DNA of 64,000 nucleotides from Vulcanimicrobiota bacterium (GTDB lineage: Bacteria; Vulcanimicrobiota; Vulcanimicrobiia; Vulcanimicrobiales; Vulcanimicrobiaceae). The stretch's first letter is position 1; each line of letters starts with the position of its first letter. Positions 1 through 64,000 of the stretch are shown here, piece after piece. The DNA lies in contig CAWHWQ010000005.1 of assembly GCA_963833095.1 (NCBI GenBank), positions 64,001-128,000 on the forward strand. The letters run 5' to 3'. The notes under the pieces are model-generated. The model was not told where the DNA came from and made no database searches. It saw only the letters and a list, made by a program, of their open reading frames with translations. A program made the translations under genes and the position numbers.

Positions 1-865
1 CGACGACCGTGACGCACGTGCTCTCGGTGCCGACCAACGCGCGGGCGACGTTGAAGCCGTTCTCGGGCAGTAACTCGTTGAGCGGAAAGCCCGAGACGCG
101 CCGCGGAATGTCTGGGAACCTCTCGCGAATCTTGTCGGCGTATTTATCCCGCAGATCCTTGAAGTTGCGCGTAAATCTCGCCCTTGCGGCCGCCGGCCGC
201 GATGATGTGCTCGAGTTCTTCGTCCGACGTCCGGCCGACGCGCATGCGCAGGCCGTCGTAGGTGACGATATCGAGCTCCTCGACGTTCTCTTCGGTCTTT
301 CCAGCCATCTGCGCGTGCATGCCGCACGAATTGTTGCCGATCATGCCGCCGAACGTATTGCGGTTGTGGGTTGCCGGATCGGGCCCGAAGGTGAGATGCC
401 GTTCCTCGGCCTTGTTGCGCAGATCGTCGTTCACGCAGCCGGGTTGCACGCGCGCGGTCTTCGCTTCCCAATCGATCTCGACGATTCGGTTCATGTATTT
501 GCTGAAGTCCATGACGACCGCCGCGTTGCAGCTTTCGCCCGCCAGGCTCGTGCCGCCGCCGCGCGAAAACACCGGCGCTCCGAATTTGCGGCACGCCGCG
601 AGCGCGCGCTCGACGTCCTCGGCGTCTTTGGGAACAACGAGCCCGATCGGGACCTGCCGGTAGTTCGACGCATCGGTTGCGTACATCGCGCGCGTGCTGG
701 TATCGAACCGAACTTCGCCCCGCACGCTACCGCGTAGCTCGGCTTCCAAGCCCGGCCGCGTCGACGTCGGCGTGGTTGACCGAGCCCGGCCGCTCGGTAC
801 GGTGGGGATGGGCGCCGTTGCGACCGGCGCTGCGTCGCCTCAACGGCTTCGAGAATGCGAATCAT
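1..865 (-). pseudogene. FAD-binding/(Fe-S) oxidoreductase (GlcD/YdiJ-like), 5' part; runs off the window edge; apparent frameshifts
   Basis: Motifs YATDASNY, RGGGTSLAG, FGPDPAT and GGMIGNNSCG in ORF 144..749; continues as IPRRVSG...FNVARALVGTE in another frame below ~150; ATG at 865 with AAGGAAG upstream. Breaks may be sequencing error. Confidence 0.85.
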
Positions 866-876
866 GACGGTCTTCC

Positions 877-2001
877 TTAGAGAGCGTAGCGCTCGGCATC
901 CGCGGCGGCGCAGCTCCAGGCCGATGCCGGGCCGATCCGGATCGGGGGAAAGTTCGACCGTTGACCGGCTCGACGGCGCCGTCGAAAAGCATCCGCTCGA
1001 TCCGATAGTGGTCGAAAAAATACTCGATATGGCGCAGTTGCTTGCAAGCCAGCGCGGCATGCAGATGCAGATGCGGCGCGCAATGGGTCGAGAGCGGGGT
1101 CATCGTGCTTTGGCAAGCCCGTCGACTGCGAGCAAGCCCGAGAATCCGCCGCAACGCGTTGCATCGGCCTGCAGCACGTCCAACATCTGCGCGTCGATCA
1201 TACGCGCGAACTCGTAGAGCCCGTAGCCATACTCGCCGTCGGAGATCTCCATTCCGGGCGGCGAGTGCTCGCGCACGTGACGCGTTCCGGCATAGTCTTC
1301 GCGAAAGACCGGCTCCTCGAACCACGTCACGCGTTGCTCGGCAAGATAGTGTGCCTGACGCGATCGCCTGCTGCAACGCCATATGCGCCGTTGGCATCGA
1401 CAAAAAGCTCGGCGTCGTCGCCGATGGCGCGGCGAGCCGCGGCGGCCACGCGCTCGATATCTGCTTTCGGATCGCGGCCGATCTTCATCTTCACGCGCGG
1501 AATCCCGGCTGCACACCAACCGGCAAGTTGCTCGCAAAGTTGCGTCCTGCGAATACGCAGTAAATCCGCCGCTCCCATAGACCGGCACGCTCTCGCGGAC
1601 CGCCCCCAAGCAGCGCGTAGGTCGGGACTCCAAGGATCTTGCCTTTGAGATCCCACAGCGCAACGTCGACCGCGGAGATCGCCATGGAGGTAATGCCGTC
1701 GCGCCCGAGATTGCGCGTAACTTTCCGTACATGTCGTTCCAACGCGCGCCAATCTGCATCGCGTCTTTGCCCACGACGTTTCACGCAGCAGCGTCTCGAT
1801 GAGCTTCGCGGTGGCGACGTCGGCGTAGGTGAAGCCGATGCCGGTCTGGCCGCCGGCTTGAACCTCGACGTAGACCAAGCGTGGTCGCGTCCCATTCCAG
1901 CGTGCCGTCGGACTCCGGCGTCTCCGTTGGAATTTTGTATGCCTGCACCTCGAGCGCATCGATCCGGGCATTGCGCCGCAGCGATTCCGCCGTCAGGCCA
2001 C
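877..2001 (-). pseudogene. Mandelate racemase/muconate lactonizing (enolase superfamily) enzyme, split by many frameshifts
   Basis: Pieces across several frames: [76 protein letters not shown]. Start approximate. Confidence 0.85.
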
Positions 2002-2003
2002 GT

Positions 2004-3794
2004 TTACTTGCTCCGCGCGGTGCGGAAGGATGCCGGCGAGAACGCTCTTTGATCGATGCCTTGATCACGCCGCCTTCGTCGGGATCGCCCTTTGCGCATC
2101 GCCGAAAAGAGATTGTGCGCTTGTTCGAGGCTGATGTGCGGCGGCAGCTGCGCGATATTCGGATCGACGACTGCGTCGAAGACGACCGGACGGTCCGACG
2201 AAAGCGCGCGATCCCACGCGGGTCCGATATCTTCGGTGTGCTCGACGCGGATGCCGCGCAGGCCGAGCGAGTCCCCATACTGCGCGTAGTTGAACTTCGG
2301 CAGGTCTTGCGACGCTTCGTATTTCGGATTGCCGGACTCGATGCGCATCTCCCAGGTCACTTGGTTGAGATCCGAATTGTTGAGCACGAGGATGATCAAC
2401 CGCGGATCGGACCATGTTTTCCAATATTTTTTAACGGTCAGCAGCTCCGCGCTGCCGTTCATTTGCATCGCGCCGTCGCCGGCGCACGCGATGACGACTC
2501 GGTCGGGATAAGCGAACTTCGCGGCAATGGCATACGGAACCGCCGAGCCCATCGTCGCCAGGCTTCCTGAAAGCGAGGATTTCATGCCGCGCCGCATCTG
2601 AATGTTACGCGCAAACCAATTCGTCGGCGTGCCCGCGTCACCGGTAAGGATCGCGTTCTCGGGAAGCCGCTTGTTCAGTTCCCAAAAGACGAGTTGCGGG
2701 TTGATCAAATCGCCCTTGACGTGGCAGCGCGCATCTTCCTCGGCGCGCCAGCTCGTCTGACCCTTCTCGATTTTCTCGCGCCAAGCGTTGTCGGCTTTCG
2801 GCTTGAGCAGCGGTAAGAGCGCTGCAAGCGTCTCGCGGCTGTCGCCGATCAAATTGACTTCCGTGGGGAACCGTAAGCCGACATTGCGAGGATCGATGTC
2901 GATCTGGACGCCGCGAGCACGGCCCGGCTTTGGCAAGAACTCTGAATACGGATAGCACGTCCCAATCATCAACAGCGTGTCGCATTCGTTCATCATGTCG
3001 TAGCTCGGGCGCGTTCCGAGTAAACCCAGGGTACCGGTCACGTACGGGAGATCGTCCGGAACGACGTATTTGCCGAGCAGCGCTTTTGCGATGCCGGCCC
3101 CCAAACGATCGGCCACGGCGAGGACCTCGTCGGTCGCATTGGCGGCCCCTTGGCCAACCATCATCGCGACGCGCATGCCGGCATTGAGAATATCTGCCGC
3201 TCGCTGCAAATCTCGCTGCGTTGGGACGACGAGCGGCGCGCAGTATCCAACGCTACTGCTCATCATGTTGTGCGCGTGCAGCGGCTCGGGAACCGCCGCC
3301 ATTTCCTGCACGTCCTTCGGCACGATCACGCACGTAACCGCGCGCATACCTTTGGCTGTGCGCACGGCGCGATCGACGACGTGGCGCATCGCCGCCGGGT
3401 TCGAAACCGTGTAGACGTATTCCGTGACGTCTTGCAGCAGAACTTGCAAATCGACTTCTTGCTGGTACGACCCGCCCAACGCCGATGTCGCAGCCTGCCC
3501 GACGATAGCGACCACGGGAACGTGATCCATCTTCGCGTCGTAGAGGCCGTTGAGTAAATGAATCGCTCCCGGACCGGAAGTTGCCAAGCAGATGCCGGCT
3601 TCGCCCGTAAACTTCGCGTGCGCGCACGCCATAAACGCCGCCATCTCTTCGTGGCGAACCTGGATGAATTTGAGCTTGTCGCCGATCCGATCGAAGGCGC
3701 CCATGATTCCGTTGATTCCATCGCCCGGATAACCGTAAATGCGGTAGAAGCCCCAATCGACCAGCCGTTCGAGGAGAAAATCGCTTGTATTCAT
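2004..3794 (-). CDS. Thiamine pyrophosphate-requiring enzyme, pyruvate oxidase/dehydrogenase (PoxB/YdaP-like); probable frameshift near the C-terminus (~2090)
   Basis: YGYPGDGING, VRHEEMAAFMA, TSGPGAIHLLNGLYDA and the GDGAMQM..N TPP motif; the expected tail GDPDEGGVIK lies in a shifted frame. Confidence 0.9.
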   Translation of the reverse strand: MNTSDFLLERLVDWGFYRIYGYPGDGINGIMGAFDRIGDKLKFIQVRHEEMAAFMACAHAKFTGEAGICLATSGPGAIHLLNGLYDAKMDHVPVVAIVGQAATSALGGSYQQEVDLQVLLQDVTEYVYTVSNPAAMRHVVDRAVRTAKGMRAVTCVIVPKDVQEMAAVPEPLHAHNMMSSSVGYCAPLVVPTQRDLQRAADILNAGMRVAMMVGQGAANATDEVLAVADRLGAGIAKALLGKYVVPDDLPYVTGTLGLLGTRPSYDMMNECDTLLMIGTCYPYSEFLPKPGRARGVQIDIDPRNVGLRFPTEVNLIGDSRETLAALLPLLKPKADNAWREKIEKGQTSWRAEEDARCHVKGDLINPQLVFWELNKRLPENAILTGDAGTPTNWFARNIQMRRGMKSSLSGSLATMGSAVPYAIAAKFAYPDRVVIACAGDGAMQMNGSAELLTVKKYWKTWSDPRLIILVLNNSDLNQVTWEMRIESGNPKYEASQDLPKFNYAQYGDSLGLRGIRVEHTEDIGPAWDRALSSDRPVVFDAVVDPNIAQLPPHISLEQAHNLFSAMRKGRSRRRRRDQGIDQRAFSPASFRTARSK

Positions 3795-3810
3795 AGTGGC
3801 CTAAACGTCT

Positions 3811-3834
3811 TACCCGTGCAGGGAGCGCGCAAAC
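3811..3834 (-). promoter_or_regulatory. SigB/SigF-type promoter candidate
   Basis: Minus strand reads GTTT-N15-GGGTA, ending 16 nt before the ATG at 3794. Confidence 0.6.
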
Positions 3835-3890
3835 AAAATGACCTGCGTCAAAGTCGTTCGCACCAGGCGCCCTCTTGACGAATAAACGTT

Positions 3891-4724
3891 TTAACTGAAA
3901 CGGGCCGCGATAATCGCGATGTCGTCTTGGGGTTTTCTTCCGCAAAACTCAAATGCGGCGTGAAGCAAGTCATCCGCATGCACTTGGGCAGCTCGCCCGC
4001 GATTCGCCTCGATTCTCGCCATGATGTCTTCTCGCGGAATAAAATCGCCGTCCGGCGATCGCGCCTCCGTGAGCCCATCCGTACCCAGGATAAGCGTTGC
4101 GGTACCGGGCTGCAGATAGACCGATCGCTGGTGAAAGATCTTTTGAGATTCCTCAAAGACGCCGATGATCGGAGCCGTTGGTTCCAGCGTTATCGGGGGC
4201 TTATCGCTACTCATGAAAATGGCCGGATCGTGCCCGGCGGATGCGTACGTCATGATTTTTCGCTCGGGATCGATGACTCCCAAGAAGACGCTCACGAACG
4301 AATCGCGATCCGCACTATCGAATGCCGCGGTCTCGAGATAGAGCACGTTGAGGCAGCGCAGCGCCTGCGAGGGCGTTAGCCCTGACGAGACGTATGCGCG
4401 AAGGCCATATTTCACAAGCGCTGCCTGGGCCGCTGCTTTCATCCCCTTGCCGGATATGTCGGCGATTGAAATTGCCGCGGAGCCGTTGTTGAACTGATAG
4501 ACGTCGATGAGATCGCCGCCGACCCGTGCCTTGTCATCGGCCAGCACGTAGGCCGTGCCTATATCGATGCCCGGAATGGCCAAAAAGTGTTGTTCGAAGA
4601 GGTGCTCTACGAGAATCCGGGCGGCCGAGTCCGAGGTCAATTCGAGTGAATTAACCTCTCCGGCTATGCTCGAATGCCGCCGATCAGCAAGGCGGCGGTC
4701 TGCGCCCGAAGCTCTACTTTCCAT
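3891..4724 (-). CDS. PP2C/SpoIIE (RsbU-like) serine phosphatase, stand-alone
   Basis: VGGDLID, IADISGKG, YASAGH, TDGLTEAR and QDDIAII motifs. Confidence 0.92.
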   Translation of the reverse strand: MESRASGADRRLADRRHSSIAGEVNSLELTSDSAARILVEHLFEQHFLAIPGIDIGTAYVLADDKARVGGDLIDVYQFNNGSAAISIADISGKGMKAAAQAALVKYGLRAYVSSGLTPSQALRCLNVLYLETAAFDSADRDSFVSVFLGVIDPERKIMTYASAGHDPAIFMSSDKPPITLEPTAPIIGVFEESQKIFHQRSVYLQPGTATLILGTDGLTEARSPDGDFIPREDIMARIEANRGRAAQVHADDLLHAAFEFCGRKPQDDIAIIAARFS

Positions 4725-4863
4725 TCCTGCGCCTATCGTCGCACGCGACCCTCGGCTTTTCTATAGTGAAATGCGGGGATCAACCGGGACAGCGCCTCCC
4801 TGCTGCGATATCCTGCATTCCACGATATCGCGCTTGGCCCGGAAGCTCTACGATTTCAAAGGT

Positions 4864-5727
4864 ATGGACGACACCAAGAAACCGACCCTCTCGAGATTTG
4901 ACTGGCGAGTCGGCGCGGCGCTGATCGCGCTTCACGTGGGGGCGCTGCTAGCGCTGCTTCCGATGTTCTTCGCACCGTCGGCGGTGATCGTCATGTTCGT
5001 CCTGATCTATGCGACGAGCGGCCTCGGCGTCTCGCTCGGGTTTCATCGGCTCCTGACCCATCGCAGTTTGCGCCTCGCGAAGCCCCTCGAATACGCCGTC
5101 GCTTTGCTCGGCACGCTGGCGTTGCAGGGCGGACCAATAAGTTGGGTCGGCACGCATCGAGTTCATCATGCGCACTCCGACCACGAAGGCGATCCGCATA
5201 ACGCGAACCTCGGCTTCTTCTGGTCCCATTTTGAATGGCTGCTGTATTCCAAAGCGCATTCTCGCGAGCACGGCGACGAATATCGCCGATCGGTCACCGA
5301 CTTAAGGGCAGATCCCTACTACGTTTTCCTCGAAAAAAACCAGTTGCAGTTGCAGGCAGTTCTGGCGGTACTTCTGTTCGCGCTCGGAGGATGGTCGTGG
5401 ATCATCTGGGGCATCTTCCTGCGATCCGTCGTCGTCTACCAGATTACGTGGTTGGTCAATAGTGCGAGTCATACGACCGGCTATCGCACCTATCGAACCA
5501 CCGATCGCTCGACCAACTGCTGGTGGCTTGCCATCGTAGGATGGGGTGAGGGATGGCACAACAACCATCACGCCTTCCCGTTCTCCGCGCGCCACGGGCT
5601 GCAATGGTACGAATTCGACCTCACCTGGATAACGATCAGACTTCTAGCGTTCGCGCGCCTCGCCAAGGATATCAAGTTGCCCACACCGGAGATGCGCCGC
5701 CGGCTCCGATTGACCGCGCCGTCTTAA
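4864..5727 (+). CDS. Membrane delta-9 fatty acid desaturase (DesC/OLE1-like)
   Basis: Three His boxes: HRLLTH, HRVHH and GEGWHNNHH. Start moved from 4555 to ATG 4864. Confidence 0.93.
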   Translation: MDDTKKPTLSRFDWRVGAALIALHVGALLALLPMFFAPSAVIVMFVLIYATSGLGVSLGFHRLLTHRSLRLAKPLEYAVALLGTLALQGGPISWVGTHRVHHAHSDHEGDPHNANLGFFWSHFEWLLYSKAHSREHGDEYRRSVTDLRADPYYVFLEKNQLQLQAVLAVLLFALGGWSWIIWGIFLRSVVVYQITWLVNSASHTTGYRTYRTTDRSTNCWWLAIVGWGEGWHNNHHAFPFSARHGLQWYEFDLTWITIRLLAFARLAKDIKLPTPEMRRRLRLTAPS

Positions 5728-5750
5728 AGAACGCGCGCAGAAAGATTCCC

Positions 5751-6560
5751 ATGTCTTCGACTATAGTCTATCTTCCTATCGCCGTGCTTCTCTTTGCATT
5801 GCTCGCGTCCAGCGTCAAAATTCTCCGCGAGTACGAGCGCGCCGTCGTGTTCCGTCTGGGCCGTTTCGACGGCGTGCGGGGTCCGGGCCTCATTCTCATC
5901 GTGCCGTTCGTGCAGCAGGTCGTACGAGTAGATCTGCGCACGGTCGTCATGGAGGTGCCAAGCCAGGACGTGATCTCTCGCGACAACGTCTCCCTGAAGG
6001 TCGACGCCATTCTGTACTTCCGGGTGGTGGACGCAGAGAAAGCGATCATTCAGGTCGAGAACTTCTTTGGCGCAACCAATATGCTCGCGCAAACGACGCT
6101 GCGCTCCGTACTCGGAGAACATGAGCTCGATGAAATGCTGGCCAAGCGCGACGAGCTCAACGCCGACGTGCAGAGCACGCTAGACGTACAAACGGAATCC
6201 TGGGGCATCAAAGTCATCAGCGTCGAGATTCGTGAAGTCACGCTCACCGAGAATATGATCCGCTCGATCGCGAAGCAAGCCGAGGCCGAACGTGACCGGC
6301 GCGCAAAAATCATTCACGCCGATGCTGAGTTTCAGGCCGCGCAGACCCTCCTTAACGCCGCGAAGATTCTTTCAGAAGATCCGGCCGCTATGCAGCTGCG
6401 CTACTTGCAAACCCTCACCGAGGTTGGCGGCGAAAGCAATTCGACGATCATCTTCCCGATGCCGATCGATCTGATCAAGCCTTTTTACGACATCATGGAA
6501 AGCCACGCGACGAGCGATGGAGCGGTCAAGCCGAATGGGGCGCAAGTATCTCTAAAATAA
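5751..6560 (+). CDS. SPFH/band-7 (stomatin/slipin) family membrane protein
   Basis: N-terminal TM, EYERAVVFRLG, AQTTLRSVLG, QAEAERDRRAKII, MQLRYLQTL. Confidence 0.93.
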   Translation: MSSTIVYLPIAVLLFALLASSVKILREYERAVVFRLGRFDGVRGPGLILIVPFVQQVVRVDLRTVVMEVPSQDVISRDNVSLKVDAILYFRVVDAEKAIIQVENFFGATNMLAQTTLRSVLGEHELDEMLAKRDELNADVQSTLDVQTESWGIKVISVEIREVTLTENMIRSIAKQAEAERDRRAKIIHADAEFQAAQTLLNAAKILSEDPAAMQLRYLQTLTEVGGESNSTIIFPMPIDLIKPFYDIMESHATSDGAVKPNGAQVSLK

Positions 6561-6658
6561 AGCTCTGGCATGGGATTGTCGCGGTCGTCGCGCTACTGGT
6601 GATCGTCGGCTTATTGCTGTTGGTCGTGAGTCCCCACGTGGCGAAAATTGCTCGTTGA
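6557..6658 (+). CDS. Possible 33-aa single-pass membrane peptide with a non-canonical ATA start
   Basis: Frame overlapping the SPFH stop reads (I/M)KLWHGIVAVVALLVIVGLLLLVVSPHVAKIAR*. Confidence 0.3.
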   Translation: MKLWHGIVAVVALLVIVGLLLLVVSPHVAKIAR

Positions 6659-6776
6659 ACGCGCCGAAGCGAGGCGAAGGCCGCGCGGCACCAATAGCGG
6701 CTGCCTTTAGCAACCCTGCAACTCCCGCGCCGGCGGCGGAAGGACATCACCGGGCCCTCTCGTCTACCGATATCTA

Positions 6777-8078
6777 ATGAAGCGCCCTCTGGGCGCGGGA
6801 GGGCAAAAAATGCCGCTTTGGCTGATTCCGGTACCGTACTTTCTGTTCGGCATCATTGCCGGCGTGTTGTTTCCCCGGATCGAGCAGGCGTACTTCCCCT
6901 ACTTCGGCCACGTGGTGTCCATTGGATCGGCGCAAGCCTATCTCTCGGCCGTCGCCTCCGGGATGATCACGCTGACCTCTATCGTGTTTTCGGTCATGTT
7001 CGTGATGATGCAATTAATGTTCACGGCGTACTCAAAACGCCTCGTGATGATTTTCGCCGCACATCCAATCGGGTTGCACGTGCTGGGTGTGTTCAGCGCA
7101 ACGTTTCTATGCGCCCTTGGGGTGCTTCAATTCGTCGATCGAGATCACGGCGGCAATGTTCCGTGGCTGTCGATGGAAGTTGCAACCGCGCTCCTCGTCT
7201 TGAGCATGATTATGCTGGCGTTGCTCATTCAGCGCGTCGGAGTGCTACGAATCACGTACGTTCTGCAGTTCATCGGCAACAAGGGTCGTGCCGTCATCGT
7301 GCAGACCCTGCCTCGCCTGGAGGGTCATAACGCCGCCGGACTCGTGGCGCTGCGGCAAAAATCCGATGCACTCAGGGCGCAGAAACCAACGCAAACCCTT
7401 ACCTACGACGGCATCCCGCTAGCGATCGCAAACTTCCGCGTCGATGCGCTCGTGCGCCTCGGCCAACAAGCGGGCGGCACGATTGTGATGCGCTGCGCGG
7501 TAGGCGACACCGTCGCGCAGGGAACGCGGCTGCTCGAGGTTTACGGTGCTACCACGCAGATACCGGAACGGCTGCTCGCAAACGGCATCGTCTTATCCCC
7601 GGAGCGAACCTTTGAACAAGATCCCAAGTACCCGCTTCGGCTCCTGGTTGACACGGCCATCATGGCCCTTTCACCGGCTGTGAACGATCCGACCACCGCC
7701 GTTCAAGCGATCGACCAGATCGAAGACTTGCTGAATCGGCTCGGGCGCCGGGCGTTGGACGCCGGCTTCATCACGGACGCACAGGGCGAATTGCGACTCG
7801 TTTTTCCCATGCCGACGTGGGACGAGTATCTCGCTCTCGCATTCGACGAGATCCGCCTCTACGGCGCCGATACGATCCAGGTGTTCCGGCGCTTGCGGGC
7901 CGCACTAGCCGACCTCGCCGGCTCGCTCACCGAGCCCAGCCGAATCGAAACGGTGCGAAAATACGCCGATCATTTGAGCGCGATGGTCGCGCGATCAAAT
8001 TTAGACTCAGTGGACCGCGCATTCGCGATGGAGGCCGATCCCCAAGGCCTTGGGCACACCCGGCCGCAGAGCGTCTAA
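6777..8078 (+). CDS. DUF2254-family membrane protein
   Basis: Four TM segments, then ERTFEQDPKY, ALSPAVNDPTTAVQAIDQ and AFDEIRLYG. Alternative start at 6810. Confidence 0.85.
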   Translation: MKRPLGAGGQKMPLWLIPVPYFLFGIIAGVLFPRIEQAYFPYFGHVVSIGSAQAYLSAVASGMITLTSIVFSVMFVMMQLMFTAYSKRLVMIFAAHPIGLHVLGVFSATFLCALGVLQFVDRDHGGNVPWLSMEVATALLVLSMIMLALLIQRVGVLRITYVLQFIGNKGRAVIVQTLPRLEGHNAAGLVALRQKSDALRAQKPTQTLTYDGIPLAIANFRVDALVRLGQQAGGTIVMRCAVGDTVAQGTRLLEVYGATTQIPERLLANGIVLSPERTFEQDPKYPLRLLVDTAIMALSPAVNDPTTAVQAIDQIEDLLNRLGRRALDAGFITDAQGELRLVFPMPTWDEYLALAFDEIRLYGADTIQVFRRLRAALADLAGSLTEPSRIETVRKYADHLSAMVARSNLDSVDRAFAMEADPQGLGHTRPQSV

Positions 8079-8899
8079 ACTTCGTTCACGCCATAGATGA
8101 GCGCTGTCTTGGTTGAGCCGGCGAAGAGGTGATCGGCCAGCGGCTTCTGCAGCGCCTTGAAAAACTCGTCCGCCACTTTGTGCGCCTTCTTCTGCTTGCT
8201 GCCGTCGCCTTGCATGTGGTACGACCATCCGAATTCAGCGACGAGGACGTCGAACTTGTCGGTGGCAGGTCGCGTCCAGAGCGCAAGGTCAGCGTGCGCC
8301 GAGGTGTTCTTCCCAAAGTTGTAAATGCCCAGACGCGCCCCTATTTCAAGCACGCGCGCGTTGTTCACCGCCGACACCGTCTTCGTTGTGTCGAGATTGA
8401 GGGTCTTCAGACCCGGAAAGATCTCAACGATCTCCGAGAGCGGGTGCTCGAATTTGGCCACTGGGTAGTAGCCGATCAAGTTGTTGGAAAAAATGCTCTT
8501 GATCGTCCCTAGCGTGTCGCCGCGGATAATCTCTTCTTTGAACTTCTTCTTTATCGTGATTTCCTTCATCGTGGAATTGATGTTGAAGTCCGCGGCTTCG
8601 TCAAATTCAGGCGAGCGCCGCTTGAAGGTCACTTCATATGTCTCATCCGGGAACCCGCTCGACGCATCACGCCGCAACCGTAAGATGACGCGGTTTTCGC
8701 GGAAGACGCATTCCGGCGTATCAAAAAACTGCACCTGACGCATCTCCGAATCGACGCGATCGAACGGCTCGTAGACGACGCCGGCGTCCTTGGAAAGCTT
8801 CGTCAGCTTATCGTTAAACTGGAGAACCGCCTGTTTGGTCAGAAACAGCTCCGGTTTGAGCAACAATTTAAATTCGCGAGCGGTAATTGCGGTAGCCAT
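8075..8899 (-). CDS. CYTH/triphosphate-tunnel-like hypothetical protein
   Basis: N-terminal REFKLLL, QFFDT, ILRLR, VTFKRR and KFKEEI pattern; AGGAG RBS. Confidence 0.55.
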   Translation of the reverse strand: MATAITAREFKLLLKPELFLTKQAVLQFNDKLTKLSKDAGVVYEPFDRVDSEMRQVQFFDTPECVFRENRVILRLRRDASSGFPDETYEVTFKRRSPEFDEAADFNINSTMKEITIKKKFKEEIIRGDTLGTIKSIFSNNLIGYYPVAKFEHPLSEIVEIFPGLKTLNLDTTKTVSAVNNARVLEIGARLGIYNFGKNTSAHADLALWTRPATDKFDVLVAEFGWSYHMQGDGSKQKKAHKVADEFFKALQKPLADHLFAGSTKTALIYGVNEV

Positions 8900-8909
8900 G
8901 GAAGCTCCT

Positions 8910-9438
8910 CTATCGCAGAGCGATAACGCCGACGACTGCGCCGCCGAGAATCAGCAGCGCCGGATTGATTTTCGTTTTCAGCGTCGAGGCAAAAATTGCG
9001 AGCATGATCAGCACGTGTGATCCAGTTCGTGAACGACGCCTTTGCCGAACGAAATCGTACCGGCGACGGCTAGACCAATCGCCACCGGCGCGAGCCCTTT
9101 TTGAATCGACGCTCTCCACGGCCAATGCTCGAGCTTCGTCCAAAGGCGTCCGACGCCGAACGTCAGGAAGCCGGTGGGAACGAAGAACGCAAGTGCGGCG
9201 ACAGCGCGCCGGGGATTCCACTGACCTGCTCGCCGACGGCTGCGACCATCATCATGTTCGGCCCGGGCGCCATTTGACCGACGCGAATAGATGTGGATGA
9301 GCTGCTCGGGCGTCAGCCAGTGATGCACGTCTGACGGTCGAGCGATTTGCAGTCTCCGGATATGCAGCCATACCGCCGCCGATCGTCAGCAGCGAGAGGT
9401 AGCTGAAGACCTTGCGCTAGCGCAGGGAGCTGATCCAC
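8910..9438 (-). pseudogene. Short-chain chromate transporter (ChrA family) subunit 2, frameshifted
   Basis: LLTIGGG, HHWLT, GQMAPGPN, GLAPVAIGL and KINPALLILGGA spread over frames; GTG 9438 with GAGGAG RBS. Confidence 0.85.
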
Positions 9439-10029
9439 TCTTGCAACTCCTCTTTCTTATTCTCGACGGGTCGGTCCTTGTGCGGACGGTTGGCGAAAAT
9501 CGCCAGCGCTCCGACGCCGAGCAGCACTTCCGGTACTGAAAACTTAAAATGGTTGATCCCCAAGACCGCCAGCAAGAATGAAAAACGCATCGTAGAATCC
9601 CTTGACCGTTTTCTTCCCGATCTGATACCACGTCGCCGCGATCAGACCCACGGCGGCGGCAGCGACGCCCTTGAGCGCCGCGGTTACGATCGGCCGATCG
9701 TGGCCCTGACTGTACAGCATTCCCGCGATGGTCATAAAGATGAAGCCGGGCAGACACATGCCGATCATCGCAGCGATGCTGCCGACGGTTCCGCGAACGC
9801 GATCGCCCGCGAGGATCGACATGTTGGTCGCGTTGAGGCCGGGTAGCGTGTTGCTGATCGACATCAGTTCGAGAAAGGCGACGTCGTCCAGCCACTTCTT
9901 CTTCGTCACGAGCGCGTTGCGCAAATACGCGACGACGCCGCCGCCAAAGCTGGTAGCGCCGATGATCAGGAACGTAACGAAGATATCCGCCGGCGATACC
10001 TTTTTGCTTGGCGCTGCCGGTGTCGTCAC
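9417..10029 (-). CDS. Short-chain chromate transporter (ChrA family) subunit 1; frameshift near 9570
   Basis: GATSFGGG, KKKWL, TLPGLNATN and ALKGVAAAAVGL; tail continues in another frame to the stop at 9417. Confidence 0.87.
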
Positions 10030-10667
10030 GACTTCGGACTTGCAAAGACGGAGGGCGCCACCGGCGCATTCGGAACGTAGTTCGCGAACGTAATCGTCCC
10101 GTCGACGCTATAGCCGGGGAAACGCGCGGCGATGTCGGCTTTGGTGGGCAGGTTGAACGCGCCGAAGTCACCGTAGGCTTGCACGAATTTCAAGGAGCCT
10201 CCATTGGTATAGGACCAGAGCGCCTGATCGATCAGGGCGCTTTGATCGTTGACGTGAACGGTCAGGCTCTTGACCCGGCTACCCGCCTTCTTGGGGACGA
10301 GCGAGTAAGTCGATTCCGAGCCGTCATCGGCAAGTGGCGTAAGCGTGTACTGCGTCATTGCGTCGTCGTAGGACGGCGTTGAGGTAACGAGATCTTTGAA
10401 CTTGCTCAGCGATCCCGAGACATTTTGGAATTCGATCTTGCGCTTCGGCTTGAGATAGTACACCACGCCGTCAAAGCTCTTGTGAACCGGGATCACCACA
10501 TGCAGCGTCGCGTCGAGCTTTGCCGACGCGGTATATGATTTCAGGGTCGGATTCGGGTCCGTGGCGCGGCGAAGCAAATCGAGTGACGCCGTTTGGGCAC
10601 TCGATGCCTCGCCTCGAGCGAAGAGGACGCCAATGACAAGCAGAGCGACGGCAAATGGCGCACGCAC
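10026..10667 (-). CDS. Secreted hypothetical protein, possibly LolA/LppX-like fold
   Basis: Signal peptide, beta-rich body, YSLVPK motif; 4-nt overlap with the chrA start. Confidence 0.6.
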   Translation of the reverse strand: MRAPFAVALLVIGVLFARGEASSAQTASLDLLRRATDPNPTLKSYTASAKLDATLHVVIPVHKSFDGVVYYLKPKRKIEFQNVSGSLSKFKDLVTSTPSYDDAMTQYTLTPLADDGSESTYSLVPKKAGSRVKSLTVHVNDQSALIDQALWSYTNGGSLKFVQAYGDFGAFNLPTKADIAARFPGYSVDGTITFANYVPNAPVAPSVFASPKS

Positions 10668-10737
10668 CTACTACGCATAGCTCAATCGGCACGCGGGCGC
10701 TCGGGCCTGTCCAGGACTGCGAGGCGCAAGCCGGAAA

Positions 10738-11211
10738 ATGTTTTGCCCGATGGATGACGATGTTGCGGCGTTCCTTGCGATCAATCAGGAGTGCGAGGAC
10801 CAACTTTGGCCCGCGACCGAGTCCGAGTTGCGAGCGATGATAGGCAACGCCTATCGCGCAATGCTCACGCCGGACCGGCTTGCAATGTTGATCTCGTTCG
10901 ACGAACGCTCAGCGTATGACAGCCCGAACTTTCGCTGGTTCGCGGAACGCTATCCGCGTTTCGTCTACGTCGATCGCGTGGCGGTTACGGAGTCTGCACG
11001 AGGGCGCGGTCTTGCTCGGCGTCTGTATGAGGATCTCATTGCCGCCGCGCGCGCCGACGGACACCAGGTTATCTGCGCGGAGGTCTACTTCGAGCCGCCT
11101 AATCCGCAGTCCGATGCGTTCCACGAAGCCATGGGGTTCGTTGAGGTCGGACGCGCTCGGGTTGCCGATCGCGGCGGCAAGACCGTCCGCTATCTCGTGC
11201 GAGAGCTGTAA
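10738..11211 (+). CDS. GNAT-family acetyltransferase
   Basis: YDSPNFRWF, YVDRVAV, ARGRGLARRLY and SDAFHEAMGF. Confidence 0.88.
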   Translation: MFCPMDDDVAAFLAINQECEDQLWPATESELRAMIGNAYRAMLTPDRLAMLISFDERSAYDSPNFRWFAERYPRFVYVDRVAVTESARGRGLARRLYEDLIAAARADGHQVICAEVYFEPPNPQSDAFHEAMGFVEVGRARVADRGGKTVRYLVREL

Positions 11212-11212
11212 C

Positions 11213-11863
11213 TTAATCGAGGCGCAACGTGCGCGTCCAAAAGATCGTCAGCATTTCGGCCATTTTCTCGACGCTGGGTTTGTTGGGCGCGAGAACCCAT
11301 TCGGCGAGAATCGCGACGGCGGCGCTCCCGAGGCCGATGGAGATGAGACGGCTGTCGAGATCGTGCAGAACGCCGGTCGGCTCGAGGAAATCGGTGGCGC
11401 GGGTCAGTTGCCGAATCGAGCGTTCGCGCAAATCTCGACGGTGCTGCTCGAGCGAAGGGCTAACGCCTAGACTTTCCAGCGCGTAGATGCGCGCTCGGCG
11501 CGGATCTTCCGTAAAGTACGAATAGTACGCGCGATTCGACGCGAGCATGCGTTCGTAAACCGGCTTGTCGGTCGAACGCAACTTCTCACGCACGATATCG
11601 TGCGCGTGTTCTGCGATGTCGTCCAGTATTGCGCGCAACAACGCTTCGCGCGAAGGAAACTCTTCATAGAAGTGGCGCGCCGTCACGCCCGACGCCATGC
11701 AAATTGCCGGGATGGTCGTCTTTAAGAAGCCGATCGTTCCGAACAATTCCAACCCGGCGGCAAGCAAACGCGAACGACGCTCGGCGCGGCGTTGCGCATC
11801 CGAGAGGCCGCCGTAACGGCGGCTCGGCTTTTCTACGAGTGCTTGGTCTACCACGTCCGCCAT
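11213..11863 (-). CDS. TetR/AcrR-family regulator
   Basis: RRAERRSRLLAAGLELFG...GVTARHFYEEF HTH; ATG 11863 with GAGGA RBS. Confidence 0.92.
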   Translation of the reverse strand: MADVVDQALVEKPSRRYGGLSDAQRRAERRSRLLAAGLELFGTIGFLKTTIPAICMASGVTARHFYEEFPSREALLRAILDDIAEHAHDIVREKLRSTDKPVYERMLASNRAYYSYFTEDPRRARIYALESLGVSPSLEQHRRDLRERSIRQLTRATDFLEPTGVLHDLDSRLISIGLGSAAVAILAEWVLAPNKPSVEKMAEMLTIFWTRTLRLD

Positions 11864-11897
11864 ATGGTCCTCTAGCGCAGGTTGGAAACATTCATTC

Positions 11898-11913
11898 GAC
11901 AAAACGGCTTGTC
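11898..11913. promoter_or_regulatory. Inverted repeat GACAA-N6-TTGTC, candidate TetR operator
   Basis: Lies in the short divergent gap between tetR and the acyl-CoA dehydrogenase operon. Confidence 0.45.
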
Positions 11914-11942
11914 ACATCCCCCGCCTAGGAACCGCGCCGAAT

Positions 11943-13061
11943 ATGAATTTGACCTTCAGCCCGGAGGAGCGGGCGTTTCGCGCTGAGGTGCGTGAGTTTA
12001 TCACGACCCAGTTGCCCGATGACATCCGGCACAAGATGCAAGCCGGCGAACACCTCGACAAAGACGATTACTACCGCTGGCAGCGCCTGCTGTTCGAACG
12101 AGGTTGGATCGCTCCGAACTGGCCCGCGAAATATGGCGGCACCGGTTGGGATCCGATCCGCCGCCACATCTTTTCCGAGGAGTTATCGTACGGCTGGGCG
12201 CCGCGTTTGCTGCCGTTCGGCTTGAGTATGGTCGCGCCGGTGATCATCCAGTTCGGCAACGACGAACAGCGCGCGCGCTTTCTTCCACGCATTCTTTCGG
12301 GCGAGGACTTTTGGTGCCAGGGGTACTCGGAACCCGGATCGGGCTCCGACCTCGCCTCGCTTTCAACCAAAGCCGAGCGCAAAGGCGACCTCTACGTAAT
12401 CAACGGAACCAAAACGTGGATCACCGCCGCGCAGTGGGCCGATTGGATCTTCGTCCTTGCGCGCACGTCGCCGCTTGAGAAAAAGCGCCAAGAAGGCATC
12501 TCGTTCATCTTGGTCGACATGCGCTCGCCCGGTGTAAGCGTGCGTCCCATCACCACGATCGACGGCGGTCAAGAGATCAACGAAGTGCACCTTGAAAACG
12601 TCGAAGTGCCGGTCACAAACCGTGTCGGCGAAGAAGGCGGAGGCTGGACCTACGCCAAGTTTTTGCTCGAACACGAGCGCACCGGAACGGCCGGCATCGC
12701 AGCCTGCCGGCAGATGCTCACGCAGCTTTCCGAGCTGCGCGATCGCGAGGGTATCGCGGATCGCCGGTTCGACGAGCGTCTCGCCGAGATCGACATCGAA
12801 TTGACCGCCGTAGCCTTCACCGAAATGCGCGTGCTGGCTGCGGAGTCGGCCGGCACACGGCCAGGTCCCGAATCCTCGATCCTCAAGCTTAAAGGCACCG
12901 AGATCCAACAGGCGCTTACCGAACTCGCGCTCGACGCGGGCGGCCCATATAGCGACGTCGCGCTGGCGCGGCACTACTTTAATTTTCGTAAAGCCACGAT
13001 CTATGCCGGCTCCAACGAGATCCAAAAGAACATTATCGCCAAACAGATTCTGAAAGTATAA
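11943..13061 (+). CDS. Acyl-CoA dehydrogenase, PimC-like large subunit
   Basis: WCQGYSEPGSGSDLASL, NGTKTW and TIYAGSNEIQKNII. Confidence 0.93.
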   Translation: MNLTFSPEERAFRAEVREFITTQLPDDIRHKMQAGEHLDKDDYYRWQRLLFERGWIAPNWPAKYGGTGWDPIRRHIFSEELSYGWAPRLLPFGLSMVAPVIIQFGNDEQRARFLPRILSGEDFWCQGYSEPGSGSDLASLSTKAERKGDLYVINGTKTWITAAQWADWIFVLARTSPLEKKRQEGISFILVDMRSPGVSVRPITTIDGGQEINEVHLENVEVPVTNRVGEEGGGWTYAKFLLEHERTGTAGIAACRQMLTQLSELRDREGIADRRFDERLAEIDIELTAVAFTEMRVLAAESAGTRPGPESSILKLKGTEIQQALTELALDAGGPYSDVALARHYFNFRKATIYAGSNEIQKNIIAKQILKV

Positions 13062-13065
13062 GACG

Positions 13066-14133
13066 ATGGATTTCACGCTAACGGCCGAGCAAGTCTTGTT
13101 GCGCGACAGCGTCGCGCGCTTTGCGATAAACGGTTCCTCGAACGGTGCGCGACGAGATCACTGGAAGCAGTTCACCGAACTGGGCTGGCTCGCGATCGGC
13201 GCACCGGAAGACGCGGGCGGTTTCGGCGGAGCGACCGAAACGCTGCTATTAATGGAACAGCTCGGCCGCGGACTCGTGGTCTCGCCGTTCGTCTCGCACG
13301 TCGTCCTCGCCGGAGCGGTGCTGCACGCCGCTAATCGCGGCGATCTCATCGAGGACGTCGTCGAAGGCCGTCGCCGCTTCGCGGTTGCGTACGAAGAACG
13401 CGGCGCGCGTTACGACCCGGCGAGGGTTGAAGTTCGCGCGGAGCGCGACGCCGGCGGCTGGAAGCTGCGCGGCACGAAGGTCCGCGTGCTCGATGCTGCA
13501 GCGGCCGACACCTACATCGTCTCGGCCGTAACAGCCGACGGAGTTGCTCTTTTCATGATTCCCGCGTCGGCGGAGAACGTCACGCGCGCGCCCTATCCCG
13601 GCGAAGACGGGCACGACGTCGCAACGCTGCAGTTCGATGGTGTCACCCTCGGCGAGGATGCAGTGATCGCGCCGCCCGGTAACGCGCTGCATGCGCTGGA
13701 AGCCGGGGTCGACGCCGCCACGGCTGCGCTCTGCGCGGAGGCGCTTGGTCTATGCGCCGTCATGCTTGAGACAACAGTCGAATACTTGAAGGTGCGCCAG
13801 CAATTCGGCGTTCCACTCAGTTCTTTCCAGGCATTGCAGCATCGCATGGCGGAGATGTACATCGAACTTGAGCTGATTCGCTCGATGGCTTACCATGCGG
13901 CGATGACGGTCGAGTCGCAACCCGACGCGGTAGCGCGCAAGCGCGCCATCTCGGCGGCAAAGGCGCAAGTCGCGAAGTCCGGCCGGTTCATCGGACAACA
14001 GGCCATTCAGCTTCACGGCGCGATCGGCATGAGCGAGGAATATAAGATCGGACACTACTTCAAGCGCATGACTTTCGTCGAACGCCTTTTTGGCGATCGT
14101 GATTATCACGTTCGGCGCTACCTCGCATGCTGA
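13066..14133 (+). CDS. Acyl-CoA dehydrogenase, PimD-like small subunit
   Basis: RQQFGVPLSSFQALQHRMA, IQLHGAIG and FGDRDYH; partner of the upstream gene. Confidence 0.92.
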   Translation: MDFTLTAEQVLLRDSVARFAINGSSNGARRDHWKQFTELGWLAIGAPEDAGGFGGATETLLLMEQLGRGLVVSPFVSHVVLAGAVLHAANRGDLIEDVVEGRRRFAVAYEERGARYDPARVEVRAERDAGGWKLRGTKVRVLDAAAADTYIVSAVTADGVALFMIPASAENVTRAPYPGEDGHDVATLQFDGVTLGEDAVIAPPGNALHALEAGVDAATAALCAEALGLCAVMLETTVEYLKVRQQFGVPLSSFQALQHRMAEMYIELELIRSMAYHAAMTVESQPDAVARKRAISAAKAQVAKSGRFIGQQAIQLHGAIGMSEEYKIGHYFKRMTFVERLFGDRDYHVRRYLAC

Positions 14134-15014
14134 TCTCGGAGCTGGCTGAGCAAGTCGTCAGCGGGCTTGCAACCGGCGCCATCATCGCTAGCATGGCGCT
14201 GGCGCTCGTGCTCATCTATCGTTCGATGAACGTCATCAATTTCGCGCAAGGTGAGATGGCGATGTTTTCGACGTTCATCGCATATACGCTGATCGGTCGC
14301 GGCGTGCCGATCTGGATCTCCTTCGCGCTCACGGTGCTCATTGCGTTCGTGGGCGGCGTGGCAATCGAACGCATCGTGATCCGCCCCATCGAGCACGCGT
14401 CGCCGCTGACGATCGTGATCGTAACGCTGGGATTATTGATCTCGATCAACGGTCTCGCGGGTTGGATTTGGGGCTACGACGTGCACGCGTTTCCGAGCCC
14501 GTTCCCGGAAACCACTTTTCGCTTAGGTGGCGTCGTGCTCTCCGCGCAGGATCTGGGCGTGATCGTTACGTGTCTCGGCATGCTCTTCGTGCTGTGGTTT
14601 TTCTTCGGCCGCACGCGCCTTGGCCTAGCGATGCGCGCCGCGGCGCTCTATCCGATGGAGAGCCGCGTGCTGGGAATCCGCGTAGGGTGGATGCTGGCGC
14701 TCGGATGGGGGCTAGCCGCGGTGGTTGGCGCCATCTCCGGCGTCATGATCGCGCCGATCGTTTTTCTCGAGCCGAACATGATGCAAGGACTGGTCGTCTA
14801 CGCATTTGCGGCTGCGGTACTCGGGGGCATCGATAGTCCGGTCGGTGCCGTGGTCGGCGGACTGATCCTTGGCGTCGCGCTCAACCTTATGGGAACATAC
14901 GTCTCGTTCATCGGCACGGACCTGCGATTGCCGGCGGCCTTCCTGATCATCGTGCTCGTGCTCGTCGTACGGCCTAGCGGATTTTTCGGGAAACAGAGCG
15001 TGACTCGCGTATGA
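14127..15014 (+). CDS. Branched-chain amino acid-type ABC permease (LivH family)
   Basis: INFAQGE, TRLGLAMRA and AAAVLGG. Confidence 0.92.
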   Translation: MLISELAEQVVSGLATGAIIASMALALVLIYRSMNVINFAQGEMAMFSTFIAYTLIGRGVPIWISFALTVLIAFVGGVAIERIVIRPIEHASPLTIVIVTLGLLISINGLAGWIWGYDVHAFPSPFPETTFRLGGVVLSAQDLGVIVTCLGMLFVLWFFFGRTRLGLAMRAAALYPMESRVLGIRVGWMLALGWGLAAVVGAISGVMIAPIVFLEPNMMQGLVVYAFAAAVLGGIDSPVGAVVGGLILGVALNLMGTYVSFIGTDLRLPAAFLIIVLVLVVRPSGFFGKQSVTRV

Positions 15015-15922
15015 ACCTGCCGGCGCGTCGTCTCGTTCCCGTCATAGCGGCCGTCGCGCTGTTTGCCGCGCTGCCGTTCGTGCTTCCATCGTTCCTCACG
15101 TTTCAATTTGCGTTTGCCGGCGCGTACGCGTGCGCGATTTTGGGGTTAACGGTTTTGACCGGGACCAACGGGCAAATCTCGCTTGGGCAGGGCGCATTCA
15201 TGGCCGCCGGCGGATACACGGTGGCAATCCTCGTGCATAGCGCGGGATGGCCGCCGGAATTAGCGATCCCGATAGCGGCCGCGGTCGCCTTCGTCCTGGG
15301 CGGTGTCGTCGGGTTGATTGCCTTGCGCCTCACCGGCGCGTATCTTGCGCTTGCGACCTTTGCCCTGGCCGTTTCCGTGTCGCCGTTGATCAAGCGCTTC
15401 GGCTGGATCACCGGTGGGGCGCAAGGCGTGACGTTGCCCTTCTCGCGCGACTCGAGAGTGCTCTACGCGGAGTCGTGGGGAATCGCCGCACTGCTGCTAC
15501 TCATCACGTGGTTCATGCTGCGTGGGCGCATCGGGCGCTGCTTGCGAGCGCTTCGCGACAACGAGATCGCGGCGGCCTCGTTCGGAATCGATCCGGTTCC
15601 CTACAAAACGTTTGCATTTGCGCTCAGCGCAGCGTACGCCGGAATCGCGGGAGCGCTGATCGCGACCGCCACCGCGTACGTCAGCCCCGACACGTTCGGA
15701 TTGCAACTCTCGCTCACGCTGATCATCGGCGTCGTGATCGGCGGTCTCGACTCACTATGGGGCGCCGCCATCGGCGGCTTGGTCGTCGAGTTCTTGCCCC
15801 TCGCCGCGCAGTCCATCAACGTCGCCGCCACATCGGTCATCTACGGTATCGCACTCATCCTCGTCATGATCCTCATGCCCGGCGGGATAGCCGGCGCACT
15901 TCGCACGCTCAGTAGGAGGTAA
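15011..15922 (+). CDS. Branched-chain amino acid-type ABC permease (LivM family)
   Basis: GQISLGQGAF, YLALAT and ALRDNEIAA. Confidence 0.92.
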   Translation: MNLPARRLVPVIAAVALFAALPFVLPSFLTFQFAFAGAYACAILGLTVLTGTNGQISLGQGAFMAAGGYTVAILVHSAGWPPELAIPIAAAVAFVLGGVVGLIALRLTGAYLALATFALAVSVSPLIKRFGWITGGAQGVTLPFSRDSRVLYAESWGIAALLLLITWFMLRGRIGRCLRALRDNEIAAASFGIDPVPYKTFAFALSAAYAGIAGALIATATAYVSPDTFGLQLSLTLIIGVVIGGLDSLWGAAIGGLVVEFLPLAAQSINVAATSVIYGIALILVMILMPGGIAGALRTLSRR

Positions 15923-15924
15923 CC

Positions 15925-17154
15925 ATGCACTTTTCTCGTCGTTTCGGCGTGCTCGCGATCGCATTGACATTGATCGCGGGATACTTCATCGGTACACCTC
16001 GTCTCGCGCTCGGCGACGCGCCAGGTGTTACCAGCACGCAGATCCTCATTGGAGGCACGCACCCGTTTAGCGGCCCGGCTGCGGCCTACGGTACGATTTC
16101 CCAAGGCATCCAAGCATACTTCGCCTACGTCAACGATCACGGCGGCGTCTACGGCCGCAAGATCGTCTATAAAGACGTCGACGACGGCTACAACCCGGCG
16201 CAGACGGTTCAGCTCGTCAAGCAGCTCGCCGAACAAGACCAGGTTTTCGCGTTCTTCAACACGCTCGGGACGGCGCCGAATGTCGCGATCCAGCCATATC
16301 TGAATGAGCGGAAGATTCCGCAGCTCTTCATCGCGACGGGAGCGACGCAGTTTGGCCTCGAGGGAACCAAATATCCCTACACCCTGCTCTTCAATCCCGA
16401 CTATCAATCGGAAGCGCAGATCTTCGGTAAGGATCTCATTGCGCACAATAAGAACGCCAAGGTAGCAATCATCTATCAAAACGACGACTTCGGCCAGGAC
16501 TATGTCACCGGGTTCCAACGGGCTATCGCAGGTAAGGGACCCACCGTCGTGAAGACCGCGTCCTACGAAGTCACCGATGCCGACGTCGGCTCGCAGATGC
16601 AAGCGCTCAAAGCGAGCGGTGCCGACACGCTGTTGATCGCCGCAACGCCGAAGTTCGCAGTGCAATCGATGGTCATTAAAGCCAAGCTCGGCTGGAATCC
16701 GGTTACCTACCTGACCGATGTGTCGGCAGCCCAATTCCTCATGCAGGCTGCGACCAAGGCCGGCGGTGCCGGAGCAACCAACGGCATCATCACGGCAGAA
16801 TACGTGCTCGATCCGACCAACCGGGGCATGGCCGGGGCGCCGGGTATGAAGCTGTACCGCGATATTCTAGCGAAGTACGCTCCGCACGCGGACCCCAGCA
16901 ACGCCTTCGTGATCTACGGCGTGGCTGCCGCGTATACGATGGTCGACGCGCTCAAGCACGCGGGCAAAAACCCGACGCGCGAGTCGCTGATGAACGCGGC
17001 GCTGCACCTCAACGAAAAGAACCCGTTCTTCATCGACGGCGTTTCGCTGAGCACGTCCCCGAACAATCGCTTCCCGATTCGCCAAGAGCAGCTCGGAAAG
17101 TACGTAAACGGACTGTTCGTGCCTTACGGCTTCGTGATCGACGCGCGAAAATAG
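15925..17154 (+). CDS. ABC substrate-binding protein (LivJ-like)
   Basis: Signal peptide, NDHGGVYGRKI, DDGYNP and YQNDDFG. Confidence 0.92.
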   Translation: MHFSRRFGVLAIALTLIAGYFIGTPRLALGDAPGVTSTQILIGGTHPFSGPAAAYGTISQGIQAYFAYVNDHGGVYGRKIVYKDVDDGYNPAQTVQLVKQLAEQDQVFAFFNTLGTAPNVAIQPYLNERKIPQLFIATGATQFGLEGTKYPYTLLFNPDYQSEAQIFGKDLIAHNKNAKVAIIYQNDDFGQDYVTGFQRAIAGKGPTVVKTASYEVTDADVGSQMQALKASGADTLLIAATPKFAVQSMVIKAKLGWNPVTYLTDVSAAQFLMQAATKAGGAGATNGIITAEYVLDPTNRGMAGAPGMKLYRDILAKYAPHADPSNAFVIYGVAAAYTMVDALKHAGKNPTRESLMNAALHLNEKNPFFIDGVSLSTSPNNRFPIRQEQLGKYVNGLFVPYGFVIDARK

Positions 17155-17871
17155 GTGCTCTTATCGGTTCGTAACCTGACCCTTCGGTTCGGCGGCGTTA
17201 CCGCGCTTTCCGACGTCTCGTTCGACGTCGAGCGCGGTGAGGTCGCCGGACTGATCGGCCCGAACGGCGCCGGTAAAACGACCTGCTTCAACTGCATCAC
17301 GCGACTCTACGATCCCGCCTCAGGCCAGATCAGCGTGAACGGCGAGGACGTGCTGCGCTTGCCGGCGCACGCGATAGCGAAAAAGAGAGTCGCGCGCACG
17401 TTTCAAAACGTGGCTCTCTTCGATCGCCTTAGCGTGCTTGACAACGTCATGATCGGGGCGACCGGTGCCGCGTCGACGGAGGCGCAGTCGCGCGAGCTCG
17501 CGCACGCGGCCCTTGCGTATATGGAGCTTGAATCAATTGCCAAGACATACGTTGCATCGCTCCCGTTTCCCACGCGTAAGGCCGTCGAACTTGCGCGCGC
17601 GATTGCCGGTAAGCCGCAATTGCTGTTGCTCGATGAGCCGGCTTCGGGCCTGCGGCATGAAGACGTCGACGGGCTCGCGCGCCGGATCGCGAAGCTCGCC
17701 GCCGATTGGGAGATGACCGTACTGATGGTCGAACACCACATGGGTCTGGTGATGCAGCTGTGCACGCACATCGTCGTGCTCGATTCGGGCCGTCTCTTGG
17801 CCGATGGAACGCCGCAGGACGTGCAGCAGAATCCGGCAGTGATCGAGGCGTATCTGGGAACGGCCGGCTGA
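17155..17871 (+). CDS. ABC ATP-binding protein (LivG family)
   Basis: GPNGAGKT, RTFQN, LLLDEPA and VIEAYLG. Confidence 0.93.
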   Translation: MLLSVRNLTLRFGGVTALSDVSFDVERGEVAGLIGPNGAGKTTCFNCITRLYDPASGQISVNGEDVLRLPAHAIAKKRVARTFQNVALFDRLSVLDNVMIGATGAASTEAQSRELAHAALAYMELESIAKTYVASLPFPTRKAVELARAIAGKPQLLLLDEPASGLRHEDVDGLARRIAKLAADWEMTVLMVEHHMGLVMQLCTHIVVLDSGRLLADGTPQDVQQNPAVIEAYLGTAG

Positions 17872-17872
17872 C

Positions 17873-18580
17873 GTGGCATTACTCGAGGCAAGCGCGCTGC
17901 ACGCGCGCTATGGCGAGAATGATGTGCTGCACGGTATCGAGCTGCGTGTGGAACCTGGCGAGATCGTCGCGCTGCTTGGTGCCAACGGCGCGGGAAAGAC
18001 GACGACGTTTCGCGCGCTTACCGGCGCGGTCAAAACGAAGGGTGACGTCCGTTTCGACGGTTCGGCCTTCACCGGCGCGCCGGAGGATGCGGCTCGTCTC
18101 GGTGTGGCGCACGTTCCGGAGGGACGTGGAACCCTGTCATCACTCACCGTTGCAGAGAACCTGAAGCTCGGCGCCTATACGCGTCGCCAGCGCGAGCAGG
18201 AGCGCGAGACCTACGAACGGGTGCTTGCGTACTTTCCGCGCCTGCGCGAACGTAGCGCGCAAGCCGCGGGGACGCTCTCGGGCGGAGAACAACAGATGCT
18301 TGCGATCGCGCGCGCGCTGATGATGCGGCCACGGCTGCTGTTACTCGATGAGCCTTCGCTCGGACTTGCGCCGAAGATCGTCCGCGAAATCTTCGATCTG
18401 TTAGTGCAGATCAATGCCCGCGACGGCGTCGCGATCTTGGTTGCCGAGCAAAACGCGAAGATCGTGCTTTCCTCGTCGTCGCGCGCCTACGTGCTCGAAA
18501 CCGGCCGCGTTGCCGTCGAGGGCCGCAGCGCCGATCTCGTTGACGACGAGCGCATCCGGCGCTCCTATCTCGGCTATTAG
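17873..18580 (+). CDS. ABC ATP-binding protein (LivF family)
   Basis: GANGAGKT, VPEGRG, LSGGEQQ and LDEPSLGL. Confidence 0.93.
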   Translation: MALLEASALHARYGENDVLHGIELRVEPGEIVALLGANGAGKTTTFRALTGAVKTKGDVRFDGSAFTGAPEDAARLGVAHVPEGRGTLSSLTVAENLKLGAYTRRQREQERETYERVLAYFPRLRERSAQAAGTLSGGEQQMLAIARALMMRPRLLLLDEPSLGLAPKIVREIFDLLVQINARDGVAILVAEQNAKIVLSSSSRAYVLETGRVAVEGRSADLVDDERIRRSYLGY

Positions 18581-18600
18581 AGCAAGGGCCGAAATAGCTC

Positions 18601-18628
18601 TTGACTATATTTATAGTACTATTATACT
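18601..18628 (+). promoter_or_regulatory. Sigma70-like promoter overlapped by a palindromic operator; probably leaderless
   Basis: TTGACT (18601)-N16-TATACT (18623); ACTATA-TT-TATAGT at 18604-18617; ATG 6 nt after the -10 with no SD. Confidence 0.75.
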
Positions 18629-18634
18629 AGGTTC

Positions 18635-20002
18635 ATGTTCTTCCTGGGCGCGATCCTCGTCGCGCTGGTCTCGCCGAGTCCATCGCCGACGCCGCGATTG
18701 CACACCTGGCTATACACGCGCGCCTACGATGCGCGGTACCTTCAGGCCAGCGCGTTGCCGGGCGGAAATCAGCCCAACGACACGGATGAGAACGCCATGG
18801 CGATCGTTCACGCCGGCTACGATCTCGGGGCGGGATTCCAAGCCGGAGCGACCTACGCGTATAGCGACCCCAATGCGCTCTCGGGAATCAGCGATCTCAA
18901 CCAACTTCAGGAAAGCTACCTAGCCTACCGCAGCGGCACGCTCTCGGCGAAGGCCGGCAATCAATATTTCAATTCGCCCTGGGCCGACACGCACTTCAAA
19001 CTGGGCCTGGCGCCGACCGCCTTTCAGGGCGTCGACGCGATTTACACGCGCAATGCGTGGACCGTAGAAGCCGCCGATATGACACGCTTTATGAGCCGTA
19101 CTTCGGGAGGGTTTACCCGCACGAATTTGCTTACTCCCGTAGCGGAAGGCATCAATACCGGCGGATTTACGTATGGGCACGTTACCTACGCGCCGCCCGA
19201 TGCGGGCTATTCGATCAGCGGCTACGCGTACAACGTGAACGATATGGTCGCCTTTGCGTGGCTCAGCGGATTCGCGACGCTTAGTCAGCACGGATGGCGG
19301 CCGTTTATCGGCGCGCAGGGCGGCATCGAAGGCAACGCCGGCGCGTCGTATCTGGGACTCGTCCGAAGCTCGATCGCGGGCGTCATCATTGGCGCGAATC
19401 CTACCCGCAACGTCACGATCAGCGCGGCGTTCGACGAAATCCCTTGGCGGCGCGCGTCGATCGCTTTGCCGAATGGCACATCCTGCAATTCCGCCGGCCC
19501 AGCACCGACGTACCAAATCACGAACGGCAACGCCACGTTGCCCTATTTTCTTCCGCAGGGCGTTGCGCAATGCGCGAACAACGCGAACGACACCACCACG
19601 ATTTACTACGGCGGCTGGGCGAGTCCGTATAGTGACAGCTACAGCACCGACCCGATGTACACCGGTCCGCTCCTCGAGGGACCGGTCGACCGGCGCAGCC
19701 CGGGGAACTCGCAGGCGCTCATCGGCCTCTACACCTCGGCCAACGGACAGTTCACGTTTACCGAAAGCTACTACTGGTTCGATTATTCCAACCCGCTTGC
19801 GACGCAGGCCACGACCGAATGGGACAACGTCCTCGCCTACTACTTCAGCAAGATCACCACAGGCCGGTATCGCGGTTGGCTCTTCCGATATGGCTACGTC
19901 GCGCAACATAAATCCAACGTCGCGTACGCAAACGGCGCGGGCTTTCTCGGCGGCGTGCCCATCACCCGATACAGCCGCTTTCAGGTGGAGTATAGTATTT
20001 GA
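18635..20002 (+). CDS. Outer-membrane beta-barrel, OprD-like porin candidate
   Basis: Hydrophobic N-terminus plus SPSPSPTP linker, LQESYLAY, KAGNQYFNSPW, AFQG, aromatic-rich strands and C-terminal RFQVEYSI. Confidence 0.65.
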   Translation: MFFLGAILVALVSPSPSPTPRLHTWLYTRAYDARYLQASALPGGNQPNDTDENAMAIVHAGYDLGAGFQAGATYAYSDPNALSGISDLNQLQESYLAYRSGTLSAKAGNQYFNSPWADTHFKLGLAPTAFQGVDAIYTRNAWTVEAADMTRFMSRTSGGFTRTNLLTPVAEGINTGGFTYGHVTYAPPDAGYSISGYAYNVNDMVAFAWLSGFATLSQHGWRPFIGAQGGIEGNAGASYLGLVRSSIAGVIIGANPTRNVTISAAFDEIPWRRASIALPNGTSCNSAGPAPTYQITNGNATLPYFLPQGVAQCANNANDTTTIYYGGWASPYSDSYSTDPMYTGPLLEGPVDRRSPGNSQALIGLYTSANGQFTFTESYYWFDYSNPLATQATTEWDNVLAYYFSKITTGRYRGWLFRYGYVAQHKSNVAYANGAGFLGGVPITRYSRFQVEYSI

Positions 20003-20003
20003 C

Positions 20004-20384
20004 ATGGGACGCAAGCCGAGCGCGACCCTCACCGACGCCGAGCTGCGCATCATGCGCGTGCTCTGGTCGCGAGGCGAGTCGACCAATATGGAGATCGTCA
20101 GCGCGATCGTCGAGCCGCCGCTCGCGCGCAATACGGTGATGACGACGCTTGGGGTGCTCGAGCGCAAGGGATACGTCAAGCATCGGACCGACGGACGCAC
20201 CTTCATTTATAGCACCCTCGTCCCGGAAGAGCGCGCTCGCGGAACGGCGCTGGAAAGCGTGCTGCGCCGCTTCTTCGACGGTTCGGCCGAACAGCTCGTC
20301 GTCAAACTTCTCGATGCCGAATACATCTCGAGCGCCGATCGCAAGCGAATTCAAAAGCTCGTCGATGAGGCGGTCGACGAGTGA
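20004..20384 (+). CDS. BlaI/MecI/CopY-family repressor
   Basis: LTDAELRIMRVLW, TVMTTLGVLERKGYV, GRTFIY and RFFDGS; start moved to ATG 20004. Confidence 0.93.
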   Translation: MGRKPSATLTDAELRIMRVLWSRGESTNMEIVSAIVEPPLARNTVMTTLGVLERKGYVKHRTDGRTFIYSTLVPEERARGTALESVLRRFFDGSAEQLVVKLLDAEYISSADRKRIQKLVDEAVDE

Positions 20385-21592
20385 ACGCCGGAGGGCTTGC
20401 GCCACTCGCGCTTGCAGTGAGCCTTGCGCTTGGCGCTGCGGGCGTCGGCTCGCTCTTTTTGCTGGTGCGCGTTCGATTCCTAAACACAAATGCAAACGCG
20501 CGCTTCGTGCTGTGGCTCGCGCTGCTCGTCGCGCTCGCGTGCGCCGTGCCCGTTTTTGTCGCGAGTGGAAGTGTATCGTTGCAACGTGCACCCTCGGTGA
20601 GCATTGAAACGACGCCATCGGTGGCCTCGTCCCCGCGCGTAAACGTTGCGGACGCGGTCGCGGTGCTGTGGTTCCTCGGGTTTACGCTTTCGCTGCTACG
20701 GGTTTGCGCAGGTGTCGCGCGCCTGCGGCACATCCGCCGCGGCGCTGCCGCCATCGAGATGCGCCCGACGTCCCGCGGACAGGTCATGGTGCTAACGTCC
20801 GAGCACTTCTCGGTTCCGCTAGCGATCGGTTACCATCGGCCCGCGATTTTGATTCCTCGCGCAATGCTCGCGCTCGAACGTACCACCGATTTCGAGAACG
20901 TCCTGCTTCACGAAATCGAGCACCTGCGCCGCTTCGACGACATGACGTCGCTCGTGCAGGCGTTATGCATGTGCGCTTTGTGGTTCAATCCTTTTGCCTA
21001 CTACATCTGCGCGCGCGCGAACATCGAACGCGAGATGGCGTGCGATGAAGCCGTCGTTGCAAAGACCGGCAAGCGCGCCACGTACGCAGCGACGCTTTGG
21101 AAGATCGCGACCGATGCCCAAAACGCCGCGACGCCGGCGCTGATCTCGGCATTTACTTCGCGTTCGCACACGGCTCCGCGTTTGAAGAATCTGCTCGTCG
21201 AGCGCGGCGGGTCGAAGCCGGCGCCGCGATTGCGTTCCTTTTTCGTCGCTGCTTTTGTGGCCATGACGTTCGTCGGCACCGCCGCGCTGGCGCCCGCGAT
21301 GGTAGTTGCGCCTTCACCTCTCACCGACTATACGAGCTTGCGGCTTGCTCACGGACAGACCCTCATCGTCGGCGGGCGCCGCGAAGACGGGGCGCCGTAT
21401 AGCGCCATTCAAGTCTATGATCGCAGCGGCCGGCGCACCGCGCTCCTCGCGATGCCGCTCCCGCGCTGGTCGGCAACCGCGACGCTCTTGCACGACGGCG
21501 ACGTCCTCATCAAGGGCGGCAAAAACGCGACCGGCGCGCTACAGTGTAAGCTCGTCTACGACCCGGCGCGGAACCGCTTCACAAAGACCTAA
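20381..21592 (+). CDS. BlaR1/MecR1-like M56 metallopeptidase with C-terminal Kelch-like repeats
   Basis: TM helices, LLHEIEH (HExxH), WFNP and EREMACDE; tail has LIVGG...VYD and ATATLLHDGDVLIKGG...VYDP. Confidence 0.88.
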   Translation: MNAGGLAPLALAVSLALGAAGVGSLFLLVRVRFLNTNANARFVLWLALLVALACAVPVFVASGSVSLQRAPSVSIETTPSVASSPRVNVADAVAVLWFLGFTLSLLRVCAGVARLRHIRRGAAAIEMRPTSRGQVMVLTSEHFSVPLAIGYHRPAILIPRAMLALERTTDFENVLLHEIEHLRRFDDMTSLVQALCMCALWFNPFAYYICARANIEREMACDEAVVAKTGKRATYAATLWKIATDAQNAATPALISAFTSRSHTAPRLKNLLVERGGSKPAPRLRSFFVAAFVAMTFVGTAALAPAMVVAPSPLTDYTSLRLAHGQTLIVGGRREDGAPYSAIQVYDRSGRRTALLAMPLPRWSATATLLHDGDVLIKGGKNATGALQCKLVYDPARNRFTKT

Positions 21593-21650
21593 CGCCCCGC
21601 CCTCCCCCCGGTGGGGGGTCTGCCTCGCGCGCTGACCGAAGGCCAGATTA

Positions 21651-24029
21651 ATGGCGCAGGTCGAAGTTCGAGGGGCAGCAGCGGTGCGTATGCCCTCCGA
21701 CGTGCGCGGCCTTGCCGCGTACGTGGCTTGGATCGTTCTCATCGCCGGCGCATATGTCGTTTTCGCCCGCATCGGCTTTTCGCTCGCGTTCGGCGTCAAA
21801 CAAATTACCGCCGTGTGGCCGCCCACCGGCATTGCGCTCGCCGCACTCTTTCTCGGCGGCAAACGCCTGTGGCCCGGTGTGTTTCTGGGCGCGTTCATCG
21901 CGAACGTCACCAGCAGCGAGTCGGCGATCACGGCCGGAGCAATTGCCACCGGGAATACGCTTGGTCCCGTCCTGGGCGCGTATCTGCTGCGCCGTTTCAA
22001 TTTCGATCGCGCGTTTGCCCGCGTACGCGACGTTGCCGTGTTCGTCGTGTTCGGCTCGATCCTCGCGATGACCGTGACGGCAACGAACGGCACGTTGCAA
22101 CTCGCGCTCGCCCACATCTTTCCTTGGACGTCGTACGGATCGCAGTGGCTCCTATGGTGGGTCGGCGACGCGTCCGGTGTGCTGCTGGTAGCACCGCTTA
22201 TACTCACCTGGAGCGACGTACGCCGCCACGGAATCCTCGCCGGCGAAGCGACGCCGGTCGAGCTCGCGATTGCAATACCACTCGCATTCGCGTTTGCGTT
22301 TCTCGAATTTTTCTCGCGGCTCCCGATGGCGTTTCCACTTTACCCATTCGTCGTCTGGGCGGCGCTGCGGACCGGCGCACGCATCATGTCGGCGCTGATG
22401 CTCGTCATTGCCTCGATCGCGCTCTGGGCGACGGTCCACAATTTCGGCCCGTTCACGGCGCTCTCGCTCAACGGCCGCATGATCGCCTTTGTGGTCTTCA
22501 CCGCGGTCCTCGCCATTACCGGACTCGTACTGAGCGCAATAACCGCTGAGCGCCGCACTGCACTCGAGCAGATGCAGGCTGCCGAGCGCCGCTTCAAAGT
22601 CCTGGCCGAGACGCTGCCCCAGATGGTCTGGACGGCCGATCCCTCGGGAACCATCGACTGGCTCAATCAGCGCTGGCACCAGTTCACCGGTTCGGACGAC
22701 CTTTCGCTTGGGGTCGCTGATTGGGGACACCTAATCGCCGCCGGAAAGCCGTTCGAACGCGAGTTACTCCTGCGCCGGGCTGACGGCGTGTCGCGATGGT
22801 TTCTCATGCGAGCCGAGCCGATGCGCGACAATCGCGGCGCAATCGTTCGGTGGTACGGAACGCACACCGACATCGACGATCAACGCCGCGCGTTCGAACG
22901 CACGGCACGCATCGCGACCACGCTGCAATCGGCGTTCCTTCCGCAGTCGCTTCCCGAGCATCCTCACATGCGCTTCGACGCGCTCTATCTCACGGCGGGC
23001 CAAGAGGTGCTCATCGGGGGTGATTGGTACGACGCGTTCGCGCTTCCCGATGGGAGCATCGTCATCTCAATCGGCGACGTCACCGGGCACGGCCTCAATG
23101 CCGCCGTCAGCGCGGGACGCATCCGACAGAGCATCGTCGCAACCGCCATCGACAAGAACGATCCCGCCGAGATTCTCACCAAAGTGAACCGTTTGCTGCA
23201 GTTGCACGATCCTACCGTTGCAACTGCGCTCGTTGCGCTCATCGATCGCGATGCGCTCACGCTGCGCTACGCAAGTGCGGGTCATCCCTCGCCGATCCTC
23301 GCCGGTCCGAATGCGCGTGCGCACCAGTTGCCCTACGGTTCGCTTCCACTCGGCGTGGCCGGCGCCACCGAATATCGCAGCCACACGGTTCCGCTGGAAC
23401 CCGAGAGCGTTGTGGTCTTTTACACCGACGGCATCACCGAGTTCTCGCGCGAAATCGACGCCACCGAGCGCACGCTGCGCAGTGCAATCGACGCGCTCGT
23501 CGCCAAACCTTCGCCTCGACCGGCCGAAGCGATTCGCCGCGCCGTGCTCGGCAACGAGGCCCCCAGCGACGACGCCGTGCTAGTGGTTTTGCGCGTGGCG
23601 CCGGCTACCGATGCGGTGACCGCCGACGAGATCAACCTGCGCCAAAGCTGGAGCTTCCACTCCAGCCACGCCTACTCGGCGCACAGCGCGCGGCACGAAG
23701 TGATGCAGTTCATCGAACGCCTCGCCAAAGCCGATGCGGATCTCTTCACCGCCGAGCTTATCGTCGGCGAAATTCTTGCCAATACGGTCGAACACGCGCC
23801 GGGCCTGGTCAATATGGAGGTGGACTGGTCGGACGCCGCACCGGTCGTGACCGTGGTCGACACGGGCCCCGGTCTCGAGAAGTTCGTCGCGCTGCTTCCC
23901 GATGACGCGCTTACCGAAGATGGACGCGGCCTCTTCTTGGTCAAGACCTTAGCAAATGAAGTTCGCGTGGAATCGGATCAAGGCTACGGCACGAAGATGA
24001 CGGTCGTGCTGCCGATCGCTCGCAGCTAA
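21651..24029 (+). CDS. MASE1-PAS-SpoIIE(PP2C)-HATPase_c multidomain signalling protein
   Basis: VWPPTGIALA and WWVGDA (MASE1); WYGTHTDI (PAC); GGDWYD, GDVTGHG, YTDG and SDDA (PP2C); EILANTVEHA and GRGLFLV (RsbW-like). Confidence 0.9.
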   Translation: MAQVEVRGAAAVRMPSDVRGLAAYVAWIVLIAGAYVVFARIGFSLAFGVKQITAVWPPTGIALAALFLGGKRLWPGVFLGAFIANVTSSESAITAGAIATGNTLGPVLGAYLLRRFNFDRAFARVRDVAVFVVFGSILAMTVTATNGTLQLALAHIFPWTSYGSQWLLWWVGDASGVLLVAPLILTWSDVRRHGILAGEATPVELAIAIPLAFAFAFLEFFSRLPMAFPLYPFVVWAALRTGARIMSALMLVIASIALWATVHNFGPFTALSLNGRMIAFVVFTAVLAITGLVLSAITAERRTALEQMQAAERRFKVLAETLPQMVWTADPSGTIDWLNQRWHQFTGSDDLSLGVADWGHLIAAGKPFERELLLRRADGVSRWFLMRAEPMRDNRGAIVRWYGTHTDIDDQRRAFERTARIATTLQSAFLPQSLPEHPHMRFDALYLTAGQEVLIGGDWYDAFALPDGSIVISIGDVTGHGLNAAVSAGRIRQSIVATAIDKNDPAEILTKVNRLLQLHDPTVATALVALIDRDALTLRYASAGHPSPILAGPNARAHQLPYGSLPLGVAGATEYRSHTVPLEPESVVVFYTDGITEFSREIDATERTLRSAIDALVAKPSPRPAEAIRRAVLGNEAPSDDAVLVVLRVAPATDAVTADEINLRQSWSFHSSHAYSAHSARHEVMQFIERLAKADADLFTAELIVGEILANTVEHAPGLVNMEVDWSDAAPVVTVVDTGPGLEKFVALLPDDALTEDGRGLFLVKTLANEVRVESDQGYGTKMTVVLPIARS

Positions 24030-24035
24030 ACGCCC

Positions 24036-24728
24036 CTAAACACCGAGAAATTCGAGCAGCTCGCGCTCGCGGCTGCGCACTTCCTCGCTTCCCAGCGTCT
24101 GCGTCACCCGACCATTCACGACGATATGGTGCCGATCGGCGACGCCGGCCGCGAATCGCACGTTTTGCTCGACCAGCAGCACCGAAAGCCCCGCGGCCTT
24201 CATCTCGAGAATCACTTCGCCGATACGCTCGACCAGCACCGGTGCAAGTCCCTCGGTCGGCTCGTCCAGCAGGATCGTCTGCGCTCCCGAGCGCAGCGCG
24301 CGCGCGATTGCCAGCATCTGCTGCTCGCCCCCCGAGAGCGTCGTTCCGACCGCGGAAGCACGTTCGCGCAGATTGGGAAACGTCTCGAAGATCCGCTCGG
24401 TGCTCCAGCCTCCCGGCGCGATAACCGGCGCGAAGAGCAGGTTCTCGCGCACGCTTAGCGTCGAAAAAATGCCCCGCTCTTCGGGAACGTAGGCGATGCC
24501 GCGGTGCGCGATACGATCCGACGAGAGCCCCGAGATCGTTTCACCGCTAAACTCGATGGTTCCCGATCGCGGCTCGACGATGCCCATGATCGCGCGCAGC
24601 GTCGTCGTTTTCCCGACGCCGTTTCTTCCGATCAAGGTCGCGACCTCGCCGTCGCGCACGTCGAACGACATGCCGTGGAGAATGTGCGCCTCATCGTAGT
24701 ACGCCTGCACGTCGCGTAATACCAACAT
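24036..24728 (-). CDS. ABC ATP-binding protein (LivF family)
   Basis: GRNGVGKT, LSGGEQQ and LDEPTEGL. Confidence 0.93.
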   Translation of the reverse strand: MLVLRDVQAYYDEAHILHGMSFDVRDGEVATLIGRNGVGKTTTLRAIMGIVEPRSGTIEFSGETISGLSSDRIAHRGIAYVPEERGIFSTLSVRENLLFAPVIAPGGWSTERIFETFPNLRERASAVGTTLSGGEQQMLAIARALRSGAQTILLDEPTEGLAPVLVERIGEVILEMKAAGLSVLLVEQNVRFAAGVADRHHIVVNGRVTQTLGSEEVRSRERELLEFLGV

Positions 24729-24732
24729 GGCT

Positions 24733-25494
24733 TTAGTGCTTGGCTCCCCCGAGATAGGCTTCGATCACGCGCTCGTCGGCACGCACTTCGTCGTAACGGC
24801 CTTCGGCGAGAACTTTGCCGCGCGCGAGGACCGTGACCCGATCGCACAGATGCTCGACGACGCGAAGATTGTGTTCCACCAGCACAACGGTCCGCGCGCG
24901 CGCGATCTCGCGGATAAGCGCGATGGTTCGCTCGACGTCCTCGGCCCCCATGCCCGCAGTCGGCTCATCCAGCAGCAACACCGATGGTTCTTGCGAAACG
25001 GCAATCGCCAGCTCGAGCGCGCGCTTTTTCCCATACGCGAGATTGGCCGCCGGCGTGTCGCACTCGTCTTCGATTCCGACGGACGCCAGCGTGCGACGCG
25101 CCGGCTCATCGAACACCGCGGCAGCGCGCGCCGTTTCGAGAAGCCTCCACGAAAGATTCGAGTGCGATTGAAGCGCGATCTTCACGTTTTCGAGCGCGGT
25201 GGAATGAGGAAAGATGCTGCTGATCTGAAAGCTTCGCACCACGCCCATGCGCGCAATCGATGCGGGATCGAGCTTGGTCGTATCCTCGTTGCCGATCGTC
25301 ACGCGTCCGGATGTCGCCTGCACGAAGCCCGAAAGAACGCCGAGCAGCGTGCTCTTTCCGGCGCCGTTGGGACCAATAACGGCGTGAATCGATCCTTCAC
25401 GCACACCGAAGCTGAGTCCGTCGAGCGCGCGAAACCCCGAATAGGACTTGACGATGTCATGCGCGCGAAGGCGCGGCTGCACAGACGCCTGCAT
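24733..25494 (-). CDS. ABC ATP-binding protein (LivG family)
   Basis: GPNGAGKS, RSFQI, LAYGKKR and LDEPTAGM. Confidence 0.93.
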   Translation of the reverse strand: MQASVQPRLRAHDIVKSYSGFRALDGLSFGVREGSIHAVIGPNGAGKSTLLGVLSGFVQATSGRVTIGNEDTTKLDPASIARMGVVRSFQISSIFPHSTALENVKIALQSHSNLSWRLLETARAAAVFDEPARRTLASVGIEDECDTPAANLAYGKKRALELAIAVSQEPSVLLLDEPTAGMGAEDVERTIALIREIARARTVVLVEHNLRVVEHLCDRVTVLARGKVLAEGRYDEVRADERVIEAYLGGAKH

Positions 25495-25532
25495 TGCATC
25501 TTACCTAACCACGCCCGATTGACTTGCCGCAA

Positions 25533-25578
25533 TACCCCCGAAATGGTGTATTCGCAAGCGGTCGCGCCCTGCCAGACT
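25533..25578 (+). promoter_or_regulatory. 18-bp regulator site copy 1 plus extended -10
   Basis: TACCCCCGAAATGGTGTA (25533-25550); hexamer CAGACT 22 nt later, preceded by TGC. Confidence 0.65.
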
Positions 25579-25598
25579 CAAGGTCGGAGGTACTCGTA

Positions 25599-26381
25599 TT
25601 GAGGTTGGCGGGAAAAGTCGCCCTGATCACCGGTGCTGCAAGCGGTATCGGACTCGAAATCGCTCGGACGATGGCGCGTGAGGGCGCCGCCGTCGCGATT
25701 GCCGATATTTCGCTCGACGGAGCGCAGGCCGCCGTAGCGCAGATTGAGCGCGAGCACGGCCGCGCCATCGCCGTCGACATGGATGTGACCGACGAAGAGC
25801 AGGTCGCTTCGGGCGTGAACCGGACGACCGCCGCGTTCGGCGGCCTCGATATTGTGGTAAGCAACGCCGGCATCCAGCATATCGCGCCCATTCACGAACT
25901 TGCCTATGCGGATTGGCGACGAGTCGTCCGCATCCACCTCGACGCGGCGTTCCTGGTGACTCGGGCGGCCCTCCAGCATATGTACGCGCGGCACAAAGGC
26001 GGATCGATCATCTACATGGGATCGGTACATTCTAAGGAAGCGTCGCCCCTCAAAGCCCCGTATGTGGCGGCCAAGCACGGTCTGCTTGGTCTAGCTCGCA
26101 CCGTCGCCAAAGAGGGCGCGCAATTCGGGGTGCGCTCGAACGTCGTCTGCCCAGGCTTCGTGCGGACCCCGTTGGTCGAGCGCCAGATTCCCGAGCAAGC
26201 GGCGGCCCTGGGCATTTCAGAGGCTGACGTCATTAAGAACGTGATGCTTAAAGAAACCGTCGACGGCGAGTTCACCACGACGGTAGACGTAGCAGAGACA
26301 ACAGTATTCTTAGCAGCATTTCCCAGCAATGCGCTGACCGGACAATCGATTGTGGTCAGCCACGGTTGGAACATGGAGTAA
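25599..26381 (+). CDS. bdhA: 3-hydroxybutyrate dehydrogenase (SDR)
   Basis: [35 protein letters not shown] and [17 protein letters not shown] start after GGAGG. Confidence 0.92.
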
Positions 26382-26426
26382 TACCTCCCTTAGGGTGTAG
26401 ATAGGAAAACGCGTTTGTGGGATAAT
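26382..26426 (+). promoter_or_regulatory. 18-bp regulator site copy 2 plus extended -10
   Basis: TACCTCCCTTAGGGTGTA (26382-26399); hexamer GATAAT 21 nt later, preceded by TGG. Confidence 0.65.
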
Positions 26427-26501
26427 ATTCCTTAACCAGAGGGGCCGGAAGCATAAGCGCTCGGCCACCTTTCGTGATGATGATGATTGATTGGAGGCAC
26501 A

Positions 26502-27551
26502 ATGAATCGCACTCAAGTTGCGATTGCTAGCCTCGTGCTAGCAGCGTTCGCAATTCTTATACCGGCGACCGCGTCGGCAGCCCAGCAACGCTGGACTCTG
26601 GATATTAGTCCGGTGTACTTCCAGGATAATACCGGCGACTCACAAGCCCCGCCGCTGGGGCCGAATTACACGCCGCTCTATTGCCCGAACGGTTCGTCGG
26701 CGTGTCCGTCGTACGGCTATCCGCAGACCACGCGAAACTTTCGGCTCGACTACGACCTGACGTACCAGCTCAATCGCCGGTGGAGCCTGAATTACTCCCA
26801 CGCCAACTTCGACTTCACCCTCGGCCGTCTCTCGACGGTTCCGACGGGGCTCCCCGTGGGGTACCCGCAAAATTTCTCGGCGCTCACGGGCAGCATCAAC
26901 GACATAACCGATCAAGGGACGGTATCCTACGCTGCAGGCCACGGACTTACGCTCACCGCGTTCTACGCCAGCCACCAGCGCTCGCAGATCACTGCGACGA
27001 ACCTCTACGGCCCGTGCTACTTCAACTCGGTCCAATGCGTCGGCAATACGTCAAACCCGTCGAGCATTAACTCGAATTACTGGGGCGTAACTGGAACGTA
27101 TTCGTTTGGACCGCACACCGCGTATGAGCCGCCGATGTTCAAGGTCGGCGCACAGATCAACTACTATCCGCGCCCGTCAGCCGGTAACTGTGGCACCGCG
27201 CTTGCGCAGGCGGCCTGCGGCAGCAACGGCATCAACGGTTATGTCGGAAGCGGCACGACCTATCCGTGGTCGTTCACCTTCTTCCCGTTCTCGAATTCGC
27301 ATCTGCTGCAACCGGGCACGATCCCGTTCATCGGATACGAAGCTGCCAGCGTGTGGTTCCATGGTGAGAACACGCCGGAAACCTACAACGTCGTCGATGC
27401 GGGCATCGTACAGATTCTCCCGCACGGGCTTTCGCTGAGCTACACCTACTTCAAGCTCAACGGCCGCCAATCGAGCGACACGGTTCCCCCGCCGGATACG
27501 ATCCGCTCGGCAACCAGCATCGTCAAACTGACCTACGCACTCCACTTCTAA
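26502..27551 (+). CDS. Secreted protein, probable outer-membrane beta-barrel of unknown family
   Basis: Signal peptide, alternating aromatic strands, three Cys pairs and C-terminal VKLTYALHF; GGAGG RBS. Confidence 0.7.
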   Translation: MNRTQVAIASLVLAAFAILIPATASAAQQRWTLDISPVYFQDNTGDSQAPPLGPNYTPLYCPNGSSACPSYGYPQTTRNFRLDYDLTYQLNRRWSLNYSHANFDFTLGRLSTVPTGLPVGYPQNFSALTGSINDITDQGTVSYAAGHGLTLTAFYASHQRSQITATNLYGPCYFNSVQCVGNTSNPSSINSNYWGVTGTYSFGPHTAYEPPMFKVGAQINYYPRPSAGNCGTALAQAACGSNGINGYVGSGTTYPWSFTFFPFSNSHLLQPGTIPFIGYEAASVWFHGENTPETYNVVDAGIVQILPHGLSLSYTYFKLNGRQSSDTVPPPDTIRSATSIVKLTYALHF

Positions 27552-27572
27552 CCGAGAAGCGGATACATGAAA

Positions 27573-27614
27573 GAAGCCCCGATCGTTCGATCGGGGCTTC
27601 TCTTCTTTTGTTTT
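27573..27614 (+). terminator. Intrinsic terminator
   Basis: GAAGCCCCGATCG-TT-CGATCGGGGCTTC followed by a T-rich tail. Confidence 0.85.
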
Positions 27615-27779
27615 GTCATCCCGAGCGGAGGCACGTAGCGCCGAAGTCGAGGGACCGTCTTACGTCCTTGCCTTCGACATTCGGCCTCACTAAGCGCCTC
27701 GCGTCTCGCACAAAGCTACATTGTCAGGGTGCTCGCCGCTCGGCTAACCCGTTCAGCCGAACGTCGAAGGCAAGGACGT
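27614..27779. repeat. REP/MITE-like palindromic element(s)
   Basis: TGTCATCCCGAGCGGAG...GAAGTCGAGGGAC, then 24-bp inverted repeats (23/24 match) at 27662-27685 and 27756-27779. Confidence 0.7.
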
Positions 27780-27787
27780 GCAAGGGT

Positions 27788-28411
27788 TTACAGAAGTCCC
27801 GCTTCCCTAGCTCGCGATATCGCTTCGACCCGATTGCGCGCATCGAGTTTTTGCATGAGATTGCGCAGATACGCTTTGACCGTATTCGGACTGAGGTGCA
27901 TCGCTTGCGCAATTTCGTGATTCGTTTCACCGATCGCAACGCGCCGCAGCACGTCATATTCTCTGCGCCCAACCATGGTACGCGCTCGATTGGGAATCGA
28001 ATGCCCTAGGCCGGCCGTTTCTTCACCGCGCATCGCGCCCACGATGACTGCGGCGAGATCGGTGCGCGCGGCGTCCTTGGCGACGATTCCACAGGCGCCG
28101 GCCTCGAGCGCAGCGCAGACCGCGGGATGATCCGGATACGCCGTAAAGATCACGATGCGCGCGTCGGGCACGGCGCGACGCAGCATGCCGATGAGTTCGG
28201 GTGCGAGCATATCGGGGAGTCGCAGATCGCATAAGATGACGTGCGGCGCCGCCGATTCCACCAGCTCGACCGCGGCCTTGCCGCTGGAGGCATAGCCAAC
28301 GAGTTCGATCCGCCGGTTCGACGTCGCCAGCAACGCCACACCGTCGCGAACGACCGGATGATCGTCGATGACGAGAAGGCGAATCGGCGCGAGCATGGTC
28401 GAGGTATTCAA
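27788..28411 (-). CDS. NarL/LuxR-family response regulator
   Basis: IDDHPVVRDG, CDLRLPD and HTH TNHEIAQAMHLSPNTVK; start is TTG 28411 or ATG 28396. Confidence 0.93.
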   Translation of the reverse strand: MNTSTMLAPIRLLVIDDHPVVRDGVALLATSNRRIELVGYASSGKAAVELVESAAPHVILCDLRLPDMLAPELIGMLRRAVPDARIVIFTAYPDHPAVCAALEAGACGIVAKDAARTDLAAVIVGAMRGEETAGLGHSIPNRARTMVGRREYDVLRRVAIGETNHEIAQAMHLSPNTVKAYLRNLMQKLDARNRVEAISRAREAGLL

Positions 28412-29565
28412 TTTCGCACCCAAACGCGGAAGGTCGTGCCGCCCTCGGGATTGTCGGTGAGCAGCAAGCTGCCGCCGACGCTCGCCAGCGCATGTTCGAT
28501 CGCGTCGAGTCCAAAGCCGTGGTCGCGTTCGGCGTTATGCACGAGTTCGCCGCCGGTCCCAACGCCATCGTCGGTAATTGCAAGCGTCACGCCGTTGCCT
28601 TGCGAGCCGACGGTCACGACGACATTGCCGGCTTGCGCGTGTTTTTCGATATTGAGCAGCCCCTCTTTGGCCGCGGCGATCAGCACGCGAACGGCCGAAT
28701 CACCCAGACGCGGGAGCACGTCGAGCATCACCAGATTCGCTTTGATGGCCGTGCGCACTTCGAAATGATGGATTGCGGCCTGGAGCGCCGAACCGAGCGC
28801 CAGCTGGTCAGCCGGCGTGGCCAGCGCGCGCAACGAATCGCGCAGCATCGTTGCCGCCTCCTTGGCCTGGCTCTCGATCGTGCGCAGGCGCGCGCGCAGA
28901 TCGCCGTCGAGAACGGTATCGTTCACGCTGCGAACACCCGCAGTAATGGCAAAGAGCATCGCGCCGACGGTATCGTGCAGGTCGAGCGCCATGCGCTGGC
29001 GCTCCTCTTGAATCGCGGCGGCAGAGCGCCGCTGCGCTTGCGCGGCGACGTTGAGCGCTTGTGCTGTGCGCTCGGCGACTGTTTCGATGAGCGTTGCCGC
29101 GCCGTCGCCGAAGGTCGTGCCGGCGCGCGACCCGCCCATGAGGACGCCTTCAACCATCCCGTCGTACTGAATCGGCGTGCCGATGATACCTTGCAGGCGT
29201 TCGGCGACGATCGTGCGATCGTAGTGGTGCGTGATATCGCGAGAGGCGAGGTACTGATCGACGCAGACCGTCTTTCCGAGCGCGAAGACTTTGCCGCCAA
29301 GTCCCCTGCCTCGTTGGAGTACCATATCTTGGATCGCAGAGAGCATCTGCGCGCCGTAGCGAATAACGACGGTGTCTTCATCTGTTCGCTCGGCGAACCA
29401 AGCGCAGTTGAAGCCAACCTCCTCAGTGAGGATGCGTGTCGCCTCGTGCAAGATCGCGTCCCGGTCGAGAACCGAGACCAATCGAGCGACTTCACGTTCC
29501 AAATGAGCGAGTTCGTCCGCTGCCAACCGTATCCGGGAGCGGAAACCATGTGTAACTCGGTCCAT
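28408..29565 (-). CDS. Cytoplasmic GAF-domain histidine kinase (HisKA_3)
   Basis: GRGLGGKV GAF, ERQRMALDLHD H-box, EGLLNIEKHA, DDGVG and GFGL; no TM; start moved to ATG 29565. Confidence 0.92.
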   Translation of the reverse strand: MDRVTHGFRSRIRLAADELAHLEREVARLVSVLDRDAILHEATRILTEEVGFNCAWFAERTDEDTVVIRYGAQMLSAIQDMVLQRGRGLGGKVFALGKTVCVDQYLASRDITHHYDRTIVAERLQGIIGTPIQYDGMVEGVLMGGSRAGTTFGDGAATLIETVAERTAQALNVAAQAQRRSAAAIQEERQRMALDLHDTVGAMLFAITAGVRSVNDTVLDGDLRARLRTIESQAKEAATMLRDSLRALATPADQLALGSALQAAIHHFEVRTAIKANLVMLDVLPRLGDSAVRVLIAAAKEGLLNIEKHAQAGNVVVTVGSQGNGVTLAITDDGVGTGGELVHNAERDHGFGLDAIEHALASVGGSLLLTDNPEGGTTFRVWVRN

Positions 29566-29597
29566 CAAGCTTTCATCCGGCTTCGCCCGGCCAAAAC

Positions 29598-29643
29598 TAT
29601 GTCCTTTTGGGTGTAATCGCAATGGCGCTAGGTTTGCGATACT
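29598..29643 (+). promoter_or_regulatory. 18-bp regulator site copy 3 plus extended -10
   Basis: TATGTCCTTTTGGGTGTA (29598-29615); hexamer GATACT 22 nt later, preceded by TGC. Confidence 0.6.
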
Positions 29644-29690
29644 CAGGTGCAGCGTGCGCCGCACTCGGCGCAGAAGAGAGGACTTTGCTT

Positions 29691-30878
29691 ATGATTTCGC
29701 ATCGCATCACGCGGGCCGCAGCGTGCTGCGCGCTCGTGCTTGCGCTTGGAGGCGCAAGCCTTGCGCCGGTCGCTGCCGCCGGGAGCGACGTCAAGGTCGC
29801 TTTGGTCACGTCGAAAACCGGGCTGCTCGGCGCCTACGGGAACGAGTTTCTCCGCGGGTTCACGGTTGGATTGAACTACGCCACGCATGGAACCGGCGTC
29901 GCCGGCGGCCACAAAATCGTGGTCTCCGATTACGATGACGCGGGCGATGCCGCCAAGGCAATCGCGACGACCAAAGATCTGATCGGCCAGGGCTACAAGA
30001 TCATCGCAGGCACCGTCTGGTCAGGTATCGCCGTGCAGATCGCGCCGCTCGCGCAGGAGAACAACATTCTCTATATGCCGCTTGCGGCCACCGACGCGCT
30101 TACCGGCATCAATCGAAACACCGTGCGCGTCGGACGCGAAAGCATCCAGGATCTCCTGACGGTCGGCACGATGCTCGGCACGAACCTACGCGGCAAACGC
30201 ATCTTGGTGATCGCACAAGACTCGGCATTCGGTCAAGCCAACGTCGCGGGCGCTCGTTTGGTGCTCGGCGGTGAAGGCGCAACCGTCAATGGTCTGCTCG
30301 TGCCGCTCTCGGCCAACGACTTCACGCCCTTCGCGCAGAAAGTCCTCGACGCCAAGCCCGATCTGCTCTTTGTGGCCTGGGCCGGCGCAAGCGGCGTGGC
30401 GCTGATGCAGTCGCTGCAAGCTGCGGGCGTTCTTGATAACACGCCCGTCGCGACCGGCTTGGATCAACGTGCCGGCTTCCCGCTCTTCGCCAAAGAAACG
30501 AAGATCCAGTACATCGCGCTGTATGTGCCCGAGTGCTCGAAGTCGGCTCCCAACGAGTTCCTGATCAAAGCCGACCAAAAAGATTTGGGCAAGCTGCCGG
30601 AAGATTTTGAGAATGACGGTTTCGTGGCGGCTGAAATGATCGTTCATGCGGTAGCCTCCGCCAACGGTGACGACGTGCCGAAGATGATTTCGTCACTCGA
30701 GGGCTACAAGTTCACCGGGCCAAAGGGACCGGAGCAAATTCGTGCAGCCGACCACGCGCTGCTCGAGCCGATGTTCATCGCAAAGCTCGAGACCAAAGGC
30801 TCGAACGTCTACCCCGTGTGCTTGCGGACGCTTCCACCGAGCGCGGTCGCGCCGCCCGTACGCCCATTTAAACAGTAA
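29691..30878 (+). CDS. ABC substrate-binding protein (LivJ-like)
   Basis: Signal peptide, AQDSAFG, DFTPFA and GPKG...IRAADH. Confidence 0.9.
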   Translation: MISHRITRAAACCALVLALGGASLAPVAAAGSDVKVALVTSKTGLLGAYGNEFLRGFTVGLNYATHGTGVAGGHKIVVSDYDDAGDAAKAIATTKDLIGQGYKIIAGTVWSGIAVQIAPLAQENNILYMPLAATDALTGINRNTVRVGRESIQDLLTVGTMLGTNLRGKRILVIAQDSAFGQANVAGARLVLGGEGATVNGLLVPLSANDFTPFAQKVLDAKPDLLFVAWAGASGVALMQSLQAAGVLDNTPVATGLDQRAGFPLFAKETKIQYIALYVPECSKSAPNEFLIKADQKDLGKLPEDFENDGFVAAEMIVHAVASANGDDVPKMISSLEGYKFTGPKGPEQIRAADHALLEPMFIAKLETKGSNVYPVCLRTLPPSAVAPPVRPFKQ

Positions 30879-30885
30879 AGGAAAC

Positions 30886-31644
30886 GTGGAGCAAACCTGC
30901 GCTATTCGGACTGACGCCTTAAGCTATCGAATCGGCGGCGTCTCGATCATCAACGACGTATCACTCGAGGTACGTGACGGCGAATTTCTCGTCGTGATCG
31001 GACCGAATGGCGCAGGGAAAACCACCCTGGTCAACCTGCTCTCCGGTGTCGCGCGTCCAACGCAGGGCGCCATCTACCTCTACGATTCCGATGTCACCCA
31101 CGCGGCGCCTTATGAGCGCGCTCGGCGCGGACTGGGACGTACCTTTCAAACGTCGAGCGTCTTTTTGTCGCTGAGCACCCTTGAAAATGTGCGACTCGCC
31201 GCGCAAGCGCATCTCGGCGGATCGGGCGCGGTATGGCGCTTAGCCGATTCGAATCGCGTAGCCCTAGAACAAGCTCGCGCTGCGCTCGAATCCGTGGGCT
31301 TGACGCAACGCATGCGCGTCCCGGCTGCGGCGCTCTCGCATGGTGAGAAGCGCAAACTCGATCTGGCAATTCTCTTGTGCCTCGAACCGCGTGTGATCGT
31401 GCTCGACGAGCCGACCGCCGGCATGGCCGTCGAAGACGTCCCCGAAATTCTTTCACTCGTTTCGTCAATGCACCGCGAACGCAACGCGACCGTGATCATG
31501 GTCGAGCATCGTCTCGATCTGGTTTCGCAGCTCGCCGATCGCATGGCCGTGATGCATCATGGATCGCTCTTGGCGATCGATACGCCGCAGCGAGTCATCG
31601 CTAACGAAACGGTTCAAACCGCTTACCTTGGAGACCCCTTGTGA
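30886..31644 (+). CDS. ABC ATP-binding protein (LivG family)
   Basis: GPNGAGKT, LSHGEKR and LDEPTAGM; GTG start after AAGGA. Confidence 0.92.
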   Translation: MEQTCAIRTDALSYRIGGVSIINDVSLEVRDGEFLVVIGPNGAGKTTLVNLLSGVARPTQGAIYLYDSDVTHAAPYERARRGLGRTFQTSSVFLSLSTLENVRLAAQAHLGGSGAVWRLADSNRVALEQARAALESVGLTQRMRVPAAALSHGEKRKLDLAILLCLEPRVIVLDEPTAGMAVEDVPEILSLVSSMHRERNATVIMVEHRLDLVSQLADRMAVMHHGSLLAIDTPQRVIANETVQTAYLGDPL

Positions 31645-32366
31645 CGTCGCCCCTTCTGGACGTGCGCGATCTCGACGTGCGCATCGGCCAGTCGCACATT
31701 CTGCATCACATTTCATTCACGGTTCGCAGCGGCGGCATCACCGGTCTACTCGGTCGCAACGGCGTCGGAAAAACCACGACGCTACGCGGCATCCTCGGGC
31801 TTGCCGATCGCACCGGCAGCATCACGATGGAAGGCGCGCCGATCGGCACGCTGCCTACGCACGAAATCGTGCAGCGCGGCATCGCCTACGTTCCCGAAGA
31901 CCGCGACGTCTTCGCCGGGCTCACCGTCGAGGAAAACCTGCGATTGGCGGAACGCCCCGGCAACGAGTTGCGCTACGACCTCGTGTACGATCTTTTTCCG
32001 GAGCTGCGCACGCGCGCAAAGCAGCACGCCGGCACGCTCTCGGGAGGGCAGCAACAGATGGTTGCGATTGCGCGCGCACTGCTCAACGGCGGCAATCGCC
32101 TTTTGCTGGTTGACGAGCCGACCAAAGGACTCGCACCGCTGGTTGTTCGCAATGTCGTCGATGCGCTCAAACGCGCCGCGGAGGTCGTGACGATTCTTCT
32201 GGTAGAACAAAATTTGAGTGTTGCGCACAAGCTCGCGCACGATGCGATCGTGCTCGACCACGGCACCGTCGGCTACGTCGGCACGGTCGACGAGCTGATG
32301 AGCGATCCGGCGCTTGCGCGCCGCCATCTCGGCGTTGCGGCCGCGGGGGCAGCGCACGAGCCGTGA
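31641..32366 (+). CDS. ABC ATP-binding protein (LivF family)
   Basis: GRNGVGKT, LSGGQQQ and VDEPTKGL. Confidence 0.93.
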   Translation: MTSPLLDVRDLDVRIGQSHILHHISFTVRSGGITGLLGRNGVGKTTTLRGILGLADRTGSITMEGAPIGTLPTHEIVQRGIAYVPEDRDVFAGLTVEENLRLAERPGNELRYDLVYDLFPELRTRAKQHAGTLSGGQQQMVAIARALLNGGNRLLLVDEPTKGLAPLVVRNVVDALKRAAEVVTILLVEQNLSVAHKLAHDAIVLDHGTVGYVGTVDELMSDPALARRHLGVAAAGAAHEP

Positions 32367-33238
32367 GCACCGTCATTCTCTTGCTGTTGACCGGCCTTGG
32401 ACTCGGCGCACTCTATTTCTTGATCGCGTCCGGACTTTCACTCATTTGGGGTTTGATGCGCGTCTTGAATTTCGCGCACGGCGCCCTCTTTACCATCGCC
32501 GCGTACGTCGCGTGGTCCCTGACCGCGCGGCTGCAAGGCGCAGATCCACTCTGGGCATGGCTCGCTGGAATCGTCATCGCCGTCGTCGTCGGCGGCGTCG
32601 CGGCTTTGCTGCTCGAAGTCTTTCTGATCCGTCCGCTCTATGCGCGCCCGATCGGGCAAGTTCTCGTGACCGTCGGCGTTGCGCTCGCCGCAGGGGCGCT
32701 GATCGAAGGCATTTACGGCAGCGACCCCAAGCAGATGGTGCTGCCTAGCTGGATGTCCGCATCGTCGGCAATCTTTGGCGAGCCGGTTCCGAACACGCGT
32801 CTGCTCTTGATTGCCATCGCGCTTGTCGTGCTCGCGGCACTGCTGCTGTTTTTGCGGCGCACACGCTATGGACTCGTCATTCGTGCCGGCGTCGAAAACC
32901 GAGCAATGGTCAGCGCGCTCGGCATTAATGTCGAGCGAGCCTTCACGCTGGTGTTTACGATCGGGGGCATGGCCGCGGGACTTGCAGGCTTTCTTTCGGG
33001 AACGTATTTCGGATATATCGATCCGACACGCGGTACGTCGATGCTCATCTTCGCTTTTATCGTGGTCGTGATCGGCGGCCTCGGTTCGGTAACGGGTTCG
33101 GCGATCGCCGCCGCCGTCGTCGCGATCGTTCAACAGTTCCTCAATTTCTACGCGGCGCCCGGTATCGGCGACTTCTCCGTCGTCATCCTGCTCGCGGCGG
33201 CGCTGCTCTTGCGGCCGCGCTCGGGTGAAACCACATGA
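32363..33238 (+). CDS. ABC permease (LivH family)
   Basis: LNFAHG, TRYGLVIRA and VVIGGLGS. Confidence 0.92.
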   Translation: MSTVILLLLTGLGLGALYFLIASGLSLIWGLMRVLNFAHGALFTIAAYVAWSLTARLQGADPLWAWLAGIVIAVVVGGVAALLLEVFLIRPLYARPIGQVLVTVGVALAAGALIEGIYGSDPKQMVLPSWMSASSAIFGEPVPNTRLLLIAIALVVLAALLLFLRRTRYGLVIRAGVENRAMVSALGINVERAFTLVFTIGGMAAGLAGFLSGTYFGYIDPTRGTSMLIFAFIVVVIGGLGSVTGSAIAAAVVAIVQQFLNFYAAPGIGDFSVVILLAAALLLRPRSGETT

Positions 33239-34278
33239 AGCCGCTCGTGCGTATCGGCGCGCTTGTTGCCGGCATCGCGCTCTTGGCGGCCGCACCGTGG
33301 ATCGGCATTCCGATTCCGCCGCTTTTCTCCGAATCCCTCAACGCTCCGGGATCGTTGAACCTGCTCGCGCTGTGCTTCGTGTTTGGCGCGCTCGCGCTCT
33401 CGTACGACATCATCTTCGGATTTGCCGGATTGCTTTCGTTCGGACATGCGCTCTATTTTGCTACCGGCGTCTATGTGGGCGCAATCGCACTGACCCATTG
33501 GCACCTCGGGTTGTTACCGACGATCGGTGTCACGCTGGTGGTTTCTCTCGTGCTCCCGCTGATCGTCGGTGCCGTCTGCCTGCGCGTCCGCGACATTCAA
33601 TTTGCAATGGTGACACTTGCCTTCGCGCAAGCCGGATCGATTCTCGTGATGCAGAATCCCTTTGGGCTCACCGGCGGCGAGGAGGGCCTCGCGCTTGGGG
33701 TACATGCGCTGCCGGCATTCCTCGTCGGCGTCGAGAACACGCGCAATCTCTACTGGATCGCGCTTGGCTTACTGATCGCCGTCTCCGCTATCGGATGGTG
33801 GGCCGTCAATTCCGCCCCGGGTCGGGTATGGCAAGCGATTCGCGAGAACGAACGCCGCGTGGAGGTGATCGGCCTCAACCCGTATCTCTATAAACTCGGC
33901 GCCTTCGTACTCTCCTCGTTTCTTGCATCCGCAGCGGGGTTCGTCTACTTGCTGATCGAGGGAAGCGCGAGCCCCGACGTCACGACCGCGAGCTTTACGC
34001 TGGTGCTGCTGGTCATGGTCGTGCTCGGCGGCGTAGGAACACTGTGGGGAGCAGTGCTTGGCGGCATCGTCTACGAATATCTTGATTTTCGCCTTGTCGT
34101 GCTCTCAAACGCAACCGGATTACAATCGCTCCCGGCGTTCCTGCGCATCCCGCTCTCGGAGCCCCTCTTCATCCTCGGCGTCCTCTTTATCATCCTGGTC
34201 CTCTTCGTTCCCGGTGGACTCGCCGGCGCGCTGCGCCGGCTCAACCCTGCCTTTCTCGCTTCATCAGGGAGTCATTAG
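33235..34278 (+). CDS. ABC permease (LivM family)
   Basis: GLLSFGH, FAMVTLA, TGGEEG and AIRENE. Confidence 0.92.
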   Translation: MKPLVRIGALVAGIALLAAAPWIGIPIPPLFSESLNAPGSLNLLALCFVFGALALSYDIIFGFAGLLSFGHALYFATGVYVGAIALTHWHLGLLPTIGVTLVVSLVLPLIVGAVCLRVRDIQFAMVTLAFAQAGSILVMQNPFGLTGGEEGLALGVHALPAFLVGVENTRNLYWIALGLLIAVSAIGWWAVNSAPGRVWQAIRENERRVEVIGLNPYLYKLGAFVLSSFLASAAGFVYLLIEGSASPDVTTASFTLVLLVMVVLGGVGTLWGAVLGGIVYEYLDFRLVVLSNATGLQSLPAFLRIPLSEPLFILGVLFIILVLFVPGGLAGALRRLNPAFLASSGSH

Positions 34279-34279
34279 C

Positions 34280-35494
34280 ATGCGACTATCACGAATCGTC
34301 TCTGCCGTATGTGCGGCTATTCTGCTCTGCGCACCGTTATCGGCCGCACCCGCAACCGCGGCCGATACAGCGCCCATCCACATCGCGGTCATCACCGATA
34401 TGAGCGGCGTTTACGCCTCGCTCTCAGGTCAAGGAGCGGTCGAAGCCACCAAAATGGCGGTCGAAGATTTCGGCGGCAAAGTCCTTGGCCGGCAAGTTAT
34501 CGTCGACACCGTCGATCACCAGAATTCCGGGCCGACCGCCGAAGCCAAGGCCCGTGAAGAGTTCGACAACGGCGCCGAACTCGCGCTCGACATGACCAAC
34601 TCCGCTACCGCACTCGCCGTTGCTTCGGTAGCGAAAGACAAGCACAAGCTCGCGATCGTCACCGGCGGCGGCACGTCGGCGCTAACCGGCGCGAGCTGCA
34701 ACAAATACACCTATCATTACGCCTACGATACCTACGCACTGGCGCACTCCGAAGGCGTCGCGGTCGCCAAAAGCGGCTTGAAGACTTGGTACGGCATCGT
34801 GCCCGACTACGCATTCGGGAAGTCGATGCTCAGTGATTTCACCGATGCGATCAAGCCGTACGGCGCGACTTTTGTGCACGCCGATACGATGCCGCTCGGC
34901 ACGACCGATTTCTCCTCCTACATGCTCGCAGCGAAAAACGCGCACCCGCAAGTCCTGGCCCTGCTCAACGCCGGCGCCGATACCGTCAATAGCATGAAGG
35001 CAGCCAAAGAATTCGGCCTCGACAAGCAGATGAAGATCGTCGTTGGACTCTTCTTCCTGCCACAGGTGGACACCGATCCTTCACTCTGGGCCGGCGCGAA
35101 AGTTGCTGACTCATGGTATTGGGATCAAACGCCAGAAGCACGCAAGTGGGCCGACCGCTGGTCGGCGCGCATGAACGGTGCGCGTCCCGGATCGATTCAA
35201 GCCGCAGATTATTCGGCGGCAATGCAGTGGCTCAAGGCCGTCCAGGCGGTCGGGTCGGTTGACGCCGATAAAGTCGTGGCCTATCTGGACGGACGCAAGT
35301 TCAGCGACTTCTACGCGCAGAACGCTGAGTTTCGCGCTCGCGACCACCGCGTGGTCCACGACATGTACGTCTACGACATCCTTCCGCAGTCGCAAGTCAA
35401 AGAGAAGGACGCCTGGTACAAGCTCGTCGACACGGTCCCCGGCAGCCAAGCCTTCCGGCCGGCGTCTCAGTCGACGTGCGACAAGACCTGGTAA
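34280..35494 (+). CDS. Second ABC substrate-binding protein (LivJ-like)
   Basis: Signal peptide, TDMSGVY, AVEDFGG, PDYAFG and DFSSY; start moved to ATG 34280. Confidence 0.92.
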   Translation: MRLSRIVSAVCAAILLCAPLSAAPATAADTAPIHIAVITDMSGVYASLSGQGAVEATKMAVEDFGGKVLGRQVIVDTVDHQNSGPTAEAKAREEFDNGAELALDMTNSATALAVASVAKDKHKLAIVTGGGTSALTGASCNKYTYHYAYDTYALAHSEGVAVAKSGLKTWYGIVPDYAFGKSMLSDFTDAIKPYGATFVHADTMPLGTTDFSSYMLAAKNAHPQVLALLNAGADTVNSMKAAKEFGLDKQMKIVVGLFFLPQVDTDPSLWAGAKVADSWYWDQTPEARKWADRWSARMNGARPGSIQAADYSAAMQWLKAVQAVGSVDADKVVAYLDGRKFSDFYAQNAEFRARDHRVVHDMYVYDILPQSQVKEKDAWYKLVDTVPGSQAFRPASQSTCDKTW

Positions 35495-35506
35495 TCCGAT
35501 AGTCTC

Positions 35507-36382
35507 ATGAGCGCGGACTATCTCGCGTCCCAGCTCTTCAACGGCCTCGCAAGCGGCGCGTTCTACGCGCTGCTTGCGCTGGGCCTTTCGGTGATCTTCG
35601 GCACCTTGCGGATCATCAATTTTGCGCATGGGGCGATGTATATGCTCGGTGCGTTCGCGACGTACTACGGCGCGCAGTATTTGCATCTCAACTTCTTCGT
35701 CGCGCTTATCGCCGCGCCGTTGGTCGTTGGTCTGCTCGGGATGCTCTTCGAGGTTCTTTTCTTGCGCCGGCTCCAGCGCTTGGATCCGGTCTACGGTCTG
35801 CTCTTTACCTTCGCCACGACGCTGGTCGTCGTCAACCTCATGCGCTTACTCGCCGGCGCGATGGGATCGCCGTACAATATACCTGACGCCCTTTCCGGCG
35901 TAACCAATCTCGGCTTCACGCTCTATCCGACCTACAAACTCTTTGTGATCGTCCTGTCCGTCATCGTCTGCACGCTCGTGTGGTGGTTCGTCGAGCGGAG
36001 TTTGCTCGGGGCGCGCATCCGGGCGGCCACCGAGAACCCGTTGCTCGTGCGCGCGCTCGGCATCGACACGCCACGGCTTATCACGCTGACCTTCGGTCTG
36101 GGCGTCGCGATAGCGGCGCTTGCCGGCGTGCTCGCTGCGCCGACGACGAATGTCTATCCGTCGATGGGCGACGACATCATCATCTACACCTTCGCGATCG
36201 TCGTCATCGGCGGTCTCGGCTCGATTACCGGTTCGATCGCAATGGGCTTTGTGCTCGGCGTCCTTCAAACGCTGGGCGCGGTCTTTTATCCGCCGATCGC
36301 CACCACCCTGATCTTTATCGTCATGGTCATCGTCATCGCGCTGCGGCCGAGTGGCCTCTTCGGAAGGCCGGAGTCGAGTTGA
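35507..36382 (+). CDS. Second ABC permease (LivH family)
   Basis: INFAHG, GARIRA and VVIGGLGS. Confidence 0.92.
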   Translation: MSADYLASQLFNGLASGAFYALLALGLSVIFGTLRIINFAHGAMYMLGAFATYYGAQYLHLNFFVALIAAPLVVGLLGMLFEVLFLRRLQRLDPVYGLLFTFATTLVVVNLMRLLAGAMGSPYNIPDALSGVTNLGFTLYPTYKLFVIVLSVIVCTLVWWFVERSLLGARIRAATENPLLVRALGIDTPRLITLTFGLGVAIAALAGVLAAPTTNVYPSMGDDIIIYTFAIVVIGGLGSITGSIAMGFVLGVLQTLGAVFYPPIATTLIFIVMVIVIALRPSGLFGRPESS

Positions 36383-37317
36383 TGGATCGGCGCCTGTGGA
36401 TCCTTCTCGGGATCGTCGGCCTGCTCGCGCTCGCATTGCCCAAGCTGATCTATCCCGTGGTCGCCATCGACATTCTGTGCTTTGCGCTCTTTGCCGTGGC
36501 GCTCGACTTGCTCTTTGGTTTTGCCGGATTGCTCTCGTTTGGGCAAGCGATGTTTTGGGGCGGCTCGGGCTATGTGGTGGCGATTCTCGTGCAAGACCTT
36601 CACCTCGACGGCGCCGTTGCGCTCGGAGCGGGAGCGCTGTATGCAGCCGTTCTGGCAACGCTGGTGGGCATGCTGGTCGTGCGGCGCAGCGGCATCTACT
36701 TCGCAATGATTACGCTTGCGATCGCGCAGATCGAGTACTTCGTGGCCGTCCAACTCAAAGATCTCACCGGCGGCGAGAACGGTCTGCCGATGGATTCACG
36801 TGGGACCTTCTTCGGCGTGCACGTCTCGAACGATACGGCGTTTTATTTCGTCACGCTCGCTATCATCGCGCTGTGCGTATGGTTCGTCATTCGCGTCGTC
36901 GGATCGCCGTTCGGCACAGTTCTCCGGGCGATTCGCCAGAACGAAGCGCGCACAATCGCGCTGGGCTATCGGGTGAACCGCTTCAAGCTCGCGACATTCG
37001 TCCTTTCGGGCGTTCTCTGCGGACTCGCCGGAGGGCTCTATGCCCTGGGCAATCGGCTCGCCGGGCTCGAGATGATCGATTGGCATACGTCGGGCGCTGT
37101 CGTCATGATGGCGATTCTTGGCGGCAGCGGAACGATCGTCGGGCCGATCATCGGAGCAGCCATCTATCAGATCATCGAATACTTCGTTTCAAAAACGGCG
37201 ATCGGTCAAGAGACCGACCTCGTGCTGGGATTGGTCTTTGCCGTTTGCATACTCGCGTTTCGGCAAGGGATCGCCGGAGGAGTGCTCTCAATACCATGGC
37301 GCAAGACTTCGACCTAG
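36382..37317 (+). CDS. Second ABC permease (LivM family)
   Basis: GLLSFGQ, YFAMITLA, TGGENG and AIRQNE; ATG overlaps the upstream stop. Confidence 0.92.
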   Translation: MDRRLWILLGIVGLLALALPKLIYPVVAIDILCFALFAVALDLLFGFAGLLSFGQAMFWGGSGYVVAILVQDLHLDGAVALGAGALYAAVLATLVGMLVVRRSGIYFAMITLAIAQIEYFVAVQLKDLTGGENGLPMDSRGTFFGVHVSNDTAFYFVTLAIIALCVWFVIRVVGSPFGTVLRAIRQNEARTIALGYRVNRFKLATFVLSGVLCGLAGGLYALGNRLAGLEMIDWHTSGAVVMMAILGGSGTIVGPIIGAAIYQIIEYFVSKTAIGQETDLVLGLVFAVCILAFRQGIAGGVLSIPWRKTST

Positions 37318-38132
37318 AACTGCTGCGCGGGCGGCTGCGCGCGCGGCGCTACGGAAAGCCTTCAGGCGTACCGGCGCTCTGCATTCCCGGTCTTTCGTCC
37401 AATTCGAGCGTCTTCACGCGGCTCGGTGAACGATTCGAACGTGACGGACGCAGTTTAATTGCATTCGATTTGCGTGGGCGCGGCTGGAGCGACATCACCG
37501 AAAAAGGGACCTACGGCTGGGAAAACCATGCGCGCGACATTCTCGAAGCTGCGCAAGCCATGGGCATCGAGCAGTTCGACTACATCGGGCACTCGATGGG
37601 CGCATTCATTGGGATGACGGCGACGTCGATCGATCGCGGGAAGCACATTCGCCGCTTGGTGCTCATCGACGGGCTCGGCGTGCCCTCGCAGACGGCGCTG
37701 ACCGCGATCATCGCCGGCCTTGCGCGACTCAAGGGCACGTTCGCGACCGCGGATGAGTACGTCGCCGCCGTGCGCGAGATGGGCCTAGCAGCTCCGTGGA
37801 ACGATCTCTGGGAGCAGCATTACCGCTACGATTTGATTACCGAGAACGGGAACGTCCGGCCACGCACCGACGCAGCAGCGGTCGGCGAAGATGCAGTCTA
37901 CGGCTCAACGCAAGACCCTCGCGCCGTGTGGCCATTGCTCACGATTCCCACGCTCCTGCTGCGCGCGACCGTACCGCTGGGCGGCCCCGACGGCTTCGTC
38001 GTCACTCAAGCGGACTACGACGATTTCCTCGCGGCGGTCCCCAGTGCCACGGGCGTCGAGATCCCGGCGAACCATTTCGGCATCATGGCAGCGCAGGAAA
38101 CGCTGGACGAGATCGAACGATTCTTGCAATGA
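37296..38132 (+). CDS. Alpha/beta hydrolase (esterase/lactonase-like) 1
   Basis: DLRGRG, GHSMG nucleophile and C-terminal NH; ATG 37296 after GGAGGAG. Confidence 0.9.
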   Translation: MAQDFDLELLRGRLRARRYGKPSGVPALCIPGLSSNSSVFTRLGERFERDGRSLIAFDLRGRGWSDITEKGTYGWENHARDILEAAQAMGIEQFDYIGHSMGAFIGMTATSIDRGKHIRRLVLIDGLGVPSQTALTAIIAGLARLKGTFATADEYVAAVREMGLAAPWNDLWEQHYRYDLITENGNVRPRTDAAAVGEDAVYGSTQDPRAVWPLLTIPTLLLRATVPLGGPDGFVVTQADYDDFLAAVPSATGVEIPANHFGIMAAQETLDEIERFLQ

Positions 38133-38971
38133 CCATGGCTGAGGGCTTCTTTCTTCCGTTATCATCGGGGCGCATCCGCGTGGAGCGCTTTGGACCACCA
38201 TCGGCGCGGGCAGTCATCTGCGTGCACGGCATCTCATCGAACGCGCGCGTTTTCACGCCGATTCGCGACGCCCTTGCAATGCAAGGCCGTCAAGTCATCG
38301 CGCTGGATTTGCGCGGCCGTGGACTCAGCGAAAAAAGCGAAGCCGGCACGTACGGATGGTTGCGCCATGCCCGCGACGTCTTCGAAGTCGCCGAACGCCT
38401 AAAGCTAGAGGAATTCGATCTGGTCGGCCATTCGATGGGAGCCTTCGTCGGCATGAACGCCGTCGCCATCGACAAGCGCAAGCAAATCGGCAAGATCGTG
38501 CTCATCGACGGCCTTGGCCTTCCGAGCGCCACGGCCGCCGCTGCGCTAGCGCGAAACGCAACGCGATTGAACTGGATCTACCGCAACGCGGACGACTATG
38601 TGAAAGCCGTGCAGAGCTTGGGGCTGGCTTCGCCCTGGACCGATCATTGGGAGCGGCACTACCGCTACGAGGTCGAATCGACGGAGCGCGGCGTGCGCGC
38701 GCGCACCAAATTCGGCGCGGTCCTCGAGGATGCAGCGTACGCGGCGACGCATTCGCCGAGCACCTTGTGGGGATCGCTTTGCATTCCGGTCCTGCTCTTG
38801 CGCGCGTCGCGGCCGCTTGCCGCTCCGAACGGATTCGTCGTCACACGACACGACCTCTCCGCCTTTAAGCGATCGACACCCGCCGCGATCGTGCAGGAAA
38901 TCGACGCCAATCACTTTGGAATCGTCATGCACGACGATGCACTTTCCGCGATCAGAGGGTTCTTATGCTAA
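38129..38971 (+). CDS. Alpha/beta hydrolase (esterase/lactonase-like) 2
   Basis: VHGISS, DLRGRG, GHSMG and DANHFG; collinear paralog of the upstream gene. Confidence 0.9.
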   Translation: MTMAEGFFLPLSSGRIRVERFGPPSARAVICVHGISSNARVFTPIRDALAMQGRQVIALDLRGRGLSEKSEAGTYGWLRHARDVFEVAERLKLEEFDLVGHSMGAFVGMNAVAIDKRKQIGKIVLIDGLGLPSATAAAALARNATRLNWIYRNADDYVKAVQSLGLASPWTDHWERHYRYEVESTERGVRARTKFGAVLEDAAYAATHSPSTLWGSLCIPVLLLRASRPLAAPNGFVVTRHDLSAFKRSTPAAIVQEIDANHFGIVMHDDALSAIRGFLC

Positions 38972-40587
38972 GTACGATGCCGGATCGGCCACTCTCGATC
39001 CATGCGATCCTCGAACATGCCGCGCGCGCGCATCCTCATAAGGGCATCGTGGCGCGCGACGGCCCGGACATCGTTCGCATCGACTACGCGACCTTTGCCA
39101 AGCGCGTGGCCAAACTCGCCCATGCGCTCGACGAACTTGGCGTGCGGCCCGGCGACCGCGTCGCGTCGTTTGCCTGGAACGGGCATCGCCACATGGAGCT
39201 GTACTACGCAGTGCCGATGATCGGCGCCGTACTCCACACGGTAAACATTCGGCTCTTCCCGGATCAGGTCGCGTTCATTCTGGATCACGCCGAGGATCGC
39301 GTCGTCTTTTTCGACGCCTCGCTGGCCAAAGCGGTCCAAGCTGCCCGCGCTCTCCAGCCCCAAGCGCAACGCGTGTTCGTCGCTATGGGCGCGCTGACCG
39401 AACCCTTCGAAGGTGCGCTCGACTACGAGACGCTCGTCGCGACGAAACCCGAGCACTACGAATGGCCGCAGGTCGACGAACGTTCGGCTGCGCTCTTATG
39501 CTATACGTCGGCGACGACCGGCGATCCCAAGGGCGTCCTCTTCTCGCATCGTTCGACCTATATTCACGCACTTGCCAGCGCCCTGCCCGATTACCTCGGA
39601 GCCCGCGAGCGCGACCGTATTCTTCCGATCGTGCCGATGTTTCACGTCAACGCCTGGGGCTTTCCGTTCATCGCCCCGATGGTCGGCGCCGATCTGATCA
39701 TGCCGATGGACCGTCTCGACGCACCGGGCGTGATCGAACTGTGCAAGAACGAACGCGTGACGCTGTCCGCCGGTGTGCCGACCGTGTGGTTGGCCGTGCG
39801 CGACGCGCTGGTTGCGAACAACGATCGCTTGCCCGACCTCAAACGCGTCGTCATCGGCGGCTCGGCGATGCCGCGTTCGCTCTACGACGCCCTCGAGCAG
39901 CTCGGCATCGAGGGCGTTCACGCCTGGGGAATGACCGAGATGTCGCCGATCGGCACGGTCAACTCGCCTGCATCGGAACTCGCGAACAACCCGGAGCGCC
40001 AGCACGAGGAGCGGTACAAAGCCGGGCGCTTTGCGCCGATTGTCCAATGGCGATTGATTGACGAGCACGGCAACGACGTGGCCGCCGACGGCGTCTCCCG
40101 CGGCGAACTGCTCGTACGCGGGTATGCGGTCACGACGAAATATTACAACAATGAAAGCGCGACCGCGGCGGCGTTCACGCCTGACGGGTGGTTTCACACC
40201 GGCGACGTCTGCACGGTCGACGAGTTCGGATACCTCGACATCGTCGATCGCACCAAAGATTTCATCAAGTCGGGCGGTGAGTGGATCTCATCGGTCGAGG
40301 TGGAGAACACGATCATGGGCCATGCCGCCGTACGCGAAGCGTGCGTGTTCGGCCTTGCGCACCCCAAGTGGCAGGAGCGTCCGGTCGCGGCCGTCGTGAT
40401 CCGCGAAGGGCACGAGCTCGACGAGGACACCTTGCGCGCGTGGCTCGCGCAACATTTGGCGAGTTGGCAAATCCCGGATCGCGTACTCTTCATCGATGCG
40501 ATTCCCCGCACGGGTGTCGGCAAATTTCTCAAGCGTGAATTGCGCACACAATATGCGACGCTGCTCACCCAAGGCGAGCGCGTTTGA
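38965..40587 (+). CDS. Fatty-acid--CoA ligase (AlkK/DmdB-like)
   Basis: YTSATTGDPKG, PMFHVNAWG, AWGMTE, FHTGD and IKSGGEWISS. Confidence 0.93.
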   Translation: MLSTMPDRPLSIHAILEHAARAHPHKGIVARDGPDIVRIDYATFAKRVAKLAHALDELGVRPGDRVASFAWNGHRHMELYYAVPMIGAVLHTVNIRLFPDQVAFILDHAEDRVVFFDASLAKAVQAARALQPQAQRVFVAMGALTEPFEGALDYETLVATKPEHYEWPQVDERSAALLCYTSATTGDPKGVLFSHRSTYIHALASALPDYLGARERDRILPIVPMFHVNAWGFPFIAPMVGADLIMPMDRLDAPGVIELCKNERVTLSAGVPTVWLAVRDALVANNDRLPDLKRVVIGGSAMPRSLYDALEQLGIEGVHAWGMTEMSPIGTVNSPASELANNPERQHEERYKAGRFAPIVQWRLIDEHGNDVAADGVSRGELLVRGYAVTTKYYNNESATAAAFTPDGWFHTGDVCTVDEFGYLDIVDRTKDFIKSGGEWISSVEVENTIMGHAAVREACVFGLAHPKWQERPVAAVVIREGHELDEDTLRAWLAQHLASWQIPDRVLFIDAIPRTGVGKFLKRELRTQYATLLTQGERV

Positions 40588-41042
40588 AGGCCGCGATCAC
40601 CTCCTTTGCGCAGCTCGAGGCGATGCGCGGAACCCATATCCAGAGCGACTGGTTCACCGTCACACAAGACGCCATCGGCCAATTTGCCGACGTCACGCAG
40701 GATCATCAATGGATTCATGTCGACTCGCAGCGAGCCGCCACCGAATCGCCCTATCACACCACGGTCGCCCACGGTTTTTTTACCCTAAGTCTTCTTCCGA
40801 CGCTGCTCTCGCAGAGCCTGGGATTCGCTTGCTCGATGATCCTCAACTATGGATTCGATCGCATTCGATTCATCGGGCCGGTGCCGTCGGGCTCGCGCAT
40901 TCGCGGAACGTTCACGCTCGAAGACGTGCTCCCGGCGGGCGAAGGGGCGGCGACGCTCAGGTGGCATGCGCAGGTCGAAGTCGAAGGCCAAGAACGCCCT
41001 GCGCTGGACGCAGTCTGGCTTCAGCGCGCGTATTTCAACTAG
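40584..41042 (+). CDS. MaoC-family dehydratase (R-specific enoyl-CoA hydratase-like)
   Basis: FADVTQDHQWIHVD, VAHGFFTLSL and NYG..RIRF. Confidence 0.92.
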   Translation: MKAAITSFAQLEAMRGTHIQSDWFTVTQDAIGQFADVTQDHQWIHVDSQRAATESPYHTTVAHGFFTLSLLPTLLSQSLGFACSMILNYGFDRIRFIGPVPSGSRIRGTFTLEDVLPAGEGAATLRWHAQVEVEGQERPALDAVWLQRAYFN

Positions 41043-41054
41043 CCGATATACTTT

Positions 41055-42059
41055 ATGGGTATGAAACGGCCGGCCGACACGTCGATCACGCACATCTTGC
41101 CTCTCAGTGTCGACCCCGGCCTGCGGCGCAGCTTCCGCTTTGGCTTGTTACTCGAAGTTCTCGACCGGCTTGCCGAACAGACCGCGCTTGCCTACGTGGG
41201 GCCGGATAGCGGTGTACGTTTCGTCACCGCGGCAATCGATCAGATCCGCTTACATGGAGCGCTCGACACCACGCGCGACTTGACCATGCTCTCGCGCGTC
41301 AATTATGTGCGCACGAGTTCGCTCGAAGTCGGGGTCCGAGTCGAACAGCCGACGGAGAGCCATTTTGGTTCGTGTTATTTCACGATGGTCGCGCAGCCGC
41401 GCGGGCGGGAACTGTTGCCGCTGCACTATCTCGACGAGATCGACCGTCGTCGCAAGGCCGAAGCGATCCAACGGCGCGCCGCATCTCCCAGCAAAGCCGA
41501 GGAGATCGCGCCGCCGACACGCGAGGAGCAAGCGCTGCTCGCGCAACTGCACATGGCCCTGGAAGGACGCGGTTTCGACGGGCGATTGGTTTGCGATTTG
41601 GTATCGCGCGGTTACGAGCGCCCCGATCTCGAACACGAGCGGGCTCCGGCAAGAATCTCAGGCGGCTTCGTGACCCATCGCGCCTATCTGCATGCGGCAA
41701 CCTGCGCCGAACTCATCGCGCCCGATAAGCCGCTTCTCGTCGCTGTCAACCGAATCAACTTCTTACAGCCGGTGCGCGTCGGCGATACGTTGCACTTCAC
41801 CTCGCGCGTCACGTACACCGGTGCGACGTCGATCTGCGTCGAGGTCGATATCGTGCGTGAAAGTGACGACCACAGCACGGCGGCGCTGTGCAACACCTGC
41901 ACGTTCACGTTTCGCAACGTCGACGCTGAGCTCAACGGTCGCCCGGTACCAACCGTGTACCCGACGACCTATGCCGAGGACCTACGCTATCTGGCCGCGC
42001 ACCGGCGGCGAACTATTGCGCGAAATGAACGTCCGTTGGCGCCTGCGGCGGGGTCTTGA
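41055..42059 (+). CDS. Double-hotdog acyl-CoA thioesterase
   Basis: GLLLEVLDRLA, VTAAID, VNYVRTSSLEVG; second domain with INFLQPVRVGD and VYPTTY. Confidence 0.85.
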   Translation: MGMKRPADTSITHILPLSVDPGLRRSFRFGLLLEVLDRLAEQTALAYVGPDSGVRFVTAAIDQIRLHGALDTTRDLTMLSRVNYVRTSSLEVGVRVEQPTESHFGSCYFTMVAQPRGRELLPLHYLDEIDRRRKAEAIQRRAASPSKAEEIAPPTREEQALLAQLHMALEGRGFDGRLVCDLVSRGYERPDLEHERAPARISGGFVTHRAYLHAATCAELIAPDKPLLVAVNRINFLQPVRVGDTLHFTSRVTYTGATSICVEVDIVRESDDHSTAALCNTCTFTFRNVDAELNGRPVPTVYPTTYAEDLRYLAAHRRRTIARNERPLAPAAGS

Positions 42060-42831
42060 TCGAGATAAACCGCAGCGGCGTCGATGAGGTTTGGACTAAG
42101 CCCGCATGGTTGGTGCCCATCGGGATAACGATCATCATTCCGGCTTTGAGCGGCACCTGCTCGTTGCCCAGCCATTCGGTTCCGGTGCCGTCGAGGACGA
42201 CTTGGATTTCATTTGCATCGGCATGATAATGCTTGAGCGCGGTCCCCGTTTGAAGTGCAAGCGTCATGCCGTCGGTGACAACCAGCGTCTTTGAGCGCAG
42301 GTTTGGAAAGGTCGTCGACGGAGGCGGCATGGAGTCCGCCGTGATTGCCATCAAATCGATCGTGGCCGGCTGCAACTTTATCGTTGACGCAGGCGCAGTT
42401 TGCGAACCCGGTAGGAGATGGATGTCGGTCGGTGCCTGGGGCGGCGTCTTGAACGCCACCAAGCGCAACCTTCCGTCGGAGGTATCGACGATGCCGGCGT
42501 GCGCCGTATCGCTCGGGATAACGATCAACATACCGGGTCGTAGCGGTACCTGACGATCGCCCAGCCACTCCGTGCCGCTTCCGCCGACGATAAGTTGAAT
42601 CTCGCTCGAGTCAGCGTGATAGTGCTTGGGCGCGCTGCCAATCGAGAGCGCGGCCGTCATGCCGTCCGTTACCACCAGCGCTTTCTGGTGTAGGTTTGGA
42701 AAAGCTGGCGAGGTCGGCATCGCATCCGGCGAAATGGTCATGAGGTCGATGGCCGCAGGCGCGAGCGGTGCGGCAGCGCCGATCGCAAAGACTGCCGCCG
42801 CGATACCGATGAGGCGTAGAAGGTTCTTCAT
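42013..42831 (-). CDS. Secreted tandem cupin (bicupin) protein
   Basis: Signal peptide; two repeats, each KHYHAD..EIQ...G.GTEWLG...HAG...KTPPQAPTD. Confidence 0.85.
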   Translation of the reverse strand: MKNLLRLIGIAAAVFAIGAAAPLAPAAIDLMTISPDAMPTSPAFPNLHQKALVVTDGMTAALSIGSAPKHYHADSSEIQLIVGGSGTEWLGDRQVPLRPGMLIVIPSDTAHAGIVDTSDGRLRLVAFKTPPQAPTDIHLLPGSQTAPASTIKLQPATIDLMAITADSMPPPSTTFPNLRSKTLVVTDGMTLALQTGTALKHYHADANEIQVVLDGTGTEWLGNEQVPLKAGMMIVIPMGTNHAGLVQTSSTPLRFISIKTPPQAPTDVHFAQ

Positions 42832-42858
42832 TAAATGTAAGCTCCTGTAAGCGACCTA

Positions 42859-43680
42859 TCAGTCGCTCGTCTCCAGAATCCTCCGTTCGCGAAACAATCC
42901 CGGTGTCAAACCCGTGACCGATTTGAAGACACGCGTGAGATGGCTCTGATCGGCAAATCCACATGCCGCTGCGATATCGGCCAAATTCATGGCTTGGTCA
43001 CCAATAAGCCGGCACGCATGCTGCACGCGCAGCCGGCTCACATAGTCACCGATCGTGACGCCCTCGTCAAGGCGAAAACCGCGTGCAAGCGAGGCCGGAT
43101 GGATGCCTACGCGCTCGGCCAATGCTTCCAGCGAAAGCCGCTCGGCGAATCGCTCGCGCAGCGAGCTTTTCACTGCGGTGACCCAGGCGCGCTGCGGCCG
43201 ATCGCGGTCGACCAAGCGCAGTGCAATGCCGAGCATCTCAGAGACGATCGCGTCTGCTTCCAGCGCATCTACTTCGTCGTCTACGAACTGGTTTAGGAGC
43301 GCAACGGCGAGCCACACGGCTTCACCGTACTGCAGCTCCAAACGCCACGCGGACGTATCGAAGTGTATGCCGATGCGCGTTTGCCATTCGTCGCCGAGCT
43401 CGATCGCGAAGAGCGTTGTGTCATCGCCCATTTGATCCGAGTGCACGAGGTTGGGCGGGTGAAAGGCGAGGCTAAAAGGTTCGTAGCGCACGGTCGTACC
43501 GTCATGCGTCTCCTCGTAGGCGCCGGAAACGAGCAGCGTAAAGTACGCGAGCGAATGCTCGTGCACGGCGATCTGTCGGGCACGTGGATGCTGGACGATA
43601 GAGAAGGTCAAGCCGCCCACGCGCGCCGCGCGCGCGACGCTGCCGTACCACTCTCCCGGACCGAGCCTGGCTGTTGCCAT
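42859..43680 (-). CDS. AraC-family regulator with a cupin-like sensing domain
   Basis: HEH, FHPPNLVHSD and IAAACGFADQSHLTRVFK; start moved to ATG 43680. Confidence 0.92.
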   Translation of the reverse strand: MATARLGPGEWYGSVARAARVGGLTFSIVQHPRARQIAVHEHSLAYFTLLVSGAYEETHDGTTVRYEPFSLAFHPPNLVHSDQMGDDTTLFAIELGDEWQTRIGIHFDTSAWRLELQYGEAVWLAVALLNQFVDDEVDALEADAIVSEMLGIALRLVDRDRPQRAWVTAVKSSLRERFAERLSLEALAERVGIHPASLARGFRLDEGVTIGDYVSRLRVQHACRLIGDQAMNLADIAAACGFADQSHLTRVFKSVTGLTPGLFRERRILETSD

Positions 43681-43784
43681 GCCACCATCTTCGGCGCTCG
43701 CGCGGGGATTGTCTTGAACGATCCTTGCGCTGCCGGGCAAATTGCGTTCAAGACGAGCTGCGAAATCCGCGCGATGATAGGAGC

Positions 43785-44486
43785 ATGAATAGACGAAGCC
43801 TGCTGGGCGCCTCGATGGCCACCGGAATCGCCGCAGCCTTACCACGAGCCCTGCGCGCCACCGATCTTGCCGCAGCCGCACCGCTCAAAGTTCCCGCCGA
43901 TGGAAAAATCCGGGTGGCGTTCATGATCTCGAGTGGGGCCAACGTGATCGACCTCGCCGGCGCCTGGGAAACGTTCCAAGACGTGATGCTGCCTAATGGC
44001 GATATGCCCTTCGAACTCTTCACCCTCGCTGAGACGACCAACATCGTCGAAATGACGGGCGGCCTACGAATCGAGCCGACGTACTCGTTCGGAGCCGGCG
44101 ACATTCCGCATACCAACATTCTGGTGGTGGGCGCGCAGAGCGACGGCTCGGACACCTTTATGAAGCTGTTGCGCGATGTTCAGGGCAAAATCGACCTCAC
44201 CATGTCGGTGTGCACCGGTGCGTTCAAGTTGGCAAAGTCCGGCATTCTCGACGGCAAGTCGGCGACGACACACCACGAGTACTACGACGAGTTTGCCAAA
44301 CAATACCCGAAGGTCACGCTGGTGCGCGGCGAGCGCTTCGTCGACAACGGTAGCATTATTACCGCGGGCGGTCTGACCTCAGGCATCTCGGCCGCATTGC
44401 ACGTCATTTCGCGCTACTACGACGCGCCCACCGCTGCCACGACGGCGGCATATATGGAGTTTACGACGACGCCGCGTACAGCCTAA
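43785..44486 (+). CDS. DJ-1/PfpI-family protein with a Tat signal
   Basis: MNRRSLLG twin-arginine leader, SVCTGA, ATTHH and TAGGLTSGI; AGGAG RBS. Confidence 0.9.
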   Translation: MNRRSLLGASMATGIAAALPRALRATDLAAAAPLKVPADGKIRVAFMISSGANVIDLAGAWETFQDVMLPNGDMPFELFTLAETTNIVEMTGGLRIEPTYSFGAGDIPHTNILVVGAQSDGSDTFMKLLRDVQGKIDLTMSVCTGAFKLAKSGILDGKSATTHHEYYDEFAKQYPKVTLVRGERFVDNGSIITAGGLTSGISAALHVISRYYDAPTAATTAAYMEFTTTPRTA

Positions 44487-44541
44487 AAACGGCGCACCGC
44501 TCGGCCGCTAATTTGCCCCGATTGCGGGGTACAAATCGGGC

Positions 44542-45102
44542 ATGAATACGCTCGCAAAACTCACCTTGGGGACGGCGCTTGCCGTCGGAATCATTTTCTG
44601 GAGCGCAGCGGCGGACGCGTCGTCCGTCGCGAGCGGTGCGAATCTCAGCCTCGCTTCGTCGCTGATTGCCAGTGGAGGCGGCCCCGGCAGCTATTCGACC
44701 GTACGCGCGTTCAATGCAATGATCGGCGAGGACGCGGTGCTCGCAAACGAGCAACAGATCGCGGTCAGCTTCGGACAAACCAATGAAGATCGCTTCGTGC
44801 GTATGTTCGATTACACGATCGCCGATGCATGGCAGCTGGCCGGAAAGAACAATGTCTCGCTTCCGCCTGCTGCGCAGACGGCTGGCCAGGGGTTGGCGAC
44901 GCAACTCGTGCAAGCCGGTGTCGGCGCCGGCGGAACGTTTGACGCGACGAGAATGCTTACGTCACTCTTCGGCGACAAGATCGCAACCCAAACGATGGCG
45001 GATCTCAACGCCAAATACGGGCCCGGCGCATCCGACAACTTCGACCGGATGGCGGATCAGTTCTTCCACAACATCGGCCAAACGGTCGGAATGAACGTAT
45101 AG
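44542..45102 (+). CDS. Secreted hypothetical protein with a two-fold internal repeat
   Basis: Signal peptide; two halves align (LA..L...G.G.G...R.....G...D.F.RM.D). Confidence 0.75.
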   Translation: MNTLAKLTLGTALAVGIIFWSAAADASSVASGANLSLASSLIASGGGPGSYSTVRAFNAMIGEDAVLANEQQIAVSFGQTNEDRFVRMFDYTIADAWQLAGKNNVSLPPAAQTAGQGLATQLVQAGVGAGGTFDATRMLTSLFGDKIATQTMADLNAKYGPGASDNFDRMADQFFHNIGQTVGMNV

Positions 45103-45152
45103 CGAAATCCGTCGCGGGGGAGCGCCAGAGTCAACCGGCGAACGGCGCGCGC

Positions 45153-47015
45153 ATGCGCCGCGTGCAGGTCCCCGGTCCTCTGGCACTTGCCGCGCTTGGC
45201 GTCGTGTTTGGCGACATCGGCACGAGCCCGCTCTACACGCTGAGCACGTGTTTCACCACGGCGAACGCCGCGCCGACGCTCGAGAATACGCTCGGCATCA
45301 TCTCGCTACTCGCATGGGCGCTGATCATCGTCGTCTGCGTTAAATACGTGACGGTGCTCATGCGCGTCGATCACGAGGGCGAAGGCGGCATCCTCGCGCT
45401 GCTCGCCCTCGCGTCACCTCCGCGCCTGCTTGGAAAAATCCACGGGACGCGTTGGCTGATTCCCGTCGTCGTCATCGGTGCAGCGATGCTCATCGGCGAC
45501 GGCATGATCACGCCGGCCATCTCGGTGATTTCAGCGGTCGAAGGATTGAACGTTGCCACCAGCGCGGCGCAGCCGTTCATCGTCCCGATCTCGGCCGGTG
45601 TGCTACTCGCTCTGTTTCTCATTCAATTTCGCGGCACACAAAGCGTTGGATCGATCTTCGGGCCCGTTATGCTGCTATGGTTCATCGCGATTGCATGGGC
45701 CGGCGCAGTCGCGATCGCCGCGCACCCGGTGATCCTCGCAGCGATTAATCCCTTGCACGGGCTTGCGTTCATTTTTCACCACGGCATCTACGGCTTCTTG
45801 ATTTTTGGCGGTGTGATCTTGGTTCTCACCGGCGCCGAAGCACTTTATGCCGACCTTTCGCACTTCGGCCGCATTCCGATCACGTGGGCCTGGTACGGCA
45901 TCGTTCTTCCCTCGCTGTTACTCAACTATTTCGGCCAGGGTGCGATCGTGCTGGGTGATCCCAAAGCGCTCGATTCGCCGTTTTATGCGTTGACGACCGG
46001 TTGGACGCTCATGCCGATGGTTGTGCTTGCGACGCTCGCGACAGTAATTGCCTCGCAGGCGCTGATCTCCGGCGCGTTCACGCTTACCGAACAAGCTATT
46101 GCAATGAACCTTTGCCCACGCATGAAAGTCGTGCATACTTCGCAGGCGCAGCGCGGGCAGGTCTACATTCCGTTCGTCAATACGCTGCTCGCGATCGTGT
46201 GCTTGATCTTGGTCTTTACCTTCCGCAGCAGCGCGCATCTGGCCGCGGCCTACGGTCTTGCCGTAGCGTGCACGATGCTCGCGACGTCGCTCGCCTTTTT
46301 CGTCGTCGCTACCACGGTGTTCAAATGGCGCAAGCGTTACCTAATTCCCGGCATCAGTCTCTTCGTGCTCATCGATACGCTCTTCGTCGTATCGGGCTTA
46401 CCGAAGTTTTTCGAAGGCGCGTGGGTACCGCTCGCGGTGAGCGCGGTCATCGCCTTTGTCTCACTCACGTGGCTCAAAGGACGGCGTTCGCTTGCGCGAT
46501 CGCTTGCGGTCGACCAGCAACCTGTCGGCGAATTTCTCGCCGGGCATCCTCGCCCGAGCGCGCCCGTCGGGCAGACCATTATGTTGACCAACGATCCAAG
46601 TGGCGTTCCCTTCGTGCACAGTCATCACTGGATGCCTGCATTCCTGAGCGACAAGAAGATCGTGCTCCTGACACTGACGCCCGCGGCGCGTCCCTACGTG
46701 GAACAAACAAAACGGGTCGCAATCGAAGAGATTGCCCCGTCGCTCTTCATCCTCAAGGCAAGTTTCGGCTACATGGAGGAGCCCTCGCTGCGTTACATCC
46801 TCCGTGCCTGCAATAAGCTCGATTTCATGATTGACGATGCATCGACGACGTTTTTCTATTCTGCGCCGATCATTACCGGACGCCCGAAAGACGGCATGCG
46901 CCGAAGTCAACGCGCGCTTTTCGCTTGGCTCTCGCGCGTCTCGCGTTCGCTCGTGGATGATATGGAGATTCCGCCTGACCGCCGCGTCGGACTCGGCGTC
47001 GAAATCCAGCTCTAG
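45153..47015 (+). CDS. kup: KUP/HAK/KT potassium transporter
   Basis: GVVFGDIGTSPLY, GEGGILAL, TGAEALYADLSHFG, IASQALISG and FGYME. Confidence 0.96.
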   Translation: MRRVQVPGPLALAALGVVFGDIGTSPLYTLSTCFTTANAAPTLENTLGIISLLAWALIIVVCVKYVTVLMRVDHEGEGGILALLALASPPRLLGKIHGTRWLIPVVVIGAAMLIGDGMITPAISVISAVEGLNVATSAAQPFIVPISAGVLLALFLIQFRGTQSVGSIFGPVMLLWFIAIAWAGAVAIAAHPVILAAINPLHGLAFIFHHGIYGFLIFGGVILVLTGAEALYADLSHFGRIPITWAWYGIVLPSLLLNYFGQGAIVLGDPKALDSPFYALTTGWTLMPMVVLATLATVIASQALISGAFTLTEQAIAMNLCPRMKVVHTSQAQRGQVYIPFVNTLLAIVCLILVFTFRSSAHLAAAYGLAVACTMLATSLAFFVVATTVFKWRKRYLIPGISLFVLIDTLFVVSGLPKFFEGAWVPLAVSAVIAFVSLTWLKGRRSLARSLAVDQQPVGEFLAGHPRPSAPVGQTIMLTNDPSGVPFVHSHHWMPAFLSDKKIVLLTLTPAARPYVEQTKRVAIEEIAPSLFILKASFGYMEEPSLRYILRACNKLDFMIDDASTTFFYSAPIITGRPKDGMRRSQRALFAWLSRVSRSLVDDMEIPPDRRVGLGVEIQL

Positions 47016-47092
47016 ACTCCGCCGCCAAATGCGCGGGGATTCCCCTTTTAGCAACGAATCGTAGCCATCCCCAGCACGGATTGGAGGAACAC

Positions 47093-47974
47093 ATGTTTCC
47101 AGCCCAGTTCGATTATCAGCGGGCGCATTCGATCGATGAAGCTATTAGTGCGCTTGCTAGCCACGGCGACGATGCCCGCGTCCTCGCGGGCGGACAAAGC
47201 TTGATTCCCGCTATGCGTTATCGGCTTGCCCGGCCTGCCGTCCTAATCGACATCAATCCCATTGAAGAACTCGTCTTTCTTCGTGAAAGCAACGGCTTTT
47301 TATGCGTCGGCGCGGGCACGCGAGACTTTGCGCTCGAGGTCTCGCCGCTGATCGCCTCGCGCTATCCCCTCCTCGCCGACACGTCCGCGCTCGTCGCCGA
47401 TCCGGTCGTGCGTCAGATGGGAACGGTCGTCGGTAGCCTGTGCCACAACGATCCCGCCGGCGACTGGCCGGTTACCGCGCTTGCTGCGCGCGCCCAACTC
47501 GTGCTTCGTTCAAAAAGCGGAGAACGTACCGTGTCGATCGATGACTTTCTCGTCGATTCGTTCACAACGGCCGTTAAAGACGGCGAGATGGCGACCGAAG
47601 TTCGGTTCCCAACGCCGGACGAGCGGACACGCGGAGCGTATTACAAGATCGAGCGCAAGGTCGGCGATTTCGCGACTGCATCCGCGGCTGCGCGCGTAAC
47701 GCTCGCCGCCGACGGAACGATCGCCGGCGCCGGCATCGCGATCGGCGCGCTTGGCGCCAAAGCATTGCGGGTTAGCCAAGCCGAGAAATTGCTCACCGGC
47801 GCAAAGCCGAGCAAGGACGTCATCGCCGCCGCGGCGCGCGAAGCCGAGAAGCTGGCCGATCCCACGCCCGACAATCGCGGCAGCGTGCAGTACAAGAAGG
47901 CGATGGCCGGCGTGCTCGTCGCGCGCGCGCTCGCGACCACGTTTGAACGCCTTGGTGTAAAGGGGCTCGCATGA
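47093..47974 (+). CDS. coxM: CO dehydrogenase medium (FAD) subunit
   Basis: [21 protein letters not shown] and [18 protein letters not shown]. Confidence 0.92.
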
Positions 47975-48447
47975 AAGTCAGTGTCACCGTCAACGGAACC
48001 GCCTACGAGCGCGACGTCGAGCCGCGCATGCTGCTGGCCTACTTCCTGCGCGAATCGCTCGGGCTCACCGGAACGCACGTCGGCTGCGATTCCTCGCACT
48101 GCGGATGCTGCGTGGTCGTACTCGACGGCGACCGCGCCGTGAAATCGTGCAACATGTTTGCGGTGCAAGCCGATGGCCACGCGATCACCACGGTTGAGGG
48201 GCTCGAACAAGGCGGGAAGCTCCACCCGCTCCAGCAAGCCTTTTGGGACCAGCACGGATTGCAGTGCGGCTATTGCACGCCCGGCATGCTCATGACGTGT
48301 TCCGTTCTGCTCAAGCACAATCCAAAGCCAAGCGAAGCGGAGATCCGCGAGGGCATTTCAGGGAATCTGTGCCGTTGCACAGGGTATCAGAATATTGTCA
48401 AGGCCGTGCAGCAAGCTGCAGCGGCAGAAGAAATGGTGCCGTCATGA
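47971..48447 (+). CDS. coxS: CO dehydrogenase small (2Fe-2S) subunit
   Basis: [21 protein letters not shown] and NLCRCTGY. Confidence 0.94.
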
Positions 48448-50801
48448 CCACGACCGAAAAGCTACCCGACCGCCACTCGATGGGTCAATCGATGAAGCGC
48501 AAGGAAGACCCGCGCTTCATTCGGGGCAAGGGTCACTACCTCGATGACGTCGTTCTTCCGCACATGCTCTATCTTGCGCTGGTGCACAGTCCGTATCCGC
48601 ATGCGCGCATCACCAAGATCGACAAGACCGCCGCCTTGGCTTCGCCCGGCGTCAAAGCCGTGATTACCGGTGAAGATTTGGTCGCCGCCAAACTTGGCTG
48701 GCTGCCGACCTTCCACGGTTTCGACAATCAGATGGTGCTCGCGATCGGCAAAGCGCTCTATCAATATCAAGAGGTCGCCGGCGTGATCGCCACCTCGCGC
48801 GAGGCCGCCGCCGATGGAGCGGAGTTGGTCGACGTCACCTACGAACCGCTCGATCCGGTCGTCGACCCCTATCAATCCAAGCTCGACAAGATCATCTTAC
48901 GCGACGATCGCGAGGCCAAGACCAATCACATCTATCATTGGGAAGTCGGCGAACGCGAGAAGACCGATGCGGCCATCGCAAAGTCCGACGTCACAATCAA
49001 AGAACGGATTCTCTCCCCGCGCTGTCATCCCGCGCCGCTCGAACCGTGCGGCTGCGTCTCCGATATGAACGGCGCGACGGGACGCTTAACGATCTACATG
49101 ACGTCGCAAGCGCCGCATGTCCATCGTACCGCGTTCTCGCTGGTCACCGGCATCCCGGAAGATAAGATTCACGTGATCTCGCCTGATGTCGGCGGCGGCT
49201 TCGGCAACAAGGTGCCGGTCTATCCCGGCTACGTCGTCGCAACCGTTGCGTCGGTCATTTTGGGCGTGCCGGTCAAATGGGTCGAAACGCGCACCGAAAA
49301 TCTCACCACGACCGGCTTCGCGCGCGATTATCACATGGACGTCGAGCTCGGCGCGACCAAAGACGGTAAGGTCACGGCGCTCAAGGTCTCGACAACAGCC
49401 GACCACGGTGCCTTCGATGCCGCAGCCGACCCGCGCAAGTATCCCGCCGGCATGTTCGGCATCGTTACCGGCTCGTATGATTTTCCCACCGCGTTTGCCG
49501 AAGTCGACGCGTATTTCACCAACAAAGCACCGGGCGGGATCGCGTATCGCTGCTCGTTCCGCGTGACCGAGGCAGCATTCGCGATCGAGCGCGCGATGGA
49601 CATCCTCGCGCACAAGCTCGGCGTCGATCCGGTGCAGCTACGCATGCAGAACTTCATCAAGAAGGAGCAGTTCCCGTACCCCTCACCGTTGGGCTTCACC
49701 TACGACAGCGGCGACTACGCCGCGACCACCAAAAAAGCGCTCGACCTTATTGGGTACGACGCGCTGCGCAAAGAACAAGTTGAAAAGCGCAAGCGCGGCG
49801 AGTTGATGGGCATCGGCGTCTCGACGTTCACCGAAATCGTCGGCGCGGGACCCGGCAAACACTTCGACATTCTCGGGATCAAGATGTTCGATAGCGCCGA
49901 GATTCGCATCCATCCGACCGGCTCGGGCATCGTGCGCGCGGGGACGAAAGGTCAAGGCCAAGGACACGAGACGACCTGGGCGCAGATCGTGGCCGAAGAA
50001 CTCGGCCTCGATCCGCAAGAGTTGATGGTCGAAGAGGGCGACACCGACACCGCGCCCTACGGCCTAGGCACGTATGCCAGCCGCAGCACGCCGGTTGCGG
50101 GCGGCGCGCTCGCGCTGGCGTCGCGCAAGATTCGCGAGAAGGCGCGCAAGATCGCCGCGCACATGCTGGAAGCCTCCGAAGACGACGTTGAATGGAAGGA
50201 CTACAAGTTCTCGCTCAAGGGCGTGCCCGGCAAGAGTGTGACGATGAAGGAAGTCGCGTTCGCCGCGTACACCAATCCGGCGCCCGACACCGAACCCGGC
50301 CTCGAAGCAACCTACTACTACGACCCGCCGAACCTCACGTTCCCCAACGGCACCTACATCGCCGTGGTCGACGTCGACGCCGGCACCGGTGAGACCAAGG
50401 TTCGGCGATTCCTTGCCGTCGACGATTGCGGCGTGGTGATCAACCCGATGATCGTCGAAGGACAGATCCACGGCGGGCTCACCGAGGGCTTCGCCATGGC
50501 CTTCATGCAAGAGATCAAATTCGATGAAGGCGGGAATCATCTCAATACCAATTTCACCGACTATCTGGTGCCGACCGCGCTGGAAACGCCGCACTGGGAG
50601 ACCGGCAGCACGGTAACACCGAGCCCCCATCACCCGATCGGCGCCAAGGGCGTCGGCGAAAGCCCCAACGTCGGCTCGCCGCAGGCCTTCGTCAACGCCG
50701 TGATCGACGCGCTCTCGCCGATGGGCATCACGCACATCGATATGCCGCTCACGCGCGAAAAGGTTTGGAGTGCGATTCAAGGAGCGCAAAAGAAGCCATG
50801 A
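48444..50801 (+). CDS. coxL: Aerobic [CuMo] CO dehydrogenase large subunit, form I
   Basis: AYRCSFR active-site motif at 49542-49562, GGGFGNK, QGQGHET and [11 protein letters not shown] gene order. Confidence 0.95.
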
Positions 50802-51256
50802 ACTTAGAGTGGACCGGGCAAGAACGGATCCCGGCGAGCAAGGCGACCGTCTGGGCCTTCATCAACGATCCGGGCAAAGTTGCTTCGTGTCTGCCCGATC
50901 TGATTTCGTCGAACGTGAAAGATGCGCACAGCGTCGATGCAACGGTGAAGGTCGCGGTGGGCCCGGTGCGCGGCTCGTTCAAGTTCGCGATCACACTCCA
51001 GCCCGGCGCTAATGGAAATCACATGGACCTCAAGATCAGCGGTGGCGGCTTCGGCAGCGTCGTCGATCTGCTCGCGGGCGCAGATCTTACCGAGAACGCT
51101 GACGGCACCACGACGCTCGACTGGAAAGGTAACGCCTCGGTCAGCGGAACGGTCGCAACGATCGGGGGGCGCGTGCTCGACGCACAAGCGCATCGCGTCA
51201 TCAGCACAACTTTCGAAAACGTCAAGAACCACCTCAGCGGAGCACCCGCGGGATAA
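50798..51256 (+). CDS. coxG: CoxG (SRPBCC) protein
   Basis: VWAFINDP...SCLP, VGPVRGSF and GTVATIGGR; directly follows coxL. Confidence 0.88.
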   Translation: MNLEWTGQERIPASKATVWAFINDPGKVASCLPDLISSNVKDAHSVDATVKVAVGPVRGSFKFAITLQPGANGNHMDLKISGGGFGSVVDLLAGADLTENADGTTTLDWKGNASVSGTVATIGGRVLDAQAHRVISTTFENVKNHLSGAPAG

Positions 51257-51260
51257 CGTC

Positions 51261-52079
51261 ATGACCTTGCCACAGGAACCCTACGCCGTTGCTACCGTCG
51301 TCGTTCGGCGCTCTCCGGTCAGCGCGCATCTCGGCGATCGGGCGATCATCAATGCCGACGGACGCATGGACGGGTTTGTCGGCGGTTCATGTTCGCGCGA
51401 TATCGTGCGCCGCCAGGGTCTGGATGCAATCCGCACCGGCCGTGCCCGTCTCGTCCAGATTCGGCCCGAACCCGGCGACGACGCCGACGCGAATGCCGAG
51501 ACGGTGATCGTGCCGATGGGCTGTGCTTCCGAAGGAGCGGTCGACGTCTACGTCGAGCCGCATCTTCCGCCGCGCCCGTTGCTGATCGTCGGTCACACGC
51601 CGGTTGCGCAACAACTCGCGCGCCTTGGAACCGTGCTCGACGGCTTTCGCGTGCAGCGCGTGGTCGAAAGCGATGAGCTTGGCGATCTGCCCGCCAACGA
51701 ATCGTCGGACGCGATTGCGATTGAGTCGCTTGGCGGATATCTCGCGGCGCTGGGCGCGCAGCGCTCGCGTCTGGTAGCGGTCGTCGCTTCGCAAGGCCAT
51801 TACGACGAACGCGCGCTCGCCGCGCTGCTCTCTGGTGAAGCGCAGGCTTTCGTTGGATTGCTGGCCAGTCGCAAGCGCGCAGCCTCGGTCTTCGGCGCGC
51901 TCGAGCAAGAGGGCCTTGCGCGTGAAACGCTGGCGACCGTGCATAATCCCGTCGGACTCGATATCGGCGCGCGCACGCCGAGCGAAGTCTCCGTTTCCAT
52001 CCTCGCCGAGATCATCGCCGCATGCGTTCCGACCGCGGCGATCGATCGCGACGAAGGCCATCCTTGCTGTCACACGTGA
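51261..52079 (+). CDS. XdhC/CoxF-family maturation protein
   Basis: GFVGGSC, CASEG, VGLLASRKR, PVGLDIGA and C-terminal HPCCHT. Confidence 0.88.
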   Translation: MTLPQEPYAVATVVVRRSPVSAHLGDRAIINADGRMDGFVGGSCSRDIVRRQGLDAIRTGRARLVQIRPEPGDDADANAETVIVPMGCASEGAVDVYVEPHLPPRPLLIVGHTPVAQQLARLGTVLDGFRVQRVVESDELGDLPANESSDAIAIESLGGYLAALGAQRSRLVAVVASQGHYDERALAALLSGEAQAFVGLLASRKRAASVFGALEQEGLARETLATVHNPVGLDIGARTPSEVSVSILAEIIAACVPTAAIDRDEGHPCCHT

Positions 52080-53014
52080 ACGCCGACCGGTTACAGGAGG
52101 CTTTCGCCGCGCGCGGTTACATCGCCGACGACGACTTCGCGACGACCTTCGAGTTGATGCTCGCCCTTGGCAAACCACTGTTGATCGAAGGGCCGGCCGG
52201 CATCGGCAAGACCGAGAGCGCCAAAGTACTCGCCGAAGTTCTGGGAACGCGACTAATCCGGCTGCAGTGTTACGAGGGACTCGATGCGGCCAGCGCCCTC
52301 TACGAGTGGAACTACCCAAAACAACTCTTGCACCTCCGCGTGACCGAAGGACAGCATGATTCCGTGCAATCGCGCGAGGCGGAGATCTTCGGCGAAGCGT
52401 TCCTCTTGCGCCGACCGTTGCTCGAGGCGATCGTGCAAGAGCGCGCGCCGGTGTTGTTGATTGACGAGATCGATCGCGCCGATGAGGCCTTTGAGGCCTT
52501 TCTGCTCGAGGTTCTCGGCGAGTTTCAGGTGACGATTCCCGAAATCGGCACGATTCGCGCCAAAGAGCGTCCGGCCGTAATCGTGACGTCGAACCGTTCG
52601 CGCGACCTCTCCGACGCGCTGCGGCGGCGCTGTCTCTACCTCTGCATCGACTACCCGCCATACGAACGCGAGGTCGCAATTCTGCACGCGCGCTTGCCCG
52701 AGATAAACACGCGGCTCGCTGTCCAAATCGCGCGTTTCATGGAGTGGATGCGCGACCAGCCCTTTCAAAAGGTTCCAGGGACCGCCGAAAGCCTCGACTG
52801 GGCGCTTGCACTCGTGCGCCTGCATCGCGATGCGCTCGATGAACGAACGCTCGAAGCGACGTTGGGGTGCATCTTGAAACTGCAAGAAGATTGGGAGTTG
52901 CTCCGTTCGATGCACGCGCGTTACGAGCACTTGCTCACGCCGGATCCAAAGGCGCCGGCTGCGACGTCGCCGCCCGACCCCGACTACGGACTGGGCAGCG
53001 TCCGAGCGCATTAG
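52076..53014 (+). CDS. coxD: MoxR-type AAA+ ATPase
   Basis: EGPAGIGKT, RLQCYEGLD, LIDEIDR and DALRRRC. Confidence 0.9.
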   Translation: MNADRLQEAFAARGYIADDDFATTFELMLALGKPLLIEGPAGIGKTESAKVLAEVLGTRLIRLQCYEGLDAASALYEWNYPKQLLHLRVTEGQHDSVQSREAEIFGEAFLLRRPLLEAIVQERAPVLLIDEIDRADEAFEAFLLEVLGEFQVTIPEIGTIRAKERPAVIVTSNRSRDLSDALRRRCLYLCIDYPPYEREVAILHARLPEINTRLAVQIARFMEWMRDQPFQKVPGTAESLDWALALVRLHRDALDERTLEATLGCILKLQEDWELLRSMHARYEHLLTPDPKAPAATSPPDPDYGLGSVRAH

Positions 53015-53025
53015 GGTTCCCTGAC

Positions 53026-54093
53026 ATGTCTGATCTCGCGAGTGCCACGCTCGAATTTTGCGAAATGCTCCGGCGCGAACACGACTTCGCCGTCGGCCGC
53101 GCGGAACTGCACGACGCGCTGCGCGCGACCGAGGCCATCGGCCTGCGCGAGCGTGGACGGTTGCGCGCCTCGCTGCGCGCCGTCTGTTGCTCGCGCCCCG
53201 AGGAGATCGCGACCTTCGATCGCGCGTTCGACGCCTTCTTCTCCAGTGGCCCCGAAGGTATACCGCAACCAAAACACGCGCGACGTTCACGCCCCGACGG
53301 CGGCGAAGAACCGCCACCGGAGCGCCAATCCACCTTCGCGCTCGAGGAAGAGAGCCTCGCGCAGCGCTGGCAATACCTGCAGGCGCGCTACAGTCCGGTC
53401 GAAGGCGCATCGCCTCCGCCGCCGATTCCGCTCGACGGTTATGACGATGCCGACGCGCTGGTGCAACGCCTGATCTCACGCATTCGCTTGGGCCGCTCAC
53501 GTCGCGTACGGCCGCAGCCGCATGGCCGGTACCTCGACCTTCGCCGTACCGTGCGCGCGAGTTTACAGACCGGCGGAGAAATCGTCGCGCTGCGCCGGCG
53601 CGGGTATCCGCTTCGCAATCCGCGTTTCGTCATGCTCATCGACGCAAGCCGCTCGATGAGCGAGCACACGCCGGCGGCGCTCCAGGTCGCCCAAGCGCTT
53701 CTGCGGCGCACACGACGCGCGAGCGCGTTCGTCTTTAGCACGGCGCTGCGCGAGATCACGCGCGACTTGCGGCGCAACCAACCCGTTACCAATACGGGCG
53801 AGGCCTGGGGCGGCGGCACCCGCATCGGGGCGAGCTTAAATACTTTTGTGCGCAACTTTGGGTCACGGCTCGACGATCATACGTACGTGATTCTGGTGAG
53901 CGATGGACTCGACGTCGGCGACATCCCGCAGCTCGACCATGCGATGCAAGAGATCGCGCGCCGAAGCGCCGCCATCGCGTGGGTCAACCCGCATGCCGCC
54001 GAGCCGGGCTTTACTCCGGCCACGCGCGGCATGCTGACCGCGCTGCCCTACCTAACGTCACTGACGGCGTGGGGCGGGCTTGCCGATGCGTGA
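53026..54093 (+). CDS. coxE: vWA-domain protein
   Basis: LDLRRTVR, DASRSM (MIDAS-like), WGGGTRIG, SDGLD and WVNP. Confidence 0.88.
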   Translation: MSDLASATLEFCEMLRREHDFAVGRAELHDALRATEAIGLRERGRLRASLRAVCCSRPEEIATFDRAFDAFFSSGPEGIPQPKHARRSRPDGGEEPPPERQSTFALEEESLAQRWQYLQARYSPVEGASPPPPIPLDGYDDADALVQRLISRIRLGRSRRVRPQPHGRYLDLRRTVRASLQTGGEIVALRRRGYPLRNPRFVMLIDASRSMSEHTPAALQVAQALLRRTRRASAFVFSTALREITRDLRRNQPVTNTGEAWGGGTRIGASLNTFVRNFGSRLDDHTYVILVSDGLDVGDIPQLDHAMQEIARRSAAIAWVNPHAAEPGFTPATRGMLTALPYLTSLTAWGGLADA

Positions 54094-54982
54094 GGTCTTT
54101 GCAACCGCCGCCGCATGGCTCGACGAAGGCACGCCTTTTGCGCTCGCTACACTGTCCGAATTGCATGCCGCCAAAACCGCGCCGATCGGCACGACGATTG
54201 CCGTGAACGGCGACGGACGCATCGTGGGAAACATCGGCGCCGGCTGTTATGAGAGCGAGATCATCGAAACCGCGCAACAAACGTTAGCTGACGGCGTCAC
54301 GCGTTCGCTGGATGTCAATCTCGACAATGATGACGAACTCGCCGGTGGAACCGCCTGCGGTGCGGTGATGCGTCTCGTGATCTGGCGACCGCAAGCGGCC
54401 TTCCTCGATGACGCGCGCGCCATTGCCGGCGGCGAACGCTCGGTTACGCTGCGAATCGGCGGTTTCGAGCACATCGTTCCTGCGAAAGAGACCTTGATTC
54501 TGATTGGGGCCACGTCGCTCGCCGCCGATTTGGCGGCCGTTGCCCGGCGCATGGACTTCTGCGTCATCGTGGTCGATCCGCGCCCGGCCTTCGCAACGCC
54601 GCAACGGGTCCCGGATGCGCACGTCATCGTACGCGAATGGCCCGACGACTATCTCCCGCGCGTGCTCTCGTCGCACACGGCGATTGTCGTGCTCTCGCAC
54701 GACCCGAAGTTCGATCTTCCGGCGCTGCGCTGCGCCCTGCGCTCGAACGCCTCATATATCGGATTGTTGGGAAGCCGTCGCGCGCAAACCGCACGGCGCG
54801 CGGCGCTGCGCGCCGAGGGCTTCGACGAAGCGGCGCTCGAGCGCGTCCACGGTCCCGTCGGCCTTGATATCGGCGGCGCCACGACCGCCGAAACGGCGAT
54901 TTCGATTCTCGCGGAGATCGTAGCTGTGCGCAGCGGCCGTCGCGGAACGCCGTTGCTCTCCGCAAGCGGCGCGATACATTAG
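54086..54982 (+). CDS. Second XdhC/CoxI-family protein
   Basis: AGCYE, TACG, HDPKFD, YIGLLGSR and GPVGLDIG. Confidence 0.9.
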   Translation: MREVFATAAAWLDEGTPFALATLSELHAAKTAPIGTTIAVNGDGRIVGNIGAGCYESEIIETAQQTLADGVTRSLDVNLDNDDELAGGTACGAVMRLVIWRPQAAFLDDARAIAGGERSVTLRIGGFEHIVPAKETLILIGATSLAADLAAVARRMDFCVIVVDPRPAFATPQRVPDAHVIVREWPDDYLPRVLSSHTAIVVLSHDPKFDLPALRCALRSNASYIGLLGSRRAQTARRAALRAEGFDEAALERVHGPVGLDIGGATTAETAISILAEIVAVRSGRRGTPLLSASGAIH

Positions 54983-54984
54983 CG

Positions 54985-55662
54985 ATGGCGCGCGACGCGG
55001 ACTACGCACTGATGCCGCTCCTCTTCGGCCTGACCTTCATCTCGGGCATGGTCGACGCGGTGAGCTTTTTGCGTCTCGGCCACACCTTCGTAGCGAACAT
55101 GACCGGCAACCTGGTGCTGCTCGGTTTTGCAATTGGGGGCGCGAAGGGCATCTCGATCGTCGGTTCGCTGGTGGCGATCGCCGCGTTCATGGTCGGCGGC
55201 ATCATCGGCGGCCGGCTTAACCGGCGCCACGGCGAGAATGGCGCGCATCTGCTCTCGGTGACGACCTTCGTCAAGATCTTTTTCATGTTGGGAGCGGCAG
55301 CGATTGCCTGGTTTTTCGGCTACGAAGGTTTCGTTGCTTACGGGTTGACAGGAGTGCTCGCCATCTCGATGGGCCTGCAAAATGCGGTGGTCCGCGGCAT
55401 CGGTATTGCAGATATCACGACGACGGTCGTAACGCAGACGATCATCAGCATCGCCATGGACTCGACGCTCGCCGGCGGGACGAACACACGCGTGCGCCGC
55501 CGCGTCACCGCGGTCGTGGTCATGTTTGCCGGCGCGCTCATCGGCGCCATCATCGTTCTGCGATTGGGCGTCCCCGCCGCGCTCATTGGTGCGGCGATTG
55601 CGCTTGCCATCGTCTCTGCCTGGGGATGGAGGCTCAAACAGCTCTCGCAACCGCAACCCTGA
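54985..55662 (+). CDS. YoaK/DUF1275-family membrane protein
   Basis: GMVDA, FVANMTGN, MGLQNA and TTVVT. Confidence 0.88.
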   Translation: MARDADYALMPLLFGLTFISGMVDAVSFLRLGHTFVANMTGNLVLLGFAIGGAKGISIVGSLVAIAAFMVGGIIGGRLNRRHGENGAHLLSVTTFVKIFFMLGAAAIAWFFGYEGFVAYGLTGVLAISMGLQNAVVRGIGIADITTTVVTQTIISIAMDSTLAGGTNTRVRRRVTAVVVMFAGALIGAIIVLRLGVPAALIGAAIALAIVSAWGWRLKQLSQPQP

Positions 55663-55688
55663 CACAATAATCGCGGGTCGGGGCGAAT

Positions 55689-56129
55689 ATGGCACAAGAT
55701 CAAATCGTTCGCACCGCTAACGTCAAATGGGTCGGCGACGTGGCCAAGGGCCACGGAGACATCACGACGGCCAGCGGGAAAGTCTCGGCCTCGTATTCGT
55801 TCGGCACGCGCTTTTCGACCGATCCCGGGACCAATCCCGAAGAATTGCTCGCCGCGTCGCACGCTGCGTGCTTCACCATGGCAACCAGCGCGGTGCTTAC
55901 GCGCGCCGGTCATGCACCCACCTCGCTCGATACGACCGCAACGGTGCATCTCGAACGCGCGGGGGAGGGCTACAAGATTCCCAAGATCGAACTGGCGATC
56001 ACCGGTGTGGTCCCGGGAGTCACGGCCGACGAATTCTCAACCTACGCAAAGCAAGCGGAGGCATCGTGTCCGATCAGCAACGCGCTGCGCGCGGTACCGA
56101 TCAGCGTTTCGGCAACGCTAGCGTCCTAA
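55689..56129 (+). CDS. osmC: OsmC-family peroxiredoxin
   Basis: YSFGTRF, GTNPEELLAASHAACF and CPISNAL. Confidence 0.93.
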   Translation: MAQDQIVRTANVKWVGDVAKGHGDITTASGKVSASYSFGTRFSTDPGTNPEELLAASHAACFTMATSAVLTRAGHAPTSLDTTATVHLERAGEGYKIPKIELAITGVVPGVTADEFSTYAKQAEASCPISNALRAVPISVSATLAS

Positions 56130-56140
56130 GCGTCGCGCGA

Positions 56141-56587
56141 GTGGCCGCGCCCGCCGAATTTCTCGAGCTGCACCGGCTTCTCACGGTGTACGAAATCGAT
56201 CTCCCCGAAGCGCTTCGGCATGGCGCCGTGCCCGAGGTTTCGGAGCTCGCGGCGCTCTACGGCGCGCCGAACGCTGCGTTTATCGCGCGCCTCGATGAAG
56301 CCGGCGTCGGCTGCGTGGTGTGCACGTCGCAGGACAGCGCGACGGCCGTGCTCGCCCGCCTCTACGTCGAACCGCACGCACGGAAGGCCGGCACCGGCCG
56401 AGCGCTCGTCAATGCAGTGATCGATTTCGCGCGCGGGGACGGCTTCGAACGTGTCGTGCTCGATACTCACAGCGAACTGCTTGCGCCCGCCTATCGGCTT
56501 TACAACTCGCTCGGGTTTACTGAATATCAGCCCGCGTGTGGCGCCGAAGACGCGTTGTGCTCGACATTTATGGAGTTGCGGCTCTAG
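56141..56587 (+). CDS. GNAT-family acetyltransferase (start uncertain)
   Basis: RLYVEPHARKAGTGR, VVLDT and LYNSLGF. Confidence 0.85.
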   Translation: MAAPAEFLELHRLLTVYEIDLPEALRHGAVPEVSELAALYGAPNAAFIARLDEAGVGCVVCTSQDSATAVLARLYVEPHARKAGTGRALVNAVIDFARGDGFERVVLDTHSELLAPAYRLYNSLGFTEYQPACGAEDALCSTFMELRL

Positions 56588-57051
56588 CTCGAGGGTCGAG
56601 CCTTGAACGCGGCGCGGGATTCGATGTCACGCTTGATATCGAGCAGAAACTCTCGGGCGGTCGCCTGTGCGATCGCAAATCCAATCAGCTCGTCGAAAAC
56701 TTGACCTGCAGCGCCGAGCGGGGGCGTATAGTGCCCGCGCAACTCTATGAAGCTTTTCGCCGGATCATCCTCGCCCCAGGCGAGCAACGTACCCTCGAAG
56801 CGCGGGAAGATGACCGTACCTTCGGGCTCCCACGCGATACGAACGAGATTGTTGAGATTGCCCTCATCGCGGCCCTCACGCGCTTCTATGCGAACCTCGC
56901 GATCCAGCGAAAGCGCGCCGTCCATCGAAACACGAAGGCGCATCCGCGTCAACCCGTTTGCGTCCTCCCGGGCCGCGAAGAATGCGCGCAGACCGGCCTC
57001 GGTCTGTTCTACCGGGGATTCGAGAGCAGCCCGCTCGCGAAGTTCCTTCAT
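56584..57051 (-). CDS. Hypothetical protein, possibly SRPBCC-like
   Basis: FPRFEGTL and LRGHYTPPLGAAG..FD pattern; start set at ATG 57051. Confidence 0.6.
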   Translation of the reverse strand: MKELRERAALESPVEQTEAGLRAFFAAREDANGLTRMRLRVSMDGALSLDREVRIEAREGRDEGNLNNLVRIAWEPEGTVIFPRFEGTLLAWGEDDPAKSFIELRGHYTPPLGAAGQVFDELIGFAIAQATAREFLLDIKRDIESRAAFKARPSS

Positions 57052-57068
57052 CCCGTGACCGTACCAGA

Positions 57069-57090
57069 GACCGGGGAACGACCGGGGAAC
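57069..57090. promoter_or_regulatory. Perfect 11-bp tandem direct repeat (GACCGGGGAAC x2)
   Basis: Lies in the divergent gap before xfp. Confidence 0.5.
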
Positions 57091-57130
57091 AGGCGTTCTC
57101 CGATTATTCATAACGCGTGCGTAGGGTGGG

Positions 57131-59542
57131 ATGGTGGACGAAAGCTTTATCCAACTCGACGCCTACTGGCGGGCAGCAAACTACATCAGCGCCGGACAGA
57201 TCTACTTGCTCGACCGCAACCCGCTGCTGCGCCGATCGCTGACGCCCGCCGACATCAAGCCGCGCCTGCTCGGCCACTGGGGAACGACACCAGGTCTGAA
57301 TTTCGTCTACGCGCATCTCAATCGGGCGATAATGAGGCGCGATCTCGACGTCGTGTTCATGGCCGGACCCGGTCACGGCGGCCCGGCGCTGCTCGCCAAC
57401 GCCTACCTCGAAGGGACCTACAGCGAGCTCTATCCTAACGTGCCGCAGAACGCGGGCGGGCTCGGTCGACTCTTCAAACAGTTTTCGTTCCCCGGCGGCG
57501 TTCCCAGCCACGCCTCGCCCACGACGCCCGGCTCCATTCACGAAGGTGGCGAGCTGGGCTATGTGCTTTCGCACGCCTTCGGAGCCGTCTTCGACAACCC
57601 GGATCTGCTCGTGTGCGCGGTCGTCGGCGACGGCGAAGCCGAGACCGGTCCGCTTGCGACCGCGTGGCATTCGAACAAGTTTTTAAATCCCGCGCGTGAC
57701 GGCGCGGTGCTGCCGGTGCTGCACCTCAACGGTTATAAGATTTCCGGTCCCACAGTGCTGGCGCGCATCCCCGACGACGAATTGATCGCGCTCTTCCGGG
57801 GCTATGGCTACGACCCGGTAATCGTTGAGGGCGACCAACCCACGATGATGCACCCGTTGATGGCGGCAGTCCTCGATCGCGCGCTCGATCGCATTCGTTC
57901 GATTCAGCGCGTAGCGCGTATCCACGGATTCCGCGAGCGCGACACCTGGCCGATGATCATCCTGCGCACACCCAAAGGCTGGACCGGACCAAAGGTCGTC
58001 GACGGCGTCCCCATCGAGGGCACGTTCCGGGCGCACCAAGTCCCATTGCTCGAAGTGCGCGAGAAGCCCGAACACTTGGCCATGCTCGAAGCCTGGATGC
58101 GGAGCTATCGTCCCGAAAAGCTCTTCGATCATGAGGGTTGCCCGGTTGCGTATGTACGCGAGGCCGCGCCGCGCGGCACTCGGCGCATGAGCGCCAACCC
58201 ACACGCCAACGGCGGCGCATTGCTACGCGAGTTGCAGATGCCGGCCTTCGCCGACTACGCGGTGAACGTCCCGGCTCCGGGCGCCGTGCGCGCCGAAGCG
58301 ACACGCGCGCTTGGGCCGATGCTGCGCGACATCATGCGCGAGAATAGCGATCGCTTCCGCATAATGAGTCCAGACGAAACGACTTCGAATCGACTCGAAG
58401 CACTCTTCGAAGTGACCAATCGCTGTTCGGTCGCGCAGATCGTTCCCGGCGACGATCACGTCGCGCCCGATGGCCGCGTGATGGAAGTCTTGAGCGAACA
58501 CCAGTGTGAAGGCTGGCTCGAGGGCTATCTTCTCACCGGGCGACACGGCATCTTCCCCTGCTACGAAGCCTTCATTCATATCGTCGACTCAATGGTCAAT
58601 CAGCATGCGAAGTGGATCAAGATGGCGCGCGAGGTCCCCTGGCGCCGCCCAATCGCCTCGCTGAATTATCTGCTCACCTCACACGTGTGGCGCCAGGATC
58701 ATAACGGATTCAGCCATCAAGATCCGGGCTTCATCGATCATATCATCAACAAGAAGGCCGACACGGTGCGCGTGTATTTGCCCCCCGACGCCAACACGCT
58801 GCTCTCGGTCGCCGATCATTGTCTACGCAGCCGCGACTACATCAACGTTATCGTCTCCGGCAAACAGCCCGAATGGCAATGGCTCGACATCGAAGCAGCG
58901 GTGCGTCACTGCATGCAAGGCGCGAGCATCTGGGACTGGGCATCCGGCGACGACGGCTTGGAGCCCGACGTCGTCATGGCCTGCGCCGGGGACGTGCCGA
59001 CGCTGGAAACGCTAGCAGCGGTCGCCTTCCTACGCACCCACGTTCCCGAACTGCGCGTGCGCGTGGTCAATGTTGTTGATCTGATGGCGCTCGAGTCGCG
59101 CGATCAGCATCCGCACGGTTTGAGTGATGAGGTCTTCAGCTCACTTTTCAGCGAGAATTCGCCCGTGATCTTCGCTTTTCACGGGTACCCGGCGTTGATT
59201 CACCGCTTGACGTACAAGCGGCCCAATCATGACAATTTCCACGTCCATGGCTATCGTGAGGAAGGATCGACTACGACGCCGTTCGACATGACGGTACGCA
59301 ATCAGCTCGACCGCTTCCATCTCGCTGCCGACGCGATCGATCGAGCTCCACGTCTAGGCGATCGCGGTGCCCACGCACAACAGTTCATCCGCAATAAGCT
59401 CAACGAGCACCTTGCGTATATCGAGCGCTACGGCGAAGACATGCCCGAGATTCGCGACTGGTCCTGGCCCAACGCGCGTTCGATGGCGGCGAGCAGTTCA
59501 CGTGGCTCCGCCGGCTTGGGCAGCGCGCTCGCTACGCCGTAG
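57131..59542 (+). CDS. xfp: Phosphoketolase (Xfp/Xpk)
   Basis: [33 protein letters not shown] and [12 protein letters not shown]. Confidence 0.96.
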
Positions 59543-59829
59543 ATCTCCATGAAGTCTCGCATCGCGGCATCGATCGTGCTTGCGGTATACAGCGCGACGC
59601 GAAGCGGCCGTGTTCGCTCGTCGGCACGCAGCGCGCGAAGAAACTGCGGTCCGCTCATCCCCGGCAGCGAGAGATCGGTGATAACGAGGTCGGGCTGACG
59701 TTCGAGAGCGAGCTCGAGGCCTTGCTCGCCGCTCGAAGCTTCGAGTGCGGTGTGACCGCCATGCGCGAGCAGCGTGGTGACCAGCAGGCGCGCGTTGGGA
59801 TCGTCGTCGACGATCAGCACGCATGCCAT
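59428..59829 (-). CDS. Single-domain response regulator
   Basis: [19 protein letters not shown] and LPKP. Confidence 0.9.
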
Positions 59830-60203
59830 CAGTGGTTCTTCCGATCCAGAAACGCTTGGACGTGCGCAACGAACGTGCGCGGTTCGATCGGTTTTGCGAT
59901 ATAGCCGTCGAAACCGGCTTGCGCGATACGCTCGCGGTCGCCCGACATGGCCAGTGCCGTCACCGCGACCAGTGGCGTCGAGGACACATGCGATTCACTC
60001 TTGAAGCGGCGCGCAAATTCGTAGCCGTCGATGCCGGGCATCAAGATGTCGGTCAGAACGATAGCGAATTCACCGGAAAGCGCTGCTTGGAGCCCGATCA
60101 AAGCGTCCCCATGTCCCTCCGCGTCGTAACGGAAGGCTCGCAGCAGATAGAGCATCAGATCGAGGTTGACGGCGTTGTCGTCGACGACGAGGACGCGCGA
60201 CAC
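59829..60203 (-). CDS. Single-domain response regulator (DivK-like)
   Basis: VVDDN, TDILMPGIDG, VTALAM and GFDGYIAKP. Confidence 0.92.
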   Translation of the reverse strand: MSRVLVVDDNAVNLDLMLYLLRAFRYDAEGHGDALIGLQAALSGEFAIVLTDILMPGIDGYEFARRFKSESHVSSTPLVAVTALAMSGDRERIAQAGFDGYIAKPIEPRTFVAHVQAFLDRKNH

Positions 60204-60206
60204 GTG

Positions 60207-61361
60207 CTACCGCGCCCGCGGAAGCGTGAACGTAAACGTACTTCCCTTCCCCGGCTGGCTGGTGACGGTCAGCTCCCCGCCGAGCAAGTCCGCGAGATTG
60301 CGGCACAGATATAAGCCAAGACCCGTGCCCTCGAAGCGGCGCGTGCTCGAACGATCGAGCTGTTCGAAGGCCTTGAAGAGACGCTCCTGATCTTCGGGCT
60401 TGATTCCGATGCCGGTATCGCTCACGCAAAACGCGACGGCAGGCTGTTCGTTGTGGTTTGTCGCCGAGACGTCGATATGTACCGATCCGGCTTCTGTGTA
60501 CTTGAGCGCATTGTTGGTCAGGTTCAAGAGAATCTGCGCGAGTGCGCGCCGGTCCGTCGCGATGGGCTTCCCGTCGTCAACGACATGGGTGGTGAATTCG
60601 ATCCGCTTCTCGGCCGCAAGTGCGGCCATCGCGGATGACACCTCTTCAACGACCTCTTTGGCCGAGATCAACTCAACGGTAAGCTCGGTCTTCCCTGACT
60701 CGATCTTTGCAAGGTCGAGTATGTCGTTGATCAACGAGAGCAGATGGCGCGCGCTCGACTGCACGATTTCGAGTTGCCGTTCTTGCTCGGGCGAAAGGGG
60801 TCCGGGCAATTGCATCAAGAGCGTGCCGGTAAAGCCGATGATCGCATTGAGCGGCGTACGTAGCTCGTGACTCATAGACGCTAGAAATGAATCCTTCGCC
60901 CGATTCGCGTCTTCGAGTGCGGTGTTGAGCTCACGTAGCTGGCGTTCGAGCGTTTTGCGTTCCGTCGAGTCGCGAATCGAAGCCGACACGAAGGTCCCTT
61001 CGCGGGTCGAGATCGGGCTCAAGCTGATTTCGACGGGAAACTCGGTGCCATTCTTGCGTAGGCCGTTCAACTCAAGGCCGACGCCCATCGGGCGCACGTG
61101 CGGATCGCCGTAATAGCCCTTGCGCTCGCCCACGTGTCTACTATGGTAACGCGCCGGAATCAGCATCTCGATCGGATGCCCAAGCAGTTCTTCGCGATAG
61201 TATCCAAAGAGCCGTTCGGTCTGCGCGTTCACCAGCCGAATCTTGCCATCGGCATCGACGAGGATTGTCGCGTCGGGCGCGTACTCGAGCAGCGGAAAGC
61301 GGCTTCCCGCTAAATCCGCAAGCGAGAACGTTACTTCACCGGCCGTTTGCGAAGGATCCAT
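60207..61361 (-). CDS. Cytoplasmic PAS-domain histidine kinase
   Basis: APDA...VNAQTERLFGY PAS, SHELRTPL, NALKYT, DTGIGI and GTGLGL; start moved to ATG 61361. Confidence 0.93.
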   Translation of the reverse strand: MDPSQTAGEVTFSLADLAGSRFPLLEYAPDATILVDADGKIRLVNAQTERLFGYYREELLGHPIEMLIPARYHSRHVGERKGYYGDPHVRPMGVGLELNGLRKNGTEFPVEISLSPISTREGTFVSASIRDSTERKTLERQLRELNTALEDANRAKDSFLASMSHELRTPLNAIIGFTGTLLMQLPGPLSPEQERQLEIVQSSARHLLSLINDILDLAKIESGKTELTVELISAKEVVEEVSSAMAALAAEKRIEFTTHVVDDGKPIATDRRALAQILLNLTNNALKYTEAGSVHIDVSATNHNEQPAVAFCVSDTGIGIKPEDQERLFKAFEQLDRSSTRRFEGTGLGLYLCRNLADLLGGELTVTSQPGKGSTFTFTLPRAR

Positions 61362-61415
61362 AGCTCTTTTCAACCGCGGTAGGGCTTCCCAGGCGTGGTC
61401 GCGGAGTAGCCCATC

Positions 61416-61595
61416 GTGGGAACAAACAACCTGCGGCACGATCTGGGCAATCTCCTCGGTGTCGCGCTCGCCAACGTCGAGGGCATGATCGACGGGATCG
61501 TTCCGACTACTAAGGAGCGGCTCGAGGTCGTCGCCGACTCGCTGCGACGCTCCGCTGAACTGGTAGCGAGACTGCGCAACGACGGAAAGGATTAG
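61416..61595 (+). CDS. 59-aa stand-alone HisKA/DHp-like microprotein (not in the ORF track)
   Basis: GTG start, GGAG 9 nt upstream, in-frame TAG at 61407; MGTNNLRHDLGNLLGVALANVEGMIDGIVPTTKERLEVVADSLRRSAELVARLRNDGKD. Confidence 0.7.
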   Translation: MGTNNLRHDLGNLLGVALANVEGMIDGIVPTTKERLEVVADSLRRSAELVARLRNDGKD

Positions 61596-62614
61596 CCGGC
61601 GCGCAACAGGCGCAGCGTGTGGAACGCGATCATCAGGCTCTCGTCGGTGGGAATCACCAAGGTCGCGACGTCGCATAGATAGTCGATTGCCGCGATAACG
61701 CGGTCGCGAATCGGCGCTGCGTGCTCGCCGATACCGCCGGTAAACACAAGCGTATCGAGGCCGCCAAGTACCGCTATCATCGCACCCAGCTGCTTGGTCA
61801 GTTGATAAACAAAGAGCTCGACGGCATCGCGCGCGGCAGCATTCGTGTTTGCCGCTTCGAGGAGCGTGCGCATGTCGGCGCTCGAGCCCGAGACGCCGAG
61901 CAGCCCGCTGCGATGATAGAGCAGTTCGGTCAACTGCTCGACGTTGTATCGATCCTTGCCGAGCAGCCGCAGCACAACTCCTGGATCCAAATCGCCGGGA
62001 CGCGTGCCCATCATCAATCCACCAAGCGCGGTAAATCCCATCGTCGTATCGATCGGCTCGCCGTCACGTACCGCGCACAGGCTGGCGCCCGAGCCCAGAT
62101 GCGCGATAACCGTTCGCCCCGAGCCCGTAGGTAACTGGGAGACGATGTACTCGTATGAGAGTCCGTGAAAACCGTAGCGCTGCAGCAACGGGTCGAGATC
62201 GTTCGGCAACGGCAGACGATGGGCAATCGCCGGCGATCGCCGATGAAAAGCCGTGTCGAAGCAAAGCACGTTCGGCACGTGCGCCAACGCCAGTGTCACG
62301 GCATACACCAAATCAAGTTCGGCACGCAAATGCAGCGGTTCGATGCTTACGAACGCTTCGATATCGCGCATCACCGCGGTGTCGGCTCGAACGGGCGATT
62401 CGTAGCGCGCTCCACCGAACACAATGCGGTGCCCGACCGCGTCGATGTCGTCGCAATCAACCTGCTTGAGGACCTGCGTCACCAGCGCTTCGGCATCGCC
62501 GCGGGCCGGCAGCGTCCCCGAATGCTCGAGTTGGATCTCGCTCGTTGTTCCGCGCGCGCGATACACGGCAAATTTCAACGATGATGAGCCGCCGTTGAGC
62601 GCGAGCACCTTCAC
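61592..62614 (-). CDS. ackA: Acetate kinase
   Basis: NGGSSSLKF, GHRIV, FDTAFH, YGFHGLSY, GTRPGDLDPG, FTGGIGE and IPTDES; GTG start at 62614. Confidence 0.95.
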   Translation of the reverse strand: MKVLALNGGSSSLKFAVYRARGTTSEIQLEHSGTLPARGDAEALVTQVLKQVDCDDIDAVGHRIVFGGARYESPVRADTAVMRDIEAFVSIEPLHLRAELDLVYAVTLALAHVPNVLCFDTAFHRRSPAIAHRLPLPNDLDPLLQRYGFHGLSYEYIVSQLPTGSGRTVIAHLGSGASLCAVRDGEPIDTTMGFTALGGLMMGTRPGDLDPGVVLRLLGKDRYNVEQLTELLYHRSGLLGVSGSSADMRTLLEAANTNAAARDAVELFVYQLTKQLGAMIAVLGGLDTLVFTGGIGEHAAPIRDRVIAAIDYLCDVATLVIPTDESLMIAFHTLRLLRAG

Positions 62615-62622
62615 ATCTGGCT

Positions 62623-62952
62623 TCAGAACGCGCAAGCTCCCGTCGTAAATCGCATGTCGTCCCGCGTCTCGAGTGAAAAGCTGTCGCTGTGTGACGGGAC
62701 GGCGTCGATAATGAACTGCATGTGTTCGCCCCACTGCGTGAGTTGCTTGGCGCCGATATAGAACGGCGTGTCCTCGATCGTTCCGAGCAAGACGTCGTTC
62801 GCTCCCACGCGGAAGTCGCCTCGCTTGTAACACATCGGGGCACTGCCTTCGCAGCATCCTCCCGACTGATGGAAGATCAAGGGCCCATGAATATGCTTCA
62901 GCCGCCGCACAAGGGCGGCGGCTGAAGGTGTGAACACAACACGTTCGGGCAC
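62623..62952 (-). CDS. DUF779-family protein
   Basis: HGPLIFHQSGGCCEGSAPMC and FSLE; this family typically follows aldehyde dehydrogenase genes. Confidence 0.9.
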   Translation of the reverse strand: MPERVVFTPSAAALVRRLKHIHGPLIFHQSGGCCEGSAPMCYKRGDFRVGANDVLLGTIEDTPFYIGAKQLTQWGEHMQFIIDAVPSHSDSFSLETRDDMRFTTGACAF

Positions 62953-64000
62953 TAGAAGAGTCCCAGGGCCTTATCGCTATAGCTGACCAGCAAGTTCTTG
63001 GTTTGCTGGTAGGCTTCGAGATCCGATTTGTAGGTCTCGCGGCCGAACCCGGACTGCTTATAGCCTCCGAACGCGGCACCTGCCGGATAGAGATGGTAGC
63101 AATTGGTCCATACGCGCCCGGCCTGAATCTCGCGTCCGACGCGATACGCGTTGGTGCCGTTGCGACTCCACACGCCGGCGCCCAAACCGTAGAGCGTGTC
63201 ATTGCCGATCTCGATCGCTTCGTCGACGTTTTTGAAGCTCGTCACCGAAAGCACCGGCCCGAAGATCTCCTCTTGGAAGATTCGCATCTTGTTGTTGCCG
63301 GCGAACACGGTGGGCTTGACGTAGTAACCGCCTTTGATGTCGGCGCCCACGTTGGCCAGGCCTCCGCCCGTGAGGCATGTCGCCCCTTCTTGCTTGCCGA
63401 TGTCGATGTAGCGCAGAATTTTTTCGAGTTGATCCTTGGAGTTTTGCGGCCCCATCATCGTGGCGGGATCGAGCGGATTACCGACCACGATCTTTTCGAC
63501 GCGTTTGATCGCGCGTTCGAGAAACCGATCGTAGATCGACTCTTGGATTAGCGCGCGCGACGGGCACGTGCACACTTCGCCTTTGTTGAAAGCGAAAAGC
63601 GCAAAGCCCTCGAGCGCCTTGTCCAGGTACGAATCATCGGCATCCATGACGTCGCCGAGGAAGATGTTTGGCGATTTGCCTCCCAGTTCCAGCGTCATCG
63701 GAATGAGGTTTTGCGAGGCATACTGCATGATGAGCCGCCCGGTCGTCGTTTCACCGGTGAATGCCACCTTGGCTATGCGCGGATTCGCCGCCAGCGCTTC
63801 CCCGATCTCCGACCCTTTACCGTTGACGACGTTCAAGACGCCCGCGGGTACGATGTCGGCGATCAATTGCATCAGCACCATTACGCTGAAGGGCGTTTCG
63901 GAGGCCGGCTTGAGGATCACGCAGTTGCCCGCCGCTAGCGCCGGGCAGAGTTTCCACGCAGCCATGAGTAAAGGGAAGTTCCACGGAATGATCTGTGCGA
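62952..64000 (-). CDS. NAD-dependent aldehyde dehydrogenase (AldB/AcoD-like); 5' end outside the window
   Basis: [32 protein letters not shown] and EEIFGPV. Confidence 0.95.

Follow-up and report, generated by a model that had tools for sequence, protein, structure and literature searches.

The locus

The window analysed here is a stretch of 64,000 nucleotides of the genome of a soil bacterium of the Vulcanimicrobiota (G000, 81% complete). Around a gene pair for a sensor kinase and a response regulator it carries the following features, in which 3HB stands for 3-hydroxybutyrate; PHB, below, is a polyester that microbes store.

24036..25494, minus strand: divergent pair of ABC ATPases, on the upstream side of operator 1
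25533..25550, unstranded: operator 1, TACCCCCGAAATGGTGTA, centred at about -43.5 of the bdhA promoter
25570..25578, plus strand: extended -10 TGC-CAGACT (hexamer 25573-78) of the bdhA promoter, predicted start about 25585
25599..26381, plus strand: bdhA, 3-hydroxybutyrate dehydrogenase, over the NCBIfam cut-offs
26382..26399, unstranded: operator 2, TACCTCCCTTAGGGTGTA, centred at about -42.5 of the barrel promoter
26418..26426, plus strand: extended -10 TGG-GATAAT (hexamer 26421-26) of the barrel promoter, predicted start about 26433
26443..26466, plus strand: 5'-leader hairpin of the barrel mRNA, stem kept in 8/8 sequences
26502..27551, plus strand: signal-peptide protein, predicted outer-membrane beta-barrel, candidate porin for 3HB oligomers
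27788..28411, minus strand: NarL/FixJ-family response regulator, REC plus GerE HTH, recognition helix LSPNTVKAYLRN, putative binder of the motif
28408..29565, minus strand: soluble sensor kinase, GAF plus HisKA_3 plus HATPase, GAF region RamA/NreA-like
29598..29615, unstranded: operator 3, TATGTCCTTTTGGGTGTA, centred at about -43.5 of the ABC operon promoter
29635..29643, plus strand: extended -10 TGC-GATACT (hexamer 29638-43) of the ABC operon, predicted start about 29650
29691..42059, plus strand: 13-gene operon, gaps between genes -22 to +12 nt

The bdhA product exceeds the cut-offs for 3-hydroxybutyrate dehydrogenase (PRK13394, 378.4 against 340; a further model, 348.4 against 258; TIGR01963, 316.2 against 307.05). 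The barrel protein has no Pfam or NCBIfam match, and its Atlas features (0.95 to the CymA/OmpG clusters) are a lead only, the recognition value of 2167 lying below the 2300 mark; homologues with 24-33% identity stand behind the motif in other genera, and in its leader hairpin one pair is altered on both sides in 3/8 sequences. The operon encodes two Liv/HAAT-type binding proteins with permeases and ATPases, two alpha/beta hydrolases, an acyl-CoA ligase, a MaoC hydratase and an acyl-CoA thioesterase. No PHB-specific family call was obtained for its ligase, MaoC protein, thioesterase, hydrolases or binding proteins, and no solved relative was found that informs on what the hydrolases and binding proteins recognise. 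The divergent ABC ATPases beyond operator 1 are probably those of the second transporter.

The regulator consists of a receiver (PF00072, 71.8 against 30.2), in whose alignment the DD, D, T and K motifs are visible, and a GerE/LuxR-type HTH (PF00196, 67.9 against 23.5). The kinase, whose gene overlaps that of the regulator by 4 nt, matches PF07730 (42.1 against 24) and PF02518 (35.8 against 26.4); no transmembrane segment was detected in it (maximum KD19 1.33), its phospho-accepting histidine H198 is invariant in 29/29 sequences, and its AF2 model has a pLDDT of 83 and a pTM of 0.55. The NCBIfam identities MadRS and MctRS were rejected, as the pair scores below their cut-offs (regulator 111.2/300 and 104.8/300; kinase 46.3/500 and 74.7/700); the papers found under the name MadRS deal with a namesake from Enterococcus.

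A common operator and promoter geometry

The preliminary description of this DNA proposed that three 18-mers approximate one palindrome, TACACCC-N4-GGGTGTA, that each is followed 21-22 nt downstream by TGn and a -10-like hexamer, that two of them lie in divergent gaps, and that they precede bdhA, the beta-barrel gene and the 13-gene ABC/hydrolase operon. These claims agree with what we found: the sites at 25533, 26382 and 29598 deviate from the palindrome by 2, 2 and 3 mismatches; the spacers of operators 1, 2 and 3 measure 22, 21 and 22 nt, with TGn before each hexamer; operators 1 and 3 occupy divergent gaps, the latter 32 nt upstream of the ATG of the divergent kinase gene, while operator 2 begins directly after the bdhA stop codon; and the target genes follow as described. 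The -10 boxes of motif promoters are often weak (CAGACT, CACGAT), and no TTGACA-like box was found at -35 in the three window promoters.

With its centre near -42, over the -35 position, and a fixed spacing of 21/22 nt in 37/37 orthologous sites, the palindrome is likely a class II activator site, and activation in vivo is predicted. Extended -10 promoters are able to work without a -35 box, which would also suit a repressor operator lying over the -35 region and released on induction. The palindrome coincides, moreover, with what is labelled the -35 box of the smoA promoter of Rhodococcus BCP1 (accessible text of PMC4428276). Yet in two phyla alike the spacer keeps to 21/22 nt, as expected for polymerase contact, and these promoters combine the lack of a TTGACA-like -35 box with -10 boxes that are often weak; we regard repression as very unlikely.

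Conservation of the motif

Plain mismatch counts are not decisive, because places with at most three mismatches number 36 in the 2.8 Mb genome against 23 in a Markov-4 simulation, and because the consensus was derived after the fact. Three other tests decide the matter: a footprint comparison among genomes, held-out matrices and a composite score. Absence of the motif from orthologous loci had been named in advance as evidence against a regulon, and the sites with their TGn/-10 boxes are kept in 12/12, 12/12 and 13/13 same-genus genomes for operators 1, 2 and 3. At these loci column conservation is 0.94/0.85/1.00 in the sites against 0.56/0.66/0.68 in the spacers, the hexamer stands at spacer 21/22 in every one of the 37 orthologous sites, and TGn is present in 34 of them. 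Leave-one-promoter-out matrices ranked the held-out sites 2nd, 3rd and 11th of 2,805,996 positions, and in a genome scan the composite scores of motif plus -10 were 37.9, 34.4 and 31.2, with a gap to the next at 22.3. High matrix matches lacking a -10 box (for example window position 36997, within a permease gene) were rejected, and the sole false composite match, at C1:12672, falls inside a coding frame that we take to be rpsK.

Operator 1 stays with bdhA in G015, although the divergent gene has been replaced there, and the bdhA GTG of that genome lies 6 nt past the -10 box; operator 2 reaches the perfect consensus in the G001 and G015 orthologues; operator 3 is nearly invariant in 13/13 genus genomes and in G174, from another genus. 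The operon ATG follows the operator-3 -10 box by 6-7 nt in 5/13 orthologues, which would make these transcripts leaderless and fits the predicted geometry.

Association with the kinase/regulator pair

A strict motif-plus-promoter pattern matched in 13/301 Eremiobacterota genomes and in none of the other 288, and its reversed control gave 0 matches. The regulator is present in 12 of the 13, and in the remaining one, G306, the kinase gene lies at the end of a contig. The kinase search covered subsets of these 301 genomes, while that for the regulator was based on 10 scored candidates from each genome. G048 and G059 enter the tallies only as non-matching or weakly matching rows. Pair-bearing genomes missed by the strict pattern were G235, G253, G268, G110 and G227; in the first four the site was found by matrix or by a relaxed pattern. 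The relaxed pattern matched in 14/18 genus genomes, the four missed being exactly those without the pair, and in 5/41 genomes of genus g31, all within its 12 kinase-positive ones; as it excluded GATAAT/GATACT boxes, its per-genome counts are low and only presence was used. The positive side of this co-occurrence is partly circular, since it was pair-bearing genomes that supplied the sequences for the matrices and patterns, and related genomes in the counts are not independent.

The negative side is given by three same-genus genomes (G003, G011 and G014) that are without the kinase and retain bdhA at 72-75% identity; no site was found upstream of that bdhA (best score 0-4.8). In other genera the site (matrix score 16-23) adjoins the pair in 7/7 loci, even where only kinase and regulator are common. 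Close metagenome loci have the site in 22/22 cases (control 0), and distant homologues, with 36-42% kinase identity, have a family-type site in 26/58 metagenome loci against 4/63 in the control, each of the 26 with nAnnnT at spacer 21/22.

The proposal of the preliminary description, that the adjacent NarL-type regulator is the binder and that the site is centred near -43, is supported by the phylogenetic profiles, by where the genes lie and by the distant homologues. Because the palindrome stands at the same distance before five promoters (two of them on other contigs, see below) and is present in relatives carrying the pair, this regulator likely binds it. BlaI/CopY proteins bind TACA...TGTA-type palindromes, and a BlaI/MecI repressor (20004-20384) and an AraC protein (42859-43788) are encoded in the window, as are four other LuxR-type HTH proteins in the genome, any of which might be the binder. 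The BlaI and AraC homologues, however, each occur in 1/48 related loci and are not syntenic, the other LuxR-type proteins carry different recognition helices, and the motif tracks the kinase/regulator pair across genera and phyla, which makes a different binder highly improbable. Operator 3 might in addition let the system repress its own kinase promoter: TAnnnT reads leftward from the edge of the site, but the A-rich left flank is found at non-divergent targets as well.

Targets beyond the window

A genome scan, as the preliminary description had suggested, added two members. Weaker conserved sites stand before both secreted type-2 PHB depolymerase genes (phaZ), on other contigs (G000:C1:717159 and G000:C7:62845), and are kept in 12/12 and 9/10 copies, G000 included. 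The products score 312.6 and 307.8 against 280 with NF050059 (extracellular scl-PHA depolymerase, catalytic type 2), and a relative, L068, scores 339.2 and matches PDB 2d80 at E 1e-63; hydrolysis of denatured PHB is their predicted function, and the nature of these distal members indicates that of the regulon. The aldehyde dehydrogenase, whose upstream region was to be included in that scan, has to be left out (best matrix score 0.6 in 62000-63300).

In another genus (G166 and G306), the genes behind distal matches encode a depolymerase, a member of the barrel family, a binding protein and an MCP chemoreceptor; G166 further has a site before a bdhA-like SDR (PRK12429, 287 against 258). In G288 and G253 a depolymerase lies directly behind the pair-adjoining site. 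The association is not one-to-one: 19/36 depolymerase-bearing genomes were seen without the pair, paralogues L127, L131 and L132 are without a clear site in pair-bearing genomes, and no depolymerase match was obtained in G008. Acetoacetyl-CoA synthetase over its cut-off was not found in G000 at 81% completeness.

The same regulator and site might answer to a general short-chain acid, ester or acyl-CoA, the PHB genes being part of a broader ester/fatty-acid scavenging regulon. The operon contains a long-chain acyl-CoA ligase (PRK06187, 595 against 476), MaoC, a thioesterase and unassigned hydrolases, a tannase-like secreted hydrolase is among the other targets, G235 has the pair, sites and ligase with no NF050059 match, and distant homologues have ligases, CoA transferases and monooxygenases as neighbours. 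Still, at separate loci and in two genera the motif stands before bdhA and depolymerase, both 3HB/PHB-specific by curated cut-offs, and we hold the broader signal to be unlikely.

A predicted PHB-degradation regulon

We hypothesize, with fair confidence and on the strength of comparative sequence data, that the palindrome is the class II operator of the adjacent NarL-type regulator, activating a predicted regulon for degradation of extracellular PHB and for the uptake and oxidation of 3HB. Secreted lipoprotein-type depolymerases would release 3HB and oligomers, which would enter via the barrel and the Liv-type ABC systems. The soluble GAF kinase would sense a cytoplasmic product (3HB, oligomer, acetoacetate or CoA ester) and phosphorylate the regulator, whose dimer would bind the 7-4-7 palindrome at -42.5/-43.5, in place of a -35 box, and recruit polymerase to the TGn/-10 promoters of bdhA, the barrel gene, the ABC operon and the two phaZ genes. 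Since alkane monooxygenase and acyl-CoA ligase genes are under the control of distant relatives, compounds other than 3HB may act as inducers too.

A more specific version can be offered tentatively, at somewhat less than even chances: the cytoplasmic sensor, in which a RamA-like GAF domain feeds a kinase relay, would be dedicated to (R)-3-hydroxybutyrate or its oligomers and would switch on the whole line by which acid-soil and peat Eremiobacterota harvest necromass PHB. Besides the depolymerases and bdhA, that line would comprise importers of the Liv type, oligomer porins of a new family and, in one genus, the chemoreceptor.

Relation to known systems

The regulator resembles E. coli NarL in its REC plus GerE architecture (1a04, E 1.6e-25), and the HisKA_3 kinase is a further likeness to NarXL; E. 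coli NarL exerts class II activation near -42. NarXL in the strict sense was rejected (NarL 114.5 against 250, NarX 69.3 against 578), and there is no membrane sensor here. The NarL heptamer is TACYNMT, arranged 7-2-7, whereas the present site is not that heptamer but a family-specific 7-4-7 palindrome, which corrects the preliminary description on this point.

RamA of Corynebacterium (NF041673), an acetate metabolism regulator, is a one-component protein. The kinase N-terminus matches its profile at 8-207 and the regulator HTH at 216-279 of 280; given these complementary matches, the pair resembles a RamA split by an inserted kinase/receiver relay. Identity with RamA was rejected, there being two genes here, with scores of 59.7 and 51.3 against 500.

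A close parallel in geometry is the hisK/luxR-like pair of the group 6 SDIMO smoABCD clusters of Rhodococcus BCP1 and Mycolicibacterium chubuense NBB4, with a soluble GAF kinase (35% identity) and a NarL-type regulator (40%), both figures being for the ZPP copy. In the accessible text of PMC4428276, smoA transcription starts at an A 49 bp before the ATG, with -10 GATGGT, and a conserved palindrome lies over -35. Mapped on the Rhodococcus ZPP homologue, this published start places TACCTCCGATCGGAGGTA at -52 to -35, with its centre at -43.5; like the present operators, Psmo has an 18-bp 7-4-7 palindrome, there TACCTCC-N4-GGAGGTA, 21 nt before TGn/-10. Unlike here, the smo kinase and regulator genes are convergent, and the targets, smoABCD, encode an alkane monooxygenase and respond to C1-C7 alkanes as inducers; in the accessible portions of these sources the palindrome is noted with no experimental tie to the regulator, for which a review grades the evidence as 'sequence analysis only' (PMC4428276, PMC8784404, PMC11057499).

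MnoSR of Mycobacterium smegmatis is likewise a two-component system that activates the catabolism of small carbon compounds; its promoter site is palindromic and was bound in EMSA, and MnoR has one perfect site in its own genome according to the accessible text (PMC11303327). Its probe is of the CACCGG...CCGGTG type, unlike the present motif when compared by eye (PMC11303327, same text).

Significance

Two-component systems with a soluble GAF kinase form a family that is widespread but uncharacterised; the results supply an operator, a regulon and a likely substrate for it. Our literature search found no paper on the motif strings, and none in which, as far as the sources were accessible, extracellular PHB depolymerases are placed under a two-component regulator; judged from titles and the beginnings of abstracts, none on Eremiobacterota and hydroxybutyrate dealt with PHB use. 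Cultured Vulcanimicrobium has many Liv transporters and grew on yeast extract only, on no branched-chain amino acid tested, and 3HB and PHB are absent from the substrates listed in the accessible text (PMC9758169); this record makes 3HB/PHB enrichment a direct, cheap culturing idea for the phylum. For following the degradation of bioplastics, a sensor/promoter pair that responds to 3HB would make a useful biosensor, and the shared geometry renders the long-noted Psmo palindrome testable. Were the dedicated sensor real, the family-wide 7-4-7 operator would also reveal which regulator, so far uncharacterised, governs the group 6 alkane/dioxane monooxygenases, and regulons would become readable for many orphan GAF-kinase pairs.

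The locus and its proposed operator

The source genome (G000; 2.8 Mb, 81% complete), whose nearest named relatives carry titles that are mostly Eremiobacteraeota/Vulcanimicrobiota, holds, within the window (C5:64001-128000), a block that runs from two divergent ABC ATPases through bdhA, an uncharacterised barrel-like gene and the genes of a response regulator and a kinase to a 13-gene operon. The synteny of the block is kept in 13 kinase-bearing genomes of the same genus, as far as contigs extend. The kinase is soluble (GAF_2, HisKA_3 and HATPase domains), and the regulator combines REC and GerE domains.

25533, 18-bp palindrome before bdhA
26382, 18-bp palindrome before the barrel-like gene
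27788..28411, minus strand, NarL-type response regulator
28408..29565, minus strand, GAF-HisKA_3 sensor kinase
29598, 18-bp palindrome before the 13-gene operon

All three 18-mers (approximations of TACACCC-N4-GGGTGTA) and their TGn/-10 boxes were re-read at the positions where the preliminary description had placed them. By themselves, mismatch counts prove little (36 G000 positions with at most three mismatches versus 23 simulated); the orthologous intergenic regions, where the motif had been expected to recur, settle the matter, as it was found at 12/12, 12/12 and 13/13 loci whose DNA is present. The -10-like hexamer lies 21 or 22 nt from the palindrome in 37/37 orthologous sites, with TGn in 34/37, and conservation across the three promoters is 0.94, 0.85 and 1.00 in the site as against 0.56, 0.66 and 0.68 in the spacer; two orthologues have a perfect palindrome. 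When the matrix was built from the other two promoters only, the held-out site ranked 2, 3 and 11 among 2.8 million positions. The -10 calls are independently supported, since start codons sit 6-7 nt past the box in several orthologues: the binding-protein gene in 5/13 genomes, bdhA in G015, and the depolymerase of the type found on contig C7. The palindromic motif is real.

Two other features of the block may be recorded. The first ABC transporter (29691-34278) is ~65-73% identical to its counterparts in G002 and G009, whose flanking genes exceed 90%, and 84-88% identical to those in G016 and G017; its alleles appear to have been swapped repeatedly within a fixed locus. Within the 5' leader of the barrel transcript lies a conserved hairpin (26443-26466) that shows a compensatory change, and a further, weak helix might mask the ribosome site.

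Co-occurrence with the kinase/regulator pair

The regulator was found at E <= 1e-40 in 15/301 phylum genomes and the kinase, searched in subsets of the 301, in three further genomes (G306, G110 and G227) on cut or partial matches. A strict motif-plus-promoter pattern, derived from pair-bearing genomes, matches 13/301, every one among these 18, related genomes not being independent; the reversed control matched none of the 301. As for the five misses, PWM sites (16-22) adjoin the pair in G235, G253 and G268, G110 is matched by a relaxed pattern, and the fifth is G227. The site adjoins the pair in 7/7 loci of other genera, even with different flanking genes, and is present in 22/22 close metagenome loci. 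Three same-genus genomes without the kinase retain bdhA with no site upstream of it. The recognition helix N-T-V/I-K-x-Y is common to the regulators compared, distant homologues included; the other LuxR-type proteins of G000 differ.

Beyond the observed sites, with their geometry, conservation, co-occurrence and target families, we propose that the phosphorylated regulator would bind the palindrome, which we consider very probable, and that, given binding, it would very probably activate in class II fashion. The inducer would be 3-hydroxybutyrate (3HB) or a near metabolite, and the combination of binding, class II activation and such an inducer is likely as a whole. Such a mechanism would follow the textbook pattern of class II activation by NarL-family regulators.

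BlaI and AraC, also encoded in the window, were weighed as binders of the site and rejected: their genes are not syntenic, and each occurs in 1/48 loci. The BlaI/MecI repressor stands with a BlaR-type M56 partner (20004-21592), a synteny absent in relatives.

Distant homologues

Homologues on Rhodococcus and Mycobacterium plasmids (kinase identity 33-35%) adjoin group 6 monooxygenase or CoA-transferase operons and have sites of the form TACCTCC-N4-GGAGGTA or CATCTCC-N4-GGAGATG, mostly with a -10-like hexamer 21/22 nt off. Among distant metagenome loci such a site occurs in 26/58 (several of the 26 being near-duplicates), each with nAnnnT at spacer 21/22, and in 4/63 controls at the same threshold. 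In the Rhodococcus BCP1 study, primer extension placed the smoA start at an A 49 bp before the ATG; the -10 box is GATGGT and the -35 box TAGTCA, the latter covered by a conserved palindrome (PMC4428276). These boxes have an exact match in the homologous ZPP sequence, onto which, rather than the BCP1 sequence itself, the mapping was transferred; the palindrome there spans -52 to -35, centred at -43.5. A review grades the smo regulator evidence "sequence analysis only" (PMC8784404). The related Psmo palindrome had been seen earlier, without experimental assignment in the text consulted (PMC4428276, PMC8784404); a motif alignment may be in Figure S5 of the former. In the literature searched, with subscription papers mostly outside its scope, neither the regulon nor the operator had a match, and nothing linked this GAF-kinase family with the scavenging of PHB. 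Jointly, the kinase N-terminus and the regulator HTH span most of the RamA profile, far under its cut-off.

In six distant homologues (L186, L190, L200, L203, L208 and L218) the kinase gene itself has a co-oriented operator in front of it, at spacer 21/22, which suggests positive autoregulation there.

Predicted regulon members

In a search made without foreknowledge of the targets, distal matches in G166 and G306 fell in front of the genes for an extracellular PHB depolymerase of type 2 and for a barrel homologue; further matches in these genomes precede an MCP gene and one for a binding protein. The depolymerase directly follows the pair-adjacent site in G288 and G253. Searching with the depolymerase from related genomes revealed two in G000 (C1:715708-717111 and C7:62897-63994), both above the NF050059 cut-off, with lipoprotein-like signal peptides and each with a weaker site at spacer 22. 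These sites are kept in 12/12 and 9/10 genus copies, G000 counted, and some orthologues are near consensus. With a refined composite matrix that included the orthologous depolymerase sites, G000 gave six matches (five promoters and one coding false match) and reversed G000 none. The aldehyde dehydrogenase, whose upstream region had been proposed for scanning, has no site; phaC is present in G000, with no site near it in the refined scan.

A strict PHB reading is weakened because G235 has the pair and no depolymerase match, because no pair was seen in 19/36 depolymerase-bearing genomes, and because the ligase, MaoC, thioesterase, hydrolases and binding proteins received no PHB-specific family call.

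In another genus (L067:7303 and L098:1285) an MCP chemoreceptor gene with its own operator lies past the ABC operon, a candidate for 3HB/PHB chemotaxis. A strong operator also precedes a 520-aa secreted tannase-like hydrolase without assigned family (L159:4171, L204:2936 and G110:C7:10349), a candidate oligomer hydrolase that was not found in G000. Upstream of a third depolymerase type, in genomes without the pair (L128, L130 and L131), stands a different palindrome (ACCCGTCGACGGGT type), perhaps another regulator's site.

Elsewhere in the window are a signal-peptide protein without Pfam match (18635-20002), the second of its kind and probably an outer-membrane barrel, which follows another Liv-type ABC and acyl-CoA dehydrogenase operon, and an aerobic CO dehydrogenase cluster (47081-50801) whose large subunit scores above the TIGR02416 cut-off (1183 > 991).
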